Source of the DNA: Calditrichia bacterium
GTDB taxonomy: Bacteria; Calditrichota; Calditrichia; RBG-13-44-9; J075
Direction: 5' to 3'
Length of the DNA: 64,000 nt
NCBI GenBank assembly: GCA_028284905.1
Contig: JANQQU010000026.1
Location: forward strand, 57,252-121,251
Position numbers and translations under genes: made by a program. Numbering within the stretch: the stretch's first letter is position 1; each line of letters begins with the position of its first letter. The notes beneath the pieces were generated by a model. It made no database searches. It had not been told where the DNA came from and saw only the letters and a program-made list of their open reading frames with translations. Below are positions 1-64,000 of this stretch, one piece after another.

Positions 1-5
1 TTTCT

Positions 6-1094
6 GTGAAAGGGGACTTTGAATACATCCCCAATAGTAAGCATTCGCTTAAAGCCGGTTTTTGGGTCGGCAATCTTGAATTGATTCTGGAAAATTATTT
101 TGATAATCAACAAACCCTCGACGAGCGGGTGGAAACCCAGTACGGCTCGGTTTATCTGCAGGAAGCATTTCGCCCGATCCCACAGCTCATTCTAAAAGGG
201 GGATTGCGTGGCAATTTTATCGGAGAAGGGGACTATACCCGGCTCGAGCCACGTTTCTCCATGGAGTATATCTATAGCCAGGACCTGCTTTACCAGTTTG
301 CCTACGGACGTTACTACCAATTTTTGACACTGATTACCAACGAAGCCTTCAGCGGGTTTGACACCTGGCTTACCACCGGAGATGGGGTGGCGCCGGCCTG
401 GGGAGATCAATTTGTATTCGGTGTGAAATCCCGCCCCTGGGAAGGCTACAGTCTTGATGTAGAATTGTATTATCGCTCTATGCGGGAATTGTTCGAATTG
501 AATCCCCGGGTGTTCGATCCTGCCGGTTTGGATTATGCAGATCTCTTTCGTTTCGGTGAAGGATATTCTTACGGCGCAGAATTTTTCCTGGAAAAGAAGC
601 GTGGTAAAGTAACCGGCTTTCTCGGGTATACGCTCGGCACCAGCCGCCGTCAGTTTCCCAATTTCAACAACAACGATGCTTACCCGCCGAAATACGATCG
701 TATTCATGATGTTAACCTGGTTGCGAATTATAATCTTGGTCGTAACTGGCGGTTTACCGGAGTGTTTAACTATGCTACCGGTCAGGCAGTAACCGAAGTT
801 TTAGGCCGGTATTCTGTGCAATTGCCGACAGCTTCGGAAGAACGGGATCCATTTATTGTTGGTACACTCAACGCCAGCCGTTTGCCGGCTTATCATCGTA
901 TGGATTTTGGCTTCACTAAGAACGGGCGATTCTTTGGATTCTCGGACTATGAGTTGCAGTTACAGTTAATCAACGTTTATTCCCGTCGTAATATCTGGTT
1001 CTATTCTTACGATTTTGACACGAACCCAATTGAGCGGGAAGACGTACGAATGCTCCCGATTATTCCGAATGTATCCTTAACGTTGGATTTCTAG
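6..1094 (+). CDS. outer-membrane beta-barrel protein, C-terminal fragment (TonB-dependent-receptor-like); its 5' end lies upstream of the window
   Basis: Open frame runs off the left edge. Alternating beta-strand pattern rich in Y/G/N and a C-terminal aromatic (…LTLDF) typical of OM barrels. Followed by a lipoprotein gene, as is common for TonB-receptor loci. Confidence 0.45.
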   Translation: MKGDFEYIPNSKHSLKAGFWVGNLELILENYFDNQQTLDERVETQYGSVYLQEAFRPIPQLILKGGLRGNFIGEGDYTRLEPRFSMEYIYSQDLLYQFAYGRYYQFLTLITNEAFSGFDTWLTTGDGVAPAWGDQFVFGVKSRPWEGYSLDVELYYRSMRELFELNPRVFDPAGLDYADLFRFGEGYSYGAEFFLEKKRGKVTGFLGYTLGTSRRQFPNFNNNDAYPPKYDRIHDVNLVANYNLGRNWRFTGVFNYATGQAVTEVLGRYSVQLPTASEERDPFIVGTLNASRLPAYHRMDFGFTKNGRFFGFSDYELQLQLINVYSRRNIWFYSYDFDTNPIEREDVRMLPIIPNVSLTLDF

Positions 1095-1156
1095 CGCTCG
1101 CAACAGTCTGGTAAATGTCGAATAAAAGTTTTGATCTCACAGGAGACTATAAAATC

Positions 1157-2056
1157 ATGCGTAATATTTTAAATACATTGATAATGTTTGTGCTGGCCTT
1201 CATGCTCTTTAGCAGTTGCGAAGTAACCAATAGTGAAGAATTTGTGCCGGAATATTTTGTTGAATCCTATCAGTTCGCAATGGAACCTTTACAGCCGGTA
1301 AGATTGTCCCGGACTGTTGCTTTCGATCAGGCCTATAACTTTGAGGCGCAGGCGGTGAGAAATGCCAGCGTTAAGATTTCGATGCTAGATAATAGTGGCA
1401 ATGTCGAGCAAGTGCTGGATTATGCCGAAACTTCGCCCGGCGTATATATGCCTGCCGATACGACCCATCGTGTGCAGCCGCGGGCAACCTATTTGCTGGA
1501 AGCGCTGGTTCCCGGAGACGAGAATGTGCTGGTGCGTTCCCAAACGACGATTCCCGATACTTTCCGGATTGTCGATACCAATGCCGACACCCTGATCTAT
1601 CAGGCCACTGACCAGCTGGAAATCGTTGTCACACAAAGTTTTGTGGAAGGGCGCCAGAATGTGTTTGTATTTTCCACGGAAGCATTCGATATCCGTTTTG
1701 ATAATCTGACCCCGCTCTTCTTCGAGTTTCTTGATGAAGGTGAAGATGACCTGGAAGATTTTCGGGTGAATGAGTCGCCACCGGTAAATGAAGGGAATTA
1801 TGACCTCAATCCGGATGGTACCCTGACAATAAAATTGCCCTGGCTGGCGGTGGTTTTTTATGGCCAGAACAAAATTACTGCGAATGCGATTGATGATAAT
1901 ATTTTTGACTTTGTTATCGGTAGTGAGCTGCAGGTGAATCCCTCAACATTATCACCGGGAGAGATTCCCAATATCGTCGATCACGTCGAGAACGGTACCG
2001 GCATCTTCGGCAGCTACGCGCGGATTACGGATTTTATTTATATTCAGCGCCAGTAA
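1157..2056 (+). CDS. lipoprotein of unknown function
   Basis: AGGAGA lies 10 nt upstream of ATG 1157. Signal peptide with lipobox (…LFSSC). Sits directly downstream of an OM barrel gene. Confidence 0.5.
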   Translation: MRNILNTLIMFVLAFMLFSSCEVTNSEEFVPEYFVESYQFAMEPLQPVRLSRTVAFDQAYNFEAQAVRNASVKISMLDNSGNVEQVLDYAETSPGVYMPADTTHRVQPRATYLLEALVPGDENVLVRSQTTIPDTFRIVDTNADTLIYQATDQLEIVVTQSFVEGRQNVFVFSTEAFDIRFDNLTPLFFEFLDEGEDDLEDFRVNESPPVNEGNYDLNPDGTLTIKLPWLAVVFYGQNKITANAIDDNIFDFVIGSELQVNPSTLSPGEIPNIVDHVENGTGIFGSYARITDFIYIQRQ

Positions 2057-2078
2057 ATCTGCTAGCAGATTTAACCCT

Positions 2079-2206
2079 CTCGTTCCCATCCCGGAGAGCC
2101 GGGATGGGAATGCGTTATACGGGAAACTCTGTTTCCCATTATATCTTCGCTCGCGAAACAGAGTTTCGCCAATAATTGCGTGCCCAAACGGGAGTTTGGG
2201 CACGAG
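2079..2206. repeat. 128 bp MITE-like element with three hairpins, copy 1
   Basis: Terminal inverted repeats ctcgttccca/tgggcacgag. Internal hairpins cccatcccgg-agag-ccgggatggg, gaaactctgtttc…gaaacagagtttc, and gcccaaac-ggga-gtttgggc. Located between convergent genes. Confidence 0.65.
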
Positions 2207-2244
2207 TAGCAATCTGTTTGGATTGCGTGCCACTGCCACTAATC

Positions 2245-3816
2245 TTATGGCCCACTACTTTCAACTTCATTATAAAGTTCTCTCAGCTGAAGTAACTCCT
2301 CCTTCAACTCCGCTGTAATCGCTTCATTTCCAGCCACGCCGTAAATATTGTTTAGCTCTGCGGGATCCTGTAGCAAATCAAACAATTCCCAGATATTATC
2401 ATTGTAGTAGTAAATCAGCTTATGTTGATAGGTGCGAACGCCATAATGCTGCTTGACGCTATGCCAGCCATGAGGATATTCGTAGTAGTGATAATACATC
2501 GACTTCCGCCAGCTATCAGGAGTTTGGTTATCAAAGAGTGGCCGGAGTGAATTTCCCTGCATTTCTTCCGGAATCTCGACGCCGGCAATATCCAGAAATG
2601 TCGGGGCAAAATCGAGATTGAGCACCATTGCATCGGAGACCTCTCCGGACTTAATCATGCCCGGCAGGCGCATCACCAGCGGCATTCCCAGGGATTCTTC
2701 ATACATGAAACGCTTATCGTACCAACCATGCTCACCGAGGTAAAAGCCCTGGTCGGAAGTGTAAATAACAAGCGTATTTTCCGCCAGCCCATTTTCATCA
2801 AGATAGGCGAGCACCCGGCCAATATTTTCATCAACGGCTGCCACGCTGCGTAGATAGTCCTTCATATAGCGTTGATATTTCCAAACAGCGAGGTCCTTGC
2901 CAGTAGGCTGCTTTTCCCGAAAATCTTTTCGGATTGGATCATAGTGGGCATCCCAGGCTGCTTTCTGTTCCGGGGTCAATCTATTATAAGTGGCTATCCA
3001 GGATTTTACTGCATCGAAAGTCCCATGCCCGCCGGTACCGGTTTCTTCTCCAAAATCCTCCGGCATTAATTTCATATCCATGGACATATACATATCCGCA
3101 ATGCGCATATCCTGATGTGCGGCTGCCTCGCGGCTTTCGTAGTTATCGAAAAAGGTTTCCGGTAATGGCAAGTCTTCATCTTTGTACATGGCAAAGTGGC
3201 GGGGGGCCGGCATCCAGTTGCGATGCGGTGCCTTGTGGTGATAAAGCATGCAGAATGGTTTATCCGGATCGCGATTCTTGAGCGCATCCAAGGTGATATC
3301 TGTGATCACATCCGTGGTATAACCTGTGTGACTGAGAGTGTCGCCATTAGCGATCATCGTCGGGTTATAATAAGGGCCCTGGCCAATCAGAACATTCCAG
3401 TAATCGAAACCGGTCGGTTGGGTTTTCAGATGCCATTTGCCGACCACTGCGGTAAAATATCCGGCCTTCTGCAGAAGCTTTGGAAAAGTCATTTGACTGC
3501 CGTCGAAACGATCACGATTGTCTCGCAGCCCATTGAGATGGCTATACTTACCAGTAAGCATTACCGCCCGGCTCGGCGCACAAATAGAATTCGTGACAAA
3601 GCTGTTAGTGAAGCGGATGCCCTCGTTGGCAATCCGGTCAATATTTGGGGTGTCAATCAGCTTACTGCCGTAGCTGCTGATTGCCTGCTCGGCATGATCA
3701 TCGGTCATAATGAAGAGAATGTTCAGCGGCTTTTTCGCTGGTGGCTTTTCAACTTTACGGGATACGCAGGATGGTAAGAGGAAAGCGAGAATCAACACAA
3801 GAAAGATGCGCTTCAT
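2245..3816 (-). CDS. sulfatase (formylglycine-dependent arylsulfatase family), lipoprotein
   Basis: N-terminal LPSC lipobox. CAPSR formylglycine motif and MTDDH metal-binding start typical of sulfatases. Confidence 0.85.
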   Translation of the reverse strand: MKRIFLVLILAFLLPSCVSRKVEKPPAKKPLNILFIMTDDHAEQAISSYGSKLIDTPNIDRIANEGIRFTNSFVTNSICAPSRAVMLTGKYSHLNGLRDNRDRFDGSQMTFPKLLQKAGYFTAVVGKWHLKTQPTGFDYWNVLIGQGPYYNPTMIANGDTLSHTGYTTDVITDITLDALKNRDPDKPFCMLYHHKAPHRNWMPAPRHFAMYKDEDLPLPETFFDNYESREAAAHQDMRIADMYMSMDMKLMPEDFGEETGTGGHGTFDAVKSWIATYNRLTPEQKAAWDAHYDPIRKDFREKQPTGKDLAVWKYQRYMKDYLRSVAAVDENIGRVLAYLDENGLAENTLVIYTSDQGFYLGEHGWYDKRFMYEESLGMPLVMRLPGMIKSGEVSDAMVLNLDFAPTFLDIAGVEIPEEMQGNSLRPLFDNQTPDSWRKSMYYHYYEYPHGWHSVKQHYGVRTYQHKLIYYYNDNIWELFDLLQDPAELNNIYGVAGNEAITAELKEELLQLRELYNEVESSGP

Positions 3817-3899
3817 AACGGCTCCTTATAGGCTGTTTGTCTGAAGCGCAATTTATCGAATTTGGGGGGGATAGACAAATTGAGAACGTTTAGACAGTC

Positions 3900-4988
3900 T
3901 TACATCTCCACAAAAGCCAAACAAACCGGATTGGGCATCGGCGTGGAAATGCCATTACTTTTCAGCAAGCCATTTGCCGGATTGATGCGGAATGTAGTAA
4001 TCGTATCGCTATCCTGGTTGCCGGCCAGCAGCCAGCGGCCGGATGGATCGAGATTGAGCTCTCGGGGAGTTTTGCCGCCCGTTGGTTCATGTCCAATCGC
4101 TTTCAATTTTCCGGAAGCAGCGTCGAAGGCAAAAATGGCAATACTGTCATGCCCGCGATTAGAGCCGTAAACATATTTGCCATTAGCGCTAACGCGAATG
4201 GCTGCGCAGGAATAGGGGGCATGTGGATCCGCATCAGGTAGTGTCGAAATCGTCTGCTGATGTTTCAGGCGGCCGTCCCGGTGAGAAAATACCGAAACGG
4301 TGCTATCCAGTTCATTGATAACAAAGGCATGACTGCCGCTGGGATGAAAAGCCAGATGACGTGGACCGGCACCGGGCTGCACAGCAGCAAAGGGTTGCTC
4401 ATGAGGATACAAACGTCCTTTTTCGCCATCATAGCGATAGATTATTACCTTGTCGATACCGAGGTCTGCTACGAAGAGGAATCTCCCGGACGGATCGAAG
4501 CGGGCGATGTGGGCATGGGGACTTTCCTGACGCTCCGGATTAGCTCCTTTCCCTTCATGATGAGCAATATCTGTTGCCGGCTCCAGTCTGCCATCCGGCA
4601 GGATCGGATGGACCGCAACACTGCCGGTAACATAGTGCGCGGAAATAACATGCTTCTCATTTTTATCCAAAGTAAGATGGCAGGGAGCACCGCCATGGGC
4701 CGGTTGATGATTGAGATATTGCAATGCGCCGCCGCGCGCGTCCATTCGGTATGCATAGACTGCCGGTGTTCTGCCACCAACCGTTTCCTGCACTGCATAG
4801 AGGCATCGCCTGCCGGGCGCAATCGTCAGGTACGAAGGATTGCTGATGTCATAAGCTGCCAGCTTAACATCGCTAATCTCACCGCTATCCTGATCAAAGA
4901 CAGCGGTGTAAATTCCTTTGCCGCTACCGGAGACAAATGAGAGCGGGACAGTATATGTACCTACGTATAATCTTATTTTTTTCGCCAT
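3900..4988 (-). CDS. 7-bladed beta-propeller lactonase (6-phosphogluconolactonase-like)
   Basis: N-terminal YVGTYT…GIY signature and repeated propeller blades of the lactonase/3-carboxymuconate cyclase family. Confidence 0.7.
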   Translation of the reverse strand: MAKKIRLYVGTYTVPLSFVSGSGKGIYTAVFDQDSGEISDVKLAAYDISNPSYLTIAPGRRCLYAVQETVGGRTPAVYAYRMDARGGALQYLNHQPAHGGAPCHLTLDKNEKHVISAHYVTGSVAVHPILPDGRLEPATDIAHHEGKGANPERQESPHAHIARFDPSGRFLFVADLGIDKVIIYRYDGEKGRLYPHEQPFAAVQPGAGPRHLAFHPSGSHAFVINELDSTVSVFSHRDGRLKHQQTISTLPDADPHAPYSCAAIRVSANGKYVYGSNRGHDSIAIFAFDAASGKLKAIGHEPTGGKTPRELNLDPSGRWLLAGNQDSDTITTFRINPANGLLKSNGISTPMPNPVCLAFVEM

Positions 4989-5026
4989 GACAATGTCTCC
5001 GGAGTTGCTCGCTATTGTTTCCCGAT

Positions 5027-6133
5027 TTACGCACTAACGCCACTTTCTGCGACTTGCTTTTTTTTCCCCAGGTCCTTTAAGAAACGCAGGTGGGCAACAA
5101 CGGCGGAAATAACCGAGGGATAGCTAACATACATTACCGAAAATTCTTCGCAGGTTTTCTGGACGATCTTACTGAGCGCGGGATAATGAATGTGGCAAAT
5201 TTTTGCGAAAAGATGGTGCTCGATCTGGAAATTCAATCCACCGAGATACCAGGTGGCCAGTTTGTTTTTCGGGGCAAAATTAGCGGTTGTTTCAACTTCG
5301 TGGATCGCCCACTCATTTTCAATGTTTCCGCTCTTCGGATCTGGCTCGGGGAATTCATTACCGTCGATGGTGTGCGCTAATTGGAAAACGACCGACAGCG
5401 TTAATCCAAGCACCAGATGAACACCAATCAAAGTAATCAGAACATAGTGTAAAGGATGGAAAAAGAGTGGCAATATGAACATGTATCCCACATAGAAAAT
5501 TTTGGTCAGGAAAAACAATGTCGCTTCGGAAACGGAAGGTTTGGCAAGTTTGTAATCGCCGATTTTCCCGGTGAAAAACTTCTTGAAATCGGCATAACCC
5601 ATCCAGGAAATCGTTAACAGGCTATATACCGGAAACGCATACCAATGCTGAAAACGGTGCCAGGGCCGCCATTCCTGATTAGGGCTCAGTCTTAATAAAC
5701 CGCCGGTGTAAAGATCGTCATCTAATTCATGAATGTTGGTGTAGGTATGGTGAAGTATATTGTGTTTTTGTTTCCAGAGCATACTGTTGCCGCCGATAAT
5801 ATCCATAGTAAAACCCATGATTTTATTGACGGTTTTGTTGCGGGAATAGCTGCCGTGGTTACCATCGTGCATGATGTTAAACCCAACAAGAACAAATCCT
5901 TGCGCCAGGGCGAATGCTGTAATGATAGCCATGATTAGTGAAGTGGAAAAGAAAACCAGCAGCAGATAGGAAGCAACCAGCCAGACTAATATAATAGCTG
6001 TTTTTAAATACATTCGCCAATTGGCATTCTTTGATAATTTCTTTTCGGAAAAATATTCATCCACTCTCTTTTTCAGCGTTTTTTTGAAATCGCCGCGTGC
6101 AGGAAAACTAATCTTCTTCATGGAAATTCTCAC
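5027..6133 (-). CDS. membrane fatty-acid desaturase
   Basis: Three histidine boxes (HDGNHG, HNILHH, EHHLF) and N-terminal TM helices. Confidence 0.8.
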   Translation of the reverse strand: MRISMKKISFPARGDFKKTLKKRVDEYFSEKKLSKNANWRMYLKTAIILVWLVASYLLLVFFSTSLIMAIITAFALAQGFVLVGFNIMHDGNHGSYSRNKTVNKIMGFTMDIIGGNSMLWKQKHNILHHTYTNIHELDDDLYTGGLLRLSPNQEWRPWHRFQHWYAFPVYSLLTISWMGYADFKKFFTGKIGDYKLAKPSVSEATLFFLTKIFYVGYMFILPLFFHPLHYVLITLIGVHLVLGLTLSVVFQLAHTIDGNEFPEPDPKSGNIENEWAIHEVETTANFAPKNKLATWYLGGLNFQIEHHLFAKICHIHYPALSKIVQKTCEEFSVMYVSYPSVISAVVAHLRFLKDLGKKKQVAESGVSA

Positions 6134-6559
6134 CCTCTAATAAAGTTCATACTTAACACATTTGAATAATTTATTACACACCAAAAATTTGTGAAATTAT
6201 CTGATAGCCTAATCAGATATAGCGGTGGGTAAATTTAGAATTCTGAATGATTGAAGCAATCGATTTAGAAAAGGAGAATGAGCCTTAATTTGCCTGGCGA
6301 CTATTCTTTCCTTTTCCAGGATTGTTGATCCAATTATAACCCGATTAAAGCACACTACTACTATCTATAGCAGAAGTTGCTGCAAATATACAATAAATCT
6401 TAAATATTACAAAAAGTTTACAAAGCTGTTGGTGTTCCCGGGAAAATTTTGTGTGATTAAACTGGCCGGGGAGAAACGCCTATCAGCCACTATAAATTTA
6501 TAGCGGCTGATAAAATTCGTCTGCCAGGCAGGAAAAAGGGTAGGTGAGAAAACCAGCGT

Positions 6560-8026
6560 TTATTCCGCCAACTTTTTTAACATTTCCCGGGCATTATTAT
6601 TTTCAGGATTTAACGCCAAAGATTTTTCATAATTCTTGATTGCCAATGCTTTATCCCCATTTAGCATATAAGCTTCGCCAAGGCTATCATAAGTATTAAA
6701 ACCGTTCGGATAAGCCTCCACATTTAACTTGAAAACTTCGATGGCATCGGGAAAATTCCCCTGGCGTATCAGCATGTAGCCGAAATTATTTAACACTCTT
6801 TCATGAAAATTATAGCGACCCGGGTAATCGGCTTTTAATTGCCGATATCTTTTAATCGCGCCGGCAGTGCCGCCATCTGCCTGTGCTTTCGCGAGTTCAT
6901 CGATCAGCGGGCGTTTGGGCAATTCATAAGGGAGATCGTAGAGGATGTTGATGATCGCATTGCTGATTTCCCCCAGAATTGTTCCACCGGTGTTATTCAG
7001 CAGAATGATCACATGCTTATCGTCAGTCAAGCGGTTTATCAGCGTATTAAAGCCATTAATGCCGCCGCCATGAGAAATTGTTTTAAGGCTATCTTTGCCC
7101 TCACCCAGGCCATGATGCCCAACGCTCCAGCCATAGGCATAATGGCCGCCACGTGCCGCAACCCGAGGTGTGAACATCGCTGTTAGCTGATTCTTGGGGA
7201 GTACTTTTTCGGTGTATAATGCCTGATCCCAGAGATAAAGGTCTTCTACTGTCGAATACAAAGAGCCGGCAGCGTAGGGGAGGCCCATATCTAAATAAGG
7301 AGCATTACGAAAGCCTGTCGGTGTTTTATCATAACCACTCGCGCGGTTCGGCAAAATAGTTGCGTGATGATCATAACCGCTGTTTTCCATGCCAAGCGGT
7401 GAGAAAATTCGCTCCTGCAGCGCAGCTTCATAAGATTGGCCAGTGACTTTCTCAATGATGGCGCCGAGCAGGAAATAACCGGAATTGTTGTAAGAAAACT
7501 GTTCACCGGGCTCGAATTGCAGATCCTCGCTGCAGAATTCCTTTACAAAATCGCTGACGCTGTAAGGATCGCGGCTGGCGTCCTGGAAAAAGCGCGGTAA
7601 TCCGGTATAACTGGGAATACCGGAAGTGTGAACGAGCAGATGTTCGACGGTGACTTTTTTGCCAATATCTTCGCGGTAATCCGGCAAGTAATCATTAATC
7701 GTTCCCGTTAGCTTAACTTTACCTTCATCGACCAGTTGCAAGATTACTGCCGCAGTAAATTGCTTAGTAATCGAACCAATCCGAAATTTTGTATCCGCGG
7801 AATTCGGTAACTGCCATTCCATGTTTGCCAGGCCGTATCCCTGTTTCAGAATAACTTCACCAGAGGCGGAAACCAGTGCACTGCCATTAAATTGTCGCTG
7901 TTCCTGCACTTTCTTAAGATATGCATTAATCTTTTCAGCTTTACTTTGTGAGAATCCGGCAATTGAAAGCAGCATTAACGCTGATAAAAGATGATAAAGA
8001 CCAAAATTGGGGAGGGGTTTCTTCAT
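6560..8026 (-). CDS. serine hydrolase of the beta-lactamase/PBP family with C-terminal TPR repeats
   Basis: Signal peptide, SITK (S-x-x-K) active-site motif, and a C-terminal TPR-like region. Confidence 0.75.
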   Translation of the reverse strand: MKKPLPNFGLYHLLSALMLLSIAGFSQSKAEKINAYLKKVQEQRQFNGSALVSASGEVILKQGYGLANMEWQLPNSADTKFRIGSITKQFTAAVILQLVDEGKVKLTGTINDYLPDYREDIGKKVTVEHLLVHTSGIPSYTGLPRFFQDASRDPYSVSDFVKEFCSEDLQFEPGEQFSYNNSGYFLLGAIIEKVTGQSYEAALQERIFSPLGMENSGYDHHATILPNRASGYDKTPTGFRNAPYLDMGLPYAAGSLYSTVEDLYLWDQALYTEKVLPKNQLTAMFTPRVAARGGHYAYGWSVGHHGLGEGKDSLKTISHGGGINGFNTLINRLTDDKHVIILLNNTGGTILGEISNAIINILYDLPYELPKRPLIDELAKAQADGGTAGAIKRYRQLKADYPGRYNFHERVLNNFGYMLIRQGNFPDAIEVFKLNVEAYPNGFNTYDSLGEAYMLNGDKALAIKNYEKSLALNPENNNAREMLKKLAE

Positions 8027-8273
8027 GTGTTCATATCTCCATGGGTAATATGTTTATGCCGCGCATTCTTAAAACAAAGTCAAGTTTTCTCAAATTCTAA
8101 TGTAGTATTTTATACTATCTTTCACAATCGCGGTACGTATTAAATTACAAGACTTTCCAATAGACATCCACATGATGAAAAAGTTGCTGAAGAAAAAGAA
8201 TTCCCCGGGCGAAAATTCCTGAATTTGAACTTTTCCCGGGAAGTTTTAACTTAAGGAAAATGGAGCAAAAGCT

Positions 8274-8591
8274 ATGATTAAAAATGTATTCGCGGAAATT
8301 CCCGAAAAGCTGCCGGAGGAATTTTTTGAAACCATTCTTTCTTCCCCAGGCATTCGTATCGAACGAATCCTTTCCCGGGGACATGCATCCCCGGAAGATT
8401 ATTGGTATGACCAGGACGAGAACGAGTGGGTGATGCTGATCAGTGGCAGCGCAAAGTTACGCTTCGCCGAAGGGGACATTGAGGTGACAATGAAAGCGGG
8501 GGATTACCTGAATATTCCTGCTGGCGTTAAGCACCGGGTAGAAGAAACAGATCCCGATAACACAAGCATTTGGCTCGCTGTTTTTTATTAG
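8274..8591 (+). CDS. cupin domain protein
   Basis: Small, about 105 aa, with a cupin-2 fold signature (…GDYLNIPAGVKHRVEE…). Confidence 0.65.
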   Translation: MIKNVFAEIPEKLPEEFFETILSSPGIRIERILSRGHASPEDYWYDQDENEWVMLISGSAKLRFAEGDIEVTMKAGDYLNIPAGVKHRVEETDPDNTSIWLAVFY

Positions 8592-8766
8592 GAGTAAAAG
8601 CACGTCGGGAATTTATAATTCGATATCAATCTTGTGACTTCCTTGGCAAAGCCTGAGATGATTTGATGCTATTCTAGAAAGTTCGGTTTTAGTTACCAGT
8701 ACCGGGCAAGAATGGATTAAAGTTATCGTCATGGAGAGACCATTTGAAAGATTGATAAAGGGTGTT

Positions 8767-11544
8767 ATGAAGCGCTTACTCCTACTATTTTTATGCCTGC
8801 CGCTTTTTCTCTTCTCCCAGGCGCCACTCGACAGCCTGGAAAATTCGCTACAAACAACCACCGATGATAGCGAAAAACTTTCTCTGCTAAACAAGATCAG
8901 CAATATGATTTGGAGGATGGATCCTCCCAAGGCAATCGAATACTCTTTAGAAGCTTTGCAGTTGGCGGAAGCAGCGGATAATTTACATGCTGAAACAGTT
9001 GCGTGCCGAAACCTGGCATCTGCTTATGGTTTTTCCGGTGAACATAAATCTTCTCTGGAATTTGGCCTTCGAGCGTTAGAAGGCAGCGAAACCCTGCGAG
9101 ATACAACGCTGATTCGCCGCTCTCTCTATGCTATTGGCTATACTTACCTGGCATTGGAAGAAAATGAAAAGGCGCTGCGGACCATTACCCGGATTTGGCA
9201 TTTGGTAAAAGACGGCAACAGCGATAAGCTGAAAGCAAATGCGCTACATCATCTTGGATTAGTACACAATGCGCTGGAAGATTATGAAAAAGTTCTGGAG
9301 TTCTCGCAGCAATCCCTGGATATCAGCGAAAAGATTGGCAATACGCCCCAGGTAACTTATTCCCTCGGACTGCTCGGACTCGCGAACCGTAACCTTAGTA
9401 AACCCCGGGCGGCGCTGGAATATTTTCAACGTTCTCTGGCAATTTCCGAAGCCAGTAATGATCGTTTGGGACTCATCTACGGCTATTGCGATATCGGTAT
9501 TACTTATCGGCAATTGGGACAGTTGCAGAGTTCGCTGAATTATCTCAATAAGAGTCTGGTGCTGGCGCAGGAAATGCATTTCAGTGATGAACTCATCACA
9601 ATCCACGAAGAGCTCGCGATGACCAATGAGGCGCTGGGTCGCTACCGGGCTGCGTTAAATAATTTCAAATCCTTCAAACAATACAGCGACTCGCTATACA
9701 GTGAGAAAAATGCCCGTCAGATTTCCGAGCTGGTAGCAAAATATGAAATCGCTCAAAAGGAACGGGAACAGGAAATTACGCTTCTCCGAAAAGACAATGA
9801 AATACAGGAATTAGATCTTAACCGGCAAATGTGGCTTCGTAATTTTTTGCTGGCGATATTAATACTTACCACTGTCATTGGCGGTATGGGATACAAGTTT
9901 TATCAGGTTAATAAGCGTGCAGTAAATACCCAAAAATCAAAAACATTACAGTTCCAGGCAGTTAATGAGGAACTGAACCGGGAAATCGAGGAGCATAAAC
10001 AAACAACTGAGGCACTTGCCCGCGAAAAAGAAAGCCTTGGAGTAACACTGGCTTCAATTGCAGATGGTGTCATCACCACTGATATAAAAGGCCGCATCGT
10101 TTTGCTTAACCGGGTCGCAGAAAAATTGACCGGTTGGGCGCAGGAGGATGCCATTGGCAAACACATGCCGGATTTGTTAACTGTTGCCAGCACTGATGTT
10201 GAACATTGTTTTGCGACAATGATGGAACGATCAATCGCACATGATGAAATTGTTGATCATCAGGAGCCCTGCACGCTCATTTCCCGGGATGGCACCGAAC
10301 GAATTATTGCTGCCAGTACTGCACCCATTCATAACAATGACAATTCCATTACCGGCGTTGTTTTGGTTATCCGGGACATCACCGAAAAGCAGATGATGGA
10401 AGATGAGCTTCGGCGCGCTCATAAACTGGAATCAATCGGTACCCTCGCCGGAGGCATTGCTCACGATTTCAATAATATCCTCACTACAATCCTGGCAAAT
10501 ATTTCCTACGTAAAGTTTACTGCGCAAATTGATGCGGAAAAATACAATCGACTGGTAGAAGCGGAGAAGGCCTCTTTCTCTGCCCGGGAACTGACGCAGA
10601 AACTCCTAACCTTCGCTAAAGGGGGCATGCCGGTTAAAGCGATTTCATCAACCAGGGATCTTATTCAGGACGCTGTCGATCTGTGTTTAAGCGGCTCCAA
10701 TGTTAAATGCGAAACCGTATTTCCAAAGGGATTGTGGAACGTAAACGTCGACCGCGGACAAATGGCACAAGCCTTAAGCCATATTATTATGAACGCCGAT
10801 CAGGCAATGCCGGAAGGTGGGATTCTAAGAATCCGCACGGAAAATTTTGCACTGCCTGCCGCCAATGATGAAGAGTTGAGCAAAGCCCGTTTTGTAAAGA
10901 TATCCGTTAGCGATGAAGGTATCGGTATTCAGAAAGCCCATCAGAAAAAAATCTTCGATCCGTATTTCAGTACTAAACAAAAAGGGCGGGGGCTTGGCTT
11001 AACCACGGCATATTCGATCATTAATCAACACAATGGATTTATTAATATCGAATCGGAAGTTGGTGTGGGATCTACATTTCATGTGTTCCTGCCGGCATCG
11101 GTAGAAGCAGCTGAAGGCGTTGCTGAAAAGCCAATTATCACTAAAAATGGCGTCCATAAAAATGGTGGAAAAATCCTTATTATGGATGACGATAAAACGA
11201 TTCGGGAAATTGTCTCCGTTATGCTGGAACGGCTCGGCTATCAACCGCATGCGGCGGAGGATGGCGTTGCAGCAATTGTCGCATTTGAAGAAGCCCAAAA
11301 ATCCGGTGACCCCTTCGATGTTGTCATTCTGGATTTGACGGTGCCCGGAGGCATGGGTGGGCAAAAAGCGATGACTGAATTGATGGGCATCGATCCGGAA
11401 GTACGGGCGATTGTTGCCAGCGGTTATTCCAATGATCCGGTGATGGCAAATTATCAAAATTATGGTTTTCGGAATTACATATACAAACCATTTGATATGG
11501 AAGAGCTGATACGAATCCTGCGGGAAACCATCGGGGAATCCTGA
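8767..11544 (+). CDS. hybrid sensor histidine kinase/response regulator with periplasmic TPR array and PAS domain
   Basis: AAGGG RBS before ATG 8767. Signal peptide, TPR repeats, TM helix, PAS domain, HisKA H-box (IAHDFNNIL), HATPase, and a C-terminal receiver domain (ILIMDDD…DLTVPGGMGG). Confidence 0.85.
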   Translation: MKRLLLLFLCLPLFLFSQAPLDSLENSLQTTTDDSEKLSLLNKISNMIWRMDPPKAIEYSLEALQLAEAADNLHAETVACRNLASAYGFSGEHKSSLEFGLRALEGSETLRDTTLIRRSLYAIGYTYLALEENEKALRTITRIWHLVKDGNSDKLKANALHHLGLVHNALEDYEKVLEFSQQSLDISEKIGNTPQVTYSLGLLGLANRNLSKPRAALEYFQRSLAISEASNDRLGLIYGYCDIGITYRQLGQLQSSLNYLNKSLVLAQEMHFSDELITIHEELAMTNEALGRYRAALNNFKSFKQYSDSLYSEKNARQISELVAKYEIAQKEREQEITLLRKDNEIQELDLNRQMWLRNFLLAILILTTVIGGMGYKFYQVNKRAVNTQKSKTLQFQAVNEELNREIEEHKQTTEALAREKESLGVTLASIADGVITTDIKGRIVLLNRVAEKLTGWAQEDAIGKHMPDLLTVASTDVEHCFATMMERSIAHDEIVDHQEPCTLISRDGTERIIAASTAPIHNNDNSITGVVLVIRDITEKQMMEDELRRAHKLESIGTLAGGIAHDFNNILTTILANISYVKFTAQIDAEKYNRLVEAEKASFSARELTQKLLTFAKGGMPVKAISSTRDLIQDAVDLCLSGSNVKCETVFPKGLWNVNVDRGQMAQALSHIIMNADQAMPEGGILRIRTENFALPAANDEELSKARFVKISVSDEGIGIQKAHQKKIFDPYFSTKQKGRGLGLTTAYSIINQHNGFINIESEVGVGSTFHVFLPASVEAAEGVAEKPIITKNGVHKNGGKILIMDDDKTIREIVSVMLERLGYQPHAAEDGVAAIVAFEEAQKSGDPFDVVILDLTVPGGMGGQKAMTELMGIDPEVRAIVASGYSNDPVMANYQNYGFRNYIYKPFDMEELIRILRETIGES

Positions 11545-11922
11545 TTTACATACGCTCAGGATTACAAATATCAATTGCATTGAGAAAGCGGCCTTCCTAA
11601 ATTTTGGCGCCCAGTCGTAAATTACACCGGTCACCGTATTAAAATGCGCTGGTAACAAAGGTGTAGCTTGCAAGAATTTAATTCGATGCAAGGGGAGTGA
11701 AAAACTCTCGTCAAAAACGACAAGGAGACCTAAGGAACAGGGCAACTCCTATAACGGGTAAGTGTATAGATTAAGGGATCTAATGAATTTGTTCAAAGAT
11801 AATATTTCTTTCAGTCAATCGGACTGCATCGCAATATTCCTTCTCGCGTCTTTTCATTTTACTTATCCGTTTCACACATCTGGCTTACTACATACTAATT
11901 CTCAAATTAAAAAGGTGTCATT

Positions 11923-12879
11923 ATGCAACGAGTACTAGTAACCGGGGGAGCGGGGTTTATTGGATCATTTTTATGTGAAAATTTGCTGGCCCAGGGACAC
12001 GATGTTATTTGCCTGGATAATTTCTTTACCGGCAGCAAACGAAATATATTTCATCTAATGGGCAGTAACCGTTTTGAGTTAATCCGACATGATATTATTC
12101 ATCCGATTTTCCTGGAGGTCGACCGCATTTATCATTTTGCTTGTCCGGCCTCTCCGGTGCATTATCAGTTTAATCCGGTGAAAACGGTTAAAACCAACGT
12201 TATGGGAACGATCAACATGCTCGGAATGGCCAAACGGGTAAAGTGCCGTTTATTACAAGCCTCCACTTCCGAAGTATATGGCGACCCGCAAGTGCACCCG
12301 CAGACCGAATCTTATTGGGGACATGTTAATCCCATCGGCATCCGGAGTTGTTATGATGAAGGGAAGCGGATTGCTGAAACGCTGACAATGGATTATCATC
12401 GCCAAAACAATGTTGATGTGCGGATTATCAGGATTTTCAATACATACGGACCACGCATGGCGCTTAATGATGGCCGGGTGGTTAGTAATTTCATCGTTCA
12501 GGCGCTGCAAAATCAAGACATTACCGTCTATGGGGAAGGTGAGCAGACCCGCTCGTTCTGTTATGTCAGCGATTTGGTCAAAGGCATTATGACCATGATG
12601 GAAACTGAAAACTTTATTGGGCCGGTGAATCTTGGAAATCCCGATGAATTTACAATTATGGAGCTTGCCAAAAACGTCATTGAACTGACCGGCTCCCGTT
12701 CAAAAATTCGTCATCTCCCGCTGCCCCAGGATGATCCTACTCAACGCCGTCCGGATATTTCCCTGGCGAAGGAAAAACTCAATTGGGAGCCGACGATTAA
12801 ATTGCGGGATGGATTGACCGATACAATTTCATATTTTGACAAGATGCTTACCAGTGTCAAAAAAGCGGAAAATGTATGA
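11923..12879 (+). CDS. uxs: UDP-glucuronate decarboxylase (UDP-xylose synthase), NAD-dependent epimerase/dehydratase family
   Basis: GGAGFIGS Rossmann motif. [15 protein letters not shown] and YxxxK motifs highly characteristic of UXS. Confidence 0.85.
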
Positions 12880-13292
12880 TTGATGGCTTGAGGGAAATTC
12901 CCCTGGAATACCGTTATTTTGCCGGCGGCCGCGATTTGATCGTTGGCCATTCAGAACAGAATTCCGGAGAATCCCGGTTGATTGTAACCACACCGCAGCA
13001 GGTGCAGGCCTGGTATGACGTTTCGGGGGATCATGTTGGGCTGAGCTGCCTGCAAGGCACAATGCGCCTGGTCATTTTTGATGCACGTCGCGAATTTCCC
13101 TCGTTTGGTGCAATGCAGGAATATTTTCTCGGAGAACACCGCCCGATGCGCATTGACATCCCTGCCGGTGTTTATTTTGGTTGGCAGAATACTTCCCGGG
13201 CGGACCTGATGTTATGGCTGACCGGTGGCGAGTGGTATCCGGAAAACCAGGTGTTACCGGCGGATACCGACCGCGTCCCCTGCCAATGGTAA
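12876..13292 (+). CDS. RmlC-like cupin sugar epimerase (dTDP-4-dehydrorhamnose 3,5-epimerase family, short form)
   Basis: ATGA overlap with the uxs stop suggests translational coupling. …[11 protein letters not shown]…IPAGVYFGW… resembles the RmlC core (FDVAVDxR…PTFG…IPxGxAHGF). Confidence 0.5.
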
Positions 13293-13319
13293 AAAGATCT
13301 TTGTAAAGGAAATTCGTTA

Positions 13320-14942
13320 ATGAAAAAGTTTTTTCTCTGGCTGTTTACTATCTTCACTTTTTTATCCGTAACTACTCAGGCCCAGGAGACGCTCCCGCCT
13401 TATCACTGGGCAAATAATTATATCGATTACTTAAAAGTGCGTGGACATTTACCAGAATTATCGGTGCTGAATCGCCCTTATCATCGGACAACTTTAGCGA
13501 AGCAGCTATTAGCGATGGAGATGAATGAGCTCTCCGGTAACGAACGGAAAATGGTTTCTGTGCTATATAACGAATTCTCACCCGAATTGAATTTATTGGG
13601 TAGCATTCCCGGCGAAAAATGGCGTTCCCTGCTGGACAAAGCACTGAATTTTCTGAAGCTGACTTTTGCGCCGGAATGGGAACATCCAGCTTTAAAAGCG
13701 GGCTTTTTCGGCGAAGCAAGTTATCTCGAATCCGATAATGCGTCTCTTTCCAACCCGGATTTTCGTTTTCACTCGCAGTTTGCGGCATACTGGCGGGATC
13801 GCCTGACCCTTTACAGTAATATTGTCTTCTTGAACAATGCCCCGGAAAATTATATCGGGAAGGAATACAACGAACTTTACGGATATAATGAACAATCATT
13901 TCTCAGCTACCATCATGGCTGGTTTCAAGCTAAGCTGGGGAGGGATTTCCTACAGACAGGACCGGGGCGCAGTGGGCAACTGCTGTTCTCGGATAACAGT
14001 CGCCCATTCGACATGTATCATGTAATGCTCAGTAGCCGATCCCTTCAATTTTCCTTTTTCGGTATTCAGCTGGATGAGTCCGATGTCGTTAATGGCGATA
14101 ACCGGCTTTATGACCCAATTTATCGCTACATTAATGGGCATCGCCTTAGCTTGAATATTAATGACAAATATTTCTTCGGTTTATCGGAAGTTATTCTCTA
14201 TTCCGGCATTGATCGTCCCTGGGAACTTGGATTGATGAATCCTTTGGCATTCTATTATGCATACAGTGTCAATCAGGAACGTGGAGCCTCCCCGGGGAAT
14301 TTGCTCTACAGTATTGATTGGGATTTATATTTTGCCCGAAATCTGGAGTTCTACGGTGAATTAATGATTGACGATATTCAAGTGGATTCGGAAGTGCCGT
14401 CCGACCTGGAACCGAATGAGTATGGCCTGATTGCCGGCCTTAATTGGGCGGATCCGCTGAACTTGAGCGGCGGTATGCTCAATCTGGAATATACCCAGGT
14501 GCGAAACCGGACCTATAACGTCCAAACAATTGCTGCCGATCGTTTTTTACATCGCAACGAAGAAATCGGTCATTATCTCGGAAATAATTTTGAAAGATAT
14601 GGCCTCGGTTATACCCACTGGATTATGCCGGAATTATCCGTAAAGCTCTCCGGAAGTATTGTTCGGCAGGGAGAAGGCAGTGTCGATGGAGAGTTCAACA
14701 CCGACTTCCTGAATGCTACTATAGAAGAAGGATATAGCGAACCATTTCCGTTTGGCGTTGTCGAAAAACATACCAGCTATGGTCTATCGTTATTTTACAA
14801 GCCGCATAATCTCGGGCATGTATTCCTGGAATTAAATCAGGATAAACTGAATAACTTTCAGCATGTCGATGGTGCGGAATTTTCGGACTTCACGCTGCGT
14901 GCAGGATTTTGGCTGCAGTGGCATCACCTCTGGCAATGGTAA
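13320..14942 (+). CDS. secreted/outer-membrane protein of unknown function (possible polysaccharide-associated barrel)
   Basis: Signal peptide; Y/G/N-rich with a C-terminal aromatic residue; downstream of sugar-nucleotide genes. Confidence 0.5.
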   Translation: MKKFFLWLFTIFTFLSVTTQAQETLPPYHWANNYIDYLKVRGHLPELSVLNRPYHRTTLAKQLLAMEMNELSGNERKMVSVLYNEFSPELNLLGSIPGEKWRSLLDKALNFLKLTFAPEWEHPALKAGFFGEASYLESDNASLSNPDFRFHSQFAAYWRDRLTLYSNIVFLNNAPENYIGKEYNELYGYNEQSFLSYHHGWFQAKLGRDFLQTGPGRSGQLLFSDNSRPFDMYHVMLSSRSLQFSFFGIQLDESDVVNGDNRLYDPIYRYINGHRLSLNINDKYFFGLSEVILYSGIDRPWELGLMNPLAFYYAYSVNQERGASPGNLLYSIDWDLYFARNLEFYGELMIDDIQVDSEVPSDLEPNEYGLIAGLNWADPLNLSGGMLNLEYTQVRNRTYNVQTIAADRFLHRNEEIGHYLGNNFERYGLGYTHWIMPELSVKLSGSIVRQGEGSVDGEFNTDFLNATIEEGYSEPFPFGVVEKHTSYGLSLFYKPHNLGHVFLELNQDKLNNFQHVDGAEFSDFTLRAGFWLQWHHLWQW

Positions 14943-15002
14943 AAAAATCAAAATGCCGGAAGCAGACTGTTGAATGTTTCCGGCACCCAGCATCACTACT
15001 AC

Positions 15003-15914
15003 CTACACACCATCCTGCGCCTGCCGGGCGGCAATATTGGCATTATTAAGATTACAGGCAAAATCCCGCATGGAATGCTCCTTGATGGAGTTGCCCTTCC
15101 CAAAATTGAAGCGTACTTCCACAATTTTCGGATTACTAACAGAGGTTTTGTAAAACCGTTGTAAGGCAAAACGCATGAACGCCAGAATTTCCCCATGTTC
15201 AAATAAACGGTAGATCCTGATGCTTTGCCGATTGACCCGGCGCTGCTTGCTGTTAACGCTATGATAACCAGTGACCGGAGAGCTGTCGAAGGCATAGACT
15301 TTCTTGATATAAGAGCAAGCATAGGCAGCCTGTTGCGCCAGGCCACCGCCCAGTGAATGCCCTGCTGCTATTATTTCCACATCTTTTCCGTAGCGCTGCC
15401 GGATGTGCTGCACATATACCGGCACCAATCTTCGTACCTGGTCATAATGATCGAGAATAAATGGAATGAAGCGTGTCAGCCAGCGGGCGTTGGCATACCA
15501 GTCCCAGAATACCGCCGTACCACGAAAAACCAGTAACACCTTCTTTTCAGCGGGGTTCTCCCACACCTGGTATTTTAAACCGGATATTTTTACCCGGAAC
15601 GGCGGATCCTTCAAGAGTTCCGGTGGGTCGGCGTAAGGTTGCCAGCCAAATGGCAGCGGCATCCGAGTGCCCGCTTTGCCACACTCTTCTGCGCTGAAAC
15701 TGGCATTTACCGGCGCGTCGGCAGCTTCGTAAACATTTGCGCTAAAAGTTGCATAATCCGGCATTTCCCGAAAATCTTCGTATTCACTGCTGACAAATAA
15801 TTCAGATACATTTTTGTTCTTTATAATTCTGCCTGTTCTTACCCGAGCGATATCTTTCGGTTGCTTGGAAAAAAAAGGAGACCAGGACTTATTCGCTTCT
15901 GCGGCCTTTGCCAT
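15003..15914 (-). CDS. alpha/beta-hydrolase, lipase class-3-like
   Basis: GHSLGG nucleophile elbow embedded in a lipase_3-like context. Confidence 0.65.
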   Translation of the reverse strand: MAKAAEANKSWSPFFSKQPKDIARVRTGRIIKNKNVSELFVSSEYEDFREMPDYATFSANVYEAADAPVNASFSAEECGKAGTRMPLPFGWQPYADPPELLKDPPFRVKISGLKYQVWENPAEKKVLLVFRGTAVFWDWYANARWLTRFIPFILDHYDQVRRLVPVYVQHIRQRYGKDVEIIAAGHSLGGGLAQQAAYACSYIKKVYAFDSSPVTGYHSVNSKQRRVNRQSIRIYRLFEHGEILAFMRFALQRFYKTSVSNPKIVEVRFNFGKGNSIKEHSMRDFACNLNNANIAARQAQDGV

Positions 15915-15936
15915 ATTAATGCCCTCTGAATGAATT

Positions 15937-17775
15937 CTACTTATCCATTTTGTCGATCTTTTCGTTTACTTCTTTCAGGGTTTTTTCCAGAAGTTTCTTT
16001 GCTTTGTTTTGCAGGTCGCTACAGGTTGCTTTCATCTCTTTTTTGTAGTCAGCGTCTGTAATTTGTGGCAGGTTGATTAATACATTCAGGACGGCACCAA
16101 CGACACCACCATAAGCCGTTTGCGCACCAACGCCGGCATCGGTAACCGAATTAACGTTTCCTTTCTCCGCCGCCTCTGCACAAACTTCCATTGCCTGAAA
16201 GCTGAGTTGCGCAGTAGTTAACGGCACATTAACGGCAGTTTTTAAACCGGCCTGAATAGCCGCGCTGCGCTTTTCTTTTTCCGCCGCAGTGCTTTTCGGC
16301 AGGCGGGTAGCAGTCATGTAATCATTGAATGCGTCAGTATCGGCGTCAACTGCTACTAACAGTTGATCCTTAATTACTTGTGCTTTTTCCGCCAGGGCAA
16401 GGAGGTCATCCTGCACAGCCTCGTATCCTTTCTTGCCGATGGTCAAATTACTGACCATAGAGGCGAGTGCCGCTCCTAAAGATCCGGATAGCGCTGCAAT
16501 AGAGCCACCTCCTGGCGCCGGGGTATCCCGACTCACTTCATGAACTAACTCGCTGGTTTTCATGGCGACTAGTGCGGATGCTGCTTCTGCGGGCAAGCCG
16601 AGAATTTTTTCTGCCGGATCGAAAGGCGCAACATCATTGAGACCAAGGGAAAAGATTGCACATTCGATTACATCCGCTACCGGTACGCCCGCCGATTTAC
16701 CTTGCTTGCGCAGATAGTATTTCCCCGCTTCGTAAATCCACTGGAACGGCACCAGTCCAACAATCTCACAACCGGTAACGATAACACCACGGCGAGCGGC
16801 GGCCTCCCGGGCGGCATCGACAACTACATGGGGCGGGGTGATTTTGTAGTTGGTAAAATTGATGGTGATTTGCGCGCGCTTATACTCTTCAACATACCAA
16901 CCGATGGCACGGACATGGGTGAACTTGCCCGGTTGTTTTACCGACCAGCCAATTGGATTCTCTGCATTAGAACCATGTGCTTTAAGAAGTGCTTTAATAT
17001 CATAACCATGCTCGGATTGTATGTATTCGCAGGTTTCTTCCCAGGTCTTGCCGACGAAATCGCAGCTCCCGGAAGGATAATGGCCTTCACGATATTTGAC
17101 CAGATCTCCGCGCATATAAACCGGCTCAATATTGCCAGTGCGCACACTGCGGCCCTTTTCCCGTAGTTCAAATGCGATATCCATCGCCAACTGCGTTTCT
17201 CGCGTATTTAAGGTAATATTGTAGGCAATGAGAAACTCCCGGGCGCCGATGGCAGTGGCACCGCTGGAGGCATTAAATACCGGGCCAAAATCCGGACGCC
17301 AATAGTCTTCGGAAGAACGCGCTTCCAGACCTTCGTATTCTCCAGTACGAATGTTGGCGAGGCTTTGCCATTCCGGTTTGCTGGCAGACGCTTCGTAGAG
17401 ATAAACGGGAACTCCCAGTTCTTCGCCCACTCGTTTACCCACTTCACGGGAAATCTCCACACAATCGTCCATGGTGACACCGTTGACCGGCACAAAGGGG
17501 CAAACATCCGTTGCACCCATACGCGGATGAGCACCTTTATGATTGCGCATGTCGATGAGCGCAGCTGCTTTTTTTATGGCCCGAAAAGCGGCCTCGGCAA
17601 CTGCCTCGGGGCTCCCAATAAAGGTGACGACAGTCCGATTAACATCCGCGCCCATTTCACATGATAATAGTTCCGTGCCATTAACAGCGGTAATCTCTGC
17701 GGTAATTTGGTCGATGACAGATTTATCCCTGCCCTCGGAAAAGTTCGGTACACATTCTACGATCCGATCCAGCAT
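15937..17775 (-). CDS. ftcD: glutamate formimidoyltransferase-cyclodeaminase (bifunctional)
   Basis: N-terminal ECVPNFSEGR formiminotransferase signature followed by a C-terminal cyclodeaminase domain. Confidence 0.85.
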   Translation of the reverse strand: MLDRIVECVPNFSEGRDKSVIDQITAEITAVNGTELLSCEMGADVNRTVVTFIGSPEAVAEAAFRAIKKAAALIDMRNHKGAHPRMGATDVCPFVPVNGVTMDDCVEISREVGKRVGEELGVPVYLYEASASKPEWQSLANIRTGEYEGLEARSSEDYWRPDFGPVFNASSGATAIGAREFLIAYNITLNTRETQLAMDIAFELREKGRSVRTGNIEPVYMRGDLVKYREGHYPSGSCDFVGKTWEETCEYIQSEHGYDIKALLKAHGSNAENPIGWSVKQPGKFTHVRAIGWYVEEYKRAQITINFTNYKITPPHVVVDAAREAAARRGVIVTGCEIVGLVPFQWIYEAGKYYLRKQGKSAGVPVADVIECAIFSLGLNDVAPFDPAEKILGLPAEAASALVAMKTSELVHEVSRDTPAPGGGSIAALSGSLGAALASMVSNLTIGKKGYEAVQDDLLALAEKAQVIKDQLLVAVDADTDAFNDYMTATRLPKSTAAEKEKRSAAIQAGLKTAVNVPLTTAQLSFQAMEVCAEAAEKGNVNSVTDAGVGAQTAYGGVVGAVLNVLINLPQITDADYKKEMKATCSDLQNKAKKLLEKTLKEVNEKIDKMDK

Positions 17776-17961
17776 AATTCGCGTCTCCTGTTTTGTCGTT
17801 GAGTAATTGGGAATAATGTAGCGAAGGAAAATTCATTATAAAATAGAAATCCGATTTTCGGAATTTCACGACCATAATTAGAAAAGAAGAAGCTGATAAA
17901 ATAATATTGGAAGCTAGTGATAAATAGGAAAATGGTCTTGGTTCGAGAGTTGGAGATAGGT

Positions 17962-18105
17962 ATTTATTTGCCCGCGAAACACGCGAATTACGCTAAAAAA
18001 AGTAAAGAAAACCAAACTGCTAATTTATTGAATAGGAAATGAGCAGCTTCATCAAATGATAATGCTTTTTTGTGTATTTTGCGTGTTTCGCGGGCAAATA
18101 AATTA
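17962..18105. repeat. 24 bp perfect inverted repeats flanking 94 bp (MITE-like or operator)
   Basis: tatttatttgcccgcgaaacacgc at 17962-17985 and gcgtgtttcgcgggcaaataaatta at 18081-18105. Upstream of ftcD. Confidence 0.5.
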
Positions 18106-18110
18106 ATACT

Positions 18111-18162
18111 AAAAAAGGTGAAGCATTTTGAGAAATTAAATTTCCCAACCACTTCACCTTTT
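18111..18162 (-). terminator. rho-independent terminator of the 18198-19448 gene
   Basis: On the minus strand: AAAAGGUGAAG, a 28 nt loop, CUUCACCUUUU, then UU. An 11 bp stem plus U-tract about 35 nt past the stop. Confidence 0.6.
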
Positions 18163-18197
18163 ATATGTAATCCAAAAGGGCTATGTGTAAAACGAAA

Positions 18198-19448
18198 TTA
18201 CTTAAATTCTACTTTTTCCACATTATCCCATGGGACGTAGCTGACATTCTCCCCGCCGGTCCAGACCAGAATGCCGGCATTGTCGTCATCGACATCGCGG
18301 GATTCTTCCAGTTCCAGGGTGTCGCCATTGCGAAGTTTCACCAGAGAGCCATAGCGGCGCTGCGGTGTAATGCTGGAGATGTTCCGAAAAGGAATATGAT
18401 ATTCTACCCGATCAAATTTCCCATCAAGCATTTCCAGATCGAAAGATTCGTCCAGATCATAGGCAATTTTTCCGGAAACTGTTTGCCCATCTTTTGTTTC
18501 GATGCGCGCTTCCAAAGCCCGGGCGGATTTGAAGTCGTTATAAGCTGGGCCGGAGCCGGACGGCTTGGAAAAACGAATCTCTTCGAATTCCCGCCATTCG
18601 ATCAAGGCTTTGCCGTATCCTTTCGGATCTTTTACGACGATGCCGCGATTGTCTTCATCCACATCATTACTATCATCGAGGTAAATTTCCCGCCCGGAAT
18701 TTAAGGTCACCAATGCGCCGCGCCGCTCCCGTTTGATGGAAGCGATTTTGCCAAATTCAATTTTCATTTTGCCATCATCGCTTTCGCCATCGAGAATATC
18801 TGTGCTCAGGCACTCGTCATGATCCCATTGGATAAATCCTTCAAATGTGCCGTTACGGGTAGTTACCTGGCCAAAGAGCGGTTCACCGAATTTATCTGAT
18901 AATTGATTGGGCGTTTCCATAAACTCAATGCGATCAATGCGGCGCCACTTCAAATCGATGGATCCGAGCTCTTTGTCAAACACCTTTACTTCTGTGCCAA
19001 CATCATTGGAGCCATCTTCCAATTCAATCTCTTCACCATTTTTAAATGTGAGAAGAACGCCGTCACTTCCGAGTAATTCCATGCTTTGAATATCGCCGAA
19101 ACGGCATTTGAATTGGTGGGTTGAAACGCCGGAATTATCACTCCAGCGAACGAACCAGCGACCACGCTTTCTGTTGCGACGATCGCGATTGTCATCGCCG
19201 ATCACTTCCAGGTCATCATCGTAGAAATAGTCTGCATATTCGTTTTCCATTTTGGTGGCATTGAACATATCATCCCAAAAAGATTCCTCATCTCCCCAGC
19301 GAATAACGCCCTGATATTCCGTATCGTTTTTCATAATTACTTTGCCATAGATGTAACCATCATCCTCTCCGGCAAAAAGACTGCTGCTAGTGATCGCTAA
19401 AAAAGTGAATGCTAATACCGCAGTAATGCTCCGTTGCATTGCGTTCAT
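18198..19448 (-). CDS. secreted acidic repeat protein, unknown function
   Basis: Signal peptide. At least four copies of an approximately 70-aa module (…NG..I.L..SNDV…N.GI.V……W..I..IEF). Strong intrinsic terminator downstream. Confidence 0.6.
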   Translation of the reverse strand: MNAMQRSITAVLAFTFLAITSSSLFAGEDDGYIYGKVIMKNDTEYQGVIRWGDEESFWDDMFNATKMENEYADYFYDDDLEVIGDDNRDRRNRKRGRWFVRWSDNSGVSTHQFKCRFGDIQSMELLGSDGVLLTFKNGEEIELEDGSNDVGTEVKVFDKELGSIDLKWRRIDRIEFMETPNQLSDKFGEPLFGQVTTRNGTFEGFIQWDHDECLSTDILDGESDDGKMKIEFGKIASIKRERRGALVTLNSGREIYLDDSNDVDEDNRGIVVKDPKGYGKALIEWREFEEIRFSKPSGSGPAYNDFKSARALEARIETKDGQTVSGKIAYDLDESFDLEMLDGKFDRVEYHIPFRNISSITPQRRYGSLVKLRNGDTLELEESRDVDDDNAGILVWTGGENVSYVPWDNVEKVEFK

Positions 19449-19696
19449 ACTTATCTCCTTAATTTGATTGTCGAAAATTGTCCCGCTTTAAGAACACGTA
19501 AAGATGGCTGTAAAGTTTCTCCGGGGTTGCCAAGACGAAGAATAAACGCGGATTTGTTTCTGAAGGCAGTATATCCATTTGTTTATGAATGCGGAGATGA
19601 GTAATCTCTGAAAACAAGACATGATGATGACTGCTTAAAGTTGCTGCAAACCATTAAACGGGTTTGAAGCTATAGCCAAGACTCAGGAGTACAATC

Positions 19697-21196
19697 GTGA
19701 AAACTGCTTCCCGAAAGAAACTATCAATGAATGCTATCTGCTTTTTCTTAAGTTGCCTGATTAGCACAGCGTTGGCGCAGTCAACAACGGCTGTCCATCA
19801 ACAGCGGGCCGGAACCATGGTGATTACGGACGTTATGGTCGTCGATGGCATTGGGATTCCTGCTGAAGGGCCAAAGGATATTATTATTGAAGGTAAGCGG
19901 ATCAAACAGGTGCGGCGGGCGAACCCTGATGGCGATTACCGAAAAACCGCCGATGCCCTGATTGACGGGAAAGATAAATATGCGCTGCCGGGATTTATCA
20001 ATATGCATGGGCACCTGATGGATAGCCGGGCCGGTGAAACGATGCCTTTTCAGTATCAATATAACCTTTGGCTGGGGGCGGGGATGACGACAATTCGCGA
20101 TGTCGGGAGCGATGCCGAGAAAGCCCTCGTTCAGCAGCGGCTCAGCCGGGAAGAAAAAATAGCTGCGCCAAGAATGTTCCTTTACATGTGGTGCGGGGGA
20201 GGCGATACTGAGGAGGAAATTCGCCAGAATGTTCGCGAACTGAAAGCGAAAGGCGCCGATGGATTGAAATGCCATCAAATGGATTTGTTTACCTTCCGGA
20301 TCGTTTCCGATGAAGCGAAAAAGCTGGGCTTGAAGATTGCGCATCACGTCGGCATCAAAGATGCCAATGCCTGGCATGATGCCGAGTTTGGCACTTCCAC
20401 CATCGAACATTGGTATGGCGTTCCGGATGCCGCCCTGGATGGCATTCAGCAGTTTCCGGCAGATTTTAATCATGCCAACGAGCTGCATCGCTTTCGCTAT
20501 GCCGGACGGCTTTGGCGGGAAGCCAACCCGGAAAAGCTGGAGAAAGTGCTGCAAAGTTTGGTCGATGCCGGTGTTGCCTGGGATCCCACTTTTTGCATCT
20601 ATGAAGCATCCCGAGATTTACAGCGGGCCGTCACTCAACCCTGGTTTAAAGATTATCTCCATCCAGCCCTGGAAAAGTTCTTTACCCCGAATCCAAAATA
20701 TCATGGTTCATTCTTCTGGGGATGGACGAACACCGATGAAGTCTATTGGAAAGAGAATTACCAAATCTGGATGCGTTCAGTAAAATCTTTCGCGGAGAAA
20801 GGCGGCGTTGTTACTACCGGTGAGGACGCCGGATTTATTTACCAGATGTTCGGATTTGGATATTTACGGGAATTGGAGCTGCACGAAGAAGCCGGATTTC
20901 ACCCACTGGAGGTCATTAAACACGCTACATATAACGGTGCAAAAACGATGGGAATGGACCATGAGCTGGGTCGGATTAAAGCAACATATCTGGCAGATAT
21001 CGTCGTGGTTAATGGCAATCCGTTGGCAAACCTGCACATCCTTTTCCCGAAAGGCATCAACCCGGCCATGGACAAACAGCGCGGCAATGCCGGCGGCATC
21101 GAATGGACCATCAAGGGCGGCATTCCCTACCACGCCCCCACGCTCTTTGAAGCAACAAAATCCATAGTAACCTCCGCCCGCCAACACAGCGAATAA
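19697..21196 (+). CDS. secreted metal-dependent amidohydrolase
   Basis: Signal peptide and a PGFINMHGH metal-binding motif of the amidohydrolase superfamily. Confidence 0.8.
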   Translation: MKTASRKKLSMNAICFFLSCLISTALAQSTTAVHQQRAGTMVITDVMVVDGIGIPAEGPKDIIIEGKRIKQVRRANPDGDYRKTADALIDGKDKYALPGFINMHGHLMDSRAGETMPFQYQYNLWLGAGMTTIRDVGSDAEKALVQQRLSREEKIAAPRMFLYMWCGGGDTEEEIRQNVRELKAKGADGLKCHQMDLFTFRIVSDEAKKLGLKIAHHVGIKDANAWHDAEFGTSTIEHWYGVPDAALDGIQQFPADFNHANELHRFRYAGRLWREANPEKLEKVLQSLVDAGVAWDPTFCIYEASRDLQRAVTQPWFKDYLHPALEKFFTPNPKYHGSFFWGWTNTDEVYWKENYQIWMRSVKSFAEKGGVVTTGEDAGFIYQMFGFGYLRELELHEEAGFHPLEVIKHATYNGAKTMGMDHELGRIKATYLADIVVVNGNPLANLHILFPKGINPAMDKQRGNAGGIEWTIKGGIPYHAPTLFEATKSIVTSARQHSE

Positions 21197-21245
21197 AAAT
21201 AGTGGCAGTGTGCAGTAGCAGGTTTTTTAAGATATTTTCTGAATC

Positions 21246-21373
21246 CTCGTTCCCAAACTCCAGTTTGGGAATGAATTACGATGGAAACTCAGTTTCCTGC
21301 TGAATCTTTGTTCGCGAAACATGAGTTTCGCACATAATTGCGTTCCCATCCCGGCTCTCCGGGATGGGAACGA
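21246..21373. repeat. 128 bp MITE-like element, copy 2 (inverted relative to copy 1)
   Basis: Terminal inverted repeats ctcgttccca/tgggaacgag. Same three hairpins in reverse order. About 80% identical to the reverse complement of copy 1. Confidence 0.65.
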
Positions 21374-21422
21374 GAAATGGTGGCGGCTGCGAATCGGCAC
21401 TTATCAAAATCAAGAGGAAGCC

Positions 21423-22406
21423 ATGAAACATCTCATGCTATTAATTTTTGTCATTACTACATTTACATTTTTTTCAAACGCCCAAAGCGGTGAAAAAAAA
21501 TGGTACAAAGGCAACACCCACACTCACACCCTCAACAGTGACGGCGACAGCACCCCGGACGAAGTCGCCCGTTGGTATCGCGAGCACGGCTATCACTTCC
21601 TGGTACTGACCGATCACAACTTCCTCACCAACGTCGATGCCCTGAATGCCCTACATGGCGCCGATGAACAGTATCTGATCATCCCCGGGGAAGAAGTCAC
21701 CGATAAATACGGAAGAAAGCCCATCCACGTCAATGGACTGAATTTAGAGACCTTGGTGCCTCCGCAAGGCGGCAATAGCGTGGTGGAAACCCTGCAGCGC
21801 AATATCGATGCAGTGAACGATGTCGGAGGATTACCACACATCAATCATCCCAACTTTGGCTGGGCCATTACCGCGGCGGAAATGGCTGAAGTGCAGCGCT
21901 ATAAACTGTTTGAAGTATTTAACGGACATCCGCTTATCAATAATTTCGGTGGAGGAGGGATGCCGGGATTGGAAGAAATGTGGGATATCATCCTCTCCAG
22001 CGGCAAGCTGCTTTACGGTGTGGCAACAGACGATGCGCATCATTTTAAAAGTCCCTGGAACCGCAATGCCGCTGCACCGGGGCGAGGTTGGGTCTTCGTG
22101 CGTGCGGATTCCCTAAACGCGGCAGCGATTATCGCAGCATTGGCTAGCGGCGATTTTTATGCATCCACCGGCGTCAGCTTAAAGGATTACCAGGTGGATG
22201 GAGAAAAAATGGTCATCGATATAGAAAATAATCGAGGCAGTCAACAGCGTTTTAGCACCCTGTTTATTGGAGAGAATGGCGAGATTCTGAAGACGGATGT
22301 AGAGAATCCGGCTATTTATCTATTTAAGGGAGAAGAGAAATATGTGCGGGCAAAAGTCATTGATAGTAATGGCAATATTGCCTGGACGCAGCCGGTGATG
22401 CGGTGA
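21423..22406 (+). CDS. secreted PHP-domain metal-dependent phosphoesterase (CehA/McbA-like)
   Basis: AAGAGGA RBS. Signal peptide followed by KGNTHTHT and LTDHN PHP motifs. The longer ORF from 21321 overlaps a repeat element and has no RBS. Confidence 0.7.
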   Translation: MKHLMLLIFVITTFTFFSNAQSGEKKWYKGNTHTHTLNSDGDSTPDEVARWYREHGYHFLVLTDHNFLTNVDALNALHGADEQYLIIPGEEVTDKYGRKPIHVNGLNLETLVPPQGGNSVVETLQRNIDAVNDVGGLPHINHPNFGWAITAAEMAEVQRYKLFEVFNGHPLINNFGGGGMPGLEEMWDIILSSGKLLYGVATDDAHHFKSPWNRNAAAPGRGWVFVRADSLNAAAIIAALASGDFYASTGVSLKDYQVDGEKMVIDIENNRGSQQRFSTLFIGENGEILKTDVENPAIYLFKGEEKYVRAKVIDSNGNIAWTQPVMR

Positions 22407-22500
22407 ACAGTTGTCAGTGATCAGTAAACAGTGAACAGTTATCAGTGAACAGTTATCAGTGAACAGTTATCAGTGAACAGTTATCAGTGAACAGCTGATA
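22403..22500. repeat. tandem array of 14 bp cagtgaacagttat units (~6 copies)
   Basis: Starts at the stop codon of the PHP gene. The leading tgaacagttgtcagtgatcagtaaacag is repeated directly at 23030-23057. Confidence 0.75.
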
Positions 22501-22555
22501 GTCTGTGAATTAAGTTGTTTATGTTGGATTGCTTGTTTAGATAATTAGGTATGTA

Positions 22556-22972
22556 TTATATAATCCAGTTTATTGTTGTAAATAAACCCACAAGGAAAAT
22601 TACTAGAAAGAACAATAAACTACTGATGCATCCCAATTCAAATATTTTATCTTTCCAGTTTCTCTGAGGAAATTCACGAAAAATTTGATCACGGTTTTTC
22701 AAAATTGGTTTTATTCCCCGAATAACCAACTCTCCATCGATCCATTCTTCCTGATGGTCTAAAAGAATTGTATTTTTTTCTTCGCCGGCCACAATTTTTC
22801 TGGCATCTTTTGAGGCCCTTAACAATCGGGCAGCGAACAATTCCAGGCCCTGACGGTTCGCTTCGATATTCATACCTGCGCCATCATATTCAAAGAGTCC
22901 CCAATATGCGTCATTTATTGAATTTGTGGATTCCAGACGATCAATAATATCCTGTAGAAGGTGCTCTTCCAT
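22556..22972 (-). CDS. hypothetical tail-anchored membrane protein
   Basis: 138 aa with a single C-terminal TM helix. Lies downstream of rtcB on the same strand and is bracketed by cagtgaacagttat repeat arrays. Confidence 0.45.
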   Translation of the reverse strand: MEEHLLQDIIDRLESTNSINDAYWGLFEYDGAGMNIEANRQGLELFAARLLRASKDARKIVAGEEKNTILLDHQEEWIDGELVIRGIKPILKNRDQIFREFPQRNWKDKIFELGCISSLLFFLVIFLVGLFTTINWII

Positions 22973-23029
22973 GTTACCCTGCTTGCGTTTAGATGGTACA
23001 GATATGCTATAAATGTTGTAAATTTTACT

Positions 23030-23140
23030 GAACAGTTGTCAGTGATCAGTTAACAGAGAACATGAAACAAATAACAATCGTTAATTTGATCGATAATGAT
23101 AACTGTTCACTGATAACTGTCAACTGTCAACTGTTAATTC
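23030..23140. repeat. direct copy plus inverted copies of the cagtgaacagttat family
   Basis: tgaacagttgtcagtgatcagttaacag is a direct repeat of 22404-22430. 23101-23138 (taactgttcactgataactgtcaactgtcaactgtt) holds inverted units overlapping the rtcB stop. Confidence 0.7.
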
Positions 23141-24630
23141 GTGTCCTTAATAACAAAGCGCGCATTCAATTTCGCCACGGTCGAAGCCAGCCCAGCCTGT
23201 TCCACGGACTTCAGCACTTCCTGAAAATCCTTGTAGGCTGCCGGTGCTTCATCCTTGGGATATTTGCGGCAATTGGTAAGAATATCCATGTCGTCAAATG
23301 AAGCATCAACTGCCTGCTGATCCAATTCACGAATCGCATGCTTTCGCCCCATTTTTCGCCCCGCGCCATGATTCACGCTGTAGCAGCTTTCAATCGCGCC
23401 CGGTTCCCCAACCATTACCGCGGATCCCGCTTGCGGATTTCCCGGTAAGAGAATCGGATGGCCGGTGCTGTAGAAAGGCGTATCCTTCAGGGCAAAATGG
23501 TTCGCCGGAAATGCCCGGGTCGCCCCTTTCCGGTGCACCCACATTTTCCGGTTGTCGACAACTTCCCGACGAGCGATGTTGTGACTGATAAAATACACCA
23601 GCTCGCCAGTGGTGCCGGGCAAGACTTCCTGGAAAGCTTCCAGAACCAAGGCGTTAATCAACATATGGTTAACCGTCGCAAAATTGCCGCCCATGCTCAT
23701 ATCATCAATGTAAGCGTCCGCTTCCGGAGTACCGAGCGGCGCGTAAACCAGGTGTTTGCTATCTGCCGGAAAGGGAATGCTCCAGGTGTTAAACATCTTT
23801 TGCAGATTTCGGAATTGACATTGCGCGAGATGATAACCGAATCCCCGCGAACCACAATGAGAGAAAAATGCCACGTGACCATCCTTCAGGCCAAACACAT
23901 CGGCAATTTCCCGGGCGCGCGGCGAATCTGCGACTTCAACAATTTCGCATTCTCCAAAATGATTTCCGCCGCCGTAAGTCCCCAATTGCATTACTTTATC
24001 GGCAAATTTAGGAAATTGTCCACTGTCGATTAGATACTCGAGGCGGTTTTCCAAAGAAGCTCTGGTCTCGTCATGGCCAGTATGGAATGCATCCTCGCAA
24101 CGTTCTGCCCAGTGAGTAGGAATTCCCAGTGCTTCACATACCGCTGAAGAAGCGCCCTCTATTACAACACGCTTCCCGATAGCTGCATCTACCCGGCGTG
24201 ATTTTTTCGCCGAGCGTTGGCTTTTCCCTGCACCGGTTGGCGTCCGTTCACAGATAGCGTTGATCAGCGCCCGGCGGATGCTTTTTTCCTGAATCTCATC
24301 CGCAGGAATGTTCAATTGCAATAAACTCATCGAGCATTTGATGTCAACGCCTACCGGTCCGGGATAAATATGACTGGGAGAAACCAGTACGGAGCCAATC
24401 GGCGCGCCGTAACCAGCATGGCCGTCCGGATTAAGAACGACATCGGAAACGCCGGGAGCGGTAGCACAGTTCATTGCCTGCTGGAGGCAAATCTGGTCAA
24501 ATCCTTCCCGGATAGTTTCATTGCCGAATACTTTTACCGGTTTGTATTTGCCATCTTCTACCGGGAGAATTGCTGTTGCATCTCCGGTGGTAATCATCTG
24601 GCTGTTTAACTTGATTTCATCCGTCTTCAT
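23134..24630 (-). CDS. rtcB: RtcB RNA-splicing/repair ligase (3'-phosphate/5'-OH)
   Basis: GGGNHF, SVNHGAGR and SHNIARRE motifs and Cys/His metal ligands of the RtcB family. Confidence 0.9.
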   Translation of the reverse strand: MKTDEIKLNSQMITTGDATAILPVEDGKYKPVKVFGNETIREGFDQICLQQAMNCATAPGVSDVVLNPDGHAGYGAPIGSVLVSPSHIYPGPVGVDIKCSMSLLQLNIPADEIQEKSIRRALINAICERTPTGAGKSQRSAKKSRRVDAAIGKRVVIEGASSAVCEALGIPTHWAERCEDAFHTGHDETRASLENRLEYLIDSGQFPKFADKVMQLGTYGGGNHFGECEIVEVADSPRAREIADVFGLKDGHVAFFSHCGSRGFGYHLAQCQFRNLQKMFNTWSIPFPADSKHLVYAPLGTPEADAYIDDMSMGGNFATVNHMLINALVLEAFQEVLPGTTGELVYFISHNIARREVVDNRKMWVHRKGATRAFPANHFALKDTPFYSTGHPILLPGNPQAGSAVMVGEPGAIESCYSVNHGAGRKMGRKHAIRELDQQAVDASFDDMDILTNCRKYPKDEAPAAYKDFQEVLKSVEQAGLASTVAKLNARFVIKDTN

Positions 24631-24690
24631 GACGTTTCCTTTCGATATTAAAAACTAAATTGGACTGTAAAAAAGAAATTCATTATTTCC

Positions 24691-24804
24691 ATCGACAAGT
24701 AGTTGAGAAACATATCCCGACGTTTTCATTTAAACTACCGCCTTGACGGGCTGAGTCGTGAGTCTCAGCATCTTCGGGGTCCTGTAGTTCCTCAGGCATT
24801 CGAC
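24691..24804 (-). ncRNA. Y-RNA-like module 6 (Ro-binding-type stem only; may double as rtcB leader)
   Basis: Outer helix GUCGA/UCGAU and inner helix GAGGAAC/GUUUCUC flank the conserved internal loop (5' AAUGCCU, 3' …ACUUGUCG). The interior holds simple hairpins and no tRNA-like domain. Confidence 0.35.
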
Positions 24805-24822
24805 TTCAACAATTCTACCGCC

Positions 24823-24911
24823 GATAACAAAAGGGAGTGAAACGTTGACGGCCACCTGGGCCGGCAGGATTCGAACCTGCTTTAACCCTTGTAGTTTCAC
24901 CGGCATTCATC
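24823..24911 (-). ncRNA. Y-RNA-like module 5 (stem plus T-arm-like hairpin)
   Basis: Outer GAUGA/UUAUC and inner GUGAAAC/GUUUCAC helices flank a conserved AAUGC…UUUUG loop. Interior has GCAGG-UUCGAAU-CCUGC (T-arm-like) and CGGCC-CAGGU-GGCCG hairpins. Confidence 0.4.
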
Positions 24912-24930
24912 AGCAGTTTTTCTTCATATT

Positions 24931-25004
24931 AAAATTTAGCGGCGACAAGAGTTGGTGAAACGTTGGCTTTTTCCTCAAGTTGTAGTTCCACCAGCATTCG
25001 CCGC
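24931..25004 (-). ncRNA. Y-RNA-like module 4 (minimal stem-loop, YrlB-like)
   Basis: GCGGCGA-AUGCUG-GUGGAAC-UACA … GUUUCAC-CAACUCUUG-UCGCCGC with a 23 nt apical loop and no tRNA-like domain. Followed by UAAAUUUU. Confidence 0.45.
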
Positions 25005-25017
25005 ATTAAACCATTAT

Positions 25018-25050
25018 TAATTCGGAATTCGGAATTCCGAATTCCGAATT
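25018..25050. repeat. palindromic GAATTC-rich spacer (aattcggaattcggaattccgaattccgaatt)
   Basis: Perfectly self-complementary ttcggaattccgaa core located between Y modules 3 and 4. One of three similar spacers. Confidence 0.7.
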
Positions 25051-25188
25051 AAAAAAAACGCGGCGACAAGGATTAGTGAAACTTTCTCCATGCTCTATCC
25101 AATTGAGCTACGCCAATCTTGCGATCGACGCCGGGATTCGAACCCGGAACCCTGGCATTAAAAGTGTAGTTTCACCAGCATTCGCCGC
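25051..25188 (-). ncRNA. Y-RNA-like module 3 (YrlA-like, with permuted tRNA-like domain)
   Basis: 5' strand GCGGCGA-AUGCUG-GUGAAAC-UACA. Then T-arm CCGGG-UUCGAAU-CCCGG, an acceptor-like hairpin CGUCGAU-CGCAAG-AUUGGCG, UA, and D-arm GCUC-AAUUGGAUA-GAGC. 3' strand GUUUCAC-UAAUCCUUG-UCGCCGC followed by GUUUUUUUU. Confidence 0.55.
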
Positions 25189-25194
25189 ATTTAG

Positions 25195-25271
25195 CCGGAG
25201 CGAAGGGACTCGAACCCCTGACCATGAGATTTCACCTCATTGCTCTCAATTACCAACTGAGCTACGCTCCG
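25195..25271 (-). tRNA. tRNA-Phe(GAA)-like cloverleaf B (13 nt D-loop, no encoded CCA)
   Basis: Minus-strand read: CGGAGCG UA GCUC AGUUGGUAAUUGA GAGC A AUGAG GUGAAAU CUCAU GGUC AGGGG UUCGAGU CCCUU CGCUCCG G. Has a 7 bp acceptor and anticodon GAA. Its 3' end lies 7 nt before the 5' end of Y module 3. Confidence 0.5.
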
Positions 25272-25276
25272 TAAAG

Positions 25277-25309
25277 AATTCGGAATTCCGAACTCCGAAT
25301 TCCGAATTT
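25277..25309. repeat. palindromic GAATTC-rich spacer, copy 2
   Basis: gaattcggaattccgaactccgaattccgaatt, located between module 2 and tRNA-like B. Confidence 0.7.
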
Positions 25310-25428
25310 AAAAAAGTTACAACGACAAGTGTTTGTGAAACATGCTCTACCAACTGAGCTACGCCAATCTTGCAATTGACGCCGGGATTCGAACCCGGGA
25401 CAGTGTAGTTTCACAGGCATTCGTTGTT
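25310..25428 (-). ncRNA. Y-RNA-like module 2 (compact YrlA-like, with permuted tRNA-like domain)
   Basis: ACAACGA-AUGCCU-GUGAAAC-UACA-CUGU, then T-arm CCGGG-UUCGAAU-CCCGG, acceptor-like hairpin CGUCAAU-UGCAAG-AUUGGCG, UA, D-arm GCUC-AGUUGGUA-GAGC, AU. 3' strand GUUUCAC-AAACACUUG-UCGUUGU followed by AACUUUUUU. The outer helix covaries relative to modules 1, 3 and 4. Confidence 0.55.
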
Positions 25429-25431
25429 TAG

Positions 25432-25505
25432 CCGGAGCGAAGGGATTCGAACCCCTGACACGTGGATTTTCACTCCACTGCTCGTACCAACTGAGCTACG
25501 CTCCG
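25432..25505 (-). tRNA. tRNA-Phe(GAA)-like cloverleaf A (no encoded CCA)
   Basis: Minus-strand read: CGGAGCG UA GCUC AGUUGGUAC GAGC A GUGGA GUGAAAA UCCAC GUGUC AGGGG UUCGAAU CCCUU CGCUCCG G. Canonical arms and anticodon GAA. Unusual C1:G72 and G73. Its 3' end lies about 7 nt before the 5' end of Y module 2. Confidence 0.55.
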
Positions 25506-25509
25506 TAGT

Positions 25510-25542
25510 GAATTCGGAATTCCGAATTTCGAATTCCGAATT
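25510..25542. repeat. palindromic GAATTC-rich spacer, copy 3
   Basis: gaattcggaattccgaatttcgaattccgaatt, located between module 1 and tRNA-like A. Confidence 0.7.
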
Positions 25543-25543
25543 A

Positions 25544-25769
25544 GAAAAATTAGCGGCGACAAGGGTTAACGAAACGTTACCGCGCTCTACCAACTGAGCT
25601 ACGCCAACCGTTTATAAAAAAGTTCAAAGTTCAACGTTCAGAGTTTAGAGTTCAGAGTTGCTCACTTGCCCCTTTGGGGTTTGCTCGTCTGACGAACTTA
25701 TAGGGTTGGCGCCGGGATTCGAACCCGGGACCTCGTCATCCTCAATGTAGTTTCGCAAGCATTCGCCGC
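25544..25769 (-). ncRNA. Y-RNA-like module 1 (YrlA-like; acceptor-like helix interrupted by ~95 nt repeat-rich insertion)
   Basis: GCGGCGA-AUGCUUG-CGAAAC-UACA, then T-arm CCGGG-UUCGAAU-CCCGG, then CGCCAAC. A 95 nt insert follows, containing gttcaaagttcaacgttcagagtttagagttcagagtt repeats. Then GUUGGCG-UA, D-arm GCUC-AGUUGGUA-GAGC, and 3' strand GUUUCG-UUAACCCUUG-UCGCCGC followed by UAAUUUUU. Confidence 0.45.
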
Positions 25770-25812
25770 TAATTTTTCTCAAGATTTCAAAGATCAAAAA
25801 TCGTTTATTTTC

Positions 25813-25837
25813 GCCGGGATGGGAACGCCATCCCGGC
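25813..25837. terminator. GC-rich 10 bp hairpin at the 3' end of rsr (possible bidirectional terminator)
   Basis: gccgggatgg-gaacg-ccatcccggc followed on the plus strand by GGUUUUUCGGUUU. The stem uses the same cccatcccgg motif as the 128 bp repeat family. Confidence 0.4.
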
Positions 25838-25848
25838 GGTTTTTCGGT

Positions 25849-27414
25849 TTACAGGCTTATTCTCTTAATTTCATTCGTGAAGTAGTCTTCACTTAAACGT
25901 CCGGCTGCGAAATCGCTGATGATCCGGAATACCTGGTCGGAGAATCCACCGACATGGAGGATGTCCTCCCGCTGGTAAGTTTGGCTGGTTTGATACGGTT
26001 GAATATCCAAACATACCAGTTTTGCCTGCGGATTCCGTTGCCGGAACTTATTCCATTCCCACATCATGCCGGTGCCGTTTCTTCCACTCCGGGCATCAAC
26101 CCAGGACTGATTGTCGGAGACATACAATACCAGGTCGCCTTTTGCAGCGTTTTTGTTGAGCAATTTCAGCGGTGCGCTGCAATTGGTGCTGCCGCCACCG
26201 ATGTTTGCCAATTTTTCCGCATTGGTCATGATGCTGTCCCGGGAGTTCAGGCGAACTTTCACCACCCGGCCTTCGAAGGGAATTATTTCCGCTTCGCTAT
26301 TTTTCCGGAGCACTGCTGCGGCGACCAGCGCTGCGATATCGATACATCTTGCTTTGCTGGTAGCGCCTTTCCGGCTGCCGGTTGCTGCCGTCCAGGTCAT
26401 TGAACCAGAGACATCCGGGCAAACATAGACTTTGCCTTCAATTGCCGGCACATTTTCTACCGCGATTTCCATCGCATCTTGCAATGCGTTGATAATTTTC
26501 CGCGGTATGTCTCCGCTTGCCGCCAGGTACGCCATCATCAACTGATAGGGGAATACCCGCGATTTTGCTATGGCCGTCCGGTCTCTCAACCGCTCGGCGA
26601 TCATGGAGACGATTTCACCGGCATTGCCCTGGAATACACCTTGTCTGGCAAAAGTGTTCAGATTCATTCTGGTCATTTGCCAGGAGGCATTTTGAGCGAT
26701 AGCCGTCCATTCCCACTTGCCTAAAGACAGGGAAGTGAGCATCTGGAAAGGCACGTTCGGCATCGGCTGGTTCTTATCCGCCTTGTAGCTTTCGTATGCA
26801 CGAACAATTTCCGGGAGCATTTCCGCGTTATAATCCCGGCCGATCAGGTAGCCATAAAGCGCTTCCCGGCTCGCTGATTGCGGCTTCGGGTGAACCATCT
26901 TCAGAATATCGACGATCGAAGGGCTGTTGCCCACTGACGCCCGGAAGATCTGTTCGTCACTACGACTTTCCAGCCATTGCCGCACCAGTCGTTTCGGCAG
27001 GGTGCCAAGGGATTTACGTCCTACTACGCCGGAACGCATTATCTGAACGAAATTCCGCAGCATTTTGCCATTGTCAATTACCCGTTCGAATACTACCGGT
27101 AGTAATTCCGGTGCATCCACTGAAAGCCTGGCACATAACAGGGCGGGCATATCTTTCATATAGCCATATTCCCTGGCGTAGATCGCTGTTCTCGCGATAT
27201 ATTCAGCATCCACTTCTTCGCAAAGAGAAAGCACTGTTTCCAGTTGCATTCCTGCGGACGCATAGAATGTATCGTTGAGACAGCCAGTGACCGCGTATTG
27301 TGCCAATGCTTCTTCCGGGGAACGCTGGTATGCCGGTGCGCCTTCCTGATTTACTGCATTCGTTCTGCGCAGCATTCGTCCCCGAATCGATTGAAACAAA
27401 TTCTTGTTAGCCAT
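25849..27414 (-). CDS. rsr: Ro60-related protein Rsr (TROVE domain plus vWA domain)
   Basis: TROVE-domain N-terminus and a C-terminal vWA/MIDAS-like region. Located beside the Y-RNA-like array and rtcB, with rtcR divergent. Confidence 0.85.
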   Translation of the reverse strand: MANKNLFQSIRGRMLRRTNAVNQEGAPAYQRSPEEALAQYAVTGCLNDTFYASAGMQLETVLSLCEEVDAEYIARTAIYAREYGYMKDMPALLCARLSVDAPELLPVVFERVIDNGKMLRNFVQIMRSGVVGRKSLGTLPKRLVRQWLESRSDEQIFRASVGNSPSIVDILKMVHPKPQSASREALYGYLIGRDYNAEMLPEIVRAYESYKADKNQPMPNVPFQMLTSLSLGKWEWTAIAQNASWQMTRMNLNTFARQGVFQGNAGEIVSMIAERLRDRTAIAKSRVFPYQLMMAYLAASGDIPRKIINALQDAMEIAVENVPAIEGKVYVCPDVSGSMTWTAATGSRKGATSKARCIDIAALVAAAVLRKNSEAEIIPFEGRVVKVRLNSRDSIMTNAEKLANIGGGSTNCSAPLKLLNKNAAKGDLVLYVSDNQSWVDARSGRNGTGMMWEWNKFRQRNPQAKLVCLDIQPYQTSQTYQREDILHVGGFSDQVFRIISDFAAGRLSEDYFTNEIKRISL

Positions 27415-27470
27415 TTTATCTCTCCTTTGCGATAAGGTTAATTAAAGTTTCACTCGCTGTCTAATAGTAA

Positions 27471-27486
27471 ATCAATTGGCGTGCCA
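27471..27486 (-). promoter_or_regulatory. candidate sigma54 (-24/-12) promoter for rsr-Y RNA-rtcB
   Basis: Minus strand reads TGGCAC-GCCAA-TTGAT. The -24 element is perfect with correct spacing; the -12 element reads TTGA rather than TTGC. It lies about 60 nt upstream of the rsr ATG, in the region divergent from the sigma54 activator rtcR. Confidence 0.4.
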
Positions 27487-27632
27487 AAAAAAACACTCAT
27501 TGTTGAATGCTCTTGTTTTTTATGGATTTGTGTAGATTTTTAAAAAGAAAAAGAAAATTTTCAGAAATAATTGTAGCTTGTTTTTTATAATATTGTCTAT
27601 TATTTTATAAAAAATTATATATTCTTGCAGAG

Positions 27633-29282
27633 GTGAAATTGGTTCATTTACCCCGAAAGCAGAAGAGATCTCCGGGTAAGCCGAGAAATAAAGTTGTTCT
27701 TGGATTATTAGGGATCAATCTGGACGGCGGAAAGCGTGCTGAGCGTTGGGAGAAATGGCGACCCACCGTTTCGATATGTATGCATGAAGATTTTCTGGTG
27801 CACCGGTATGAATTGCTTTACGAGGAAAAACACTGGGAATTGGCCAAGTTTGTTGCAGCAGATATGCAGACTATTTCTCCAGAAACTAAAATCAATCTTC
27901 ATCAAATCAATCTGCATAATCCTTGGGATTTCGAAGAAGTATATGGGGAATTGCTTGATTTTGCCGGCACTTACAACTTCGACCCGGACAGTGAAGAATA
28001 TCTCATCCATATAACTACCGGTACTCATGTCCACCAAATTTCCCTCTTCTTATTAGTCGAAGCGAAATATCTTCCCGGCAAGCTGCTGCAAACATCTCCT
28101 CCGCGCCGGAAAACCGAAGAAAAAATCGGTACTTTTCGGATCATCGATCTGGACCTTTCCCGGTATGATAAACTTGCCTCCCGCTTCCGGGTAGAACAGG
28201 AGAAGGGGGTTTTCTTCCTGAAATCCGGTATAGAGACTCGTAATGCCGCTTTCAATAAATTGATCGAACAAATTGAGCAAGTGGCGATTTATTCCCGTGC
28301 CCCTATTTTATTGACCGGGCCAACCGGCGCCGGAAAATCCCAACTCGCCCGAAAAATTTATGCCCTTAAAAAATTACGCCGCCAGGTAGAAGGAGAGTTG
28401 GTTGAAGTGAATTGCGCCACGCTGCGCGGGGATACCGCCATGTCCACATTGTTTGGCCATGTAAAAGGCGCTTTTACCGGCGCGATGCAGGACAGACCGG
28501 GGCAATTAAAGCTGGCAGATAACGGCATCCTCTTCCTGGATGAGATCGGCGAGCTTGGCCCGGATGAACAAGCGATGTTGCTCCGTGCACTGGAAGAAAA
28601 ACGTTTTTTACCAGTGGGGGCAGATAAAGAGGCGAAGAGTGATTTTCAGTTAATTGCCGGAACCAATCGCAATCTGCAGAAAGCAGTAAAGGCGGGAGAG
28701 TTTCGGGAGGACTTGCTGGCGCGGATCAATCTTTGGACATTTCGCTTACCTGGTTTACAGGCTCGCCGGGAGGATATTGCGCCGAATTTACGTTACGAAT
28801 TGGAACGTTTTGCCCGGGAAAATAATTCCGCAGTCAATTTTAATAAAGAAGCGCGGGAAGCATTTATGGACTTTGCTACCGGCCCAGCAGCAGTATGGGA
28901 TGGGAATTTCCGCGATCTCAATGCCGCAGTTACTCGTATGGCGACACTCGCCCGGGGAGGACGAATTACCGGGGAAATTGTCCGGGATGAAATTGAGCGT
29001 CTGCAGGAAAACTGGCAAACAACAGATGGCCGGGAGGAGAGCGAAAACCTACTCGAGAAAATATTGGCACCAGAAGATTTGGCCGAATTGGATATGTTCG
29101 ATCGCTTTCAGTTGACTGGTGTACTGAAAGTTTGCCGGCAATCAAGCAGCCTTTCCGCTGCCGGTCGGGAACTCTTCGAAATGTCCCGCCAACGGAAAAA
29201 AAATGCAAACGATGCCGATCGACTGCGAAAATATTTGCAGCGTTTTGGAATAACCTGGCAGATGATTCAGGAAGTGGATTAG
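27633..29282 (+). CDS. rtcR: sigma54-dependent transcriptional regulator RtcR (N-terminal CARF-like sensor, AAA+ sigma54 activator, C-terminal HTH)
   Basis: N-terminus collinear with E. coli RtcR (…RWEKWRPT…SPETKINLHQINLHNPWDFEEVYGELLDFAGTYNFDPDSEEYLIHITTGTHVHQISLFLLVEAKYLPGKLLQTSPP…). Walker A GPTGAGKS and GAFTGA sigma54-contact motif. Confidence 0.9.
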   Translation: MKLVHLPRKQKRSPGKPRNKVVLGLLGINLDGGKRAERWEKWRPTVSICMHEDFLVHRYELLYEEKHWELAKFVAADMQTISPETKINLHQINLHNPWDFEEVYGELLDFAGTYNFDPDSEEYLIHITTGTHVHQISLFLLVEAKYLPGKLLQTSPPRRKTEEKIGTFRIIDLDLSRYDKLASRFRVEQEKGVFFLKSGIETRNAAFNKLIEQIEQVAIYSRAPILLTGPTGAGKSQLARKIYALKKLRRQVEGELVEVNCATLRGDTAMSTLFGHVKGAFTGAMQDRPGQLKLADNGILFLDEIGELGPDEQAMLLRALEEKRFLPVGADKEAKSDFQLIAGTNRNLQKAVKAGEFREDLLARINLWTFRLPGLQARREDIAPNLRYELERFARENNSAVNFNKEAREAFMDFATGPAAVWDGNFRDLNAAVTRMATLARGGRITGEIVRDEIERLQENWQTTDGREESENLLEKILAPEDLAELDMFDRFQLTGVLKVCRQSSSLSAAGRELFEMSRQRKKNANDADRLRKYLQRFGITWQMIQEVD

Positions 29283-29554
29283 CGGCTCAGGGATTTGAGT
29301 GCTTCGTTGAATGTGTTGTAGTCGATGTGCGCGTCATTGAGATATAACTTGAGCAATTCAACCGAGATGTTGTGGTTGTGCGGAATCGTTAATCGCCGGA
29401 AAGGGAAGTGAGTTTCCCGTAACACGGTAACGGAGACATTTTGAAAATCCTCTGCATAGCCCATCAACTTAAAGGCGCTCATGATGCGGTCTTTGTTGAT
29501 GCGCGGAACCTGAGAAATTTCGGCCGTGTTATTATTTGTTTGGTATTTTTTCAT
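29279..29554 (-). CDS. putative toxin partner of HicB-like antitoxin (weak HicA-like resemblance)
   Basis: 91 aa. Overlaps the upstream 60-aa HicB-like gene by 23 nt. Its C-terminus (…TIPHNHN.SVELLKLYL…) loosely resembles the HicA …VPHP…L..IL… segment. Confidence 0.35.
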   Translation of the reverse strand: MKKYQTNNNTAEISQVPRINKDRIMSAFKLMGYAEDFQNVSVTVLRETHFPFRRLTIPHNHNISVELLKLYLNDAHIDYNTFNEALKSLSR

Positions 29555-29714
29555 GACGTTGCTTATAGCTTATAATGTACGCTTCAATCGCCGATCTTAA
29601 CAAATTCCTGGCAGCCTCCGGCGTGGTGGCTTCCACATGACAACCTTCCAGATTGGGACATGTGCCGATGTAGAGATCTTCTGCTACTTTACGAATGACA
29701 ATGCGTAACTTCAT
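29532..29714 (-). CDS. HicB-like (UPF0150) antitoxin-domain protein
   Basis: …DLYIGTCPNLEGCHVEATTPEAARNLLRSAIEAYI… matches the HicB/UPF0150 core (…PDLPGC…G.T.EEA……AIE.Y…). Confidence 0.55.
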   Translation of the reverse strand: MKLRIVIRKVAEDLYIGTCPNLEGCHVEATTPEAARNLLRSAIEAYIISYKQRHEKIPNK

Positions 29715-30168
29715 ACCCTGCTTTTTTATTTTCGAAGGTTAATATATGCCAAATACGTCACATTTCCAACTGTATTGTCGAACTTGCCAAATTATACGCT
29801 CCTCTAAAAATTATCTTAGATGTTAAGAAAAGTTGCCGAAATATCAAAAATTCAAAAGACAGTATAAAACCAACAACTTTTCGATTGTTTGTGAATATTC
29901 TTCGATTTGCTTAAATAATGTGGCGCTGCAAAAGATTTCAGAAAAAATATCAATTGAATTATCCCTGCGAAATAAGTAGTCTTTATTGCTGGCTTGGTTT
30001 TGCGCCGTAGGTGAATCCATGGCGAATTGTCAAATGCCCGCATAAGCGGGTTCGTTTTCCATCATTAGTGATGTTTAGTGATTGGCCGCTGATTGCTAAT
30101 AACCCTGAAAGTAAATAATCCAATTTATCTCAATCGGAGAAATATAAACGCAAGCGAGGAGATTCCTG

Positions 30169-33100
30169 ATGAAGCGATTCTTTTACAGCTGTCTGCTAAT
30201 ACTGATTTCTACTAATTTGGCAGCCGCACCTCCCAAAGGAAAAAATGACAAATCGAAAGAGAACAAGCTGGATGCTTCCCTGTTTTCCGGGTTGAAATTT
30301 CGCGGCGTGGGGCCGGCGTTAACCTCAGGACGTATTATTGACTTTGCCGTCCACCCGGAAAATCGCAAAATTTATTATGCAGCCATCGCTTCCGGCGGTG
30401 TCTGGAAAACTATCAATTCCGGTACTACCTGGCAACCGATATTTGATGGGCAGAATTCCTACTCAATTGGTTGCATAACGCTGGATCCGAATAATCCGCA
30501 TGTGGTTTGGGTCGGCAGCGGGGAGAACAACAGTCAGCGTAGTGTCGGTTATGGCGATGGCGTTTATAAATCTCTCGATGGCGGCGCATCCTGGAAGCAC
30601 ATGGGGTTGAAAACCTCCGAACATATTGGGATGATTGCCGTTGATCCGCGCAATAGCAACGTTGTTTACGTCGCCTCGCAGGGGCCGCTTTGGTCGGAAG
30701 GTGGCGAACGTGGGTTGTATAAAAGCACCAATGGTGGCGATAAATGGGATAACATCCTTTCCGTAGATGAGCATACTGGCATCAGCGAAGTCCATTTTGA
30801 TCCCCGTAATCCCGATGTGCTCTACGCGATTGCCTACCAGCGTCGTCGTCATGTCTGGACGTTGATTAACGGCGGTCCGGGATCGACCATCTACAAATCC
30901 GAAGATGCCGGAAAAAACTGGCGGAAAATCGAAAGTGGATTACCGGCCGGTAAGATGGGAAGAATCGGCATGGATATTTCTCCGGCGAATCCGGATGTCC
31001 TTTACGCAGTCGTAGAAGGCGAGCGGGGAAAAAGCGGTTTCTTTCGTTCGACCAATCGCGGGGCCAGCTGGCAGAAGCAGAGCGGATACGTAAGCCGCAG
31101 TCCGCAATATTACCAGGAGCTAATTTGCGATCCGTTGAACGTCGACCGGGTCTACTCCATGGACGTTTATATGAAAGTAACCCATGATGGTGGAAAAACT
31201 TTCATAAATGCCGGGGAGAGCAAAAAGCATGTCGACAATCACTGCCTCTGGATTGACCCTGCCGATACCGATTATCTCCTCGCCGGTTGCGATGGCGGCA
31301 TCTACGAAAGTTTTGATCGTGGCCAGAACTGGCATTACAAGGCCAATCTGCCGGTAACCCAGTTCTATAAAGTAGAAGTCGATAACGACTTTCCTTTCTA
31401 CAATATTTATGGCGGCACGCAGGATAATTTTACGCTGGGCGGCCCGGCGCGCACCAATTCCGCCAGCGGCATCGTTAATAGCGATTGGTTCGTTACCCTT
31501 GGTGGCGATGGCTTCGAACCGCAAATCGATCCGGAAGATCCCAATATCGTTTATTCCCAATATCAGCATGGCAACTTATATCGCTTCGATAAACGCAGCG
31601 GGGAAGCGATAGAAATTAAGCCGAAAGTGGGGAAAGGCGAGCCGCCGCTGAAATGGAATTGGGATTCTCCCCTGAAGATCAGTCCGCACCAGAATACCCG
31701 TCTCTACTTTGGGGCCAATATTCTTTATCGCAGTGATGACCGCGGCGATTCCTGGCGGGCGATCAGTGGTGATCTCACCCGGCAAGTCGACCGCAATAAA
31801 CTAAAGGTGATGGGTAAAGTCTGGAGCGTGGATGCGATTTCGAAAAACCGCTCGACCTCAATCTATGGCAACCTGGTTGCCCTAGATGAATCGCCGTTAC
31901 AGGAAGGGCTAATCTATGCCGGTAGCGACGATGGCGTTGTCAGTATTACCGAAGATGGTGGCGCCAATTGGCAAAAAATTATGCGCATCCAGGGCGTGCC
32001 GGAAATGACCTACGTGAATTGCCTGACCGCCTCACTCCATGATGCCAATACTGTTTTTGCCGCTTTTAACAATCATAAGCGCGGGGATTTTAAACCATAT
32101 CTTTTCAAGAGTAATGACCGTGGAAAAAGCTGGCAGTCGATTGCCGGAAATTTACCGGAAAGAGGATCGGTTTACGCGATTATGCAGGACCATGTGAAAC
32201 CGGATCTGCTCTTTGCCGGCACCGAATTTGGTGTATTCTTTAGCATTGATGGTGGCAAAGAATGGGTACAGATGAAAAGTGGGGTGCCGACCATCGCTGT
32301 GCGGGACATTTCCCTGCAGCGCCGTGAGAACGACGTTGTTCTCGGAACGTTCGGGCGGGGATTTTATGTGCTGGACGACTACACGCCGCTGCGCCACATC
32401 ACCCCGGAAGTTTTGAAAGCAGAAGCGACTCTGTTCCCGGTTAAAAAGACCTGGATGTTCATCGAAGCGACCCCGATGGGTGGAGAAGGTAGTTCTTTCC
32501 AGGGCGCGTCGTTCTATACCGCACCGAATCCGCCAGTAGGAGCGGTCTTTACCTACATGCTGAAAGAAAGTTATCAAACCCGGAAGCAGTTGCGGAAAAA
32601 GAAAGAAAAGAAAACTGAGAAGGACGGCGGTACCGTTTACTATCCGCCCTGGGAAGATTTACGAGCAGAAATGCGCGAAGAAAAACCGGCGATCATATTC
32701 ACAGTGCGGGACGATGCCGGCAACGTTGTTCAACGCTTTACCGGCCCGGCCAGCAAAGGGATGCACCGCGTGGTTTGGAATCTCCGCCATGCTGCGATGG
32801 AACCGTCCGGCACAAAAGCACGCAATAGTGAAGACTGGCCGCAGGGATATCTTGCCCTGCCCGGCACCTACACAGTATCCATGGAAAAGATGATCGATGG
32901 TGAACTGACCGCCCTCGGTACACCACAGTCATTTGTCTGCGAGCCGCTGGATTGGCATACCCTGCCGGTTGGCGACCGCGCAGCTGCATTAGCATTCCGG
33001 GAAAAAGCCGCGAAGCTGCAGCGGGCGGTATCTGCCGCTGGTGGCGTTTTTGGGGAAACCGAGAAACGCATCAAGCATATCAAGCAGGGATTGATGGATA

Positions 33101-33450
33101 CACCAAATATTAATCCGGCACTTATGAGCGAGATTCGCACCATCGAAAACCGCCTGAAAGATCTGAGGATCACCTTCTATGGCGATCCGATTCCCCGCCG
33201 TTACTACGAACCGGTACCGCCTTCAATCAACAGCCGATTGTATAATATGGTTTACAGTTTATGGTATGTTTCCACTGGCCCAACGGTAACTAATCAGCAA
33301 GCTTACGACATTGCTGCCGAGGAATTTGCAACCTTATTACCGCAATTGCGAAAGATTGTTCAGGATGACCTCGTCCGCATCGAAGCTGAGATGGAAAAAG
33401 CCGGCGCTCCCTGGACGCCTGGTCGCTTTCCGGATTGGCAGCGGGATTAG
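30169..33450 (+). CDS. large secreted BNR/Asp-box (sortilin/Vps10-like) beta-propeller protein
   Basis: Signal peptide followed by many S-x-D-x-G-x-T/S-W Asp-box repeats (KSLDGGASW, KSTNGGDKW, RSTNRGASW, and others). Confidence 0.7.
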   Translation: MKRFFYSCLLILISTNLAAAPPKGKNDKSKENKLDASLFSGLKFRGVGPALTSGRIIDFAVHPENRKIYYAAIASGGVWKTINSGTTWQPIFDGQNSYSIGCITLDPNNPHVVWVGSGENNSQRSVGYGDGVYKSLDGGASWKHMGLKTSEHIGMIAVDPRNSNVVYVASQGPLWSEGGERGLYKSTNGGDKWDNILSVDEHTGISEVHFDPRNPDVLYAIAYQRRRHVWTLINGGPGSTIYKSEDAGKNWRKIESGLPAGKMGRIGMDISPANPDVLYAVVEGERGKSGFFRSTNRGASWQKQSGYVSRSPQYYQELICDPLNVDRVYSMDVYMKVTHDGGKTFINAGESKKHVDNHCLWIDPADTDYLLAGCDGGIYESFDRGQNWHYKANLPVTQFYKVEVDNDFPFYNIYGGTQDNFTLGGPARTNSASGIVNSDWFVTLGGDGFEPQIDPEDPNIVYSQYQHGNLYRFDKRSGEAIEIKPKVGKGEPPLKWNWDSPLKISPHQNTRLYFGANILYRSDDRGDSWRAISGDLTRQVDRNKLKVMGKVWSVDAISKNRSTSIYGNLVALDESPLQEGLIYAGSDDGVVSITEDGGANWQKIMRIQGVPEMTYVNCLTASLHDANTVFAAFNNHKRGDFKPYLFKSNDRGKSWQSIAGNLPERGSVYAIMQDHVKPDLLFAGTEFGVFFSIDGGKEWVQMKSGVPTIAVRDISLQRRENDVVLGTFGRGFYVLDDYTPLRHITPEVLKAEATLFPVKKTWMFIEATPMGGEGSSFQGASFYTAPNPPVGAVFTYMLKESYQTRKQLRKKKEKKTEKDGGTVYYPPWEDLRAEMREEKPAIIFTVRDDAGNVVQRFTGPASKGMHRVVWNLRHAAMEPSGTKARNSEDWPQGYLALPGTYTVSMEKMIDGELTALGTPQSFVCEPLDWHTLPVGDRAAALAFREKAAKLQRAVSAAGGVFGETEKRIKHIKQGLMDTPNINPALMSEIRTIENRLKDLRITFYGDPIPRRYYEPVPPSINSRLYNMVYSLWYVSTGPTVTNQQAYDIAAEEFATLLPQLRKIVQDDLVRIEAEMEKAGAPWTPGRFPDWQRD

Positions 33451-33530
33451 ATAGGAGATTAGGCTTTAGGGGATTAGGCGATAGGCCATGCAAGAAATCC
33501 TTGGATTCTAATCCCCTTAACACCTAAAAC
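33443..33530. repeat. TTAGG-type palindromic intergenic element
   Basis: gattaggctttaggggattaggcgatagg on one arm and ctaatccccttaacacctaaaac on the other. Shares the 15-mer ttaggggattaggc with the element at 54057-54207. Confidence 0.65.
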
Positions 33531-33547
33531 TCTTTAAGGAATTTGTC

Positions 33548-35101
33548 ATGAAAATATTTTGTTATTTGAGTGTTTTCGCATTTTGCTTTTTTCTCAGTTG
33601 TGCGACACCGGCGATTTCGCAGGATCTGGATTTGGGAGAGATTGATTTCCCTAACTCCGGTGCAGCGGCTGCGCAGGATGCCTTCATCCAAGGTGTGCTA
33701 TTGCTGCACAGCTTTGAATATTGGGATGCCCGTCGTGCGTTTCAGAAGGCGCAGGATGTAGACCCGGATTTTGCCTTGGCCTATTGGGGCGAGGCGATGA
33801 CGCATAATCATCCGGTATGGGCGCGGGAAAATGTCTCTTCCGGTAAAGCTGCGCTGGCAAAACTGGGAGGCAGTAGTGAAGCCAGGATGGCAAAGGCGCC
33901 TACTGAGCGGGAGAAAGATTATCTACGAACTCTGGATATTCTTTTTGGAGAAGGTGATAAGGTAACCCGCAATCTTGCCTACATGGAAGCGATGAAGGCG
34001 TTGGCGGAAAAATATCCGGATGATCACGAAGCTGCCAGTTTTTACTCGCTCTCAATCCTTGGTACTGCCCAGGGAAAGCGTGATTTTCGCATCTACATGC
34101 GCGCCGGTGCGGTGGCTCAGAAAGTGTTCGAAAAAAATCCCCGTCATCCCGGCGCTGCTCATTATGTCATCCATTCATTTGATGATCCGATTCATGCCCC
34201 GTTGGGACTGCCGGCAGCGCATGTCTATGCCGATATTGCCCCGGACGCGCCGCATGCCCTGCACATGCCTTCGCACATCTTTATGGCGCTGGGAATGTGG
34301 GAGGAATCTTCGAAAACAAATATCGCTTCCCGGGCGGCGTCTCTGAAGAAAGGAGACCATGGGCTGCATGCGACCTGGTGGCTCACTTACAGCCATCTGC
34401 AGGAAGGAATGTATGATGCAGCAATGACCCTGATCGAAGATGTGGAAGCACGTTTGAAGCGCAGCCCATCCCGGCATTTGCGTAATCATCTCGCTTATAT
34501 GAAAGCGGCATATCTTGTCGAAACCCGCCAGTGGGATGCCGTTTCGCTGCCGGAAACGATCAATCCATCCGACTATCGCCTGCAGGGAAGCTCGACGGTA
34601 TATTTTACCAACGGCTTACGGGCGTATCATCAGGATAAACTGGCAGCGCTGGAGACTGCTTTTGCGAATCTAAAATCGTTGCCAACCAATACTGCTCGCT
34701 ATTCCGATGAAGAAGCGTTGGAAGTAATGGTAAAAATTCTGGAAGGATTGGTGGCTTACCAAAAAGGAGCGAATCGTGCCGCATTGACTTCCCTGGAGGC
34801 GGCAATTAAGCTGCAGGAAGCAATGAGTCTGGAGTTTGGTCCCCCAATTCCAGTAAAGCCGGTCTATGAGATTTACGGAGAAGTGTTGATGGCAATGAAT
34901 CGCCCGGCAGCGGCGCAGGAAGCATTCCGTAACGCACTCTTTAGAGAACCCGGCAGGGCACTGGGACTGCTGGGAATGGCCCGGGCAGCAAAGGCTGCCG
35001 GGAACGAGGAAGTTAGCGAAAAAGCGTATCAGGATCTCGCCGAAGTTTGGAGAGCGGCAGATGAAAATTTACCGGAAGCCGCAGAATTGGACACGCGTTA
35101 G
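33548..35101 (+). CDS. TPR-like lipoprotein of unknown function
   Basis: Signal peptide with LSC lipobox. Alpha-helical repeats throughout. Confidence 0.55.
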   Translation: MKIFCYLSVFAFCFFLSCATPAISQDLDLGEIDFPNSGAAAAQDAFIQGVLLLHSFEYWDARRAFQKAQDVDPDFALAYWGEAMTHNHPVWARENVSSGKAALAKLGGSSEARMAKAPTEREKDYLRTLDILFGEGDKVTRNLAYMEAMKALAEKYPDDHEAASFYSLSILGTAQGKRDFRIYMRAGAVAQKVFEKNPRHPGAAHYVIHSFDDPIHAPLGLPAAHVYADIAPDAPHALHMPSHIFMALGMWEESSKTNIASRAASLKKGDHGLHATWWLTYSHLQEGMYDAAMTLIEDVEARLKRSPSRHLRNHLAYMKAAYLVETRQWDAVSLPETINPSDYRLQGSSTVYFTNGLRAYHQDKLAALETAFANLKSLPTNTARYSDEEALEVMVKILEGLVAYQKGANRAALTSLEAAIKLQEAMSLEFGPPIPVKPVYEIYGEVLMAMNRPAAAQEAFRNALFREPGRALGLLGMARAAKAAGNEEVSEKAYQDLAEVWRAADENLPEAAELDTR

Positions 35102-35135
35102 TTTTGTGTTTAACAAACGAACGATTAAAAAGATT

Positions 35136-35247
35136 GAATGTCCAATATCCAATGCTCAATATCCAATGTTGAAGTTGCAAAACCGCTCCGGAGGTTCTAG
35201 CATACTTGGAAATTGAGCATTGGATGTTGGACATTGGACATTGAAAA
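35136..35247. repeat. CCAAT-type imperfect palindrome (long hairpin)
   Basis: Arm aatgtccaatatccaatgctcaatatccaatg and arm cattggatgttggacattggacatt flank a center containing the ctccggag palindrome. Sits between the TPR gene and tesB. Confidence 0.6.
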
Positions 35248-35286
35248 GTTTGCAGTAAAAAAACAAGATGAACTCAGGAAAGATAA

Positions 35287-36153
35287 ATGGCCGCAACACA
35301 GCGCTTGTTGGAATTACTCGCTCTTGAGCAGATTGAAGTAAATCTATTTCGCGGGCAAAGTCATAGTATTGGATCAAAAAGAGTATTTGGTGGCCAGGTG
35401 TTGGGTCAGGCCCTGAGCGCTGCCGCGCAGACGGTGGAAATCGCCGATCGCTACGTCCATTCGCTGCATGCCTATTTCATTTTGCCCGGCGACGTGAATG
35501 CGCCAATCATTTATAATGTGGATCGGATGCGCGATGGCGGCAGCTTTACCACGCGGCGGGTTACCGCGATTCAGCATGGTGCGGCGATCTTCAACATGGC
35601 GGCCTCTTTCCACAAGCATGAGGATGGATTTGAGCATCAGGATGAACTACCGGATGTGCCCTTTCCGGAAGAGCTTTCCGATGCCAGCGACGTGCGCAAG
35701 CAACTGGCAGCTTTAGCCCCGGAAAGCATGCGTTCGCTTTTTGAAGAGAACTGGTTGATCGATTCCCGCATGGTTAACCCGATTGATTTGCAAAATCCGC
35801 AAAAAGAAGACCCGGTAAAATACGTCTGGTTTCGCTGCCGGGAAGCGCTGCCGGATGATATTTTTATGCATAAATGCGCCCTGGCATACGCCTCCGATTT
35901 CAATTTACTCACCACCAGTCTGCAACCCCATGGTGTGTCTTTTATCCATCCCAAACTACAGATCGCCAGCCTGGATCACGCCATCTGGTTTTATCATACC
36001 TTTCGCGCCGATGACTGGCTGCTATACGCGCTGGAGAGCCCGGTGGCAGCGCATGCCCGGGGACTTAGCCGCGGCCATATCTATACCCGTGAGGGCGTGC
36101 TGGTGGCGTCGGTTGTGCAGGAAGGGTTGATTCGTTTGCGGAAAGATAAATAG
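35287..36153 (+). CDS. tesB: acyl-CoA thioesterase II
   Basis: Double hot-dog architecture collinear with TesB (…LFRGQSH…GGQVLGQAL…). Confidence 0.8.
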   Translation: MAATQRLLELLALEQIEVNLFRGQSHSIGSKRVFGGQVLGQALSAAAQTVEIADRYVHSLHAYFILPGDVNAPIIYNVDRMRDGGSFTTRRVTAIQHGAAIFNMAASFHKHEDGFEHQDELPDVPFPEELSDASDVRKQLAALAPESMRSLFEENWLIDSRMVNPIDLQNPQKEDPVKYVWFRCREALPDDIFMHKCALAYASDFNLLTTSLQPHGVSFIHPKLQIASLDHAIWFYHTFRADDWLLYALESPVAAHARGLSRGHIYTREGVLVASVVQEGLIRLRKDK

Positions 36154-37362
36154 CTAATACAACGGATAAACATCTACCATTTCACCGGCAGCTAAATCTG
36201 CCTCAACATCAAGCAAAATAAATCCACGCGCATCGGAAAGGGAAGTGAGCATATGCGATCCCTGCTTTTCCAGCGGGTAGACCTGCGGATTTGCCGGTTT
36301 ACTTTCCCGGTCGACCGTTACCCGGAAAAGCTGTGCACGGGAAATTTTATTATGAATTGGCACTGCCAGCTGCGCTTTTGTGCTCGGCCGTTCGAAGCTT
36401 TCTCCGCTCAAATAGCGGATTACCGGATTGATGTAATATTGAAAGCACATGAAGGCGGAAACTGGGTTGCCGGGAAGACCGAAAAGTAAAGTGCCATCTT
36501 TCCGCGCAAAGAACAGCGGTTTGCCCGGCCGTTGCCGTACTCGCCAGAAGAGCGTTTCAAAGCCACAATCCGCTGACACTTGTTTAACCAGATCGTGCGG
36601 GCCGACCGACACACCTCCGGAAAAGATAACAATATTGCTCTCCGCCATTCCCTGCTGTAGTGCGTTCATCGTCGCATCATAATCATCCCCGACCCGCGCG
36701 ACATGACTAACTTCACCTGCGGCCATGCTTATTGCAGTCTGGAGCATCGGGCTGTTGGAGTCGCGAATTTCCCACGGTTTCGGCAGGCGATCATAGGCGA
36801 CCAGCTCACTGCCGGTCACAATTACCGATACTTTCGCGGGATGAAACACCGGCACCATGGTAATCCCCTGCGAAGCCAGCAAAGCGATTTCCGCCGGGCC
36901 TAATTTATTGCCGGCCGTTAGCAACGGAGCGCCACTCTTAAATTCCTCGCCTTCAAAACGAATATGCTGATGTTGTTTCTTGGCACTTTTTATCTGAACA
37001 ACTGCGTCCTGCACTTCTGTTTCTTCCTGGGGAACGACGGCGTCCGCACCTTCACAAATCATAGCGCCGGTGCTGATACGGGCTGCCTGCCCGGGCTGAA
37101 GAACGCCGCGAAAAGGAACGCCAGCCTGGCTTTCTCCGGTGAGGGAAAGAGAGACCGGTTTATCTGCTGAGGCTGTTTTAATATCCGACCAACGCACCGC
37201 GTATCCATCCATCGCACTGTTGCTGTAACGGGGAGAAGGCTCCACGGCAATAATATTCTTGGCGAGAATTCTCCCGGGCAATTGATCCATGCCGAGGTTT
37301 TTAATCTGGCGGACCGGTAAATTTTGCCGGATAATATTTTCAGCTTCCTTTATCGAAATCAT
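36154..37362 (-). CDS. moeA: molybdopterin molybdotransferase MoeA
   Basis: SAMDGYAV motif and MoeA domain order. AGGAG RBS lies before the internal ATG at 37362; the longer ORF to 37407 lacks an RBS. Confidence 0.85.
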   Translation of the reverse strand: MISIKEAENIIRQNLPVRQIKNLGMDQLPGRILAKNIIAVEPSPRYSNSAMDGYAVRWSDIKTASADKPVSLSLTGESQAGVPFRGVLQPGQAARISTGAMICEGADAVVPQEETEVQDAVVQIKSAKKQHQHIRFEGEEFKSGAPLLTAGNKLGPAEIALLASQGITMVPVFHPAKVSVIVTGSELVAYDRLPKPWEIRDSNSPMLQTAISMAAGEVSHVARVGDDYDATMNALQQGMAESNIVIFSGGVSVGPHDLVKQVSADCGFETLFWRVRQRPGKPLFFARKDGTLLFGLPGNPVSAFMCFQYYINPVIRYLSGESFERPSTKAQLAVPIHNKISRAQLFRVTVDRESKPANPQVYPLEKQGSHMLTSLSDARGFILLDVEADLAAGEMVDVYPLY

Positions 37363-37409
37363 CTTAACTCCTGTGGAGGTGGGCAGTAAACAGACTTTTG
37401 CCGGCAACT

Positions 37410-37832
37410 TTAATCAAGGCGAATGCCAAATTTCTCCAGTAACTGTGCCGGGGTTAATGCTTCTATCGGTGAGTTCTTATAGCCGTCGAGATCCCAGGTG
37501 ATCAGATGGTCACACTCGGCAAAACGGGCAATGCTGGCGACAACGGCATGTTCGAAATCAACCATATCCAGGGTGCGGGCGTCCATGAAGAGATTTTTAT
37601 CCTGGCTGGCAATTTCGAAATGAACCAAGAACCAGTCGACCATATCATAAGCTTGCTGCATGGAAGAATTTTCGGAAACCGTTTTAAAGATATAATGAAG
37701 ACAATGCGCCGGCAAAACACCGGACAACTCTTTGACCATCACTTTACTCATTACCGCTGAGGAGGCCGGATGAGTGGCGGAGTCTTTCCGGATAACATCC
37801 AGTAGCACACTGAGATCCAGTAAAACTCTCAT
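37410..37832 (-). CDS. PIN-domain (VapC-like) ribonuclease
   Basis: N-terminal MRVLLDLSVLLDV with acidic residues in PIN positions. About 140 aa. Lies immediately upstream of moeA. Confidence 0.6.
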   Translation of the reverse strand: MRVLLDLSVLLDVIRKDSATHPASSAVMSKVMVKELSGVLPAHCLHYIFKTVSENSSMQQAYDMVDWFLVHFEIASQDKNLFMDARTLDMVDFEHAVVASIARFAECDHLITWDLDGYKNSPIEALTPAQLLEKFGIRLD

Positions 37833-38075
37833 GACGAAATACTCCCGTCAAAATGAAAATGTCGGTAATTGACGGCGGCATGCAAAGTGTTCACCGCCAC
37901 TAATGCAGGGGGAATGAAACCCTTTTTCCAGGAGGAGCGCCTGGCGGCAGGAGATAGTTCCGGATGTGCAGTACTCGATTCAGACATTAAATTTGTTTTG
38001 CCTGGTTGAACATCTTATTTAAAAATTGCAATTGTAGTAGGTACCAAATATAGAAGATTCTCCGGTTAATTGAAA

Positions 38076-38543
38076 TCATTTTTCATCGGAATTCGTCAGT
38101 TCGAGTTCCTTGCGCATAACGATTGCATTTTCACCGTCTTTGTAATATCGTTTCCGCATACCAATATCGCGAAACCCGTATTGCTGATAAAGCGTCCGGG
38201 CACGCGTATTCGATTCCCGAACTTCCAGCAGGGCGTGATCTGCCATGGTCGCTTTACTGAGCATATAGTCCAGCAGGTATTTGCCTAGTCCCTTTCCCTG
38301 ATGTTCCGGCATAATCACTATTGTGGCAATATGATATGTCTCGAAAAGATCCCAGGCAACGCAGTGCCCGATAATTTCTTTCTGATATTCCATGACCACG
38401 GGAATTGCAAAACGATTTTGTTTCACTTCGAATTCATAATTTCGGCGCGACCAGGGCGTTAAGTAAACACGCTTTTCAGTTGCCAGCACAATGTCCAGAT
38501 CCTCGATCGTCATGGGACGAATAAGAACGTCTTCGCTTTTCAT
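38076..38543 (-). CDS. rimI: ribosomal-protein-alanine N-acetyltransferase (GNAT)
   Basis: GNAT acetyl-CoA motif (QGKGLGKYLL). Overlaps the tsaB stop, the classic tsaB-rimI arrangement. Confidence 0.8.
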   Translation of the reverse strand: MKSEDVLIRPMTIEDLDIVLATEKRVYLTPWSRRNYEFEVKQNRFAIPVVMEYQKEIIGHCVAWDLFETYHIATIVIMPEHQGKGLGKYLLDYMLSKATMADHALLEVRESNTRARTLYQQYGFRDIGMRKRYYKDGENAIVMRKELELTNSDEK

Positions 38544-39244
38544 GAAACGCCCTTAAATGCCCGCATATAGAGCGGTTCGCAGGTAGTAAGGTCGGAGAAT
38601 TCTCTTGATTGAAATTTTTGATAACCGATGGTCAGCAGGCTCCATATTTCCGGTTGAGCGGCAGCCGGGGTTATCATTTTCGAGGCTGCTGGGAGGTGTT
38701 CATCCAATAGCGGATAAAGCTTTGCTGCATCTGCGCCGGTCAGCAGCAGGGGACTTTCGCTTAACGTTTTAATATCGCCCGGAGCAAGTAACTGATCGTC
38801 GCGTATTTTTATCATTTCATCATTTTGCCATTCATAAACAGCGGCAAAAATTTCCCCGCGCCGGGCGTCGATAACCGGCATCACCGGGTTTGTCTGCACA
38901 CCGGCCTGATAGGCCCAAACGTCCAGCGTCGGCACTTCGATGATGGGAATGTTCAGTGCGTGCGCCAATCCTTTTGCCAGACTGTAACCAATGCGCAAGC
39001 CGGTAAAGGAGCCCGGACCGGCAGAAAGGACAATCGCAGAAAGCTGCGGCATTTCTATGCCTGCGGTCGTGATCGCCTGTTCAATTAGCGGGGCTAACTC
39101 CCGGGAATGGATGTTCGGAATATTAACGGCAAAGTTGCAGATTAAATCCTTATCTCCGGAGATGCCCACGGCGCAAGTATTGCCACTGGACTCAATGCCA
39201 AGCAGGTAAGCTGGAGATGCAGATTTTTCTTTTGCGGGTTTCAT
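38540..39244 (-). CDS. tsaB: tRNA threonylcarbamoyladenosine biosynthesis protein TsaB
   Basis: YeaZ/TsaB N-terminus (…GIESSGNTCAVGI…GPGSFTGLRIG…). Confidence 0.85.
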   Translation of the reverse strand: MKPAKEKSASPAYLLGIESSGNTCAVGISGDKDLICNFAVNIPNIHSRELAPLIEQAITTAGIEMPQLSAIVLSAGPGSFTGLRIGYSLAKGLAHALNIPIIEVPTLDVWAYQAGVQTNPVMPVIDARRGEIFAAVYEWQNDEMIKIRDDQLLAPGDIKTLSESPLLLTGADAAKLYPLLDEHLPAASKMITPAAAQPEIWSLLTIGYQKFQSREFSDLTTCEPLYMRAFKGVS

Positions 39245-39265
39245 AACTGAAATCTATGATAAGCA

Positions 39266-39295
39266 TTCCGGATTTGCAAATATGCAAATCCGGAA
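39266..39295. promoter_or_regulatory. perfect 30 bp palindrome (ttccggatttgcaaatatgcaaatccggaa) between typA and tsaB
   Basis: Could be a hairpin terminator for typA or an operator for the tsaB-rimI promoter. Confidence 0.35.
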
Positions 39296-39307
39296 ATACG
39301 CTTTTTA

Positions 39308-41128
39308 TTAAAACTGATGCAGTGGTTTGTTCTGGCGTGCCCGCTTGCGATCATTTTCATCGAGATGAATTTTACGCAGGCGGATAGATTCCGGGGTAAT
39401 TTCTACCAACTCATCATCGTTGATGAATTCCAGGCTTTCTTCCAGACTAAAGATCGTTGGAGGCGCCAGCTTCAGGGAGCGATCGCTGCCCGCTGCCCGC
39501 ATGTTGGTAAGCTTTTTACCACGCTGGATATTGACTTCCAGATCTTTATCCTTATTGTTTTCCCCGATAATCTGTCCCTTATAGATTTGATCACCCGGGG
39601 CAATAAAGAAACGTCCGCGATCCTGCAGAGAATCAATTGCATAGGCGGTTGCCTGACCATCGGCCATGGAAATGAGCGCGCCGCTCTGCCGCTGGGGAAT
39701 GGAGCCTTTGAAGTATTCGTACTGGTAGAAGCGGTGATGCATAACGGCTTCTCCCGATGTTGCAGTCAACAAACGGTTTCTCAGGCCGATCAATCCACGA
39801 GAGGGAATATGAAATTCCAGGTGCTGAATTTCGCCTTTTGGCTCCATCTTCACCAATTCGCCACGTTGTTGCCCGACAATCTCAATGGCCTTTCCGGAGA
39901 AATCCGAGGGCACATCGATAATAAGAATTTCCACCGGTTCCGCTTTTTTGCCGTCGATTTCTTTATAGATTACTTTCGGTTGTCCAACTTGTAGCTCGTA
40001 TCCTTCCCGGCGCATATTTTCCATCAGGATAGACAGGTGGAGAATACCACGGCCATATACTTTGAAGCTATCCGGTGATGGGGTATCTTCCACCCGAATC
40101 GCAACATCACTTTTCATAGCGCGGAAGAGGCGGTCATGGATTTGCCGGGAGGTAACAAATTTACCTTCCTTGCCATAGAATGGGGAGTTGTTCACCATAA
40201 AGGTCATGCTCATGGTCGGCTCGTCGATGGCGATCAAGGGCATTGGTTCTGGAGTCTCCTGATCAGCGAGTGTATCACCGATATCGACATCCTCGACGCC
40301 GATCACCCCGCAAATATCACCACTGGCAACCGAATCGACATATTTTTTATCTAACCCTTCGAAAGTGTAGAGCTTTTTCACTTCCGCTCTATGGCTGGAG
40401 CCGTCGCGCTTGAGCAGCAGCAGTTTTTCGCCGTCTTTAATCTCACCACGATACACCCGGCCAATCCCGATACGACCAACATAATCGTTATAATCGATAG
40501 AGGTAATTTGTAACTGCAGCGGCCCTTCAATCTGCTTGGGAGCGGGCACCTGCTCGATAATCTTTTCCATCAGCGGTTCCAGGCTAAGGCGATCGTCAGT
40601 CAGTTCATCCACTGCCCAGCCGTCGCGGCCACTGGCATAAATGGTTGGGAAGTCCAGCTGGAAATCGTCCGCATCCAGTTCCAGGAAGAGATCGAAAACT
40701 TCTTCCAGCACTTCTTCCGGGCGATTGTCCGGGCGATCCACTTTGTTGATAACTACGATTGGCTTCAGTCCCAGGCTCAGCGCTTTTTGCAGCACGAAAC
40801 GGGTTTGTGGCATCGGGCCTTCAAATGCATCGACGAGCAGCAGAACGCCGTCGGCCATTTTAAGCACGCGTTCTACCTCGCCACCAAAGTCGGCGTGGCC
40901 AGGCGTATCGATCAGGTTGATTTTAACGCCTTTGTAGTCAATAGCAATGTTTTTGGAGAGGATGGTAATACCGCGCTCTCTTTCCAGATCGTTAGAATCC
41001 AGAAAACGTTCCTGCACGGTTTGATTTTCCCGGAAGATGCGTCCTTGTTTCAGCATCTCGTCTACCAGGGTAGTTTTACCGTGATCAACGTGGGCAATAA
41101 TCGCAATATTTCTTATGTTATTTTCCAT
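39308..41128 (-). CDS. typA: translational GTPase TypA/BipA
   Basis: [11 protein letters not shown]1 motif, DTPGH, NKVD, and BipA-specific C-terminal domain. Confidence 0.9.
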
Positions 41129-41563
41129 TTTTCAAGCTTGTTTTTTGTTCATCGTATAAAATAATTTATTGAGCATCGCCGCTTGAAACCGGCGGCAGCA
41201 TTCCGGGCGTAAATATCGAACTGGTGTAGTATATACAGGTAAACCGGAAGTATATATGCATGACAAATCGATATAAAAAATTCAGGCTTCAGTGTACCTT
41301 AAATTGAGCCCGGCAGAAGAAAACGCCATCGCCGGCGAAAGTCAAGCGAAATATTATTTGAGAGGAAGTCAATGCTTGCATAAACCGGCGTAAAGGCTTA
41401 ATATTGAATGCTAAGCTACAGTTAAAATGTTCCGGTTGTCACATATCTCCAAAAAAATCAATAAAAACCGGGGATTATGGCAACCAAATGACTTTTTATG
41501 TAGTCTAAAGTAAGATAGGGGATTAGAAGGAAATATTAATGCAGTTAAGAACAGGTATGGGCG

Positions 41564-44401
41564 ATGAATCTTTTTGAAGAACGTCCCAACCATTTTAGAA
41601 TCTTATTTGGCGCTGTAGCGGCGCTGCTGGTAATACTTGCTTTTGTTAATTTTTTTCGTGATGCAGCTTCCTCGACGGATGAGAATCGATTCCGGGATAC
41701 CCGGGGAAATCTGTATGTTACCCGTAATATCGCTGCTCAGCCGATCAGCAGCATTGCTGTTGATGCCACCAACCCGATAACATCTGGCGGGCAGGACTCG
41801 ATTCTTGTTGGCGATATTATTGAGAGTGTCGACGACGAGTTCTTCAATTATGCCGAGGATTTGCAGGATTTTCTCGCTACTCAGGCAGATGATGCTGTTT
41901 TGGAAGTTGGTGTTTTCCGGACAATAACCGCCGAACGGTTATTCTATACCCTGCCCATCGCCAATCTGAGCGATAGCACCTACCGCACGATTCCTATTTC
42001 AGTTTATATCGTAGAAGTAACCGAGGGTGGCGCATCGGATCGCGCCGATATCCGGGTCGGTGACCTGGTTTTACGCATCAATAATCAAAGTTTCAAAGAC
42101 CGTCATGAAGCGGACAAAATCATGCGTTTTGCCCGGGCGGGTAAATCGATCAACTACGAGATTCTCCGAAATAATCAAATTCTCTCGAAAAATGTTATTC
42201 TGGCAACCATCGGGATTCAACTGGCGACGGTGCTGGTTTTTCTTTGTGGATTGCTGTTTGTAGCTAGTGGTGCCTTTATCGCATTGCAGCGGCCGCGATA
42301 TATAGCTGCGCGTTTGATCGGCTGGGGATTCTTGTCGATCGGTTTCTTTTTGATGGTGTTTTATCAAAGCGGCAAGTTTGATGATTGGGTGCAGTCCTTT
42401 ACCAATTTCTTGAAGCTGGCATCATTTCTGATGATCCTGCCCCTCTCCCTGCATATCAGCTTTCATTTTCCGCAGGAGCGTATCAACGAGAATTGGCGAA
42501 AGTGGGTGCTTTTGGTGGCCTACTTGTTACCAATGTTATTTTTTGTGCCCTCGCTTTGGGGGAATCTCAATTTTGTACAAATTGGCACTATTACGATTCT
42601 CATCCTCTTTATTGTGACCGTCATAATTCTCTGGAAGTATTCCTCCAAGGAATACAAAAAGCTCAATCGGATTGTCAACAGAACCGGCTGGTTCGTCGCA
42701 CTTTTTAATGTTGCCTTCATGATATTCATGCTCTACACCGGGATGCTGGATAATAATGACCGCTCTTTACTGATCTTTAGCATGGCATTCAGTTTCTCCC
42801 TCGCACTCATTCCATTGGCATATCTTTACACTATCGGGCATTATCGATTGCTGGATATGGACCTGCGCGTGCGGCGAAACATTCAGTATAACATCGTTTC
42901 CATCATCTGGTTGCTTGCACTGGTGTTTATTCTCTTCAATGTGCTTGCCTCTCTCCCGGGCATAGATCTCGATCTGCCGAATGTGAAGTTCGAAGGTGCG
43001 TCGATTGAAATTATGGATCAACCGCTGGATCCGGAAGAGAAAAACGCCATGGAGAAAGGTGTTATAATCCTGATCACCATCGCTTTACTGTGGTTCTTTC
43101 TGAGAACCCGCCGCCGTGGTCAGCAAATTATTGATAAGAAATTTGACCGAACAGAATATGATTACCGCCGGGCAACCACCGAGCTGGGTGAAGTGATGAA
43201 TGCCCAGTTTGCTGTGCAGGAAGACCTCGCGGAAGGCATCGTAAACAAATTGGCGGAATTGATGCAACTGCGCCAGGTTGGCGTGATTTTTTTCCGGAAT
43301 GAAAACGAATCCTGCGGCAGCGCGGTGTATGGTATATCGGAAGAAAAATGGGCCGGCTTTCATCAAAATATCGATCAGCAGATGATCCGCTTGATTCAGC
43401 GAAACCGGGCGGACTACCGTTTTAGTGCGGATTACTTGCCGGAAGATATACAGGGCCCCTTTATCGATGCGGGGTTCCGTCATATTATTGCCATCCGTTC
43501 GAAAAACCGCCTGGTTGGGGTGTTGGTTGTTGGCGAGAAGCGCTCCGAATCACCATTCAATAAAGAAGACCTGGTATTTCTGGCGGCGGTATCGAAGCAA
43601 ACTGCGGTCGCTATCGAGAACGCTTTTCTCTATGAAGAACGCGCCGAGCAGCAGCGCTTGCGCCACGAACTTGAGATTGCCCGTAGAATCCAGATTTCCT
43701 CGCTCCCGCAAACCCACCCGAAAATTGACGGACTGGATATTGCCGGCATTTCCATTCCCGCCCAGGAGGTCGGTGGAGATTATTTTGATTACCTGAACGG
43801 GAAAGTCGGGGAAATAATGGTGGTTGTCGGGGACGTTAGCGGGAAAGGCACTTCGGCGGCATTTTATATGTCGAAAGTGCAGGGAATTATGCGTTCGCTC
43901 AGTCATTTCGGTTTGACCCCACGGGAATTGTTTATCCGGGCAAACCAGCTCTTGATCAATGACCTGGAAAAACAATCCTTTATTACCGCCGTCGGTGCTT
44001 CCTTTAAAGCGGAACAACGTCGTTTGCATTTTGCCCGTGCCGGCCATTCACCGGTATTCTATTATAAAGCGAAAACTGGCGATGTCTCAATGCTGACCCC
44101 AAAGGGAATGGGCCTGGGGCTGACCGGATCGAGCCGTTTTGAAAATTTACTGGAAGAAGAGGAGATCGCTTACGAAACCGGCGATATTTTCCTGTTTATC
44201 ACCGATGGCATTACTGAGGCGCATAACATTACCGGTGATGAGTTTGGGGATGAACAACTATTCGATCTGCTCAGCGAAAGCAGCAACAACAGCGCGAAAC
44301 GGATTCGTGACCATATTATCGCCGCCGTCAATCGCTTCTCGGAAAACACCCACCAGCATGATGATCTCACCATCGTTGTGGTCAAAGCAACCGACGCCTG
44401 A
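41564..44401 (+). CDS. membrane sensor PP2C-family Ser/Thr phosphatase (SpoIIE/RsbU-like) with PDZ-like, multi-TM and GAF regions
   Basis: C-terminal PP2C/SpoIIE motifs (…GGDYFDY…VVVGDVSGKG…ITDGITEA…DDLTIVVV). About 9 TM helices mid-protein and a GAF-like region. Confidence 0.8.
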   Translation: MNLFEERPNHFRILFGAVAALLVILAFVNFFRDAASSTDENRFRDTRGNLYVTRNIAAQPISSIAVDATNPITSGGQDSILVGDIIESVDDEFFNYAEDLQDFLATQADDAVLEVGVFRTITAERLFYTLPIANLSDSTYRTIPISVYIVEVTEGGASDRADIRVGDLVLRINNQSFKDRHEADKIMRFARAGKSINYEILRNNQILSKNVILATIGIQLATVLVFLCGLLFVASGAFIALQRPRYIAARLIGWGFLSIGFFLMVFYQSGKFDDWVQSFTNFLKLASFLMILPLSLHISFHFPQERINENWRKWVLLVAYLLPMLFFVPSLWGNLNFVQIGTITILILFIVTVIILWKYSSKEYKKLNRIVNRTGWFVALFNVAFMIFMLYTGMLDNNDRSLLIFSMAFSFSLALIPLAYLYTIGHYRLLDMDLRVRRNIQYNIVSIIWLLALVFILFNVLASLPGIDLDLPNVKFEGASIEIMDQPLDPEEKNAMEKGVIILITIALLWFFLRTRRRGQQIIDKKFDRTEYDYRRATTELGEVMNAQFAVQEDLAEGIVNKLAELMQLRQVGVIFFRNENESCGSAVYGISEEKWAGFHQNIDQQMIRLIQRNRADYRFSADYLPEDIQGPFIDAGFRHIIAIRSKNRLVGVLVVGEKRSESPFNKEDLVFLAAVSKQTAVAIENAFLYEERAEQQRLRHELEIARRIQISSLPQTHPKIDGLDIAGISIPAQEVGGDYFDYLNGKVGEIMVVVGDVSGKGTSAAFYMSKVQGIMRSLSHFGLTPRELFIRANQLLINDLEKQSFITAVGASFKAEQRRLHFARAGHSPVFYYKAKTGDVSMLTPKGMGLGLTGSSRFENLLEEEEIAYETGDIFLFITDGITEAHNITGDEFGDEQLFDLLSESSNNSAKRIRDHIIAAVNRFSENTHQHDDLTIVVVKATDA

Positions 44402-44487
44402 TCGCCACGTTCATTTCTTATCTTTAAAATTTTTCTTCTCATCCATCGTATCGGATAAATGATGATTTCATCTCGGTTGCAAGCGAT

Positions 44488-44522
44488 CAACGAACAACGG
44501 ATAACGAACAACGAACAACCGA
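44488..44522. repeat. aacgaacaac tandem repeat
   Basis: caacgaacaacggataacgaacaacgaacaacc. The same motif recurs at 56054-56070. Confidence 0.6.
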
Positions 44523-44595
44523 ATTACTATTTACATGCCATTTGATTATTACCCTCCGAAACCGTAAACTCAGCTTTTAAAAGTGCGAGGCGTTT

Positions 44596-46077
44596 ATGAG
44601 CGAAACCGGTTTGTACTATTGGCTGGCATTCTTGAGTTATAGCGGACTTGTCGTCGGTATGGGATTCTATATCTGGAAACGGCGGCGCGGGCAAACAGTA
44701 ACGGCAGATAACCGGGCTTTTTGGGCGGCCGATACAAATCTTTCCGGATGGGCATCCGGATTATCGATTTCCGCCAGTATGATGTCAATTAGCTGGTCCT
44801 GCGTATACGGCGTGCAGCTGTTTTACTGGTATGGCATTGGGGCGGCATGGCTCCTGATCATCCCCTGGTTATTGACAATGGCCGGTTTTTGGCTACTGGC
44901 GCCAATGTTCCGAAAACTGAAAGCCTTCTCCCAGCCGGAATTGATTGAAAAACGCTTCGGTACATTCAGCCGGCAGTTGCTGGCACCGGCCCTGATTTTT
45001 GTATTCATCGTTTGGGCCGGGGCGGAAATTTATGCGGCTGGAATCACTATTGCCCCTTTTCTGGAAATATCCGTCAACAGCACACTGTTTTTGATTGCCC
45101 TGGTCGTTGCGCTATACAGTTTTACCGGCGGCTTCGAAGCGGTGGTTTCTACGGATAAAATTCAGTTTGCGCTGGTGGCGTTGTTTGTGACCGTTATGGC
45201 GAGTATTGGCTGGAATGCGCTCGGAACACTTTCCGGTGATACGGACTTCTTAACCGCCACCCGGTTGGCCCCAAACACCGTGGAAGGAATGCCCTGGTAT
45301 TTCTCCCCAGGAATTGCGTTCATAGCCATGACTTTCCTGGCGTATTTGCCCGGCTGGTTGGTGGAAACGGATATCTGGATTCGCATGCAAGCAGCGAGAT
45401 CTGACAAGGAAGCCCGGAAAGGTATCCTGATTGCCGGGGTCAACTCGCTGGTATTTGTCGGCATTATGCCGATGGTGATCGGATTGTCTGCTTTGCTGCT
45501 TTATCCCCCGGTGGATAGCGTTACGCCGGAACGGCTGGGCGAAGGTGCGCTAATATTCAACGCATTGATGACGGATTTTACCCCGCCCTGGTTAAGTGTC
45601 TTGTTGGGAATTGGCCTGGTCGCTGCGGCGATGTCTACAGTGGATACTTGCGGCAATGTCGTGGCACTTTCCGCTTCTTACGACCTGGCCGAGCCACAGC
45701 TGAAAAAACGCTGGTCCCCGGCGCAATTGAATACTTTTTCCCGCTGGATGTCTGTCGCAGCAATAGTTGCCGCCTACATATATTCCCTGAATACCGATTC
45801 CCTGCTGGATATTTTTTATCTCTCCTCGGGAATCCTCACCACAACTGTTTTTCTACCGGTAATAGCGGTTTTTATTCCCGGGGCAACATCCCGGCAGGTG
45901 AATGCCGCAATCATCTGTGGATTTCTCGGAACGCTGCTATTTTACTATCTGGAATCCCGGCAATATATTACCAGTTTCGAACCGCAATGGCTAATCGATG
46001 CCCAGGTAGGTTATATCTTACTTGGCTTTCTTTCAGGATTAATCGGGTTTTTACTTGCCGGTTGGCCGAAAAAGTAA
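44596..46077 (+). CDS. sodium:solute symporter family transporter
   Basis: 12-14 TM helices with SSF pattern. Confidence 0.75.
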   Translation: MSETGLYYWLAFLSYSGLVVGMGFYIWKRRRGQTVTADNRAFWAADTNLSGWASGLSISASMMSISWSCVYGVQLFYWYGIGAAWLLIIPWLLTMAGFWLLAPMFRKLKAFSQPELIEKRFGTFSRQLLAPALIFVFIVWAGAEIYAAGITIAPFLEISVNSTLFLIALVVALYSFTGGFEAVVSTDKIQFALVALFVTVMASIGWNALGTLSGDTDFLTATRLAPNTVEGMPWYFSPGIAFIAMTFLAYLPGWLVETDIWIRMQAARSDKEARKGILIAGVNSLVFVGIMPMVIGLSALLLYPPVDSVTPERLGEGALIFNALMTDFTPPWLSVLLGIGLVAAAMSTVDTCGNVVALSASYDLAEPQLKKRWSPAQLNTFSRWMSVAAIVAAYIYSLNTDSLLDIFYLSSGILTTTVFLPVIAVFIPGATSRQVNAAIICGFLGTLLFYYLESRQYITSFEPQWLIDAQVGYILLGFLSGLIGFLLAGWPKK

Positions 46078-46103
46078 TGTATAGGGGCGAATAGAGCGGG
46101 TAC

Positions 46104-46784
46104 TTAGCGAATCGAAATTATTGAATTATGCTGTTTAAGTGGGCCCACCGGAAAATTTCTGAAAAAGTAAATAACAGCAATAAATAATGCGTTATGAATA
46201 ATATTGATGATAGAATGAAATTGCCAGAAACTGGAGATTTCGAAACCAACCAGTGGAATCGCAAAAATAACGCCACCTGTGGCAAAATAAATGAGTATGG
46301 AAGCTGCAAAATAGAATCTGTAGTCTTTGTGGGGAATAACATCTAAGTCAATAAAAATAGTATAGAAAAGCCGCATTGCCAGAAAACAAATCAGTAATGA
46401 ACTAACAGGGCGGATAAAACCATTGACATCCTCCGGCAAAAATCCTGAATTCAATAGTGTTACAGCCACTAGAATATAGATAGTAGCATAAGAAAATATG
46501 ACCCATTTGTAATTTTTAAGTACTTTTATATTTGGCTCCCAGCTTTTAAGAATATTTGCAATTAGCAGGAATTCACAAAAGGTAAAAACGAGTAAAAACC
46601 AATGATTGTTAATGCGATTGATAGCTGTTATGAAACCGACAATATCAGAGCACGCTGCAAGTATCCAGAACACTAACATTTGTTTCTTACCCGAGCCATT
46701 TCCACGTAAATAAAAAAAACTAATTATTACAGGAAGGAGGGTCGAAATTCCGGAGATGTGCGGTAGAAATGGTATGTAGCCCAT
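46104..46784 (-). CDS. polytopic membrane protein, unknown function (AT-rich gene)
   Basis: About 7 TM helices. Local GC about 36% against about 50% in the surroundings. Confidence 0.5.
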   Translation of the reverse strand: MGYIPFLPHISGISTLLPVIISFFYLRGNGSGKKQMLVFWILAACSDIVGFITAINRINNHWFLLVFTFCEFLLIANILKSWEPNIKVLKNYKWVIFSYATIYILVAVTLLNSGFLPEDVNGFIRPVSSLLICFLAMRLFYTIFIDLDVIPHKDYRFYFAASILIYFATGGVIFAIPLVGFEISSFWQFHSIINIIHNALFIAVIYFFRNFPVGPLKQHNSIISIR

Positions 46785-46916
46785 AGTGTCATCATTTTGT
46801 TTTGTTCGGCCACAGTTTAGAGTTTGGGGAGCATATATACAAGGGGTTTTAGTACAAACCCAAAGCGGTATTACCGGAGTAATACCGCTGGGTTGAAGAA
46901 GATGGGTAAATAGTCT

Positions 46917-47600
46917 TTATACGATGTCGGATGCTACCTCAGTAACATTTGCCTGTGTACTTTGCAAAAAGAGTCTGTCATTATTGAGCGGGTTTTTCTC
47001 CGCACAAAATGGCGGGCATGGAAAGGAATATTCGGCATATACACCTTCCAGCATATCGTTACCTTTTGCATCAATACCGAGAAGAATAATGACCCGGCGT
47101 CCGTTTTCTTCTCGTCCAAAATAATAGCGAAGTCCTTCACATTCGCGCTGGGCAAGAATTTTCCGAACGGCCATTTCTCCAAAAAATCCGCCTTTAAGGG
47201 CGCCGAGGCCGGCAGAGCGTCGGTATCGGTATGTTTTCTCCCCGGCCGCTGCCAGGGAAACAGGCTGCTGAAGGTCAGCAATAATTGCTTTCTGCCCATC
47301 CATAGGCGGATGAATCACTGCTGCCTTCAGCAAGTGATTGTCGAGAATATCATTGCGATTCTCGTCGGTGCCGCAAAGCACCAGCATTTCTTCATTCTGC
47401 GAGTTCAGCGCATAATAATACCGCATGCCGACAGCATCGGACTGATCCAGCACGGAGAGAACATCTTTTTTACTGAACAAGCCGCCAAAGATTGCATCTG
47501 GCGCTGCGGTTTTACGATAATTATCAACAAAAACATTGACTGCTGCGCGGGTAATGGAATGGTTTTCCATTCCATCAAATTTCTGGCCGGTAATACGCAT
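46917..47600 (-). CDS. hypothetical protein with internally duplicated ~90-aa domain
   Basis: Two tandem repeats (…GMRYYYALNSQNEEMLVLCGTDENRNDIL… and …GLRYYFGREENGRRVIILLGIDAKGNDML…). Confidence 0.5.
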   Translation of the reverse strand: MRITGQKFDGMENHSITRAAVNVFVDNYRKTAAPDAIFGGLFSKKDVLSVLDQSDAVGMRYYYALNSQNEEMLVLCGTDENRNDILDNHLLKAAVIHPPMDGQKAIIADLQQPVSLAAAGEKTYRYRRSAGLGALKGGFFGEMAVRKILAQRECEGLRYYFGREENGRRVIILLGIDAKGNDMLEGVYAEYSFPCPPFCAEKNPLNNDRLFLQSTQANVTEVASDIV

Positions 47601-47866
47601 GGCTATACCTCATAGTTAGAGTTGTTAATGGATTTTTTAAGGCAACTCTTTTTGCCGGCAATGCGTTACCTGCCATACGCTATCTCAAAGGCAGTGCCAA
47701 GTGTTTTTAGGAATCTATTCTTTGGTAGGGTAATACGTTGAAAATATAGAAGTTGTGTAAAAATTTGTTTTGTGTCGTTTGAAAAAATAGAATTGAATTA
47801 TTTGCATATTGCAAACGGTCTAAAAATTACTGATGGCAAATCCCAATTATGAAATATGGAGGCATT

Positions 47867-48844
47867 ATGAATATCCCCGCATGTCAGCTGGCAATAATTC
47901 AGCACTCTCCGGTGTTTCTCAATCTGCCGGCCAGTATTGAGAAAGCTGTATCGTTGATTGATACTGCTGCTAAAGATGGCGCCAATATTATCGTCTTTCC
48001 GGAAACCTGGCTACCGGGCTATCCCGTTTGGCTGGATTTCTCCCCTGGCGCGGCTTTGTGGAATCATCCTCCGGCAAAAACGCTCTATCGCCTGCTTGCT
48101 GAAAATTCTCCGGAAATACCCGGGCCGGAAATCGCCCAACTACAGGAAGCTGCCCAAAAAACGAAGACATATTTGGTGATGGGATTACATGAACGCTGGC
48201 GGGGAACACTTTATAATACCATGCTCTATATATCTCCGGATGGCAGTTATGAAAGTCACCGAAAATTGATGCCAACTTATACGGAGCGCCTGGTTTGGGG
48301 GAGAGGAGATGGCAGTACTTTAGCTGTGCTGGATACGCCGTTCGGAAAGCTGGGCGGGCTAATCTGCTGGGAACACTGGATGCCCCTGGCACGTGCGGCG
48401 ATGCATGCGAAACAGGAAGCGATTCATATCGCGCAATGGCCAATGGTTAAATCCGGCAATCTGCTCGCCAGCCGCCATTATGCTTTTGAGGGGCAATGCT
48501 TTGTTGCCGCTGCCGGGTGTGTGCTCAGTAAACAGGAAATTTTAGAAGGCGCGGCTTCCGTTGCCGGAAAAAAAAGTCCCGCGCTGGATTTGCTGAAAGA
48601 GATGCCGGTAAAAAATGAGGAGCAGCTATTAAAAGGAGGCAGTGCAATTATTGCCCCCAGTATGAAATGCATTGCCGGGCCAACGATGGAAACCGCGGAG
48701 ATAATTCAGGCAACATTAAATCCTGAACTGCTTTTGGAAGGGCGTTTGTTTATGGATGCCGATGGCCATTATGCCCGCCCGGATGTTTTTCAATTAACTG
48801 TTAATGAACAGGCGCAGGATAATGTCCGTTTTGAAGGAAAATAG
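47867..48844 (+). CDS. nitrilase-family carbon-nitrogen hydrolase
   Basis: GGAGG RBS before ATG 47867. Glu-Lys-Cys triad context (FPETWLPGYP, …KLMP…, LICWEHWMP). Confidence 0.85.
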   Translation: MNIPACQLAIIQHSPVFLNLPASIEKAVSLIDTAAKDGANIIVFPETWLPGYPVWLDFSPGAALWNHPPAKTLYRLLAENSPEIPGPEIAQLQEAAQKTKTYLVMGLHERWRGTLYNTMLYISPDGSYESHRKLMPTYTERLVWGRGDGSTLAVLDTPFGKLGGLICWEHWMPLARAAMHAKQEAIHIAQWPMVKSGNLLASRHYAFEGQCFVAAAGCVLSKQEILEGAASVAGKKSPALDLLKEMPVKNEEQLLKGGSAIIAPSMKCIAGPTMETAEIIQATLNPELLLEGRLFMDADGHYARPDVFQLTVNEQAQDNVRFEGK

Positions 48845-49065
48845 CGATTTGCAAATAAATGTAAGGTTTTCGGCGAGAAACCGGCAAGAATTCCCCCTTA
48901 CCAACAAATTTATGATTCGGGAACCTTCTTTGGTTTCTACGTAATAAAAAAGGTTGATAGCGGCAAATTGGGCTGAATTGATTTATGGAATTCGATTTGA
49001 AATAGGGCACCGATTGTTTATCTTCCCGACTTTGTAACTATTTTGCCGCAAAGTTCAGGAGAATT

Positions 49066-51555
49066 ATGTCTTCCTTCAAAAATATTATTTTCGCACTATT
49101 ACTTGGCTGTTTGTTTGTCACGATTGTAAACGGTCAGCCCACCCGCCGCACTAATGCCGGCGAAATTCAACATGCTCTGAAAAAACTAACCGTTCTTGGC
49201 AGCGCGCTTTATGTTGCTGCCCATCCCGATGACGAGAATACCACAGTTCTGGCCTGGCTTTCCAACGGGCGAATGATGGAAACCGCCTATCTCTCCCTCA
49301 CGCGGGGCGACGGTGGGCAAAACCTGATCGGTAATGAGAAAGGTGATTTACTGGGCGTTATTCGCACCCAGGAGCTGCTCGCTGCCCGGCGCATTGATGG
49401 TCCCCGCCAGTTTTTTACCCGGGCGGTAGATTTTGGCTATTCCAAATCCTCGGAGGAAGCGCTTTCCATCTGGGGGAAAGAAACCATTCTCTCCGATGTG
49501 GTTTGGACGATTCGCAAATTTCGCCCGGATGTGATCATTACCCGTTTCACCCCGGAGTTGGGCGGCCACGGTCATCATCTTGCTTCGGCGATTCTCGCGG
49601 AAGAGGCCTTTCACGCCGCGGCCGATCCGAAGGCTTTCCCGGCGCAACTGAAACACGTTGATCTCTGGCAGCCAAAGCGTTTGTTATGGGACGATTGGCG
49701 CCGCGATGAAGACATCAGCCCGGAAGAAGCCGAGCTCCGGATTTCGCACAATGTTGGGGAATTTAATCCATTGCTGGGAAAATCTTACAGCGAGTTGGCA
49801 GCGCTGAGTCGTAGCCAGCATAAATGCCAGGGATTTGGTGCAACCGCATATCGCGGAGCGCGCCTGGAACGTTTTTACCATACTGCTGGAACACCCGCCA
49901 GCGAAGATCTGTTCGATGGCGTTAATACCAGTTGGCAGCGCGTCCCCGGTGGGGAAAAGGTGGGTTCGGCAATCGAGGCGGCTTACAAAAATTTCGATCC
50001 GGCAAATCCTGCCGCCAGTATTCCAGCCTTAGTCGCCATCGACAAGTTGATGGACGATTTATCCGGTAATCACTGGGTGAAGATCAAACAGCAGGCTTTG
50101 CGAAAAATTATCCGGGATTGCCTCGGTATCTGGGTAGAAGCGATCGCCGAAGAATACAGCACAACCCCGGGAGAAGCGCTAAAAGTGACGGCAATGGCGA
50201 TCAATCCCTCCCGCTATCCGGCCGTTTTGAAAAAGGTGCATATGCCAGCTGTCGCAACGGATACCATGCTGACGGAATCGCTGACGGACGGCAGGCGGAA
50301 AGTTATCCCCTTTCTGGTGAAAATCCCCGAAAATATGATTTATTCCCATCCCTACTGGCTACGCCTAACCCGCGAGGGCAGCGCTTTTAATATTGCTGAT
50401 CAGGAACAAATTGGCGCCCCGGAAAACGAACCGGAACTGTATGCTGTTTTCGAATGGGAAATAGATGGCCGTCCTTACAATTTTGAAACCCCGGTGCTTT
50501 ATCGCTGGCGGGATCCGGTGGCCGGCGAACGCTATCGACCGCTGGAAATACTGCCTCCGGTCATGGTCAATTTTGAATCTCCCCTGCATTTATTTAGCGG
50601 TGAAGCCGCTCGTTCAGTCCGCCTGAAAATAATTGCTGCCAGTAACAACATCAGTGGAAAAATCTCTTTATCGTTACCGCCCGGCTGGCGATCCGACCAG
50701 ACAGATATTCCCTTCTCCTTTTCAGTGAAAGGTGAAGAAGCCACCCATGCCGTGCAAATTTCCGCACCATCCGCGGCAAGCTCAGAGCTATTGAAAGCGA
50801 CGGTCGATATCAATGAGAATCAGTCCGTGGCCCGCAGCATTACGCGTATTTCTTACGATCATATTCCGGTTCAAACTTTATTACCGGAAGCATCGACTCG
50901 GTTAATAAAACTCGATCTAAAAAAAGAAGGTAATTTGATCGGTTATGTGATGGGCTCCGGAGACGATTTGCCGGAGATGCTTCGCCAGATCGGATATGAC
51001 GTCGATTTACTTTCCGATGATGCCCTGGAAACAGAGAATCTTTCCGGCTATGATGCAATTATTACCGGTATTCGTGCCTACAATACCCGCCAGCGCCTGA
51101 AGCTGGCCCAGAAGCGCTTGATGGAATATGTCTACAATGGCGGCACATTGATCATCCAATATAACACTGCCCATCGCCTGGTGACGGAGGCGCTCGGGCC
51201 TTACCCCCTGCGCTTATCGCGGGACCGGGTAACGCTGGAATCTGCGCCGGTGAATTTCATCAATCCGGAACATCCGTTAATGACCGGCCCGAATCGTATT
51301 GAAGCAAAAGATATGGACGATTGGGTGCAGGAAAGAGGATTGTATTTTCCCAATCAGTGGGACGAAAAATACCAGCCATTGTTTGCCATGAACGATCCCG
51401 GAGAAAGCGAGAAAACCGGTAGCCTGCTATATGCGGAATATGGGAAAGGCGTCTACATTTATTCCGGAATCTCCTGGTTCCGCCAGCTGCCGGCCGGTGT
51501 ACAGGGCGCTTATCGCTTGTTTGTAAATATGATTTCCGCTGGTAAAGAAAATTAA
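49066..51555 (+). CDS. secreted PIG-L/LmbE-family deacetylase fused to large C-terminal domain
   Basis: Signal peptide. AAHPDDENT and HGHH motifs of LmbE-like deacetylases in the N-terminal about 250 aa. Confidence 0.65.
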   Translation: MSSFKNIIFALLLGCLFVTIVNGQPTRRTNAGEIQHALKKLTVLGSALYVAAHPDDENTTVLAWLSNGRMMETAYLSLTRGDGGQNLIGNEKGDLLGVIRTQELLAARRIDGPRQFFTRAVDFGYSKSSEEALSIWGKETILSDVVWTIRKFRPDVIITRFTPELGGHGHHLASAILAEEAFHAAADPKAFPAQLKHVDLWQPKRLLWDDWRRDEDISPEEAELRISHNVGEFNPLLGKSYSELAALSRSQHKCQGFGATAYRGARLERFYHTAGTPASEDLFDGVNTSWQRVPGGEKVGSAIEAAYKNFDPANPAASIPALVAIDKLMDDLSGNHWVKIKQQALRKIIRDCLGIWVEAIAEEYSTTPGEALKVTAMAINPSRYPAVLKKVHMPAVATDTMLTESLTDGRRKVIPFLVKIPENMIYSHPYWLRLTREGSAFNIADQEQIGAPENEPELYAVFEWEIDGRPYNFETPVLYRWRDPVAGERYRPLEILPPVMVNFESPLHLFSGEAARSVRLKIIAASNNISGKISLSLPPGWRSDQTDIPFSFSVKGEEATHAVQISAPSAASSELLKATVDINENQSVARSITRISYDHIPVQTLLPEASTRLIKLDLKKEGNLIGYVMGSGDDLPEMLRQIGYDVDLLSDDALETENLSGYDAIITGIRAYNTRQRLKLAQKRLMEYVYNGGTLIIQYNTAHRLVTEALGPYPLRLSRDRVTLESAPVNFINPEHPLMTGPNRIEAKDMDDWVQERGLYFPNQWDEKYQPLFAMNDPGESEKTGSLLYAEYGKGVYIYSGISWFRQLPAGVQGAYRLFVNMISAGKEN

Positions 51556-51754
51556 TGAAAAGTAAGTGGACAAATTATTTAGTAGTAAACAGCTCAATAT
51601 AGTTTGCTGATGTTTTGCCCATTTGCATATTTGCAAATTTACAAACGGGCAAAGGGAGGCTGAATGACACCGCTTTTATCAAATTTTTTGTCCAATCACT
51701 TAACAGTCTTTATTTAATTCTACATCAGAACAATTATTTCGGAGGATTTAATTT

Positions 51755-53770
51755 ATGTTGAAACGTGTATGGATTGTAGCCCTGGCGGCTTTGACGCTGG
51801 TAGCATTCGGCGAAGAAGAATTGAAGTCGGGCATTTACAAAAGCGGTTTTGACGAATCAGTGCGTCCACAGGATGATTTTTTTCGCTATGTGAATGGTGC
51901 CTGGTTAGATAGCACCGAAATTCCCGGTGATAAGTCGAACTACGGCATCTTCACCATGCTGTTTGATGAAAGCCAGAAGAATCAGCGGAAAATCATCGAA
52001 GAAGCTGCTGCTTCCAAAGACAATGCCGTTGGTTCAGATGCTCAGAAAATTGGCGATTTCTACCAAAGTTTTATGGATACTGTAACGATCGAGAAGCTGG
52101 GCTTAACTCCACTGCAGGAAGATCTGAATAAGCTGCAGAATTTGAAAAGCCGGGAAGATCTGGTCGTCTACATGGCCCATGCCCAAAAGATTGGCATCCA
52201 AAAGCCTTTTTTCCTTTTCGTGAATCAGGATATGAAAAATTCGACAGAATATGCCGCATATCTGACGCAGTCCGGCCTTGGCCTGCCTGATAAGCGCTAC
52301 TATGAAGATCAGGGCGAAAAATTCACCGAGATTCGCGAAAAATACCTGGCTCATATGGCAGAGATGTTCTCCCTGGCAGGTATTGATGGCGGTGCTGAAA
52401 AAGCAGCAAAAATTATGGAAATGGAAACCGGGATGTCCCAGGCGCACTGGAGCCGGGTAGAAAGCCGCAACCGCGACAAAACTTACAACAAGTTCACCCT
52501 GGCGGAAATGCAGGAAAAACATCCCAATTTCGACTGGAAACTTTATATGGAAGCGGCCGGTGTGAATGAGGGTGAAGTGATTGTTCGTCAACCTTCCTTC
52601 TTCGCAGCTTTCGACAGTCTGTATGGCCACTACTCAGAAGCGGACTGGAAAAATTACCTGACCTGGAAGTTGCTGACAGCCAGCGCACCTTTGATGAGTA
52701 AAAAATACGTCGATGAAGATTTTAATTTTTATCAGAAAACACTCCGTGGTATTCAGGAGCAGCAGCCTCGCTGGAAGCGCGCGGTAAATGGCACAAACAA
52801 CGTACTTGGGGAAGTAGTTGGTCGCATTTACGTTGCGCGTCACTTCAAGCCGGAAGCGAAAGAGCGCATGAAAGTTTTAGTTGATAATCTGAAGCTGGCA
52901 TTTGCCGAACAGATCAAAGGCCTGGAGTGGATGAGTGAAGAGACCAAGAAACAGGCGTTGGAAAAGCTTTCGAAGTTCAATACGAAAATTGGTTATCCGG
53001 ATGAGTGGAAAGATTACAGTCAGTTGGAAATTAAGCGCAGCGACTTACTCCATAATTACAAGCGCTCCAATATTGTCGAATATCATCGGATGATTGATAA
53101 ACTGGGCAATCCGATTGATCGCGACGAATGGTTTATGACGCCGCAAACCGTCAATGCGTACTACAATCCGCCGATGAACGAGATCGTATTCCCGGCTGCG
53201 ATTCTTCAGCCTCCTTTCTTTAATATGGAAGCGGAAGATGCCGTCAACTATGGTGCCATCGGCGCCGTGATCGGCCACGAGCTGACCCATGGTTTTGACG
53301 ATCAGGGCCGGAAGTCTGATGGCGACGGCAACCTGCGCGACTGGTGGACCGAGCAGGATGGAGAAGAATTCAAGAAGCGTGCCCAGGTAATGATCGACCA
53401 GTATTCGAACTATACACCGATCGACACGATGCGCTTGAACGGCGAATTGACGCTAGGTGAGAATATTGCTGACCTTGGCGGCCTGACCATTGCTTACCAG
53501 GCGTACAAGCGCTCGTTGAATGGCGCTGAAGGCCCCGTGTTGGACGGATTTACCAGCGACCAGCGTTTCTTTATGGGATGGGCACAGTCCTGGCGGCGTA
53601 AATACCGCGATGATGAACTGCGCAATCGTATCCTGACCGGACCGCACTCACCAAGTAAATACCGGGTTGTGGGTGTATTAGCCAATATGCCGGAGTTCTA
53701 CAAAGCATTCAACGTAACGGAAGAAGACCCGATGTATCGCAGCGAAGATATTCGGGTAAAAATCTGGTAA
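51755..53770 (+). CDS. M13 zinc metallopeptidase (neprilysin/PepO family)
   Basis: HELTHGFD zincin motif, ENIADLGG motif, and signal peptide. Confidence 0.9.
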   Translation: MLKRVWIVALAALTLVAFGEEELKSGIYKSGFDESVRPQDDFFRYVNGAWLDSTEIPGDKSNYGIFTMLFDESQKNQRKIIEEAAASKDNAVGSDAQKIGDFYQSFMDTVTIEKLGLTPLQEDLNKLQNLKSREDLVVYMAHAQKIGIQKPFFLFVNQDMKNSTEYAAYLTQSGLGLPDKRYYEDQGEKFTEIREKYLAHMAEMFSLAGIDGGAEKAAKIMEMETGMSQAHWSRVESRNRDKTYNKFTLAEMQEKHPNFDWKLYMEAAGVNEGEVIVRQPSFFAAFDSLYGHYSEADWKNYLTWKLLTASAPLMSKKYVDEDFNFYQKTLRGIQEQQPRWKRAVNGTNNVLGEVVGRIYVARHFKPEAKERMKVLVDNLKLAFAEQIKGLEWMSEETKKQALEKLSKFNTKIGYPDEWKDYSQLEIKRSDLLHNYKRSNIVEYHRMIDKLGNPIDRDEWFMTPQTVNAYYNPPMNEIVFPAAILQPPFFNMEAEDAVNYGAIGAVIGHELTHGFDDQGRKSDGDGNLRDWWTEQDGEEFKKRAQVMIDQYSNYTPIDTMRLNGELTLGENIADLGGLTIAYQAYKRSLNGAEGPVLDGFTSDQRFFMGWAQSWRRKYRDDELRNRILTGPHSPSKYRVVGVLANMPEFYKAFNVTEEDPMYRSEDIRVKIW

Positions 53771-53911
53771 GCGTTTTTTGATTTGTTAGAATTATTTGAT
53801 AGATTCCCACCCGCTGGCGGCTGAAAGAATTGCGGCCGCCGCAAAAATCAAATTGAGCATCTATTGCCGGAATTCCCAAAGTGGAATTCCGGTCTTTTAA
53901 GAGGATAGATT

Positions 53912-54055
53912 ATGCCGGAAGAAAAAGATAATCAATCCACCCCGGAAGAGAAGCCCCCGCTGTTTCAGACCTGGAACGGTTGGTATACGCTGGTGCTGGT
54001 CAACCTGGTGGCGATGATATTGCTATTTTACCTGTTCATGGTTTATTTTCAATAG
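53912..54055 (+). CDS. small (47 aa) single-TM protein upstream of a solute:sodium symporter
   Basis: AAGAGGA RBS 6 nt before the ATG. MPEEKDNQSTPEEKPPLFQTWNGWYTLVLVNLVAMILLFYLFMVYFQ. Not in the ORF track because it is under 60 aa. Confidence 0.4.
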   Translation: MPEEKDNQSTPEEKPPLFQTWNGWYTLVLVNLVAMILLFYLFMVYFQ

Positions 54056-54056
54056 G

Positions 54057-54207
54057 AAGATAGGTGATTAGGGGATTAGGCATTTAGGCTGTTAGGTTTT
54101 ATAGATAAACACTTTCTAAAAGTAAATCGAAATTTTCCAGATCCTTTTTAACCTAAATACCTAAACCCCTAATCACCTAATTCCCTAAACCCCTAATCAC
54201 CTAAACT
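54057..54207. repeat. TTAGG-type palindromic intergenic element (large)
   Basis: Left arm taggtgattaggggattaggcatttaggctgttagg. Right arm cctaaatacctaaacccctaatcacctaattccctaaacccctaatcacctaaa. Confidence 0.65.
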
Positions 54208-54221
54208 CAAGCGAAAATACT

Positions 54222-55925
54222 ATGCATTTACTCGATTGGATCGTGCTTTCCGCCTCACTGTTATTCATTGTCCTGTATGGCGTTTGGAAAGGCCGTGGCA
54301 GTACAAATTTGACCGGCTACTTTCTGGCAAACCGCAGCCTGCGCTGGTATACCGTTCTCCTGTCTATTATGGCGACGCAGGCCAGTGCGATTACATTTCT
54401 TTCCGCACCGGGGCAAGCCTATGTGGATGGGATGCGCTTTGTGCAGTTTTATTTTGGACTGCCGATTGGGATGGTCATCTTGTCCATTACCGCGATTCCG
54501 ATCTATCATAAACTGAAGGTTCATACCGCTTACGAATACCTGGAAAGAAGATTCGATTTAAAAACCCGTACTTTGGCCAGCCTGCTGTTTTTGGCGGGGA
54601 GAGGGCTGGCAGCCGGACTAACGATCTACGCGCCGGCGATTATCTTCTCAAATTTACTCGGCTGGGATATTCATCTCACCAATATACTTGTCGGGGGATT
54701 GGTAATCATCTACACTGCCATCGGGGGAACGAAAGCGGTAAACTGGACGCATTTTTACCAGATGGTCATTATTATGTTTGGTATGGCCGCCGCGTTTGTG
54801 ATGATCATCGTCTCCTTGCCCGGCGATGTTACTTTCATCGAAGCAACGCATCTCGCCGGCAAGCTTGGCCGTCTGAATGCCATCGACTTTAATTTCGACT
54901 GGAACAGCAAATACAATGTCTGGTCCGGTATTCTTGGCGGCATGTTCCTGCAGCTTTCGTATTTTGGTACCGATCAATCCCAGGTGCAGCGCTATTTGAC
55001 CGGAAGCTCGGTGACCGAAAGCCGAATGGGATTACTGATGAACGGCATGGTAAAGATACCGATGCAGTTTTTTATCCTTTATATCGGTGCGATGGTTTTT
55101 GTTTTTTACCTGTTTGAAACACCCCCGATTTTTTTCAATAGCGCGGAAGTTAAAAATGTCCAGGAAAGCCGCTTGCATCAGGGGCAGTTCCGGATATTGG
55201 AAAGCCGCTATAAACAGGCAATCGAACAACGGAAGCTGCGGGCGCGCCAGATGGTGCTGGCAATGCGTTCGGAAGATCCGACAAATATTGCCGCTGCCCG
55301 GAAACATCTTGATGCAGCCCATCGACAGGCTGAGCGCATTCGCCAGGATGCTATCGGTGTTTTGAAGAAAAATAATCCTGACGTCAACCCGCAGGATACC
55401 AACTATATATTTCTCTCGTATGTTACCAAAACGCTCCCCATTGGCCTGGTGGGACTAATTATCGCTGCGATTGTTGCCGCGTCCATGTCATCCACTGCCG
55501 GAGAGCTAAATGCCCTTGCCTCAACGACAATTGTCGATATCTATCAACGGATGATCCGGAAGGATGGCACAGACGGACATTATGTGAATGTCTCCAAACT
55601 GGCGACTGTCGCCTGGGGGATTTACGCCATCATATTAGCGGAGTATGCCAGTCGGCTTGGCTCCCTGATCGAGGCGGTTAATGTGCTCGGTTCACTCACT
55701 TATGGGCCGATTCTCGGAATATTTATGGTTGGCTTCTTTCTGAAGAAAATTGGGTCAAATGCGACATTCTTTGGTGCTTTTCTCGCACAGCTGGTAGTTG
55801 TTTATTGCTTTTTCTACACCGATATCGCCTTTCTCTGGTACAATCCGATCGGTTGCCTTGGCGTAATGTTCTTTGCGTTTATCCTGAGTATCTTTTTTAA
55901 GTTTGAGCCGGTTAAAGAGGTTTAA
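54222..55925 (+). CDS. sodium:solute symporter family transporter with large cytoplasmic loop
   Basis: SSF TM pattern plus an approximately 100-aa helical insertion. Confidence 0.75.
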   Translation: MHLLDWIVLSASLLFIVLYGVWKGRGSTNLTGYFLANRSLRWYTVLLSIMATQASAITFLSAPGQAYVDGMRFVQFYFGLPIGMVILSITAIPIYHKLKVHTAYEYLERRFDLKTRTLASLLFLAGRGLAAGLTIYAPAIIFSNLLGWDIHLTNILVGGLVIIYTAIGGTKAVNWTHFYQMVIIMFGMAAAFVMIIVSLPGDVTFIEATHLAGKLGRLNAIDFNFDWNSKYNVWSGILGGMFLQLSYFGTDQSQVQRYLTGSSVTESRMGLLMNGMVKIPMQFFILYIGAMVFVFYLFETPPIFFNSAEVKNVQESRLHQGQFRILESRYKQAIEQRKLRARQMVLAMRSEDPTNIAAARKHLDAAHRQAERIRQDAIGVLKKNNPDVNPQDTNYIFLSYVTKTLPIGLVGLIIAAIVAASMSSTAGELNALASTTIVDIYQRMIRKDGTDGHYVNVSKLATVAWGIYAIILAEYASRLGSLIEAVNVLGSLTYGPILGIFMVGFFLKKIGSNATFFGAFLAQLVVVYCFFYTDIAFLWYNPIGCLGVMFFAFILSIFFKFEPVKEV

Positions 55926-55926
55926 T

Positions 55927-56233
55927 AGTTCAAAGTTCAGAGTTCAGAGTTAGTATATCTTGCCTGATGCAGCCGTGGTAAAGCTACGGCAGGATCAGGC
56001 ATCGATCTGTAACGCCTTTGGCGTAAATTTCTTGCGCTAACGAAAATTTTTGACCAACGAACAATTAACAACAAATACCACCAATTTGAATCTTTGCCTA
56101 ATGCAGCCGTGATGAAGCTACGGCAGGACCAGGCATCGATCTGTAACGCCTTTGGCGTAAATTTTTTGCGCTAACGAAAATTTTCGAACAACCAATAATG
56201 CAACTTTGAACTCTGAACTTTAAACTTTGAACT
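55927..56233. repeat. composite element: two tandem ~95 bp hairpin units flanked by inverted gttcaGagtt repeats
   Basis: IR-L agttcaaagttcagagttcagagtt and IR-R aactttgaactctgaactttaaactttgaact. DR1 at 55958-56052 and DR2 at 56092-56187 are about 90% identical. Each has a 16 bp stem (cctgatgcagccgtgg/ctacggcaggatcagg) followed by acgcc-ttt-ggcgt and a T-run. Confidence 0.6.
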
Positions 56234-56332
56234 ACCCCCGATATACCCTAATCCCGGTATTTATTACTCGCGAATGTCCTTCTATCTTGTAAAAAATGTG
56301 ACCTTGTTTTCTAACAATAAAGGAGATTTTTT

Positions 56333-58444
56333 ATGCGTTGGATCCAGATACTATTTCTGGCAGTTATTTGCTGCTGGACAGCTTTGTTTGCCCAGGAAGA
56401 TTATTGGGAGGAAACCGGCGGCCCCCATGGTGGTACGATTCATTCCCTGAAAGTAAATAGTATGGGATATCTGCTCGCCGGCACTGCCAACGGATTTTAT
56501 ATTAGCGAAGACAATGGCGAGAATTGGGAAGAACGGAATGTCGGTTTATTACAAAATCAGGATGTAATGGCGGTCGGGTTGAATGCCGCGGAGGAGATTT
56601 TTGCCGGCACGAAGGGGAATGGTGTGCTGCGTTCGTCGGATAATGGGCATACCTGGGAGCAAATTAATAATGGTCTCTTGAGTACAGAAGTCTTTTCCAT
56701 GGGGATTGATGGCGCAGACAGAATCTTCCTTGGCACCGCGGAAGGGATGTATTATTCTCCCGATAATGGCGCGAACTGGATGGCCTTAACCAACGGTATC
56801 TCCAATGCGACGATCTACAAAATTGCCATCAATGCCAGCAATCATGTCTTTGCTGCGACTCAGGAAGGCGTTTATCGCTCGCTCGATCATGGCGTTAGTT
56901 GGAGCAAGGTGAACAATGGCCTCACCCATCTCTTTGTTGTTGCCCTTACAGTCAATATTGACGGGGCGGTTTATGCCGGCACAATAGAAGGCGGACTGTT
57001 TCGTTCAACCAATAATGGCGATAGCTGGGAAAACTATAGCAATGGGTTGACGAATATGAATGTCCGGACGCTGGGGCATGATGCCAGTGGCGTGCTGTTT
57101 GCCGCAACAGAGGGCGGGCTCTTTCGCTATGATGTCACTGAGAGTGATATCTGGGTACCAATCAACGAAGGTTTGATCTATCCTTTCGTTTATGCGATGG
57201 CCTTCTACGCCGCCTATGTTTATGTCGGCACACAATTGGGCGGCATGTTCCGCTCGGAGGATAATGGCAATTCCTGGGTGCGCAAGGTGCGCGGATTAAC
57301 AATTCTCGTGGTGCTGCAAATTATTACCAATCCGGAGGGGATTCTTTTTGCAGCAACGGATGGGGGACTCTTCCGCTCGAATGACGGTGGAATTATCTGG
57401 CTGCCGGTGCTTATTCAGGGCCTTGCTTTTCCCTGGATAACGGCAATAGCCATTAACGCGGTTGGGCACATATTTATCGGCACTTACCTGGCCGGTATTT
57501 TTCGTTCGCTGGATGGCGGCCTCACCTGGGCGTCAGTAAATATCGGCTTAACCAGTTTATTCATAACCGCGTTGGTTATTGGCATTGCCGGGGAATTATA
57601 CGCCGGCACAGCCAATGCCGGGGTGTTCCGTTCGAATGATGGCGGTCTCACCTGGATAGGATATAGCGTAGGATTGATCTTCCTGGGGATAACATCGCTC
57701 GCAATCAATGAAGTCGGCGATCTGTTTGCCGGTACCCGGAATGGCGGTGTATTCCGCTTCTTGCTCAACGGCAGTTCCTGGGCCGCCATTAATATTGGCA
57801 TCGCAGTTGTCTGGATAACAGCGATTCGTTACAGCATATTAGGCTTTCTCTACGTTGGCACCTGGGGAGGAGGCGTCTATCGTTCCGACGATAACGGGGA
57901 TACCTGGAACGGTTACAACGATGGCTTGCCGAGCCTTTTCGTGACGACACTGGGGGTGAATCAACTTGGCTACCTCTTTGTGGGGCTCTTTGCCTGGGGG
58001 ATTTATTTGTCGCTGGATAATGCCTTGACATACGAGGCGATAAACACCGGACTATCTATTCTCCTGGTCTATGCAATTTATTTTGCTTTGGATGGTTTCG
58101 TTTACGCCGGCAGCAGCCGGAGGGGCGTATTCCGCAGCCGGAAATTCACAGCAATCGAGCGCCTGGAAACGCTGGCCATTAAAGGGTTCGAATTAATGCA
58201 GAACTTCCCCAATCCATTCAACCCGGAAACGACCATCCGCTTTACCATCCCTGATCGCGCAAAAGTGAAACTGCAGATATTTAACACAGCCGGACAGATG
58301 ATCAAAACGCTGGTAAATGATGTGCTGGCAGGCGGTAGTTATCAATATCAATGGCAGGCAGCCGGTGTGCCGAGTGGCACTTATTTTTATCGTATGACCG
58401 CAGATGGTTACTCGGAAACTAAAAAGCTAGTGCTATTGCGATAA
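56333..58444 (+). CDS. BNR/Asp-box repeat beta-propeller protein with T9SS C-terminal sorting domain
   Basis: Signal peptide. At least 9 S-x-D-x-G-x-T-W repeats. C-terminal Por-secretion tail (…KVKLQIFNTAGQMIKTL…GTYFYRMTADGYSETKKLVLLR). Confidence 0.8.
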   Translation: MRWIQILFLAVICCWTALFAQEDYWEETGGPHGGTIHSLKVNSMGYLLAGTANGFYISEDNGENWEERNVGLLQNQDVMAVGLNAAEEIFAGTKGNGVLRSSDNGHTWEQINNGLLSTEVFSMGIDGADRIFLGTAEGMYYSPDNGANWMALTNGISNATIYKIAINASNHVFAATQEGVYRSLDHGVSWSKVNNGLTHLFVVALTVNIDGAVYAGTIEGGLFRSTNNGDSWENYSNGLTNMNVRTLGHDASGVLFAATEGGLFRYDVTESDIWVPINEGLIYPFVYAMAFYAAYVYVGTQLGGMFRSEDNGNSWVRKVRGLTILVVLQIITNPEGILFAATDGGLFRSNDGGIIWLPVLIQGLAFPWITAIAINAVGHIFIGTYLAGIFRSLDGGLTWASVNIGLTSLFITALVIGIAGELYAGTANAGVFRSNDGGLTWIGYSVGLIFLGITSLAINEVGDLFAGTRNGGVFRFLLNGSSWAAINIGIAVVWITAIRYSILGFLYVGTWGGGVYRSDDNGDTWNGYNDGLPSLFVTTLGVNQLGYLFVGLFAWGIYLSLDNALTYEAINTGLSILLVYAIYFALDGFVYAGSSRRGVFRSRKFTAIERLETLAIKGFELMQNFPNPFNPETTIRFTIPDRAKVKLQIFNTAGQMIKTLVNDVLAGGSYQYQWQAAGVPSGTYFYRMTADGYSETKKLVLLR

Positions 58445-58494
58445 AAACAATTAGCCCTAAAGGCTATAGTTATACATAAATTTACAAATAGAAA

Positions 58495-58676
58495 ATATGT
58501 CGCCCCTACAGGGCTAATGGTTCTTAACAGGTTTTATTAGCTATAAATATTCCGCCCCTACGGGGCTCAAAACATGCACAAAATAGTGGATTTACAAATC
58601 AAGTCCCATAGGGACGGAATATTTATAGCGCAAAGGTTTTAATTGTCGTTTGAGCCCTGTAGGGGCGACATATTTC
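58495..58676. promoter_or_regulatory. four copies of a 22 bp element in nested inverted arrangement (atatgtcgcccctacagggct family)
   Basis: Copies at 58495-58516 (→), 58548-58570 (→), 58603-58624 (←) and 58653-58674 (←), with 50-55 bp spacing. Upstream of the Rieske-ThDP gene. Confidence 0.45.
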
Positions 58677-59011
58677 AAGAAATTTATAACGAATATAAAG
58701 ACATGCAAGAGCGATAGCTCGAAGAGGTGTGCAATTCGCAGTAGCAGGAAATGCAAGCAGTAGTGTGCACACTGTTTACTGCGAATGGTTTGTCGAAGCG
58801 TTAAAACTCTCTCCTTAATCCAACACAATTCTTTCCCAATCAAAAATCAGCCAATACACTTTTGTGATAAAAATATGAGCTCCTCATGAGGGAGTTCTGT
58901 TTTGTTTTTCTCATAATTGATACTATGTTAAAAATGAGCACTTCATTTGAACAGCTAAACCATTCACTTTTCCCAGGGTAATCCTGAAAACATTTATTGG
59001 AGGAGCAACAG

Positions 59012-60964
59012 ATGAGCAAGAATGATGCTGCATTAAACTGGTTTCGTGTGCTGGATCTCGACGAATTGCCGGAAGGTCGCGTCAAAACAGTTACTGCCGG
59101 TCATAAAAGTCTGGCGATGACCCACTATAAAGGCAAGATCAGTGCGTTGGACAATAAATGTCCTCATCAGGGTGGTCCGTTGGGAGAAGGCTCCATTGAG
59201 AATGGCTGGCTACGCTGTCCCTGGCATGGTTGGGATTTTTGCCCGCACGATGGCAAACCTCCGGGAGGATACGATGACGGCGTACCAACCTATCCGGTAG
59301 AAATTCGCGACGATGGCGTTTACGTCGGTATGCCGGTTGAGAAGCCTCATGAACGCACCGTCACCGATGTGATGGCGGAAACCATGGTCAATTGGGGGGT
59401 AAAGCATGTTTTTGGCATGGTCGGTCATTCCAACCTGGGATTAGCCGATGCGCTGCGTCGCCAGGAAGCGGCCGGAAATTTGACCTATTATGGGATTCGC
59501 CATGAAGGCGCTGCCGCATTCGCTGCCTCCGCTTATGCAAAGCTGACCGGCAAACCGGCGGCATGTCTGGCAATTGCCGGTCCCGGTGCGACGAACCTCC
59601 TCACGGGACTTTGGGATGCGAAAGTCGACCGCGCCCCAATCCTCGCTCTAACCGGGCAAGTGGATACCCAGGTGCTCGGGCCTGGCGCTTTCCAGGAAGT
59701 GGATCTTGCCGCCGCCTTTTCAGCCGTTTCCGCATTTAGCCAAACAGTTCTGGACAGTAGCCGCCACGCCGAATTAATGAATCTCGCTCTTAAAAACGCC
59801 CTCTTAAAGAGAGATGTCGCTCATCTGATTTTCCCTGATGAAGTACAAACCCGTCCCGCCAGCGAACGGGCAAAGGCTGGTGGACCGCAGGGGCGCATGT
59901 CCCCACAAACCATCACACCCCCGGCGGATATGATGGATGCCGCGCTGGAAAAACTCAAAGCCAGTAAACGTCCGGTAATTATCGTTGGCCATGGCGCCCG
60001 TTTCCACATGGAGGCAATTATTGCATTTGCCGAAGCACATAATATACCCGTCATTACTACTTTTAAAGGAAAAGGGCAGATCTCCGATAAGCATCCCCTG
60101 GGATGTGGCGTGCTCGGCCGCAGCGGCACCCCGATCGCCAGCTGGTTTATGAACGAATCGGATTTGCTCCTAGTTTTTGGCGCTTCTTTCTCCAATCATA
60201 CCGGAATAACCCCGAAGAAGCCGATCATTCAAGTTGATTTCGATGCGATGGCATTGGGTAAATTCCATCGGGTGGATGTACCGCTCTGGGGAGAAATCAG
60301 CGTTGTCGTGGGAATGTTCCAGGAAAAATTAGCGGGTAAAATGAACAGCGAAGATCAGCGTGAGGAAATCGCCGCCCGTTGGAAAATCTGGCGCGAAGAA
60401 AAAGATCGCCGGGAACTGGATGACCGTGGGCAGGGCGTCAACTCCGCATCGATATTCGCGGCGATGAATCGCCAGATTCCCGCCAATGCGGTGATCGCCG
60501 TGGATGTTGGAAACAATACCTATTCTTTCGGGCGCTATTTCGAATGTCAGGAACAATCCGTGCTGATGTCCGGTTATCTCGGATCAATCGGGTTCGGTTA
60601 TCCTGCCGCGATGGGTGCCTGGGCGGCAGCGCCGGAGCGGCCGATCGTTTGCGTCACCGGTGATGGCGGCTTTGGCCAATATATGGGCGAACTGCTCACC
60701 GCCGTGAAATACAATATGAATATCACTCATATTCTTCTCAATAATAGTGAATTGGGGAAAATTAGTAAAGAACAGAAAGCCGGCGAATGGGATGTCTGGC
60801 AAACCTCTCTACACAATTGTAACTTCTCCCAATTTGCGGAAAATTGTGGTGCGATGGGTATCCGGGTAACTGATAAATCTCAACTGGACGAAGCAATCCA
60901 AAAAGCGCTCAAACATGATGGACCGGCAATGGTGGAAATTATCGCTGATTCACAGCTTATATAA
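59012..60964 (+). CDS. Rieske [2Fe-2S] domain fused to thiamine-diphosphate enzyme of the pyruvate oxidase/acetolactate synthase family
   Basis: GGAGGAG RBS before ATG 59012; the ORF-track start at 58997 is a TTG. N-terminal CPHQGGPL…CPWHGWDF Rieske motifs. Then ThDP Pyr domain (GIRHEGAAAFAASAYAKLTGKPAACLAIAGPGATNLLTGL), a middle domain, and PP domain (GDGGFGQYMGEL…NN). Confidence 0.8.
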   Translation: MSKNDAALNWFRVLDLDELPEGRVKTVTAGHKSLAMTHYKGKISALDNKCPHQGGPLGEGSIENGWLRCPWHGWDFCPHDGKPPGGYDDGVPTYPVEIRDDGVYVGMPVEKPHERTVTDVMAETMVNWGVKHVFGMVGHSNLGLADALRRQEAAGNLTYYGIRHEGAAAFAASAYAKLTGKPAACLAIAGPGATNLLTGLWDAKVDRAPILALTGQVDTQVLGPGAFQEVDLAAAFSAVSAFSQTVLDSSRHAELMNLALKNALLKRDVAHLIFPDEVQTRPASERAKAGGPQGRMSPQTITPPADMMDAALEKLKASKRPVIIVGHGARFHMEAIIAFAEAHNIPVITTFKGKGQISDKHPLGCGVLGRSGTPIASWFMNESDLLLVFGASFSNHTGITPKKPIIQVDFDAMALGKFHRVDVPLWGEISVVVGMFQEKLAGKMNSEDQREEIAARWKIWREEKDRRELDDRGQGVNSASIFAAMNRQIPANAVIAVDVGNNTYSFGRYFECQEQSVLMSGYLGSIGFGYPAAMGAWAAAPERPIVCVTGDGGFGQYMGELLTAVKYNMNITHILLNNSELGKISKEQKAGEWDVWQTSLHNCNFSQFAENCGAMGIRVTDKSQLDEAIQKALKHDGPAMVEIIADSQLI

Positions 60965-61295
60965 GCATTCACTAATAAGTTTTTTTACTACACGTATCTA
61001 AAACGAGATAATATCTTTTGGAAAGGGATTATTTAATATAATCCCTTTTCTTTTGCCATTTTCCTTGTTTTTTTAGTACCGGATACATTTAAAATAAGCC
61101 ATTGATCAACTCGGATTTACACTGATTTAGAAAGAGTTTCAATCTTTTTTAAGTAAAACCGTCTCTAAATCTGTGCTAATCAGTGGAAATCTGTGGCTAT
61201 TATAAGAATATCCCATATTGATTTTTTTGAATCTCTACCTGAATCATATTAAATTAATTACTATATTCCGGGATAATAAAAATACCGGACAACGA

Positions 61296-61673
61296 ATGGA
61301 TTTAAGCGATACATTTTTTGAAATTGATTGGCATGATTTGCCGGTCGATTTTTTATGGTTCGATTTCGATGCGAATCGGATTAGCCTTCAGTGCAGCGAG
61401 TTTGATGATGAAGCCGATGAATACAAGGCGTTGATCCTGACTTTTCAATCGATTTTAACGGTCACTGTAAAAAGCTTAAGCTTCGAAAATATTTCCGGTA
61501 TTGGCGATTTCTATGATGCCGAACTGACCAATCTGGACTACGAACATCTTGAATCCGGCAACCATCATGTTACGCTGTCGATTTCAATGGGCGTGACGGA
61601 AGCACCATCGCACATCGAAATCACCAGCAAAGAGCTTCATCTCATCCGTCGCAAAGAGGTGCCGGAAGCTTAA
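61296..61673 (+). CDS. hypothetical acidic protein
   Basis: ORF only; no recognizable motif; start uncertain. Confidence 0.3.
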   Translation: MDLSDTFFEIDWHDLPVDFLWFDFDANRISLQCSEFDDEADEYKALILTFQSILTVTVKSLSFENISGIGDFYDAELTNLDYEHLESGNHHVTLSISMGVTEAPSHIEITSKELHLIRRKEVPEA

Positions 61674-61711
61674 ACCCGATTTTCGGGCAACGAAATTTAT
61701 GAGGTCTACTC

Positions 61712-62902
61712 ATGAAGAAGTTCATCTTTTTTGGGATATTATCTTTTCTGATAATAATTAGCAGTAACGTATGCGCACAATCAGGAGAGAAACCGCTACG
61801 AATTTTCGGATATTTCCAAAATGAATTTTCTCATTTTGCCGGGAATGCGGTTCATAATGATACCAGAAATACCTTCAACCTTCAGCAGATGAACGTATTC
61901 TTCCAAAAGAATATTTCCCTTAAATGGAGTGCTTTTGTCAACTTTGAAATGGTCAATAATTTTTCTTCCAGCAAACAATGGGGCTCTGCCAAGTTGGAAG
62001 AGGCCTGGGTAAAATATGATTTTGGCAAAGCTGCGACTCTCCGGGCCGGATTGCAAATTCCCACTTTTAACAACCTGAACGCCATCAAAAATCGTACGCC
62101 ACTCTTACCCTATGTGGTACGGCCTATCGTTTACGAAGCTTCTTTTGAAGAAGTCGTTACCCTGGAAGAGTTCGTTCCGGGACGCGCTTTCTTGCAGTTA
62201 TATGGTTTCATGCCAATCGGGAAGTATAAGAAGTTTGACTATGCTGTTTATCTTGGGAATAGTCCGAACATAAACAATTTTAGCACCCGGGGGCAAACCG
62301 GCGTTGATACGACGAATACTTTTCTGGTTGGCGGACGCGTCGGCCTGCGTGTTGGGGATCTCAAAATGGGCGTATCCGGCACAATGGATAAAACGAACCT
62401 GTTCACTAGGATAACGAATTTTTTTAATGTACCGTCACTGGAACCATTCGAAAAAAGAGACCGCTTTCGCGTCGGTGCGGATCTTTCTTTTCAGAATGAT
62501 ATGTTTATGTTTGAAGCGGAATACATCGATGTCAGCTATGAAGAGTATAGCAGTGACGGGCTGAATGCCAATGTTATTGATCGTCTGGAAGGATTCGAGT
62601 TGGACCTGGCATTTTACTACGCTACCCTGGGTTTTTATGTTAAAGAACCACTCTTGGTGTATGGCACTTACTGGCGTTCACGTACGATAGAGCCTTATTT
62701 TTTAGATTTGCAACGCGGATTTGTTGACGAAAGAGAAAGACTAAATGTACCCGGATTTGGATTTAGCTATCAATTGAGCGACCGGGTTCGTCTGAAAGCA
62801 CAGTATGCCCGTGTGAATGTAAATGTGGATATCGGGGGCAATATGATCAAGGTAGATAATACCAGCAATTTCTATTCAGCTGCTGCTTCGGTCTTTTTTT
62901 AA
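61712..62902 (+). CDS. outer-membrane porin (phosphate-selective porin O/P-like)
   Basis: Signal peptide, beta-barrel composition, and terminal …SVFF. Adjacent PstS-like gene and a paralog downstream. Confidence 0.5.
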   Translation: MKKFIFFGILSFLIIISSNVCAQSGEKPLRIFGYFQNEFSHFAGNAVHNDTRNTFNLQQMNVFFQKNISLKWSAFVNFEMVNNFSSSKQWGSAKLEEAWVKYDFGKAATLRAGLQIPTFNNLNAIKNRTPLLPYVVRPIVYEASFEEVVTLEEFVPGRAFLQLYGFMPIGKYKKFDYAVYLGNSPNINNFSTRGQTGVDTTNTFLVGGRVGLRVGDLKMGVSGTMDKTNLFTRITNFFNVPSLEPFEKRDRFRVGADLSFQNDMFMFEAEYIDVSYEEYSSDGLNANVIDRLEGFELDLAFYYATLGFYVKEPLLVYGTYWRSRTIEPYFLDLQRGFVDERERLNVPGFGFSYQLSDRVRLKAQYARVNVNVDIGGNMIKVDNTSNFYSAAASVFF

Positions 62903-62965
62903 GCAACTGCCTAAATTTGAATATGTATGATTGAAAATAAACATCGGTAAGCCGGGGAACTTTAT

Positions 62966-63394
62966 ATGATTAAAAAGATACTATTTATTTTCTTCATTCT
63001 GATGGGATGGCAAGCCGCCCAGGCGCAGGTGGCGGTAATCGCCCATAAAGCAGTGCCGGTCGATCAGATCTCCAGCGCGGAATTGCTGGATTTTTATACC
63101 GGCGACATCAAACTTTGGGGAAACGATGAAGCGGTCATCGTTTTCGATTTAAAACCAAAAGGGGAAGTCAAAGAGGTCTTCTACAAATACCTCGGAAAAA
63201 GCCCCTCGCGAATGAAATCCGTTTGGATGAAAAAATTGCTTTCCGGTGAAGGCGATCCACCGGAATCGATGAAAACTGAAAAAGAGTTACTGGAAAAAGT
63301 AATGGAAACGCCCGGATCAATTGGCTTCGTGGCAGAAGATAAGGTAACCGACGATGTGAAAGTGTTGGCGGTGATCACCAGGGAAGAAGGATAA
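62966..63394 (+). CDS. small periplasmic PstS-family phosphate-binding-domain protein
   Basis: Signal peptide. …VAVIAHKAVPVDQISSAELLDFYTG… resembles the N-lobe of PBP-like_2 phosphate binders. Confidence 0.45.
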   Translation: MIKKILFIFFILMGWQAAQAQVAVIAHKAVPVDQISSAELLDFYTGDIKLWGNDEAVIVFDLKPKGEVKEVFYKYLGKSPSRMKSVWMKKLLSGEGDPPESMKTEKELLEKVMETPGSIGFVAEDKVTDDVKVLAVITREEG

Positions 63395-63454
63395 TTCTGC
63401 CAGTTCTAAAAAAACGAATACTATCGACTGCTAATTGATTCGGAGAATTTGACG

Positions 63455-64000
63455 ATGAGAAATCTGATAAAAATTATTTACATACATTTGCTTGCGATTT
63501 GCTGTTCAACATCCGGTTTGCTTGGGCAGGCGAAAGAGACCCCACTGAGAATTTTCGGTTACTTCCAGGTGAATTTTACCCAGGAAACAGGCACTTCTGC
63601 CGGATCGGAATCGACCAACTCGTTTAACATGCAACAGCTCAACCTGTTATTCCAAAAAAACCTGGCGAAAAACTGGAGCGCATTTGTCAATATGGAAGCG
63701 CTGAATAATTTTTCTTCCAGTAAGGAATGGGGCGCATTTAACCTGGAAGAAGCCTGGGTGAAATACCGGGGGAGTAAACAGTTTAACCTTAAACTAGGGT
63801 TGATGATTCCGGAGTTCAATCACCTCAATACCATCAAAAATCGTATGCCCTTGCTGCCATATATTATTCGCCCGGTCGTGTACGAAAACTCATTTGAAGA
63901 TATTATCGATCTGGATAGCTATCTGCCCCGGCGGGCGTTTGCCCAGGCATATGGATTTATTCCTTCCGGGCGCTGGAAATTTGATTATGCCGTTTATCTC
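63455..64000 (+). CDS. outer-membrane porin paralog (3' end lies beyond the window)
   Basis: GGAGA RBS. About 55% identity to the 61712 product (…PLRIFGYFQ…NWSAFVN…EEAWVKY…IKNR.PLLPY…). Confidence 0.5.
   Translation, partial: MRNLIKIIYIHLLAICCSTSGLLGQAKETPLRIFGYFQVNFTQETGTSAGSESTNSFNMQQLNLLFQKNLAKNWSAFVNMEALNNFSSSKEWGAFNLEEAWVKYRGSKQFNLKLGLMIPEFNHLNTIKNRMPLLPYIIRPVVYENSFEDIIDLDSYLPRRAFAQAYGFIPSGRWKFDYAVYL

Follow-up and report, generated by a model that had tools for sequence, protein, structure and literature searches.

The rsr-yrlBA-rtcBA operon of Salmonella is controlled by RtcR and activated by tRNA halves, and tRNA-Phe(GAA) is among the tRNAs that are cleaved (PMC7790460). The cut in this tRNA falls after A36, i.e. 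between two adenines, and the 5' halves, which carry a cyclic phosphate, bind RtcR; a nuclease that cuts tRNA-Phe(GAA) at A36/A37 yields RtcR-activating products (PMC7790460). [quoted passage not shown] Long tRNA arrays of Anabaena are co-induced with rtcB in translational stress, and the full text of that report mentions neither Rsr nor Y RNA (PMC8421152). A pairing of Y RNA or Rsr with tRNA arrays was not found in the literature that we searched.

Elsewhere, tRNA-shaped elements punctuate the precursors of other non-coding RNAs, i.e. in mitochondrial tRNA punctuation, plant tRNA-snoRNA genes, the MHV68 tRNA-miRNA units and MALAT1-mascRNA.

Organization of the predicted rsr-Y RNA-tRNA-rtcB operon

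The window analysed here is a 64-kb stretch of the genome of a Calditrichia bacterium. According to its gene map, rtcR is transcribed divergently from a predicted operon with the order rsr - Y1 - tRNA - Y2 - tRNA - Y3 - Y4 - Y5 - Y6 - rtcB. The features are, from rtcR to rtcB:

27633..29282, + strand: rtcR, sigma54-dependent activator with an RtcR/CARF N-terminal domain (Pfam RtcR 1e-80, Sigma54_activat 7e-51)
27471..27486, - strand: sigma54-like promoter element TGGCACGCCAATTGAT, about 57 nt 5' of the rsr start codon
25849..27414, - strand: rsr, the bacterial Ro60 orthologue (Pfam vWA_Ro60 2e-15, weak TROVE match)
25811..25839, - strand: conserved 12-bp hairpin directly 3' of the rsr stop codon
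25550..25769, - strand: Y module 1, YrlA-type, with a 97-nt insertion containing many heptamer repeats (Rfam YrlA 65.7 bits, slightly below the gathering score of 69)
25510..25542, - strand: spacer hairpin 1, a GGAATTC-heptamer palindrome (-15.6 kcal/mol)
25432..25505, - strand: tRNA-Phe(GAA)-like copy A (Rfam tRNA 60.7 bits; Phe-GAA by ARAGORN; 9-nt D-loop)
25316..25427, - strand: Y module 2, YrlA (Rfam YrlA 82 bits, above the gathering score)
25276..25308, - strand: spacer hairpin 2, a GGAATTC palindrome (-16.2 kcal/mol), 5 nt before tRNA copy B
25195..25271, - strand: tRNA-Phe(GAA)-like copy B (Rfam tRNA 52.7 bits; 13-nt D-loop, 4-nt variable loop)
25057..25188, - strand: Y module 3, YrlA (Rfam YrlA 75.3 bits)
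25019..25050, - strand: spacer hairpin 3, a GGAATTC palindrome (-19.2 kcal/mol)
24936..25004, - strand: Y module 4, a short Ro-binding stem without tRNA-like domain (Rfam YrlA 38 bits, E = 3e-6; stem pairing verified)
24818..24913, - strand: Y module 5, a Ro-binding stem with a T-arm-like hairpin (Rfam YrlA 37.7 bits; stem pairing checked)
24686..24806, - strand: Y module 6 (Rfam YrlA 35.1 bits; stem pairing checked)
23134..24630, - strand: rtcB, RNA 3'-phosphate/5'-OH ligase (Pfam RtcB 9e-103), the final gene of the operon

In a homology search, rsr homologues number in the thousands. The same sigma54-like element, TGGCAC-N5-TTGAT, stands at -72/-68 of rsr in the relatives L081, L082, L093, L083-L086 and L090, and the hairpin behind rsr is retained in L082 with a compensatory change. 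A search for an internal promoter ahead of the tRNAs gave no sigma70-like match in 24850-25850. Both Y modules that follow a tRNA, i.e. Y2 and Y3, reach the gathering score of the YrlA model (RF02553), the remaining four of the six having no tRNA in front of them. The tandem repeats of Y module 1 lie at 25619-25659; a U-rich tract precedes spacer hairpin 1, beyond whose end copy A begins after 5 nt, and spacer hairpin 3 leads directly into Y module 4, without an intervening tRNA.

With the operon of Salmonella Typhimurium, the locus shares a divergent rtcR with a CARF-type domain, a sigma54-like promoter, the succession of rsr, YrlA-type Y RNAs and rtcB, and Y RNAs with a permuted tRNA-like domain consisting of T arm, acceptor-like stem and D arm (PMC4201824, PMC7790460). 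In contrast to the Salmonella operon, it has six Y modules instead of two, lacks rtcA, and adds, between the Y modules, two free-standing full cloverleaves, each of which has an acceptor stem and an anticodon of its own. It resembles the L-arrays in that extra, non-housekeeping tRNA genes are tied to a response to tRNA damage or translational stress and to rtcB (PMC8421152, PMC4758250). Unlike an L-array, however, it holds just two tRNAs, both Phe-type, with CCA unencoded and a sequence unrelated to that of array tRNA-Phe. These two were the only tRNA-type genes found in the 64-kb window by ARAGORN and the Rfam tRNA model, and the locus falls outside the tRNA array unit as defined in PMC4758250 (20 or more tRNA genes, at a density of two per kb or higher).

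The tRNA-punctuated precursors offer a likeness of geometry only: there, too, a tRNA-shaped element abuts a small RNA, and cuts by RNase P and RNase Z would set the ends of the neighbour. Those systems are eukaryotic, organellar or viral, whereas the partner here is a bacterial Y RNA and the anticodon arm of the tRNA-shaped element is conserved.

Two complete tRNA-type cloverleaves

Over the 64-kb window, the Rfam tRNA model (RF00005) detected copy A with an E-value of 1e-10 and copy B with 2e-8, the bit scores of both being well above the gathering score of 29. Together with the covariation described below, these scores bear out the earlier note, which had read two complete tRNA-Phe(GAA)-like cloverleaves at these minus-strand positions. 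ARAGORN, one of the programs it had proposed as a check, called copy A as tRNA-Phe(GAA) at default settings and copy B at a relaxed threshold only, the latter being missed because of its 13-nt D-loop.

The minimum-energy structure of copy A given by RNAfold is the cloverleaf (-30.7 kcal/mol, z = -3.4). For copy B, RNAfold gives the acceptor, anticodon and T arms together with an alternative extended D hairpin of 7 bp in place of the D arm; with this hairpin and its over-long D-loop, copy B may be decaying. Both copies have the acceptor stem CGGAGCG/CGCUCCG with C1:G72 and G73, the anticodon loop U33-GAA-A37 and the T arm AGGGG-UUCGARU-CCCUU, in which R is A or G; the arm had been read correctly by the earlier note, except that its variable base had been given as K. 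Direct reading of the sequence also agrees with its account of the anticodon loop, of the variable loops (GUGUC and GGUC) and of the missing CCA, in place of which the trailer reads CUA in the window and CUA or CAA when the relatives are included. While its 13 nt for the D-loop of copy B were right, the insertion amounts to 4 nt relative to copy A, not 5 nt.

The homologue alignment shows the core nucleotides U8, A14, G18 G19, U33, G53 U54 U55 C56, A58 and C61. At position 21, where an A usually closes the D-loop, copy A has an additional pyrimidine; a pyrimidine also stands here in L082, L083 and L089, giving the 9-nt D-loop, while copy B has A and the 13-nt loop. Position 32, a pyrimidine in the standard 7-nt anticodon loop, is G in both window copies and L082 and U in L083 and L089, the loop otherwise keeping U33 and A37 throughout; G32, an oddity absent from the earlier note, is rare, being found in 7 of 555 tRNAs (1.3%) among the loci sampled.

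From G73 of copy A to the first base of the Y2 match (25427) there are 4 nt, and from G73 of copy B to that of the Y3 match (25188) 6 nt. The close position of a tRNA 5' of Y modules 2 and 3, already remarked in the earlier note, is confirmed and its spacing is kept in the closest relatives; the gaps are shorter than the approximately 7 nt proposed.

Conservation and selection

Pairing was compared in five homologues, i.e. copies A and B and one element from each of three other genomes (Rsr identity 70-86%). Standard pairs fill 105 of 105 pair cells, in stems of 7, 4, 5 and 5 bp, and both sides have changed in five pairs (6:67, 27:43, 30:40, 31:39 and 49:65), which, with only four distinct orthologous sequences and one paralogue, amounts to few independent events. 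The observed covariation score was matched by 0 of 500 shuffles, and controls in which the structure was slid along the sequence paired at 39-57%. In the anticodon stem, three pairs have changed in a compensatory way between copies A and B.

Copy A is 98.6% identical to its counterpart in L082, compared with 84% for the rsr coding sequence and 72-81% for the spacers; for L083 the values are 85% for copy A and 69% for rsr. GAA, U33, A37, C1:G72, G73, C74 and A(-1) do not vary among the homologues. The gap between tRNA and Y module is 4 nt in L083 and L089, and the junction of L092, ahead of a short Y module, reads CGCTCCGG-CTAAAT-GCGGCGAATGC. The short-read contigs of L081, L082, L092, L093 and L094 end within GGAATTC or other heptamer repeats, and the orthologue coverage of copy B comprises its last 8 nt and the junction. 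By the model scores and the covariation, both elements are complete tRNA-type cloverleaves under selection, not chance folds.

Scanning metagenome contigs for the exact T-arm and acceptor pattern returned one match, an unrelated tRNA 3' fragment (L088), and two pattern scans of viral contigs gave no match to the family. This family of tRNAs is therefore rare or confined to a Calditrichia-like lineage.

A Phe-type body with an odd acceptor end

In a phage collection, the best matches to the body of the cloverleaf were mostly annotated tRNA-Phe genes, and positions 7-63 are 89.5% identical to these phage genes, which served as the reference for identity. With canonical bacterial tRNA-Phe(GAA), the window copies share the GAA anticodon with U33 and A37, the D arm GCUC/GAGC with G18 G19, the variable loop GUGUC and the T loop UUCGA. 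They differ in having C1:G72 instead of G1:C72, G73 instead of A73, G32, no CCA, and a D-loop that is one nt longer (copy A) or 13 nt long (copy B); moreover, they lie in a presumably stress-induced sigma54-type operon, not at a housekeeping tRNA locus.

The earlier note had singled out C1:G72 and G73 as unusual for tRNA-Phe, and the sampling supports it: the other tRNA-Phe(GAA) genes sampled have G1:C72 in 16 of 16 cases and A73 in 15 of 16, and the combination of C1:G72 with G73 occurred in 0 of approximately 550 other tRNAs sampled. A73 is an element of Phe identity. Judged from the sequence, G73 may weaken or abolish charging by PheRS, and enzymes or toxins that recognize tRNAs by the acceptor end may treat one with this altered end differently. 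We also considered descent from the tRNA-Phe of acidobacterial arrays and rejected it, as the array sequences are unrelated, have G1:C72 and A73, and mostly encode CCA.

tRNA-Y junctions in other bacteria

Stem pairing confirmed 223 Y modules, every one of them on the rsr strand and 0 on the opposite strand. In 21 loci, mostly acidobacterial tRNA arrays adjoining rsr, a tRNA is followed by a Y module at a distance of 4-13 nt (32 junctions; the next-smallest gap is 36 nt), the tRNA being of Ser, Ile, Glu, Met, Asn, Cys, Trp, Gln, Asp or Phe type. As the median gap between tRNAs in the arrays is 17 nt, the tight spacing may partly reflect mere array density. Among the Y 5' motifs, 32 of 248 have a tRNA in front and 87% have none; therefore, a tRNA is not needed for Y maturation in general.

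The Acidobacteriota carry arrays of 5-33 tRNAs directly 5' of rsr, several of them with at least 20, and Y modules stand among the tRNAs. In L098, which is a second RtcR operon, three Y modules (one scoring 42 bits with Rfam, two short ones read from the sequence) are followed by tRNA-Arg, tRNA-Gly and tRNA-Pro and these by two further Y modules, the whole block being located between rsr and rtcA-hen1-pnkp. The interleaving in several lineages suggests that tRNAs and Y RNAs are both made, and probably used, together. Kept in relatives and recurring with other tRNAs, the spacing fits co-transcription and tRNA-type processing of the ends.

Proposed mechanism and alternatives

The tRNA fold and its conservation, the Phe-type body, the position of the elements and the recurrence of the arrangement lead us, with moderate confidence, to an explanation in which they are operon-embedded, damage-inducible and selectively maintained tRNA genes derived from tRNA-Phe(GAA), whose products, when cut out by RNase P and a 3' nuclease, would also set Y RNAs free. 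From these observations we infer the following course. A single polycistronic transcript would run from the RtcR/sigma54-type promoter through rsr to rtcB, and with such a promoter it would be expected only when RtcR senses damaged tRNA; what is described for Salmonella makes a link between RtcR and these particular elements plausible. RNase P, cutting at C1, would free the Y RNA on the 5' side, which carries the U-tract and the GGAATTC hairpin. Since CCA is unencoded, the cut after G73 would probably fall to RNase Z as the 3' endonuclease, and it would give the following Y RNA a 5' end located 4-6 nt ahead of the Ro-binding stem. In this way, both RNA classes would be released by a single set of tRNA-processing enzymes. 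After presumed CCA addition and, possibly, charging, the released tRNA would most likely serve the response to tRNA damage as an additional tRNA-Phe variant induced by that damage; its conserved anticodon arm and GAA anticodon argue that it is not mere scrap.

It could instead be argued that the cloverleaves are nothing but processing handles, which recruit RNase P and RNase Z to define the Y ends and yield an excised RNA that is degraded without a role, for which plant tRNA-snoRNA genes, the MHV68 tRNA-miRNA units and MALAT1-mascRNA are analogues. The gap of 4-13 nt recurs with ten tRNA identities, as if a tRNA, not Phe in particular, were what matters, CCA is unencoded, and G73, C1:G72 and G32 would be expectable if charging were no longer required. 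RNase P and RNase Z, however, need the acceptor/T domain and not the anticodon arm, yet in the latter three stem pairs have changed in a compensatory manner from one copy to the other; no homologue departs from GAA, U33 and A37, the whole body is approximately 90% identical to true tRNA-Phe, and the majority of Y modules mature without a preceding tRNA. The tight spacing, in the 21 loci as well as in the second RtcR operon, fits the tRNA-guided processing put forward in the earlier note; a pure handle leaves the anticodon-stem changes and the invariant core of the GAA loop unexplained, and we consider it unlikely. We find it highly improbable that the linker of 4-6 nt stays intact, in which case Rsr would carry, besides the tRNA-like domain of the Y RNA, a tRNA-shaped bait for tRNA-binding enzymes. 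Such a chimera would account for the very short linker, which starts with the conserved C74 (CUA, CAA, CAA), and would suit Y RNAs as tethers of Rsr to other proteins (PMC4201824); the tRNAs ahead of Y modules at the array loci, however, have an encoded CCA and need to be set free in order to function. Moreover, a free 3' acceptor end is, to our knowledge, the rule for all known tRNA-shaped substrates of RNase Z and exonucleases.

That the anticodon arm is conserved while the acceptor end is altered would also be explained if the elements were decoys or sentinels, i.e. mimics cut at A36/A37 that soak up the nuclease or yield RtcR-binding 5' halves with a cyclic phosphate and so reinforce induction, the poorly chargeable end barring them from translation. 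Both window copies keep the GAA-A37 at which tRNA-Phe(GAA) is cleaved in Salmonella to give RtcR-binding halves, and competitive inhibition of the nuclease has been proposed for the YrlA tRNA-like domain (PMC7790460). It was the tRNA-Leu(UAG) halves, however, that RtcR bound best, those of tRNA-Phe being less efficient (PMC7790460), and in other RtcR operons and in the arrays the tRNAs are those for Arg, Gly and Pro or entire sets, rather than Phe; what these loci have in common therefore seems to be the supply of tRNAs, not a specific sentinel. We regard this role as rather improbable. Finally, the elements might be non-functional, i.e. decaying tRNA pseudogenes or detector artefacts arising from the tRNA-like domains of the Y RNAs. 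Such artefacts do occur, as ARAGORN made false tRNA calls within Y modules of L024, L030 and L004, and copy B, missed by ARAGORN at default, is aberrant in its D-loop and variable loop. Both elements nevertheless lie outside the Y modules: they stand between the Rfam YrlA matches with their own 7-bp acceptor stems, and the YrlA Ro-binding stem (GNCGAAUGC ... CUUGUCGNC) does not enclose either cloverleaf, for which reasons an artefact was rejected. Near-perfect conservation and compensatory changes, although rsr is only 69-84% identical at the nucleotide level, likewise disfavour relics, to which we give very little credence.

Implications for Rsr/Y RNA biology

The function of bacterial Ro60 and Y RNAs is poorly understood outside Deinococcus and Salmonella, and so, largely, is the origin of the Y RNA ends. 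We find here that complete tRNA genes stand among Y RNAs in several lineages, in the present case a conserved tRNA-Phe variant under predicted RtcR-type control. Going further, it is tempting to speculate, although we hold this as a tentative and rather doubtful idea, that Y RNAs and extra tRNAs form one co-transcribed and co-processed 'tRNA-damage cassette' across phyla. The tRNAs of such a cassette would evade toxins or act as sentinels, the variant of the present locus being a Phe tRNA whose acceptor end is rewired (C1:G72, G73), and the Y RNAs, being permuted tRNAs, would have arisen from the cassette tRNAs and still work with them, as decoys or as guides by which Rsr clears broken tRNAs. 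Examples of the cassette would be the acidobacterial arrays next to rsr, the Calditrichia-like tRNA-Phe variants and the RtcR operon with tRNA-Arg, tRNA-Gly and tRNA-Pro.

The arrangement offers a testable route of Y RNA biogenesis via tRNA-processing enzymes and physically links Rsr and Y RNAs with stress-induced sets of spare tRNAs, i.e. the L-arrays, which are already tied to rtcB. With its odd acceptor end, the tRNA-Phe variant could be a non-translating decoy or a toxin-resistant spare tRNA, two roles that simple assays can distinguish. The loci also provide natural material for the question whether Y RNAs evolved from tandem tRNAs.

Organization of the rsr–rtcB region

Between rsr, the gene of the bacterial Ro60 orthologue, and the RNA ligase gene rtcB lies a dense array of small-RNA genes, in which a permissive search adds further Y modules to those detected by Rfam. 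At the gathering threshold, Rfam returns exactly four matches in the 64 kb window, i.e. two YrlA and two tRNA.

Features of the region (window coordinates; Y modules numbered from the rsr side)
23134–24630, rtcB
24686–25769, minus, small-RNA gene array between rsr and rtcB
24686–24806, minus, shorter Y-like module (permissive search)
24818–24913, minus, shorter Y-like module (permissive search)
24936–25004, minus, shorter Y-like module (permissive search)
25057–25188, minus, YrlA module Y3, Rfam 75 bits
25195–25271, minus, tRNA copy B, Rfam tRNA 52.7 bits
25316–25427, minus, YrlA module Y2, Rfam 82 bits
25432–25505, minus, tRNA copy A, Rfam tRNA 60.7 bits
25550–25769, minus, YrlA module Y1 with a 97 nt insertion, 65.7 bits (permissive search)
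25849–27414, rsr
27471–27486, sigma54-like element TGGCACGCCAATTGAT, about 57 nt upstream of the rsr start codon
27633–29282, rtcR, divergent from the array
22403–22494, 23097–23137, 25019–25050, 25276–25308, 25510–25542, 25619–25659, 35206–35243, 44484–44519, 55927–55951 and 56202–56233, tandem heptamer repeats

Y1 scores slightly below the Rfam threshold because of its insertion, a hypervariable stretch in the loop of the acceptor-like stem, which is shorter in the related loci L082 (module at 6640–6784) and L093 (module at about 5645–5830) and rich in simple repeats in the window and L093. On the 3′ side of each of Y1, Y2 and Y3 come a U-rich tract and a 12–13 bp palindromic hairpin of GGAATTC heptamers (−15.6 to −19.2 kcal/mol), which in two cases ends 5 nt before a tRNA. 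The U-rich tracts (25540–25560, 25300–25325 and 25050–25068; U6 after Y2, U8 after Y3) come a few nucleotides after the GC-rich closing stem of the Y module, a layout resembling a terminator, which could dampen transcription continuing into rtcB; since these stems are long-range, a terminator scan did not flag the sites. Tandem repeats with a period of 7 nt, sometimes 14 nt, are scattered over the window, the palindromic GGAATTC version being confined to the Y array, and relatives carry other heptamers (CAGTTAT, GCGGAAT) at corresponding positions, where short-read contigs break.

The sigma54-like element is kept in relatives at an unchanged distance from rsr, and no match to a sigma70-like promoter was found within 24850–25850. 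The simplest reading, by analogy with the RtcR-dependent rsr-yrlBA-rtcBA operon of Salmonella (PMC7790460), is that the region from rsr to rtcB would form a single transcript dependent on RtcR, the sigma54-dependent activator. Adjoining rtcR, two small overlapping ORFs (29279–29714, minus) are kept in the related loci L081, L082 and L093; the 60 aa product has a UPF0150/HicB-like match (E=5e-7), the 91 aa product has no match, and beside this RNA-repair regulator the pair may be a toxin–antitoxin system. The window also encodes a T9SS-type domain and a TypA whose nearest named proteins are from Calditrichia (73–77 % identity), so that the DNA probably comes from a Calditrichota-like member of the FCB group.

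Two tRNA-Phe-like genes with an unusual acceptor end

The earlier note had placed two cloverleaves within the array, and both are matched by the Rfam tRNA model above the gathering threshold. ARAGORN called copy A as tRNA-Phe(GAA) at default settings, and copy B, missed at default, only at a relaxed threshold. The sequence details described for both were correct apart from trivia: the T-loop base reported as variable does vary, but as A or G, and the gaps to the following Y modules are short, but of 4 and 6 nt rather than about 7 nt. For copy A the cloverleaf is the minimum-free-energy fold; in copy B, the acceptor, anticodon and T arms persist, and pairing of the inserted AAUUGAG with CUCAGUU would allow an alternative 7 bp D hairpin.

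The body of these tRNAs is of the phenylalanine type. Over positions 7–63 they share 89.5 % identity with genes annotated as tRNA-Phe in unrelated phages, and tRNA-Phe genes make up most of the top matches from the phage collection. In contrast to this usual body and anticodon, the acceptor end is rewired: the other tRNA-Phe(GAA) genes sampled have G1:C72 in 16/16 cases and A73 in 15/16, and none of the other sampled tRNAs with C1:G72 (Pro, Ile, Lys, Val, Arg, Ser) has G73. CCA is not encoded, the trailer being CUA or CAA, and both copies carry G32, a base present in 1.3 % of the 555 tRNAs sampled.

The closest Rsr relatives were obtained by exact protein look-up. In L082 (Rsr 86 % identical), Y1 and the spacer hairpin are followed by a tRNA differing from copy A at a single base, where the contig stops; this corresponds to 98.6 % identity, compared with 84 % for the rsr coding sequence and 72–81 % for the spacers. 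Five further loci (L083–L086 and L089; Rsr 70–71 % identical) have the tRNA directly 3′ of rsr and 4 nt upstream of a Y module, with 85 % identity between copy A and the L083 tRNA and 69 % for rsr. Another contig (L092; RtcB 95 % identical) starts with the final 8 nt of the tRNA; CTAAAT and a short Y module come next. A full orthologue of copy B was not recovered among the relatives fetched. In L083–L086 (about 2090–2840 of the locus), the order is rsr, tRNA-Phe-like element, three Y modules and a convergent GH31 gene, and rtcB is not adjacent; therefore, it is rsr and the Y RNAs, rather than rtcB, that the element accompanies.

In a covariation alignment of five sequences, with few independent homologues, standard pairs occupy 105/105 pair cells, five pairs (6:67, 27:43, 30:40, 31:39 and 49:65) change on both sides, and the covariation score was reached by 0/500 shuffles; slid-control alignments gave 39–57 % pairing. 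GAA, U33, A37, C1:G72, G73, C74 and A(−1) do not vary among the homologues. Both elements are conserved tRNA genes of the Phe type.

tRNA genes and Y RNAs at other rsr loci

Among 80 Rsr relatives from genome assemblies, loci were classed as rtcR-type like the window (33), array-type (30) or neither (21). Array-type loci, mostly of Pyrinomonadaceae and Blastocatellia, carry 5–33 tRNA genes directly upstream of rsr and on its strand (e.g. L003, L008, L017, L025, L030, L045, L051 and L060, at about 500–5900 of the locus). Y modules were located by the Ro-binding 5′ motif and a check for the complementary 3′ strand, which 223/248 motifs passed. All verified modules lie on the rsr strand and none on the opposite one, and they fall mainly into two size classes of about 55–73 and 104–147 nt, with few intermediate or longer. 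They lie between array tRNAs in 21/30 array loci, as in L025 (...Cys Ser Y His Asp ... Asn Ile Y Y Y rsr).

Gaps between the 3′ end of a tRNA and the Y stem that follows have a bimodal distribution, with 32 junctions of 4–13 nt in 21 loci and a next value of 36 nt; inter-tRNA gaps have a median of 17 nt, tight packing being typical of tRNA arrays anyway. At the short junctions, Y follows Ser, Ile, Glu, Met, Asn, Phe, Cys, Trp, Gln or Asp tRNAs. Since a tRNA directly precedes only 13 % of Y motifs, Y maturation does not generally require one.

A further RtcR operon (L098, the same locus as L099; JGI metagenome 3300030616; Rsr 65 % identical) has a tRNA-containing Y array at 5694–6482 in the order rsr, three Y, tRNA-Arg(ACG), tRNA-Gly(GCC), tRNA-Pro(UGG), two Y and rtcA-hen1-pnkp, the latter where the window has rtcB. 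Of its first three Y modules, one is an Rfam match (42 bits) and two short ones were read from the sequence.

Several other arrangements were seen. Ro-like genes occur inside tRNA-rich regions of Myxococcus phage Mx1 (L096; 49 % identical to the window Rsr, with a peptidyl-tRNA hydrolase gene nearby) and Streptomyces phage NootNoot (L097). In three loci (L063, about 4490–4600; L065, about 7850–7960; L071, about 2045–2150), the Ro-binding stem encloses a complete cloverleaf called by ARAGORN as tRNA-Leu or tRNA-Ser, with D, anticodon and T arms in normal order, unlike the usual permuted YrlA domain (T arm, acceptor-like stem, D arm). Two Schlesneria MAGs (L033, 7688–7760; L042, 3364–3434) share a degenerate tRNA-like element between rsr and the first Y, 54–66 nt upstream of the latter (Arg-GCG, 43.8 bits in L033).

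Possible processing and role

The cloverleaves of the earlier note are confirmed, and its proposal of tRNA-guided Y RNA maturation has partial support. Established are the conserved tRNA genes, their placement beside Y modules, the recurrence of this arrangement elsewhere and the sigma54-type promoter upstream. The array would be made as one precursor, cut by RNase P at C1 and by a 3′ endonuclease after G73, probably RNase Z given the lack of an encoded CCA before a CUA or CAA trailer; these cuts would also free the neighbouring Y RNAs.

A purely processing handle would fit the tight placement and is unlikely rather than far-fetched. In our view, however, an anticodon arm kept by compensatory change and an unvarying anticodon speak for a function of the released tRNA itself. 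That the cloverleaves act as decoy or sentinel is, to us, rather improbable. An uncleaved tRNA–Y chimera, across junctions of a few nucleotides, seems very improbable, and we give equally little credence to a relic, to be set beside the intact pairing. Most likely, judging from sequence, the released tRNA would serve in the response to tRNA damage, as an additional tRNA-Phe variant induced through RtcR. The nuclease whose products activate RtcR in Salmonella has tRNA-Phe(GAA) among its targets, with cleavage at A36/A37 (PMC7790460). In Anabaena, rtcB and tRNA arrays are induced together (PMC8421152).

In the searchable literature, we found neither an account of tRNA genes intermingled with Y RNAs nor a paper linking tRNA arrays to Rsr or Y RNA. 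The original YrlA survey discarded matches overlapping tandem tRNAs (PMC4201824), and the L-array study ties arrays to rtcB, Rsr and Y RNA being absent from its full text (PMC8421152). The two families of RNA, like the type of operon, are already known. Complete tRNA genes embedded in Y RNA arrays appear to be undescribed, as does a conserved Phe-type tRNA that combines C1:G72 with G73. The main interest of the window elements lies in the general tRNA–Y RNA linkage that they expose.

What the first reader, a model, noticed from the sequence alone, without database searches (positions are those of the whole stretch)
55927..56233. Two tandem ~95 bp hairpin units (candidate sRNA genes) flanked by inverted gttcaGagtt repeats
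**Layout.** The region between the symporter stop at 55925 and the T9SS-protein gene holds the structure IR-L, DR1, aacgaacaa linker, DR2, IR-R.

**The direct repeats.** DR1 and DR2 are about 90% identical. Each encodes:
- a 16 bp stem (cctgatgcagccgtgg, loop taaag, ctacggcaggatcagg) with two mismatches;
- a small hairpin acgcc-ttt-ggcgt;
- a T-run (taaatttcttg or taaattttttg).

This is the layout of a small RNA with an intrinsic terminator, present twice on the plus strand.

**Repeat families in common with other sites.** The flanking inverted repeats (agttcaaagttcagagttcagagtt and aactttgaactctgaactttaaactttgaact) belong to the same family as the gttcaaagttcaacgttcagagtttagagttcagagtt block inserted in Y module 1 (25621-25658). 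The aacgaacaa linker matches the tandem repeat at 44488-44522. The element thus links several repeat families and may be mobile or recombinogenic.
Basis: seen in the sequence. Interest (0 to 1): 0.5.

Follow-up and report, generated by a model that had tools for sequence, protein, structure and literature searches.

The report
Duplicated hairpin insert inside heptamer-repeat hairpin
Behind a transporter gene of a Calditrichota bacterium, a resident hairpin built from 7-base repeats holds a young, twice-repeated 110-base insert that a close relative lacks, so it looks like ordinary fast-evolving 3'-end DNA and not a pair of conserved small-RNA genes.

Summary
Two ~110-nt units (55957-56066 and 56090-56200) are 92-95% identical with a 134-nt period. 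They lie between inverted (AGTTCAG)n arrays at 55926-51 and 56202-34. An independent Logan assembly confirms the duplication.

The feature has two layers of different age:
- **Outer layer.** The heptamer arrays are a resident hairpin placed directly after the symporter stop. A relative with a 95% identical symporter (L086) has the same hairpin with an 11-nt loop and no units.
- **Inner layer.** The 247-bp unit block (55952-56198) is a lineage-specific indel sitting in that loop.

The same kind of hairpin, made of 7-9-nt tandem repeats, fills many spacers of this window. This resembles the STRR hairpins of cyanobacteria. Strong structure occurs only in spacers that contain a gene 3' end.

The units match nothing in Rfam, genome, metagenome, viral, plasmid or phage collections, or in 80 orthologous loci. 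I found no convincing promoter. The "terminator" is a 5-bp stem separated from its T-run by AAA, and the predicted fold prefers a competing hairpin. The stem of unit 2 is degraded on the + strand.

Best reading: a young insertion that was duplicated and is carried in the symporter 3' tail. The sRNA idea is unsupported but not refuted. Copy number in the whole genome and transcription remain untested.

The parts
55926..55951 (+). IR-L: the left arm of a resident heptamer-array hairpin, (AGTTCAG)3.6. It starts directly after the symporter stop codon (55923-55925).
   Evidence: The homologous arm is present in L085 and L086.
55952..56198 (+). A 247-bp block that is absent from relative L086, where an 11-nt loop (gcgacttttac) takes its place. 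It is a lineage-specific indel in the hairpin loop.
   Evidence: The blastn alignment breaks at 55951 and 56199. The L086 sequence is and the flank alignments are.
55957..56066 (+). Unit 1 (about 110 nt).
55961..56001 (+). Unit 1 long hairpin: 17 pairs with two internal mismatches, -28.3 kcal/mol on + and -20.7 on -.
   Evidence: (I4).
56012..56034 (+). Unit 1 small hairpin ACGCC-TTT-GGCGT followed by AAATTTCTTG (weak terminator-like motif). It overlaps a competing hairpin, TTGGCGTAA-ATTTC-TTGCGCTAA, at 56018-56040.
56067..56089 (.). Unique spacer between the units. It has no significant similarity to IR-L or IR-R.
56090..56200 (+). Unit 2 (about 111 nt), 92-95% identical to unit 1. A 55-nt 3' stretch differs at only one base.
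56095..56135 (+). Unit 2 long hairpin. Three transitions give A.C mismatches on + (-16.0 kcal/mol) but G.U pairs on - (-17.7).
56146..56168 (+). Unit 2 small hairpin ACGCC-TTT-GGCGT followed by AAATTTTTTG.
56202..56234 (+). IR-R: the right arm of the heptamer-array hairpin, (AACTTTG)4.6.
   Evidence: The homologous arm is present in L086.
56235..56332 (+). Conserved upstream region of the T9SS/BNR gene, lying outside the element. It holds CCGATATACC.TAATCCCGGTAT, TCTATCTTGTAAAAAATG.GACCTT and AACAATAAAGGAGA. The gene's own promoter and RBS probably lie here.
   Evidence: long identical runs between the window and L086.

Best explanation
The feature consists of two layers of different age.

**1. 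Outer hairpin (shown).**
- The inverted heptamer arrays are a resident hairpin located directly after the symporter stop codon.
- It is one of many hairpins in this Calditrichota genome that are built from 7-9-nt tandem repeats in inverted arrays, comparable to cyanobacterial STRR hairpins.
- Hairpins of this kind sit in spacers that contain a gene 3' end.

**2. Inner block.**
- Shown: its loop carries a lineage-specific 247-bp block made of a ~110-nt hairpin-bearing unit present twice in the same orientation.
- Inferred: the unit entered or arose in the loop recently and was then duplicated locally.

**How it most likely works (inferred).**
- The block has no promoter of its own and is transcribed as the 3' tail of the symporter mRNA.
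- There, the closed multi-hairpin fold (outer ~30-bp stem, two 17-bp hairpins, two small GC hairpins with U-runs) would block 3'-to-5' exonucleases.
- It may also help end transcription before the separately promoted T9SS gene.

On this reading the element acts in cis and is evolutionarily disposable. It is not a pair of trans-acting sRNA genes.
For: **The unit block is an indel in a resident hairpin.**
- Relative L086 (symporter 95% identical in protein) has IR-L, an 11-nt loop and IR-R, with no units. Its spacer is 158 nt against 407 nt here.

**Hairpins of this type are common locally and in related genomes.**
- The same architecture recurs at 17962-18103, 35134-35245, 54053-54203, 58493-58675 and 25009-25543. 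Most have loops of 28-66 nt.
- It also occurs in Calditrichia MAG L002, including directly after its symporter gene.
- Arrays with 7-9-nt periods occur at 1.6 per 10 kb here and 4.4 per 10 kb in L002. Most of the 80 control loci have none.

**Structure tracks gene 3' ends.**
- Excess structure is confined to spacers that contain a 3' end. Divergent spacers give z of -0.2 to -2.2 (n=5). Two of three convergent spacers give -6.0 and -7.4, and many tandem spacers reach -9.7.
- The whole element folds as one closed structure: -117 kcal/mol, z = -8.4.

**Intergenic turnover is ordinary here.**
- A second IR-flanked indel of 146 nt (51557-51702) separates the window from L086 within the same 10 kb.

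**The T9SS gene has its own conserved upstream region.**
- The region just 3' of IR-R is conserved between the window and L086.

**The unit is an orphan.**
- No homologue was found anywhere, and no promoter above chance.

**Comparable case in the literature.**
- In cyanobacteria, STRR hairpins made of 7-bp repeats lie between co-transcribed genes, and a role in transcript stability has been suggested (PMC2670836).
Against: - The polarity of the indel is not established. L086 could have lost the block. The next outgroups (L002-L004) have non-homologous spacers.
- Neither the IR hairpins nor the units are followed by a canonical U-tract.
- Hairpin energies across the window show no consistent bias towards the sense strand, so an RNA-level role is not demonstrated.
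- A 55-nt 3' stretch of the units differs at only 1 base, where about 4.7 differences would be expected from the overall divergence (my Poisson estimate gives P of about 0.05). This could reflect constraint or gene conversion.
- The boundaries of the duplication coincide with the unit ends, and a unique 23-25-nt filler lies between the units. A simple tandem duplication does not produce that pattern.
- No expression data are available.
Confidence: 0.5

Rival explanations
1. The units are two young paralogous sRNA genes, either independent or derived from the symporter 3' UTR. Each would consist of a 17-bp 5' hairpin, a single-stranded AUCGAUCUGUA stretch and a short terminator. This is analogous to tandem sRNA pairs such as PrrF1/PrrF2 (comparison from my own knowledge).
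For: - The layout of hairpin, linker, small GC hairpin and T-run occurs twice on the + strand.
- The 3' half, which includes the linker and the small hairpin, is almost invariant between the two copies.
- The unit 1 hairpin is very stable, with z = -6.5.
Against: - The units are absent from the orthologous spacer of L086 and from all databases searched.
- No Rfam family matches.
- No promoter is seen between IR-L and unit 1 (7 nt) or in the 23-nt spacer.
- The terminator-like motif is of the weakest class, and the MFE fold replaces it with a competing hairpin.
- All three stem substitutions in unit 2 break + strand pairing.
Confidence: 0.15
2. The ~110-nt unit is a small non-autonomous mobile repeat (MITE-, REP- or PATE-like) that landed in the single-stranded loop of the heptamer hairpin. 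It either landed twice in the same orientation, or once with a later duplication. On this reading it has no host function.
For: - Presence versus absence relative to L086 has clean boundaries inside the loop.
- Similarity between the units stops sharply at both ends, and a unique filler lies between them.
- Removing both units would leave a loop of about 34 nt, typical of the other hairpins.
- The unit carries an imperfect subterminal palindrome, as REP and IS200/IS605-type ends do (general knowledge).
Against: - No other copy exists in 64 kb of this genome, in 18 kb of close relatives, or in any collection searched.
- The Logan contig runs through the first 68 nt of unit 1 without branching, so no other near-identical copy existed in that sample.
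- No terminal inverted repeats or target-site duplication are recognisable.
- No transposase was identified in the genes checked.
Confidence: 0.2
3. The 26-30-nt IRs are recombination sites of an invertible promoter switch (inverton) that controls the downstream T9SS surface-protein gene.
For: - IRs flank a ~250-bp intergenic segment upstream of a secreted-protein gene.
- A weak sigma-70-like match on the - strand (55981->55952) would face the T9SS gene after inversion.
Against: - In L086 the same IRs enclose only 11 nt.
- The IRs are imperfect (87-92%) and belong to a common class of hairpins with short loops.
- The promoter match is at chance level.
- The window and L001 show the same orientation.
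Confidence: 0.03

Closest known systems
Cyanobacterial STRR (short tandemly repeated repetitive) hairpins
   Same: - Tandem 7-nt repeats that can form a hairpin.
- They lie in intergenic and intra-operon spacers such as hupS-hupL.
- Their function is unknown, and transcript stability has been proposed (PMC2670836).
- The flanking arrays here, and about 10 other arrays in the window, fit this description.
   Different: - A different phylum (Calditrichota) and different heptamers; almost every locus here has its own unit.
- No published description for Calditrichota was found in the searches I ran.
- STRR hairpins are not known to me to carry a duplicated 110-nt insert.
REP/BIME elements, and the REP-like 18-nt palindrome of Caldithrix abyssi
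   Same: - Imperfect extragenic palindromes placed downstream of genes and avoided in divergent spacers.
- mRNA stabilisation has been proposed for them (PMC5317091).
   Different: - REPs are defined by one conserved sequence present in tens to hundreds of copies.
- The unit here is 110 nt, is seen at only one locus, and its two copies are direct rather than alternating.
- The C. abyssi motif AACCGTTnnAACGGTT is unrelated.
BrickBuilt MITE of Porphyromonas gingivalis (a minisatellite inside a MITE)
   Same: An intergenic element with small inverted-repeat ends enclosing tandem direct repeats (PMC4596501).
   Different: - BrickBuilt has 23-nt repeats without spacers and 19 copies per genome.
- Here the period is 134 nt with two copies at a single locus.
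- The inverted repeats exist without the interior in a relative, so they are not the ends of the insert.
Tandem paralogous sRNA genes such as PrrF1/PrrF2 of Pseudomonas aeruginosa (from my own knowledge)
   Same: Two units of about 100 nt, more than 90% identical, head to tail in one spacer, each ending in a hairpin plus a T-run.
   Different: - No promoters, no conservation in relatives and no expression data.
- The terminator motif is weak.

Membership tests
STRR-like heptamer-array hairpin (flanking IRs) | Tandem repeats of a ~7-nt unit | tested here: met
   TRF finds (AGTTCAG)3.6 at 55927-55951 and (AACTTTG)4.6 at 56202-56233.
STRR-like heptamer-array hairpin (flanking IRs) | Two arrays in inverted orientation that can pair as a hairpin | tested here: met
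   Arms of 26-30 nt are 87-92% complementary. They form the outer stem of the MFE fold. The L086 version folds to -25.1 kcal/mol with z = -4.0.
STRR-like heptamer-array hairpin (flanking IRs) | Many such arrays scattered through the intergenic DNA of the genome | tested here: met
   Ten arrays with 7-8-nt periods occur in 64 kb, several as inverted pairs. Only 64 kb of the genome was seen.
Independent sRNA gene | Own promoter upstream of each unit | tested here: inconclusive
   There is no sigma-70-like match on the + strand ahead of either unit. Only 7 nt and 23 nt are available between flanking features. The promoter consensus of Calditrichota is unknown.
Independent sRNA gene | Rho-independent terminator: a GC-rich stem directly followed by a U-tract | tested here: inconclusive
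   The stem has 5 bp with 4 GC pairs, and AAA precedes the U-run. Matches of this class are near background (38 found against 25 +/- 5 in shuffles). The MFE fold uses a competing hairpin.
Independent sRNA gene | Conservation of sequence and structure in related genomes | tested here: not met
   The units are absent from the orthologous spacer in L086 and from 80 orthologous loci. They are also absent from genome, metagenome and viral collections.
Independent sRNA gene | A discrete transcript | not testable with these tools
   No RNA-seq data were accessible.
MITE | Terminal inverted repeats that belong to the element | tested here: not met
   IR-L and IR-R persist without the interior in L086. 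The unit ends themselves show no inverted repeat.
MITE | Target-site duplication | tested here: not met
   No direct repeat flanks the IRs (ttaa|TAGTTC ... GAACTA|cccc) or the units.
MITE / REP family | Multiple dispersed copies in the genome | tested here: inconclusive
   No other copy occurs in the 64-kb window. The L001 contig shows no branching inside the 5' 68 nt of unit 1.
Inverton (invertible promoter) | Both orientations present in a population, with a promoter inside | not testable with these tools
Indirect evidence is against it: the same IRs enclose only 11 nt in L086, and the internal promoter match is at chance level.
Any Rfam RNA family | Covariance-model match | tested here: not met
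   At E up to 10 the only hit in 55700-56500 is a spurious mir-2024 match outside the units. No gathering-score hit occurs there.

The most novel reading that the evidence does not exclude
The ~110-nt unit is a new small element that specifically enters the single-stranded loops of heptamer-repeat (STRR-like) hairpins. On this reading the site records two independent same-orientation insertions into an original loop of about 34 nt.

Alternatively, the site shows a pair of sRNA genes at the moment of their birth inside a 3'-end hairpin.

Either version would link the unexplained STRR-like hairpins of Calditrichota to a concrete molecular process.
Probability: 0.1. Interest if true: 0.55.

Novelty: new member of a known kind. 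Interest (0 to 1): 0.25.

Why it matters
**The unit pair itself matters little.** It is an orphan, recently acquired piece of structured 3'-end DNA. It should not be annotated as sRNA genes without expression data.

**The context is of more general interest.**
- This Calditrichota lineage, and at least one other Calditrichia MAG, fills its 3'-end spacers with hairpins built from locus-specific 7-9-nt tandem repeats.
- This parallels the cyanobacterial STRR hairpins, which are still unexplained.
- The window/L085/L086 trio shows these hairpins gaining, losing and resizing loops and arms at about 80-93% nucleotide identity.
- That offers a tractable comparative system for asking how such hairpins arise and whether they terminate or stabilise transcripts.

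Tried and rejected
- **Rfam.** An E-value scan of 55700-56500 and a gathering-threshold scan of the whole window found nothing for the units.
- **Exact-pattern scans.** The 22-nt core (GCATCGATCTGTAACGCCNNNGGCG) gave 0 hits in genome contigs, viral contigs and metagenome contigs. The hairpin pattern gave 3 metagenome hits, all chance matches inside coding DNA, and 0 viral hits.
- **Local similarity searches.**
  - blastn-short and nhmmer against the 80 orthologous symporter loci found only the window's own Logan contig.
  - nhmmer against the window found no other copy.
- **Covariance model.** A model of the unit (R1) searched over the window plus 20 loci gave only the two units, plus a chance hit inside a symporter gene.
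- **Plasmid and phage collections.** No match.
- **Coding hypothesis.**
  - Both units keep a 26-aa TTG-started ORF.
  - It has no ribosome-binding site.
  - The five differences between the copies are 3 non-synonymous and 2 synonymous.
  - The ORF is explained by the repeat itself, so I rejected it.
- **Homology between the loop of the (AAAGTTC)n insertion in the third YrlA copy and the unit's 3' half.** Not significant: 19% of shuffles score as well.
- **Spacer between the units as a degenerate copy of IR-R or IR-L.** Not significant.
- **Strand of function from G.U versus A.C asymmetry.**
  - The three stem changes in unit 2 favour the - strand. A shared G.U pair in the units favours +, and a G.U pair in the L086 hairpin also favours +.
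  - Across ten hairpins in the window there is no consistent sense-strand bias. The result is inconclusive.
- **Protein search with the T9SS protein to reach more relatives.** It was swamped by BNR-repeat proteins and was useless. The exact T9SS protein sequence is not in the collection.
- **Look-up of the 47-aa upstream ORF.** It returned only the two contigs already known.
- **L085, the 93% identical relative.** Its contig ends exactly at the inner edge of IR-L. A perfect inverted repeat of at least 31 nt in a k=31 assembly would explain this. It is therefore uninformative about the loop.

Full report
**1.

The symporter gene (PF00474, 54222-55925) ends with TAA at 55923-55925. The next gene, a BNR/sortilin-like protein with a T9SS C-terminal sorting domain, starts at 56333.

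Between them, the repeat finder reports two features:
- Inverted arms at 55926-55951 and 56209-56234: 26 nt, 92% complementary. A second register gives 30 nt at 87%.
- A direct repeat at 55960-56065 and 56094-56199: 92% identical, period 134.

Tandem Repeats Finder shows that the arms are heptamer arrays, (AGTTCAG)3.6 and its complement (AACTTTG)4.6.

With a 1-nt indel the similarity between the units begins at ATCTT (55957 and 56090) and fades after ...AAT (56066 and 56200). This leaves a unique filler of 23-25 nt between the units.

None of this is chance:
- Patterns taken from the hairpin and from the heptamer array have 0.00 expected matches.
- The 331-nt element folds to -117 kcal/mol, z = -8.4.

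The duplication is not an assembly artefact. An independent k=31 Logan contig from SRR20820731 (L001) is 100% identical to the window. It ends at 56025, which is exactly the last 31-mer containing the unit-1-specific base 55995 before the 35 nt shared with unit 2.

**2. Details that weaken the "sRNA plus terminator" description**

- The long hairpin is excellent in unit 1 (-28.3 kcal/mol, z = -6.5). In unit 2, three transitions produce A.C mismatches on the + strand (-16.0). On the - strand the same changes give G.U pairs (-20.7 versus -17.7), so the strand evidence is ambiguous.
- The small hairpin ACGCC-TTT-GGCGT has five pairs and is followed by AAA before the T-run.
- The scan that flags it finds 38 such sites in 20 kb, against 25 +/- 5 in shuffles. 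These two sites are in the weakest class.
- The minimum-energy fold of each unit uses a competing 9-10-bp hairpin (TTGGCGTAA/TTGCGCTAA). That hairpin places the T-run in its loop.
- No sigma-70-like promoter precedes either unit. Only 7 nt separate IR-L from unit 1.
- Rfam gives nothing for the units even at E up to 10.
- The 'aacgaacaa' link to 44488-44522 is a 10-nt match at E = 5.3, which is chance level.

**3. Whose genome this is**

The best symporter matches in GTDB genomes are Calditrichia/Calditrichota MAGs, at 78%, 71% and 69% identity. The exact protein occurs in an NCBI contig of 174.5 kb and in Logan contigs.

Two closer relatives exist only in Logan:
- **L085** (SRR23272279) is 92.9% identical in nucleotides over 7.7 kb.
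- **L086** (SRR10853130) is 81-87% identical in nucleotides, and its symporter is 95% identical in protein.

**4. The key comparison**

In L086 the symporter-T9SS spacer is 158 nt instead of 407. It reads: stop codon, GTTCAAAGTTCGGAGTT, an 11-nt loop (gcgacttttac), TCTGAACTTTGAATCCTGAAC, and then the same conserved upstream region of the T9SS gene.

The blastn alignment of L086 to the window breaks exactly at 55951 and resumes at 56199. Two conclusions follow:
- The heptamer hairpin is resident. It exists without the units.
- The 247-bp unit block is a lineage-specific indel inside its loop.

The IRs are therefore not the ends of a composite "IR-DR-DR-IR" element.

L085 is uninformative here. 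Its contig stops at the inner edge of IR-L, which is what a perfect inverted repeat of at least 31 nt would cause in a de Bruijn assembly.

The polarity of the indel (gain here or loss in L086) is not proven. I infer a gain, because the other hairpins of this type have loops of 28-66 nt.

**5. The hairpin belongs to a common class**

The window contains about ten arrays with 7-8-nt periods, often as inverted pairs:
- (AATTCCG)n between the tRNA/YrlA modules.
- (GTGAACAGTTATCA)n and its inverse.
- (AATATCC)/(TTGGACA).
- (TAGG..AT)n/(ACCTAAAC)n between a 47-aa ORF and the symporter gene.
- A nested four-copy repeat at 58493-58675.

The (GTTCARA)n family itself recurs at 25619-25659, inside an insertion that interrupts a third YrlA copy.

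The Calditrichia MAG L002 has the same kind of hairpins. One of them lies directly after its symporter stop, with an unrelated 9-mer repeat. L004 also has a 25-nt IR pair at that position.

Arrays of this kind occur at 1.6 per 10 kb here and 4.4 per 10 kb in L002. Most of the 80 loci from other phyla have none.

Folding every spacer of the window gave the following z-scores (mononucleotide shuffles):

| Spacer type | Number | z-scores |
|---|---|---|
| Divergent (start-to-start) | 5 | -0.2 to -2.2 |
| Convergent | 3 | -7.4, -6.0, -1.0 |
| Tandem | 23 | many between -3.5 and -9.7 |

Strong structure therefore goes with gene 3' ends.

The closest described phenomenon is the cyanobacterial STRR hairpin. 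These are 7-bp repeats able to form hairpins, for example between hupS and hupL. Their function is unknown, and transcript stability has been suggested (PMC2670836). The C. abyssi genome paper describes only an unrelated 18-nt REP-like palindrome (PMC5317091).

**6. The unit is an orphan**

No similar sequence was found in any of these:
- GTDB genomes, JGI metagenomes and IMG/VR, searched with two independent patterns. The three metagenome hits lie in coding DNA and are chance matches.
- 80 orthologous loci.
- The rest of the window.
- Plasmid and phage collections.
- A covariance-model search.

The 26-aa ORF shared by both units has no RBS and shows no sign of purifying selection.

**7. Interpretation**

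*Shown:*
- A resident STRR-like hairpin at the symporter 3' end.
- A young ~110-nt hairpin-bearing unit present twice in its loop.
- Frequent turnover of such intergenic inserts. A second IR-flanked indel of 146 nt (51557-51702) separates the window from L086.
- A conserved upstream region for the T9SS gene, lying outside the element.

*Inferred:*
- The block is transcribed as the symporter 3' tail.
- It acts, if at all, in cis as a 3'-end barrier or terminator aid.

I put this reading at about 0.5. The rivals are:

| Rival | Confidence | Main reason |
|---|---|---|
| Small mobile repeat | 0.2 | Sharp unit ends and the unique filler between units fit two insertions better than a simple tandem duplication, but no other copy is seen |
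| Young sRNA pair | 0.15 | The 55-nt 3' stretch has 1 change against about 4.7 expected, P about 0.05, which may hint at constraint or at gene conversion |
| Inverton | 0.03 | The same IRs enclose only 11 nt in L086 |

**8. Verdict**

- Its reading as sRNA genes is unsupported, and its reading of the IRs as part of one mobile element is wrong.
- The finding is an ordinary, lineage-specific piece of structured 3'-end DNA.
- The more interesting matter is the genome-wide STRR-like hairpin habit of this Calditrichota lineage.

Interest 0.25; novelty: new member of a known kind.

Noticed in passing
window 23134-27414: An Ro60/Rsr (TROVE + vWA_Ro60) - YrlA - RtcB locus on the - strand.
- YrlA copies lie at 25057-25188 (75 bits) and 25316-25427 (82 bits).
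- Each is followed by a tRNA-like Rfam hit, at 25195-25271 and 25432-25505. ARAGORN calls only the second one, as tRNA-Phe(GAA).
- The modules are separated by near-palindromic (AATTCCG)n heptamer arrays at 25019, 25276 and 25510.
   Followed up: partly
window 25550-25769 (-): A third YrlA copy covers the whole Rfam model at 65.7 bits, just under the gathering score of 69. It is interrupted by an insertion of about 100 nt that holds an (AAAGTTC)5.9 array of the same heptamer family as the finding's IRs, plus a small GCCCC-TTT-GGGGT hairpin.
   Followed up: partly
window 22403-23137: A 138-aa ORF with no Pfam hit (22556-22972, - strand) sits between inverted 14-mer arrays: (GTGAACAGTTATCA)6.6 at 22403-22494 and its complement at 23097-23137. 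The arrays lie at the 3' ends of two convergent genes, a PHP-like gene and RtcB. It looks like a gene inside the loop of an array hairpin.
   Followed up: partly
window 54053-54203; L085 5840-5985; L086 ~5830-5995: An octamer-array hairpin, (TAGGnnAT)n / (ACCTAAAC)7, lies inside a probable operon, between a conserved 47-aa membrane ORF (53912-54055) and the symporter start. It is identical in L085. In L086 the right arm is conserved, but the left arm and the loop have diverged.
   Followed up: partly
window 51557-51702: A 146-nt block flanked by inverted repeats (GGACAAA...TTTGTCC) encloses the palindrome TTTGCCCATTTGCATATTTGCAAATTTACAAACGGGCAAA. It is present here and in L085 but absent from L086. 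It is a second intergenic hairpin indel within the same 10 kb.
   Followed up: partly
window 58493-58675: Downstream of the T9SS gene, a ~23-nt unit (AAATAT..CGCCCCTACRGGGCT) occurs four times, as two direct copies followed by two inverted copies. This gives nested inverted repeats: 23 nt at 100% and 28 nt at 89%. The spacer z-score is -9.6.
   Followed up: no
L002 1925-2033, 4737-4829, 7700-7881; L045 1941-2030; L063 10740-10906; L077 11000-11061: Inverted pairs of 7-9-nt tandem arrays also occur in a Calditrichia MAG (L002), an Acidobacteria MAG (L045) and two Bacteroidota MAGs (L063, L077). Most of the other ~75 loci have none. STRR-like hairpins therefore appear sporadically in several phyla.
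   Followed up: partly
window, all 31 spacers of at least 60 nt: Excess RNA/DNA secondary structure (z down to -9.7) is found only in spacers that contain a gene 3' end. The five divergent spacers have z between -0.2 and -2.2. No U-tract follows most of the long hairpins.
   Followed up: yes
window 44484-44519: A (CGAACAA)5 heptamer array lies upstream of the gene starting at 44596. It has no inverted partner nearby.
   Followed up: no

What the first reader, a model, noticed from the sequence alone, without database searches (positions are those of the whole stretch)
58997..60964. Rieske [2Fe-2S] domain fused to a pyruvate-oxidase-family ThDP enzyme
**Domains.** The N-terminal 105 residues carry both Rieske boxes (CPHQGGPL and CPWHGWDF, i.e. 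C-x-H…C-x-x-H). The rest has the three-domain layout of POX/ALS-family ThDP enzymes (Pyr, middle, and PP domains with the GDG…NN ThDP motif).

**Why it matters.** Known family members pass electrons from the hydroxyethyl-ThDP intermediate to FAD and then to quinone or O2. A covalently attached Rieske centre suggests a different acceptor route. It would make this a ThDP-dependent 2-oxoacid:Rieske oxidoreductase, or a redox-regulated enzyme. I do not recognise this architecture as a characterised enzyme.

**Start site.** The ORF track's first codon at 58997 is a TTG. ATG 59012 with a GGAGGAG RBS is the likelier start.
Basis: partly seen in the sequence, partly recalled or inferred. Interest (0 to 1): 0.65.

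Follow-up and report, generated by a model that had tools for sequence, protein, structure and literature searches.

The report
Pyruvate-oxidase-like enzyme with built-in Rieske ferredoxin
This gene encodes a thiamine-dependent, pyruvate-oxidase-like enzyme with an iron-sulfur (Rieske) electron-carrier domain fused to its front end; the fusion is real, highly conserved in hundreds of bacterial species, and no study of it was found, so it probably marks an unstudied way of taking electrons out of 2-oxoacid oxidation.

Summary
Window 59012-60964 (+) is one intact 650-aa ORF with a Rieske [2Fe-2S] domain (aa 9-105), a short linker, and the Pyr/middle/PP domains of a POX/ALS-type ThDP enzyme. It is not an artefact. 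At least 594 species-representative genomes from about 15 phyla, including complete isolate genomes, encode the same full-length fusion. The 80 loci kept are 66-78% identical to it, and the four cluster ligands are present in 83 of 85 copies. Three comparative results support an electron-transfer role for the Rieske domain. First, the nearest relatives of the ThDP core carry an N-terminal rubredoxin instead, and one family member adds Fer4_19 and two CDGSH domains. Second, all carrier-fused forms lack the C-terminal membrane tail that E. coli PoxB uses. Third, the gene often sits beside other carrier-fused redox proteins: a Rieske- or CDGSH-fused glutamate-synthase FMN domain, an MsrQ-like haem-b protein with a Rieske domain, and an FMN_red-like protein. 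Most likely it is a soluble 2-oxoacid oxidoreductase whose electrons leave through the Rieske centre. Substrate, FAD content, partner and direction of electron flow remain unproven. No paper on this architecture was found. In the window the gene stands alone among unrelated genes.

The parts
58999..59005 (+). Shine-Dalgarno-like GGAGGAG, six bases upstream of the ATG start
   Evidence: Read directly from the sequence.
59012..60964 (+). Complete gene for the 650-aa Rieske-ThDP fusion protein. ATG 59012 is the likely start; the mechanical ORF begins at TTG 58997.
   Evidence: ORF list. The identical 650-aa database protein P0001 and about 650-aa homologues support the ATG start.
59036..59326 (+). 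Rieske [2Fe-2S] ferredoxin-type domain (aa 9-105). The ligands are Cys50 and His52 (CPHQGGPL) and Cys69 and His72 (CPWHGWDF).
   Evidence: Pfam PF00355 and PF13806. The nearest solved proteins are soluble Rieske ferredoxins 2qpz, 1vm9 and 1fqt. The ligands are present in 83 of 85 family members.
59327..59356 (+). Short linker (aa 106-115) between the Rieske domain and the ThDP core
   Evidence: It lies between the Pfam domains. It is the least conserved segment, with mean column identity 0.51, yet it is modelled with pLDDT about 88-92.
59357..59710 (+). Pyr (TPP_enzyme_N) domain (aa 116-233), with the cofactor-activating Glu165 (IRHEGAAAF) and the GxFQE loop
   Evidence: Pfam PF02776. It aligns to PoxB E50 and F112-Q113-E114. 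Glu165 is present in 84 of 85 members.
59936..60307 (+). Middle (TPP_enzyme_M) domain (aa 309-432). This is the FAD- or ADP-binding domain in relatives; its cofactor here is unresolved.
   Evidence: Pfam PF00205. The search with the middle domain alone was inconclusive.
60503..60940 (+). PP (TPP_enzyme_C) domain (aa 498-643), with GDGGF-x24-NN and family-invariant Lys583 at the position of PoxB Phe465. The protein ends about 8 residues after PoxB residue 524, so it has no membrane tail.
   Evidence: Pfam PF02775. Alignment with PoxB. Lys583 is present in 85 of 85 members and all 85 have the same C-terminus.
58877..58897 (+). Terminator-like hairpin with a T-run between the upstream gene and this gene. 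It suggests the gene is transcribed on its own here.
   Evidence: Consensus scan only, which is weak evidence.

Best explanation
The gene encodes a soluble, cytoplasmic 2-oxoacid oxidoreductase (decarboxylating) built on the pyruvate-oxidase fold. ThDP attacks a 2-oxoacid and CO2 is released. The two electrons of the hydroxyalkyl-ThDP enamine are then removed one at a time and leave the enzyme through the covalently attached low-potential Rieske [2Fe-2S] ferredoxin domain. A flavin in the middle domain probably acts as the two-electron to one-electron converter. The Rieske domain takes over the role that the C-terminal membrane-binding tail plays in E. coli PoxB (delivery to quinone) or that O2 plays in lactobacillar POX. 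It hands electrons to a separate protein partner. In other genomes the candidate partners are encoded next door: a Rieske- or CDGSH-fused glutamate-synthase-type FMN/[3Fe-4S] protein, an MsrQ-like haem-b membrane protein with its own Rieske domain, or an FMN_red-type flavoprotein. What is shown: the architecture, the intact cofactor motifs, the family's distribution and conservation, the interchangeable carriers, the loss of the tail, and the neighbour statistics. What is inferred: the catalytic activity, the substrate (pyruvate or 2-oxoglutarate are the most plausible), the presence of FAD, the direction of electron flow and the partner.
For: The domains and motifs are intact. The best whole-protein profile is pyruvate oxidase PRK08611 at 418 bits, against 307 bits for AHAS. 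The best solved-sequence match and the best fold match are both E. coli PoxB, and the fold match is to its C-terminally truncated, activated form 3eya (TM 0.85-0.87 on the target). The Rieske domain is of the soluble ferredoxin type. It is as conserved as the middle domain (0.74 against 0.73 mean column identity), and its ligands are present in 83 of 85 members. In the exhaustive representative search, the nearest ThDP cores (36-48% identity) carry an N-terminal rubredoxin (P0247, P0253, P0259, P0263), and P0243 carries Fer4_19, two CDGSH domains and a Rieske domain ahead of the core. All carrier-fused forms end about 8 aa after PoxB residue 524, whereas the unfused relatives P0308 and P0309 keep tails of 48-52 aa. 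The literature states that the PoxB tail (helix 558-568) mediates lipid activation and that Phe465 gates ThDP-to-FAD transfer (PMC7245740). Among 84 loci, G (Rieske + Glu_synthase FMN) recurs in about 29, X290 in about 28, M357 (Ferric_reduct + Rieske) with Y255 in 9, and the FMN_red-like F252 in 9; gene order varies across phyla. G itself also occurs with CDGSH domains in place of the Rieske domain.
Against: There is no biochemical data. FAD binding is not established. The middle domain alone ranks CsmA/BbmA and ADP-binding 2-hydroxyacyl-CoA lyase/oxalyl-CoA-decarboxylase-type enzymes above POX. The protein scores far below every NCBIfam equivalog cut-off (418 against 742 bits). Phe465 of PoxB is replaced by Lys, although this position also varies in tail-bearing relatives. 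The geometry between the Rieske cluster and the active site could not be measured, because only confidence values of the AlphaFold model are returned. No neighbour is universal; a third of the loci, the window included, have none of them. The direction of electron flow cannot be read from sequence.
Confidence: 0.58

Rival explanations
1. The chemistry is the same oxidative decarboxylation, but without a flavin. The middle domain binds ADP or nothing, and the Rieske cluster oxidises the hydroxyalkyl-ThDP enamine directly in one-electron steps through a ThDP radical. That would make it a PFOR-like mechanism on a POX fold.
For: The middle domain alone is no closer to FAD-binding POX than to ADP-binding HACS/OXC-type enzymes. 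The aromatic residue that relays electrons from ThDP to FAD in PoxB (Phe465; PMC7245740) is an invariant Lys here.
Against: The whole-protein profile and the fold are closest to FAD-containing POX. The FQE loop seen in PoxB is kept. The Phe465 position is Met in a tail-bearing POX-like relative, so it is not diagnostic. To my knowledge, no POX/ALS-fold enzyme is known to pass electrons from ThDP directly to an Fe-S cluster.
Confidence: 0.12
2. The Rieske domain is an electron entry point or a redox/O2 sensor and not the exit. It would keep a flavin reduced, or switch a non-oxidative ThDP reaction (carboligation or decarboxylation, as in AHAS or glyoxylate carboligase, where FAD has no net redox role) on and off according to the cell's redox state.
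For: AHAS-type enzymes are nearly as similar to the query as POX. FMN_red-type NAD(P)H-linked flavoproteins sit beside the gene in 9 loci and could act as reductants.
Against: Swapping in rubredoxin, CDGSH and Fer4_19 at the same position is what one expects of a generic electron wire, not of a tuned sensor. The loss of the PoxB-type exit device (the C-terminal tail) coincides exactly with the gain of a carrier. The frequent neighbours are themselves redox enzymes that need or give electrons.
Confidence: 0.15
3. The protein is dedicated to its frequent neighbour G, the Rieske-fused glutamate-synthase FMN/[3Fe-4S] protein. In one version it supplies G with electrons from 2-oxoacid oxidation for reductive amination of 2-oxoglutarate. 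In the other, the two enzymes act in series (glutamate to 2-oxoglutarate to succinate) and both deliver electrons to a common acceptor.
For: G lies within about 1 kb, on the same strand in all but one case, in about a third of loci across many phyla, and the gene order varies. G keeps the GltS [3Fe-4S] cysteine motif and aligns to the substrate/FMN region of GltS. Both proteins carry N-terminal Rieske domains, and both families are unusually conserved.
Against: Two thirds of T loci lack G within 10 kb, and the window has no G in 64 kb. T-bearing Acaryochloris, Leptothoe, Adonisia and Stenomitos do not appear among G's top named hits. Only 3 of about 15 full-length G loci have T adjacent. The link is therefore facultative.
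Confidence: 0.12
4. The fusion is an assembly or frameshift artefact that joins two separate genes.
For: None was found.
Against: The window ORF is uninterrupted. At least 594 species-representative genomes encode a relative, and the 80 loci kept show the same full-length fusion, complete isolate genomes among them. The linker is modelled with pLDDT about 88-92.
Confidence: 0.01

Closest known systems
E. coli pyruvate:ubiquinone oxidoreductase PoxB (PDB 3ey9/3eya), with its relatives C. glutamicum PQO and S. aureus CidC
   Same: It has the same Pyr/middle/PP three-domain ThDP fold. It is the best solved-sequence match (E 1e-74, about 28% identity) and the best fold match. The catalytic Glu, the FQE loop and the GDG...NN motif are conserved.
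   Different: PoxB has no Fe-S domain. It delivers electrons to membrane quinone using a lipid-activated C-terminal tail (helix 558-568) and Phe465 (PMC7245740). The window protein lacks the tail, has Lys at that position, and carries an N-terminal Rieske domain. It scores well below the PoxB and POX equivalog cut-offs.
Lactobacillus plantarum pyruvate oxidase (PDB 1pox), which forms H2O2 and acetyl-phosphate
   Same: It has the same fold and is a strong sequence and fold match. The best NCBIfam profile is a pyruvate-oxidase model.
   Different: LpPOX passes electrons from FAD to O2 and has no Fe-S domain. In the window protein, FAD binding is unproven and the acceptor is presumably the fused Rieske centre.
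Pyruvate/2-oxoacid:ferredoxin oxidoreductases (PFOR/OFOR)
   Same: They are the functional analogue: ThDP-dependent oxidative decarboxylation whose electrons leave one at a time through Fe-S clusters.
   Different: Their fold and family are unrelated, and no POR-type Pfam domain was found here. They use [4Fe-4S] clusters, need CoA and are mostly oxygen-sensitive. The window protein has a POX/ALS fold with a Rieske [2Fe-2S] cluster and occurs in lineages that are mostly aerobic.
Soluble Rieske-type ferredoxins of oxygenase systems (NDO ferredoxin 2qpz, T4moC 1vm9, BphF 1fqt)
   Same: These are the nearest solved relatives of the N-terminal domain. They have the same CxH...CxxH ligands and likewise lack the extra disulfide cysteines of bc1/b6f-type Rieske proteins (read from the sequence).
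   Different: They are free-standing shuttles of about 105-112 aa between a reductase and an oxygenase. Here the domain is fused to a ThDP enzyme, and no oxygenase is encoded nearby.
Rubredoxin-fused POX-like ThDP proteins of Dehalococcoidia, Methanomicrobiales and ANME-2 (uncharacterised; P0247, P0253, P0259, P0263, P0270)
   Same: They hold the closest ThDP cores outside the family (36-48% identity). They share the N-terminal position of a small one-electron carrier and the missing C-terminal tail.
   Different: The carrier is a rubredoxin, the hosts are anaerobes, and the sequences are far more divergent. These proteins are also uncharacterised.
Type 5 CDGSH proteins (2x CDGSH + glutamate-synthase FMN domain; Lin et al. 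2011, PMC3174974)
   Same: They follow the same design principle: a small [2Fe-2S] carrier fused to the N-terminus of a flavoenzyme core. The core is the same one as in the frequent neighbour G.
   Different: This is a different enzyme family that was catalogued without a function. It is relevant as a parallel and as a neighbour, not as a homologue of the ThDP protein.

Membership tests
POX/ALS-type (decarboxylase-class) ThDP-dependent enzymes | Three-domain layout of Pyr (TPP_enzyme_N), middle (TPP_enzyme_M) and PP (TPP_enzyme_C) | tested here: met
   All three Pfam domains exceed their gathering scores. The fold match to PoxB, AHAS and LpPOX reaches TM 0.73-0.87 on the target.
POX/ALS-type (decarboxylase-class) ThDP-dependent enzymes | Cofactor-activating glutamate in the Pyr domain and the GDG-x(24-27)-NN Mg-ThDP motif in the PP domain | tested here: met
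   Glu165 aligns to PoxB Glu50, and GDGGF...NN is present. Glu165 is present in 84 of 85 family members.
Pyruvate oxidase / pyruvate:quinone oxidoreductase (PoxB, PQO, CidC, LpPOX) | Reaches the curated equivalog score of a pyruvate oxidase or dehydrogenase model | tested here: not met
   The best model is PRK08611 at 418 bits against a cut-off of 742. PoxB PRK09124 scores 324 against 792.
Pyruvate oxidase / pyruvate:quinone oxidoreductase (PoxB, PQO, CidC, LpPOX) | C-terminal lipid- or membrane-binding tail (PoxB residues about 530-572, activation helix 558-568) | tested here: not met
   The protein ends 8 residues after PoxB residue 524, and so do all 85 family members. The role of the tail is taken from PMC7245740.
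Pyruvate oxidase / pyruvate:quinone oxidoreductase (PoxB, PQO, CidC, LpPOX) | Aromatic relay residue between ThDP and FAD (PoxB Phe465) | tested here: not met
   The aligned residue is Lys583, invariant in 85 of 85 members. This position is Met in a tail-bearing POX-like relative, so it is weakly diagnostic.
Pyruvate oxidase / pyruvate:quinone oxidoreductase (PoxB, PQO, CidC, LpPOX) | FAD bound in the middle domain | tested here: inconclusive
   The whole-protein profile and the fold favour POX, and the FQE loop is kept. The middle domain alone, however, ranks ADP-binding HACS/OXC-type enzymes and CsmA/BbmA above POX. No ligand modelling was available.
Pyruvate oxidase / pyruvate:quinone oxidoreductase (PoxB, PQO, CidC, LpPOX) | Oxidative decarboxylation of pyruvate | not testable with these tools
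   This needs an enzyme assay.
Rieske-type [2Fe-2S] ferredoxins (low-potential, soluble class) | The CxH ... CxxH ligand boxes within a Rieske fold | tested here: met
   Pfam PF00355 (E 1e-17) and PF13806. Cys50, His52, Cys69 and His72 are present in 83 of 85 members. The domain is modelled as a beta-rich fold with pLDDT about 85-94.
Rieske-type [2Fe-2S] ferredoxins (low-potential, soluble class) | Closest to oxygenase-system ferredoxins and lacking the disulfide cysteines of high-potential bc1/b6f Rieske proteins | tested here: met
   The top solved matches are 2qpz, 5bok, 1vm9 and 1fqt, while b6f and arsenite-oxidase Rieske proteins appear only at E about 1e-3. The boxes read CPHQGG and CPWHGW, without a second cysteine.
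Rieske-type [2Fe-2S] ferredoxins (low-potential, soluble class) | Actually binds a [2Fe-2S] cluster, with a measured potential | not testable with these tools
   This needs UV-vis or EPR spectroscopy and redox titration.
2-oxoacid:ferredoxin oxidoreductases (PFOR/OFOR) | POR-type domains with [4Fe-4S] clusters | tested here: not met
   The Pfam scan found no POR/PFOR domain. The resemblance is functional only.

The most novel reading that the evidence does not exclude
This family is a widespread, oxygen-compatible functional counterpart of PFOR built on the pyruvate-oxidase fold. It would be a self-contained 2-oxoacid:Rieske-ferredoxin oxidoreductase that feeds low-potential single electrons into a modular set of carrier-fused partner enzymes. 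With the Rieske- or CDGSH-fused glutamate-synthase-like protein G, it would form an NAD(P)H-independent couple: either 2-oxoacid-driven glutamate synthesis or a glutamate-to-succinate shunt. With the MsrQ-like haem-b/Rieske protein, it would form a route across the membrane. In the most extreme version there is no flavin, and the Rieske cluster oxidises the ThDP enamine directly.
Probability: 0.3. Interest if true: 0.85.

Novelty: new variant of a known kind. Interest (0 to 1): 0.66.

Why it matters
The known POX-fold oxidoreductases named here pass their electrons to O2 or to membrane quinone. A version with its own Rieske ferredoxin domain would be a third exit route, and it would be a POX-fold analogue of PFOR. 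The family is large: relatives occur in at least 594 species representatives across about 15 phyla, many of them marine and sponge-associated lineages plus soil Actinobacteria. It is extremely conserved, with 163 of 650 columns at least 98% identical, so it probably does something important that current annotation hides under generic names. The rubredoxin-fused sister clade in anaerobes, together with the Rieske- or CDGSH-fused glutamate-synthase-like neighbour, suggests a wider, undescribed habit of wiring central-metabolism flavoenzymes directly to small Fe-S carriers. The protein is soluble and self-contained, so expression, spectroscopy and a 2-oxoacid screen could test all of this directly.

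Tried and rejected
- **Artefact or two-gene hypothesis.** Rejected by homologue architecture and genome breadth.
- **Operon partners in the window.** tblastn with G, X290, M357, F252 and Y255 found none of them in the 64 kb. The local neighbours are an M13 peptidase, an SSF symporter, a T9SS-secreted BNR beta-propeller and a porin.
- **Riboswitch or other RNA element in the 570-nt upstream gap.** No Rfam match.
- **FAD-site test.** The PoxB structure paper and a C. glutamicum PQO structure paper were not held, so I had no list of contact residues. The search with the middle domain alone was inconclusive. A search for the cofactor content of CsmA/BbmA found nothing.
- **Distance from the Rieske cluster to the active site.** The tool returns only confidence values and secondary structure, not coordinates, so this could not be measured.
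- **PoxB Phe465 to Lys as evidence against electron transfer.** Rejected as diagnostic, because a tail-bearing POX-like relative has Met at this position.
- **Obligate T-G complex.** Rejected.
- **Assembly and organism of the window.** The exact-protein look-up found nothing. The nearest relatives are a Calditrichia MAG and an unnamed MAG.
- **Literature.** Seven searches on the Rieske, rubredoxin or CDGSH architectures returned no paper on a Rieske- or rubredoxin-fused POX/ALS-type enzyme.
Full report
**1. The observation.** Window 58997..60964 (+) is a single uninterrupted ORF. The translation contains the two Rieske boxes exactly as reported (NKCPHQGGPL...RCPWHGWDF) and the ThDP motif GDGGFGQYMGELLTAVKYNMNITHILLNN. 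Pfam places Rieske PF00355 at aa 9-83 (E 1e-17), Rieske_2 at 9-105, TPP_enzyme_N at 116-233, TPP_enzyme_M at 309-432 and TPP_enzyme_C at 498-643, all above their gathering scores. GGAGGAG lies at 58999-59005, six bases before ATG 59012.

**2. The fusion is not an artefact.** The best 120 homologue clusters are 73-100% identical, about 650 aa long, and all carry Rieske plus the three TPP domains. The 80 loci kept are 66-78% identical over residues about 1-650. They come from Calditrichota, Acidobacteriota, Cyanobacteria, Poribacteria, KSB1, Gemmatimonadota, Nitrospirales, Myxococcota, Bacteroidota, Rhodothermales, Ignavibacteria, Deinococcota, Actinobacteria (Solirubrobacterales), Planctomycetota, Krumholzibacteriota, and Gamma- and Alphaproteobacteria. 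Complete isolate genomes are among them (Acaryochloris marina MBIC11017, Leptolyngbya sp. PCC 7376).

In an alignment of 85 copies, 163 of 650 columns are at least 98% identical. The Rieske domain is as conserved as the middle domain (mean column identity 0.74 against 0.73). The four ligands Cys50, His52, Cys69 and His72 are present in 83 of 85 copies, and the two exceptions are truncated ORF calls. Glu165 is present in 84 of 85 and Lys583 in 85 of 85, and all 85 copies end at the same residue. The nearest neighbour lies in another phylum for 26 of 81 sequences, so horizontal transfer contributes to the spread.

**3. What the parts resemble.**
- **ThDP core.** It is closest to pyruvate oxidases. 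The best NCBIfam model is PRK08611 (418 bits), ahead of PoxB-type models (324-334 bits) and AHAS (307 bits), but far below every equivalog cut-off. The best solved sequence is E. coli PoxB (E 1e-74, query 115-645 against chain 3-527).
- **Predicted structure.** The AlphaFold model has pLDDT 82 and pTM 0.82. The Rieske domain and linker score about 88-94, and confidence is low only in the active-site loops 217-230 and 581-601. The model best matches the C-terminally truncated, activated PoxB structure 3eya (TM 0.85-0.87 on the target). Every match covers only about 540-570 columns, so no solved structure contains this fusion.
- **Rieske domain.** It is nearest to the soluble low-potential Rieske ferredoxins of oxygenase systems (2qpz, 5bok, 1vm9, 1fqt). 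Cytochrome b6f and arsenite-oxidase Rieske proteins match only marginally. The boxes lack the extra cysteines of high-potential Rieske proteins, as read from the sequence.

**4. Key comparative result: interchangeable carriers.** An exhaustive search of 1.84 billion 50%-identity representatives shows that the full-length Rieske fusion collapses into a few clusters (P0241, P0242 and P0243 at 59-61% identity). The next-nearest ThDP cores (36-48% identity) start aligning at about query residue 100-115. Pfam shows that these relatives (P0247, P0253, P0259, P0263) carry an N-terminal rubredoxin, and that P0255 carries nothing. P0243 (873 aa) has Fer4_19, two CDGSH domains and a Rieske domain ahead of the ThDP core. 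The rubredoxin forms come from Dehalococcoidia, Methanomicrobiales and ANME-2, and are named only 'pyruvate oxidase' or 'TPP-dependent enzyme'. The same position in one enzyme clade is therefore filled by different small one-electron carriers. That is the behaviour expected of an electron wire, not of a structural or sensor domain.

**5. Tail loss.** I aligned these proteins with PoxB residues 1-527. The catalytic Glu, the FQE loop and the GDGG...NN motif are kept throughout. Every carrier-fused protein, whether Rieske or rubredoxin, ends 6-16 residues after PoxB residue 524, whereas the unfused relatives P0308 and P0309 keep tails of 48-52 residues. According to PMC7245740, the PoxB C-terminal region contains the lipid-activation helix (558-568). 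Movement of that region positions Phe465 to speed ThDP-to-FAD electron transfer, and it directs electrons to membrane carriers. In the window family this device is absent and the Phe465 position is an invariant Lys. That position is Met in a tail-bearing relative, so it is a family signature and not an argument about electron transfer.

**6. Genomic context.** In the window the gene stands alone. Upstream lie an M13 peptidase, an SSF symporter and a BNR/Sortilin beta-propeller with a T9SS tail. Downstream lie an unknown ORF and a porin. A terminator-like hairpin sits in the upstream gap, and no RNA family matches there.

I clustered neighbours without supervision across 84 non-duplicate loci (+/-8-10 kb). 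The recurrent neighbours are listed below.

| Neighbour | What it is | Loci |
|---|---|---|
| G | About 540 aa; Rieske + Glu_synthase (PF01645) FMN domain | about 29 |
| X290 | About 290 aa, no family assignment; usually abuts or overlaps the gene by 4 nt | about 28 |
| M357 + Y255 | MsrQ-like Ferric_reduct haem-b membrane domain + Rieske, always followed by the unknown Y255 | 9 |
| F252 | FMN_red-like | 9 |
| None of these | Includes the window | 33 |

None of these genes occurs anywhere in the 64-kb window. Further points on the link between G and the gene under study (T):
- G aligns to the FMN domain of glutamate synthase, including the [3Fe-4S] motif C-x5-C-x4-C.
- Seen from G's side, only 3 of about 15 full-length G loci have T adjacent. 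A second form of G carries two CDGSH domains instead of the Rieske domain. That form is the 'type 5 CISD' catalogued without a function by Lin et al. 2011 (PMC3174974).
- G's family is also 73-85% identical across phyla. T-bearing Acaryochloris, Leptothoe, Adonisia and Stenomitos are missing from its top named hits. In Leptothoe and Acaryochloris, T is instead followed directly by F252.

T is therefore an autonomous module that is facultatively co-located with several other redox proteins.

**7. Mechanism (inference).** The most economical reading is a soluble 2-oxoacid oxidoreductase. ThDP-dependent decarboxylation produces the enamine. Two electrons are then removed, probably through a flavin in the middle domain, and passed one at a time to the fused Rieske ferredoxin domain. 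That domain donates them to whichever partner the host provides. I give this 0.58. The rivals are:
- a flavin-free, PFOR-like direct ThDP-to-cluster route (0.12)
- the Rieske domain as an electron input or redox switch of a non-oxidative reaction (0.15)
- a dedicated couple with G (0.12)
- an artefact (0.01)

**9. Novelty.** Public databases name the protein only generically: 'Rieske 2Fe-2S domain-containing protein', 'thiamine pyrophosphate-binding protein', 'pyruvate oxidase'. Seven full-text searches found no paper on a Rieske- or rubredoxin-fused POX/ALS-type enzyme. A broad review of Fe-S flavoenzymes mentions neither pyruvate oxidase nor thiamine (PMC8097209). I classify the protein as a new variant of a known kind: a POX-fold ThDP enzyme with a built-in Fe-S electron carrier. 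It belongs to a large, highly conserved and uncharacterised family.

**10. Verdict.** Interest is 0.66. The family would surprise ThDP and flavoenzyme specialists and is directly testable, but its function rests on comparative inference.

Noticed in passing
P0243 (873-aa metagenomic protein; not in the window): One family member stacks Fer4_19, two zf-CDGSH domains and a Rieske domain ahead of the TPP N/M/C core. That gives up to four Fe-S sites in series before the ThDP enzyme.
   Followed up: partly
P0247, P0253, P0259, P0263, P0270 (not in the window): This is a sister clade of POX-like ThDP enzymes with an N-terminal rubredoxin and no C-terminal tail. It occurs in anaerobes (Dehalococcoidia, Methanomicrobiales, ANME-2) and appears uncharacterised.
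   Followed up: partly
L011:8208-9842; L104:4079-5620; also L001:6271-7884 and L003:6290-7903: A glutamate-synthase FMN/[3Fe-4S] domain protein of about 540 aa occurs with either an N-terminal Rieske domain or two CDGSH domains. It is 73-85% identical across phyla. JGI names some copies 'methylamine-glutamate N-methyltransferase subunit C'. Its function is unknown.
   Followed up: partly
[not shown]
   Followed up: partly
L080:6571-7644 (-) with L080:5794-6558 (-); L003:250-2090; L017:14383-16290: An MsrQ-like Ferric_reduct haem-b membrane domain fused to a C-terminal Rieske ferredoxin domain is always followed by an unknown protein of about 255 aa. The pair occurs near the ThDP gene in 9 loci. 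By eye the membrane protein has six transmembrane segments, which would place its Rieske domain in the cytoplasm.
   Followed up: partly
L009:12197-12955; L028:11998-12756; Solirubrobacterales loci such as L057:11994-12743: An FMN_red-like flavoprotein of about 250 aa lies directly downstream of the ThDP gene in 9 loci. A shorter, canonical FMN_red (153 aa) sits beside G in 4 loci.
   Followed up: no
P0266, P0271, P0283 (about 1080-1190 aa; not in the window): These proteins consist of two complete POX/ALS-type ThDP enzymes in tandem on one polypeptide.
   Followed up: no
window 59000-60500 against 58000-59000 and 60500-62000: The gene has about 0.55 G+C while its flanks have 0.37-0.46. This is consistent with horizontal acquisition or with strong amino-acid constraint.
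   Followed up: no
window 56333-58444 (+): The upstream gene encodes a 703-aa BNR/Sortilin-type beta-propeller with a type IX secretion C-terminal sorting domain. That points to an FCB-group (Calditrichota-like) host.
   Followed up: no
L022:10001-11956 and L041:750-2720: Two family copies have ORFs truncated at the N-terminus, although tblastn matches extend further upstream. These may be frameshifts, pseudogenes or assembly errors.
   Followed up: no
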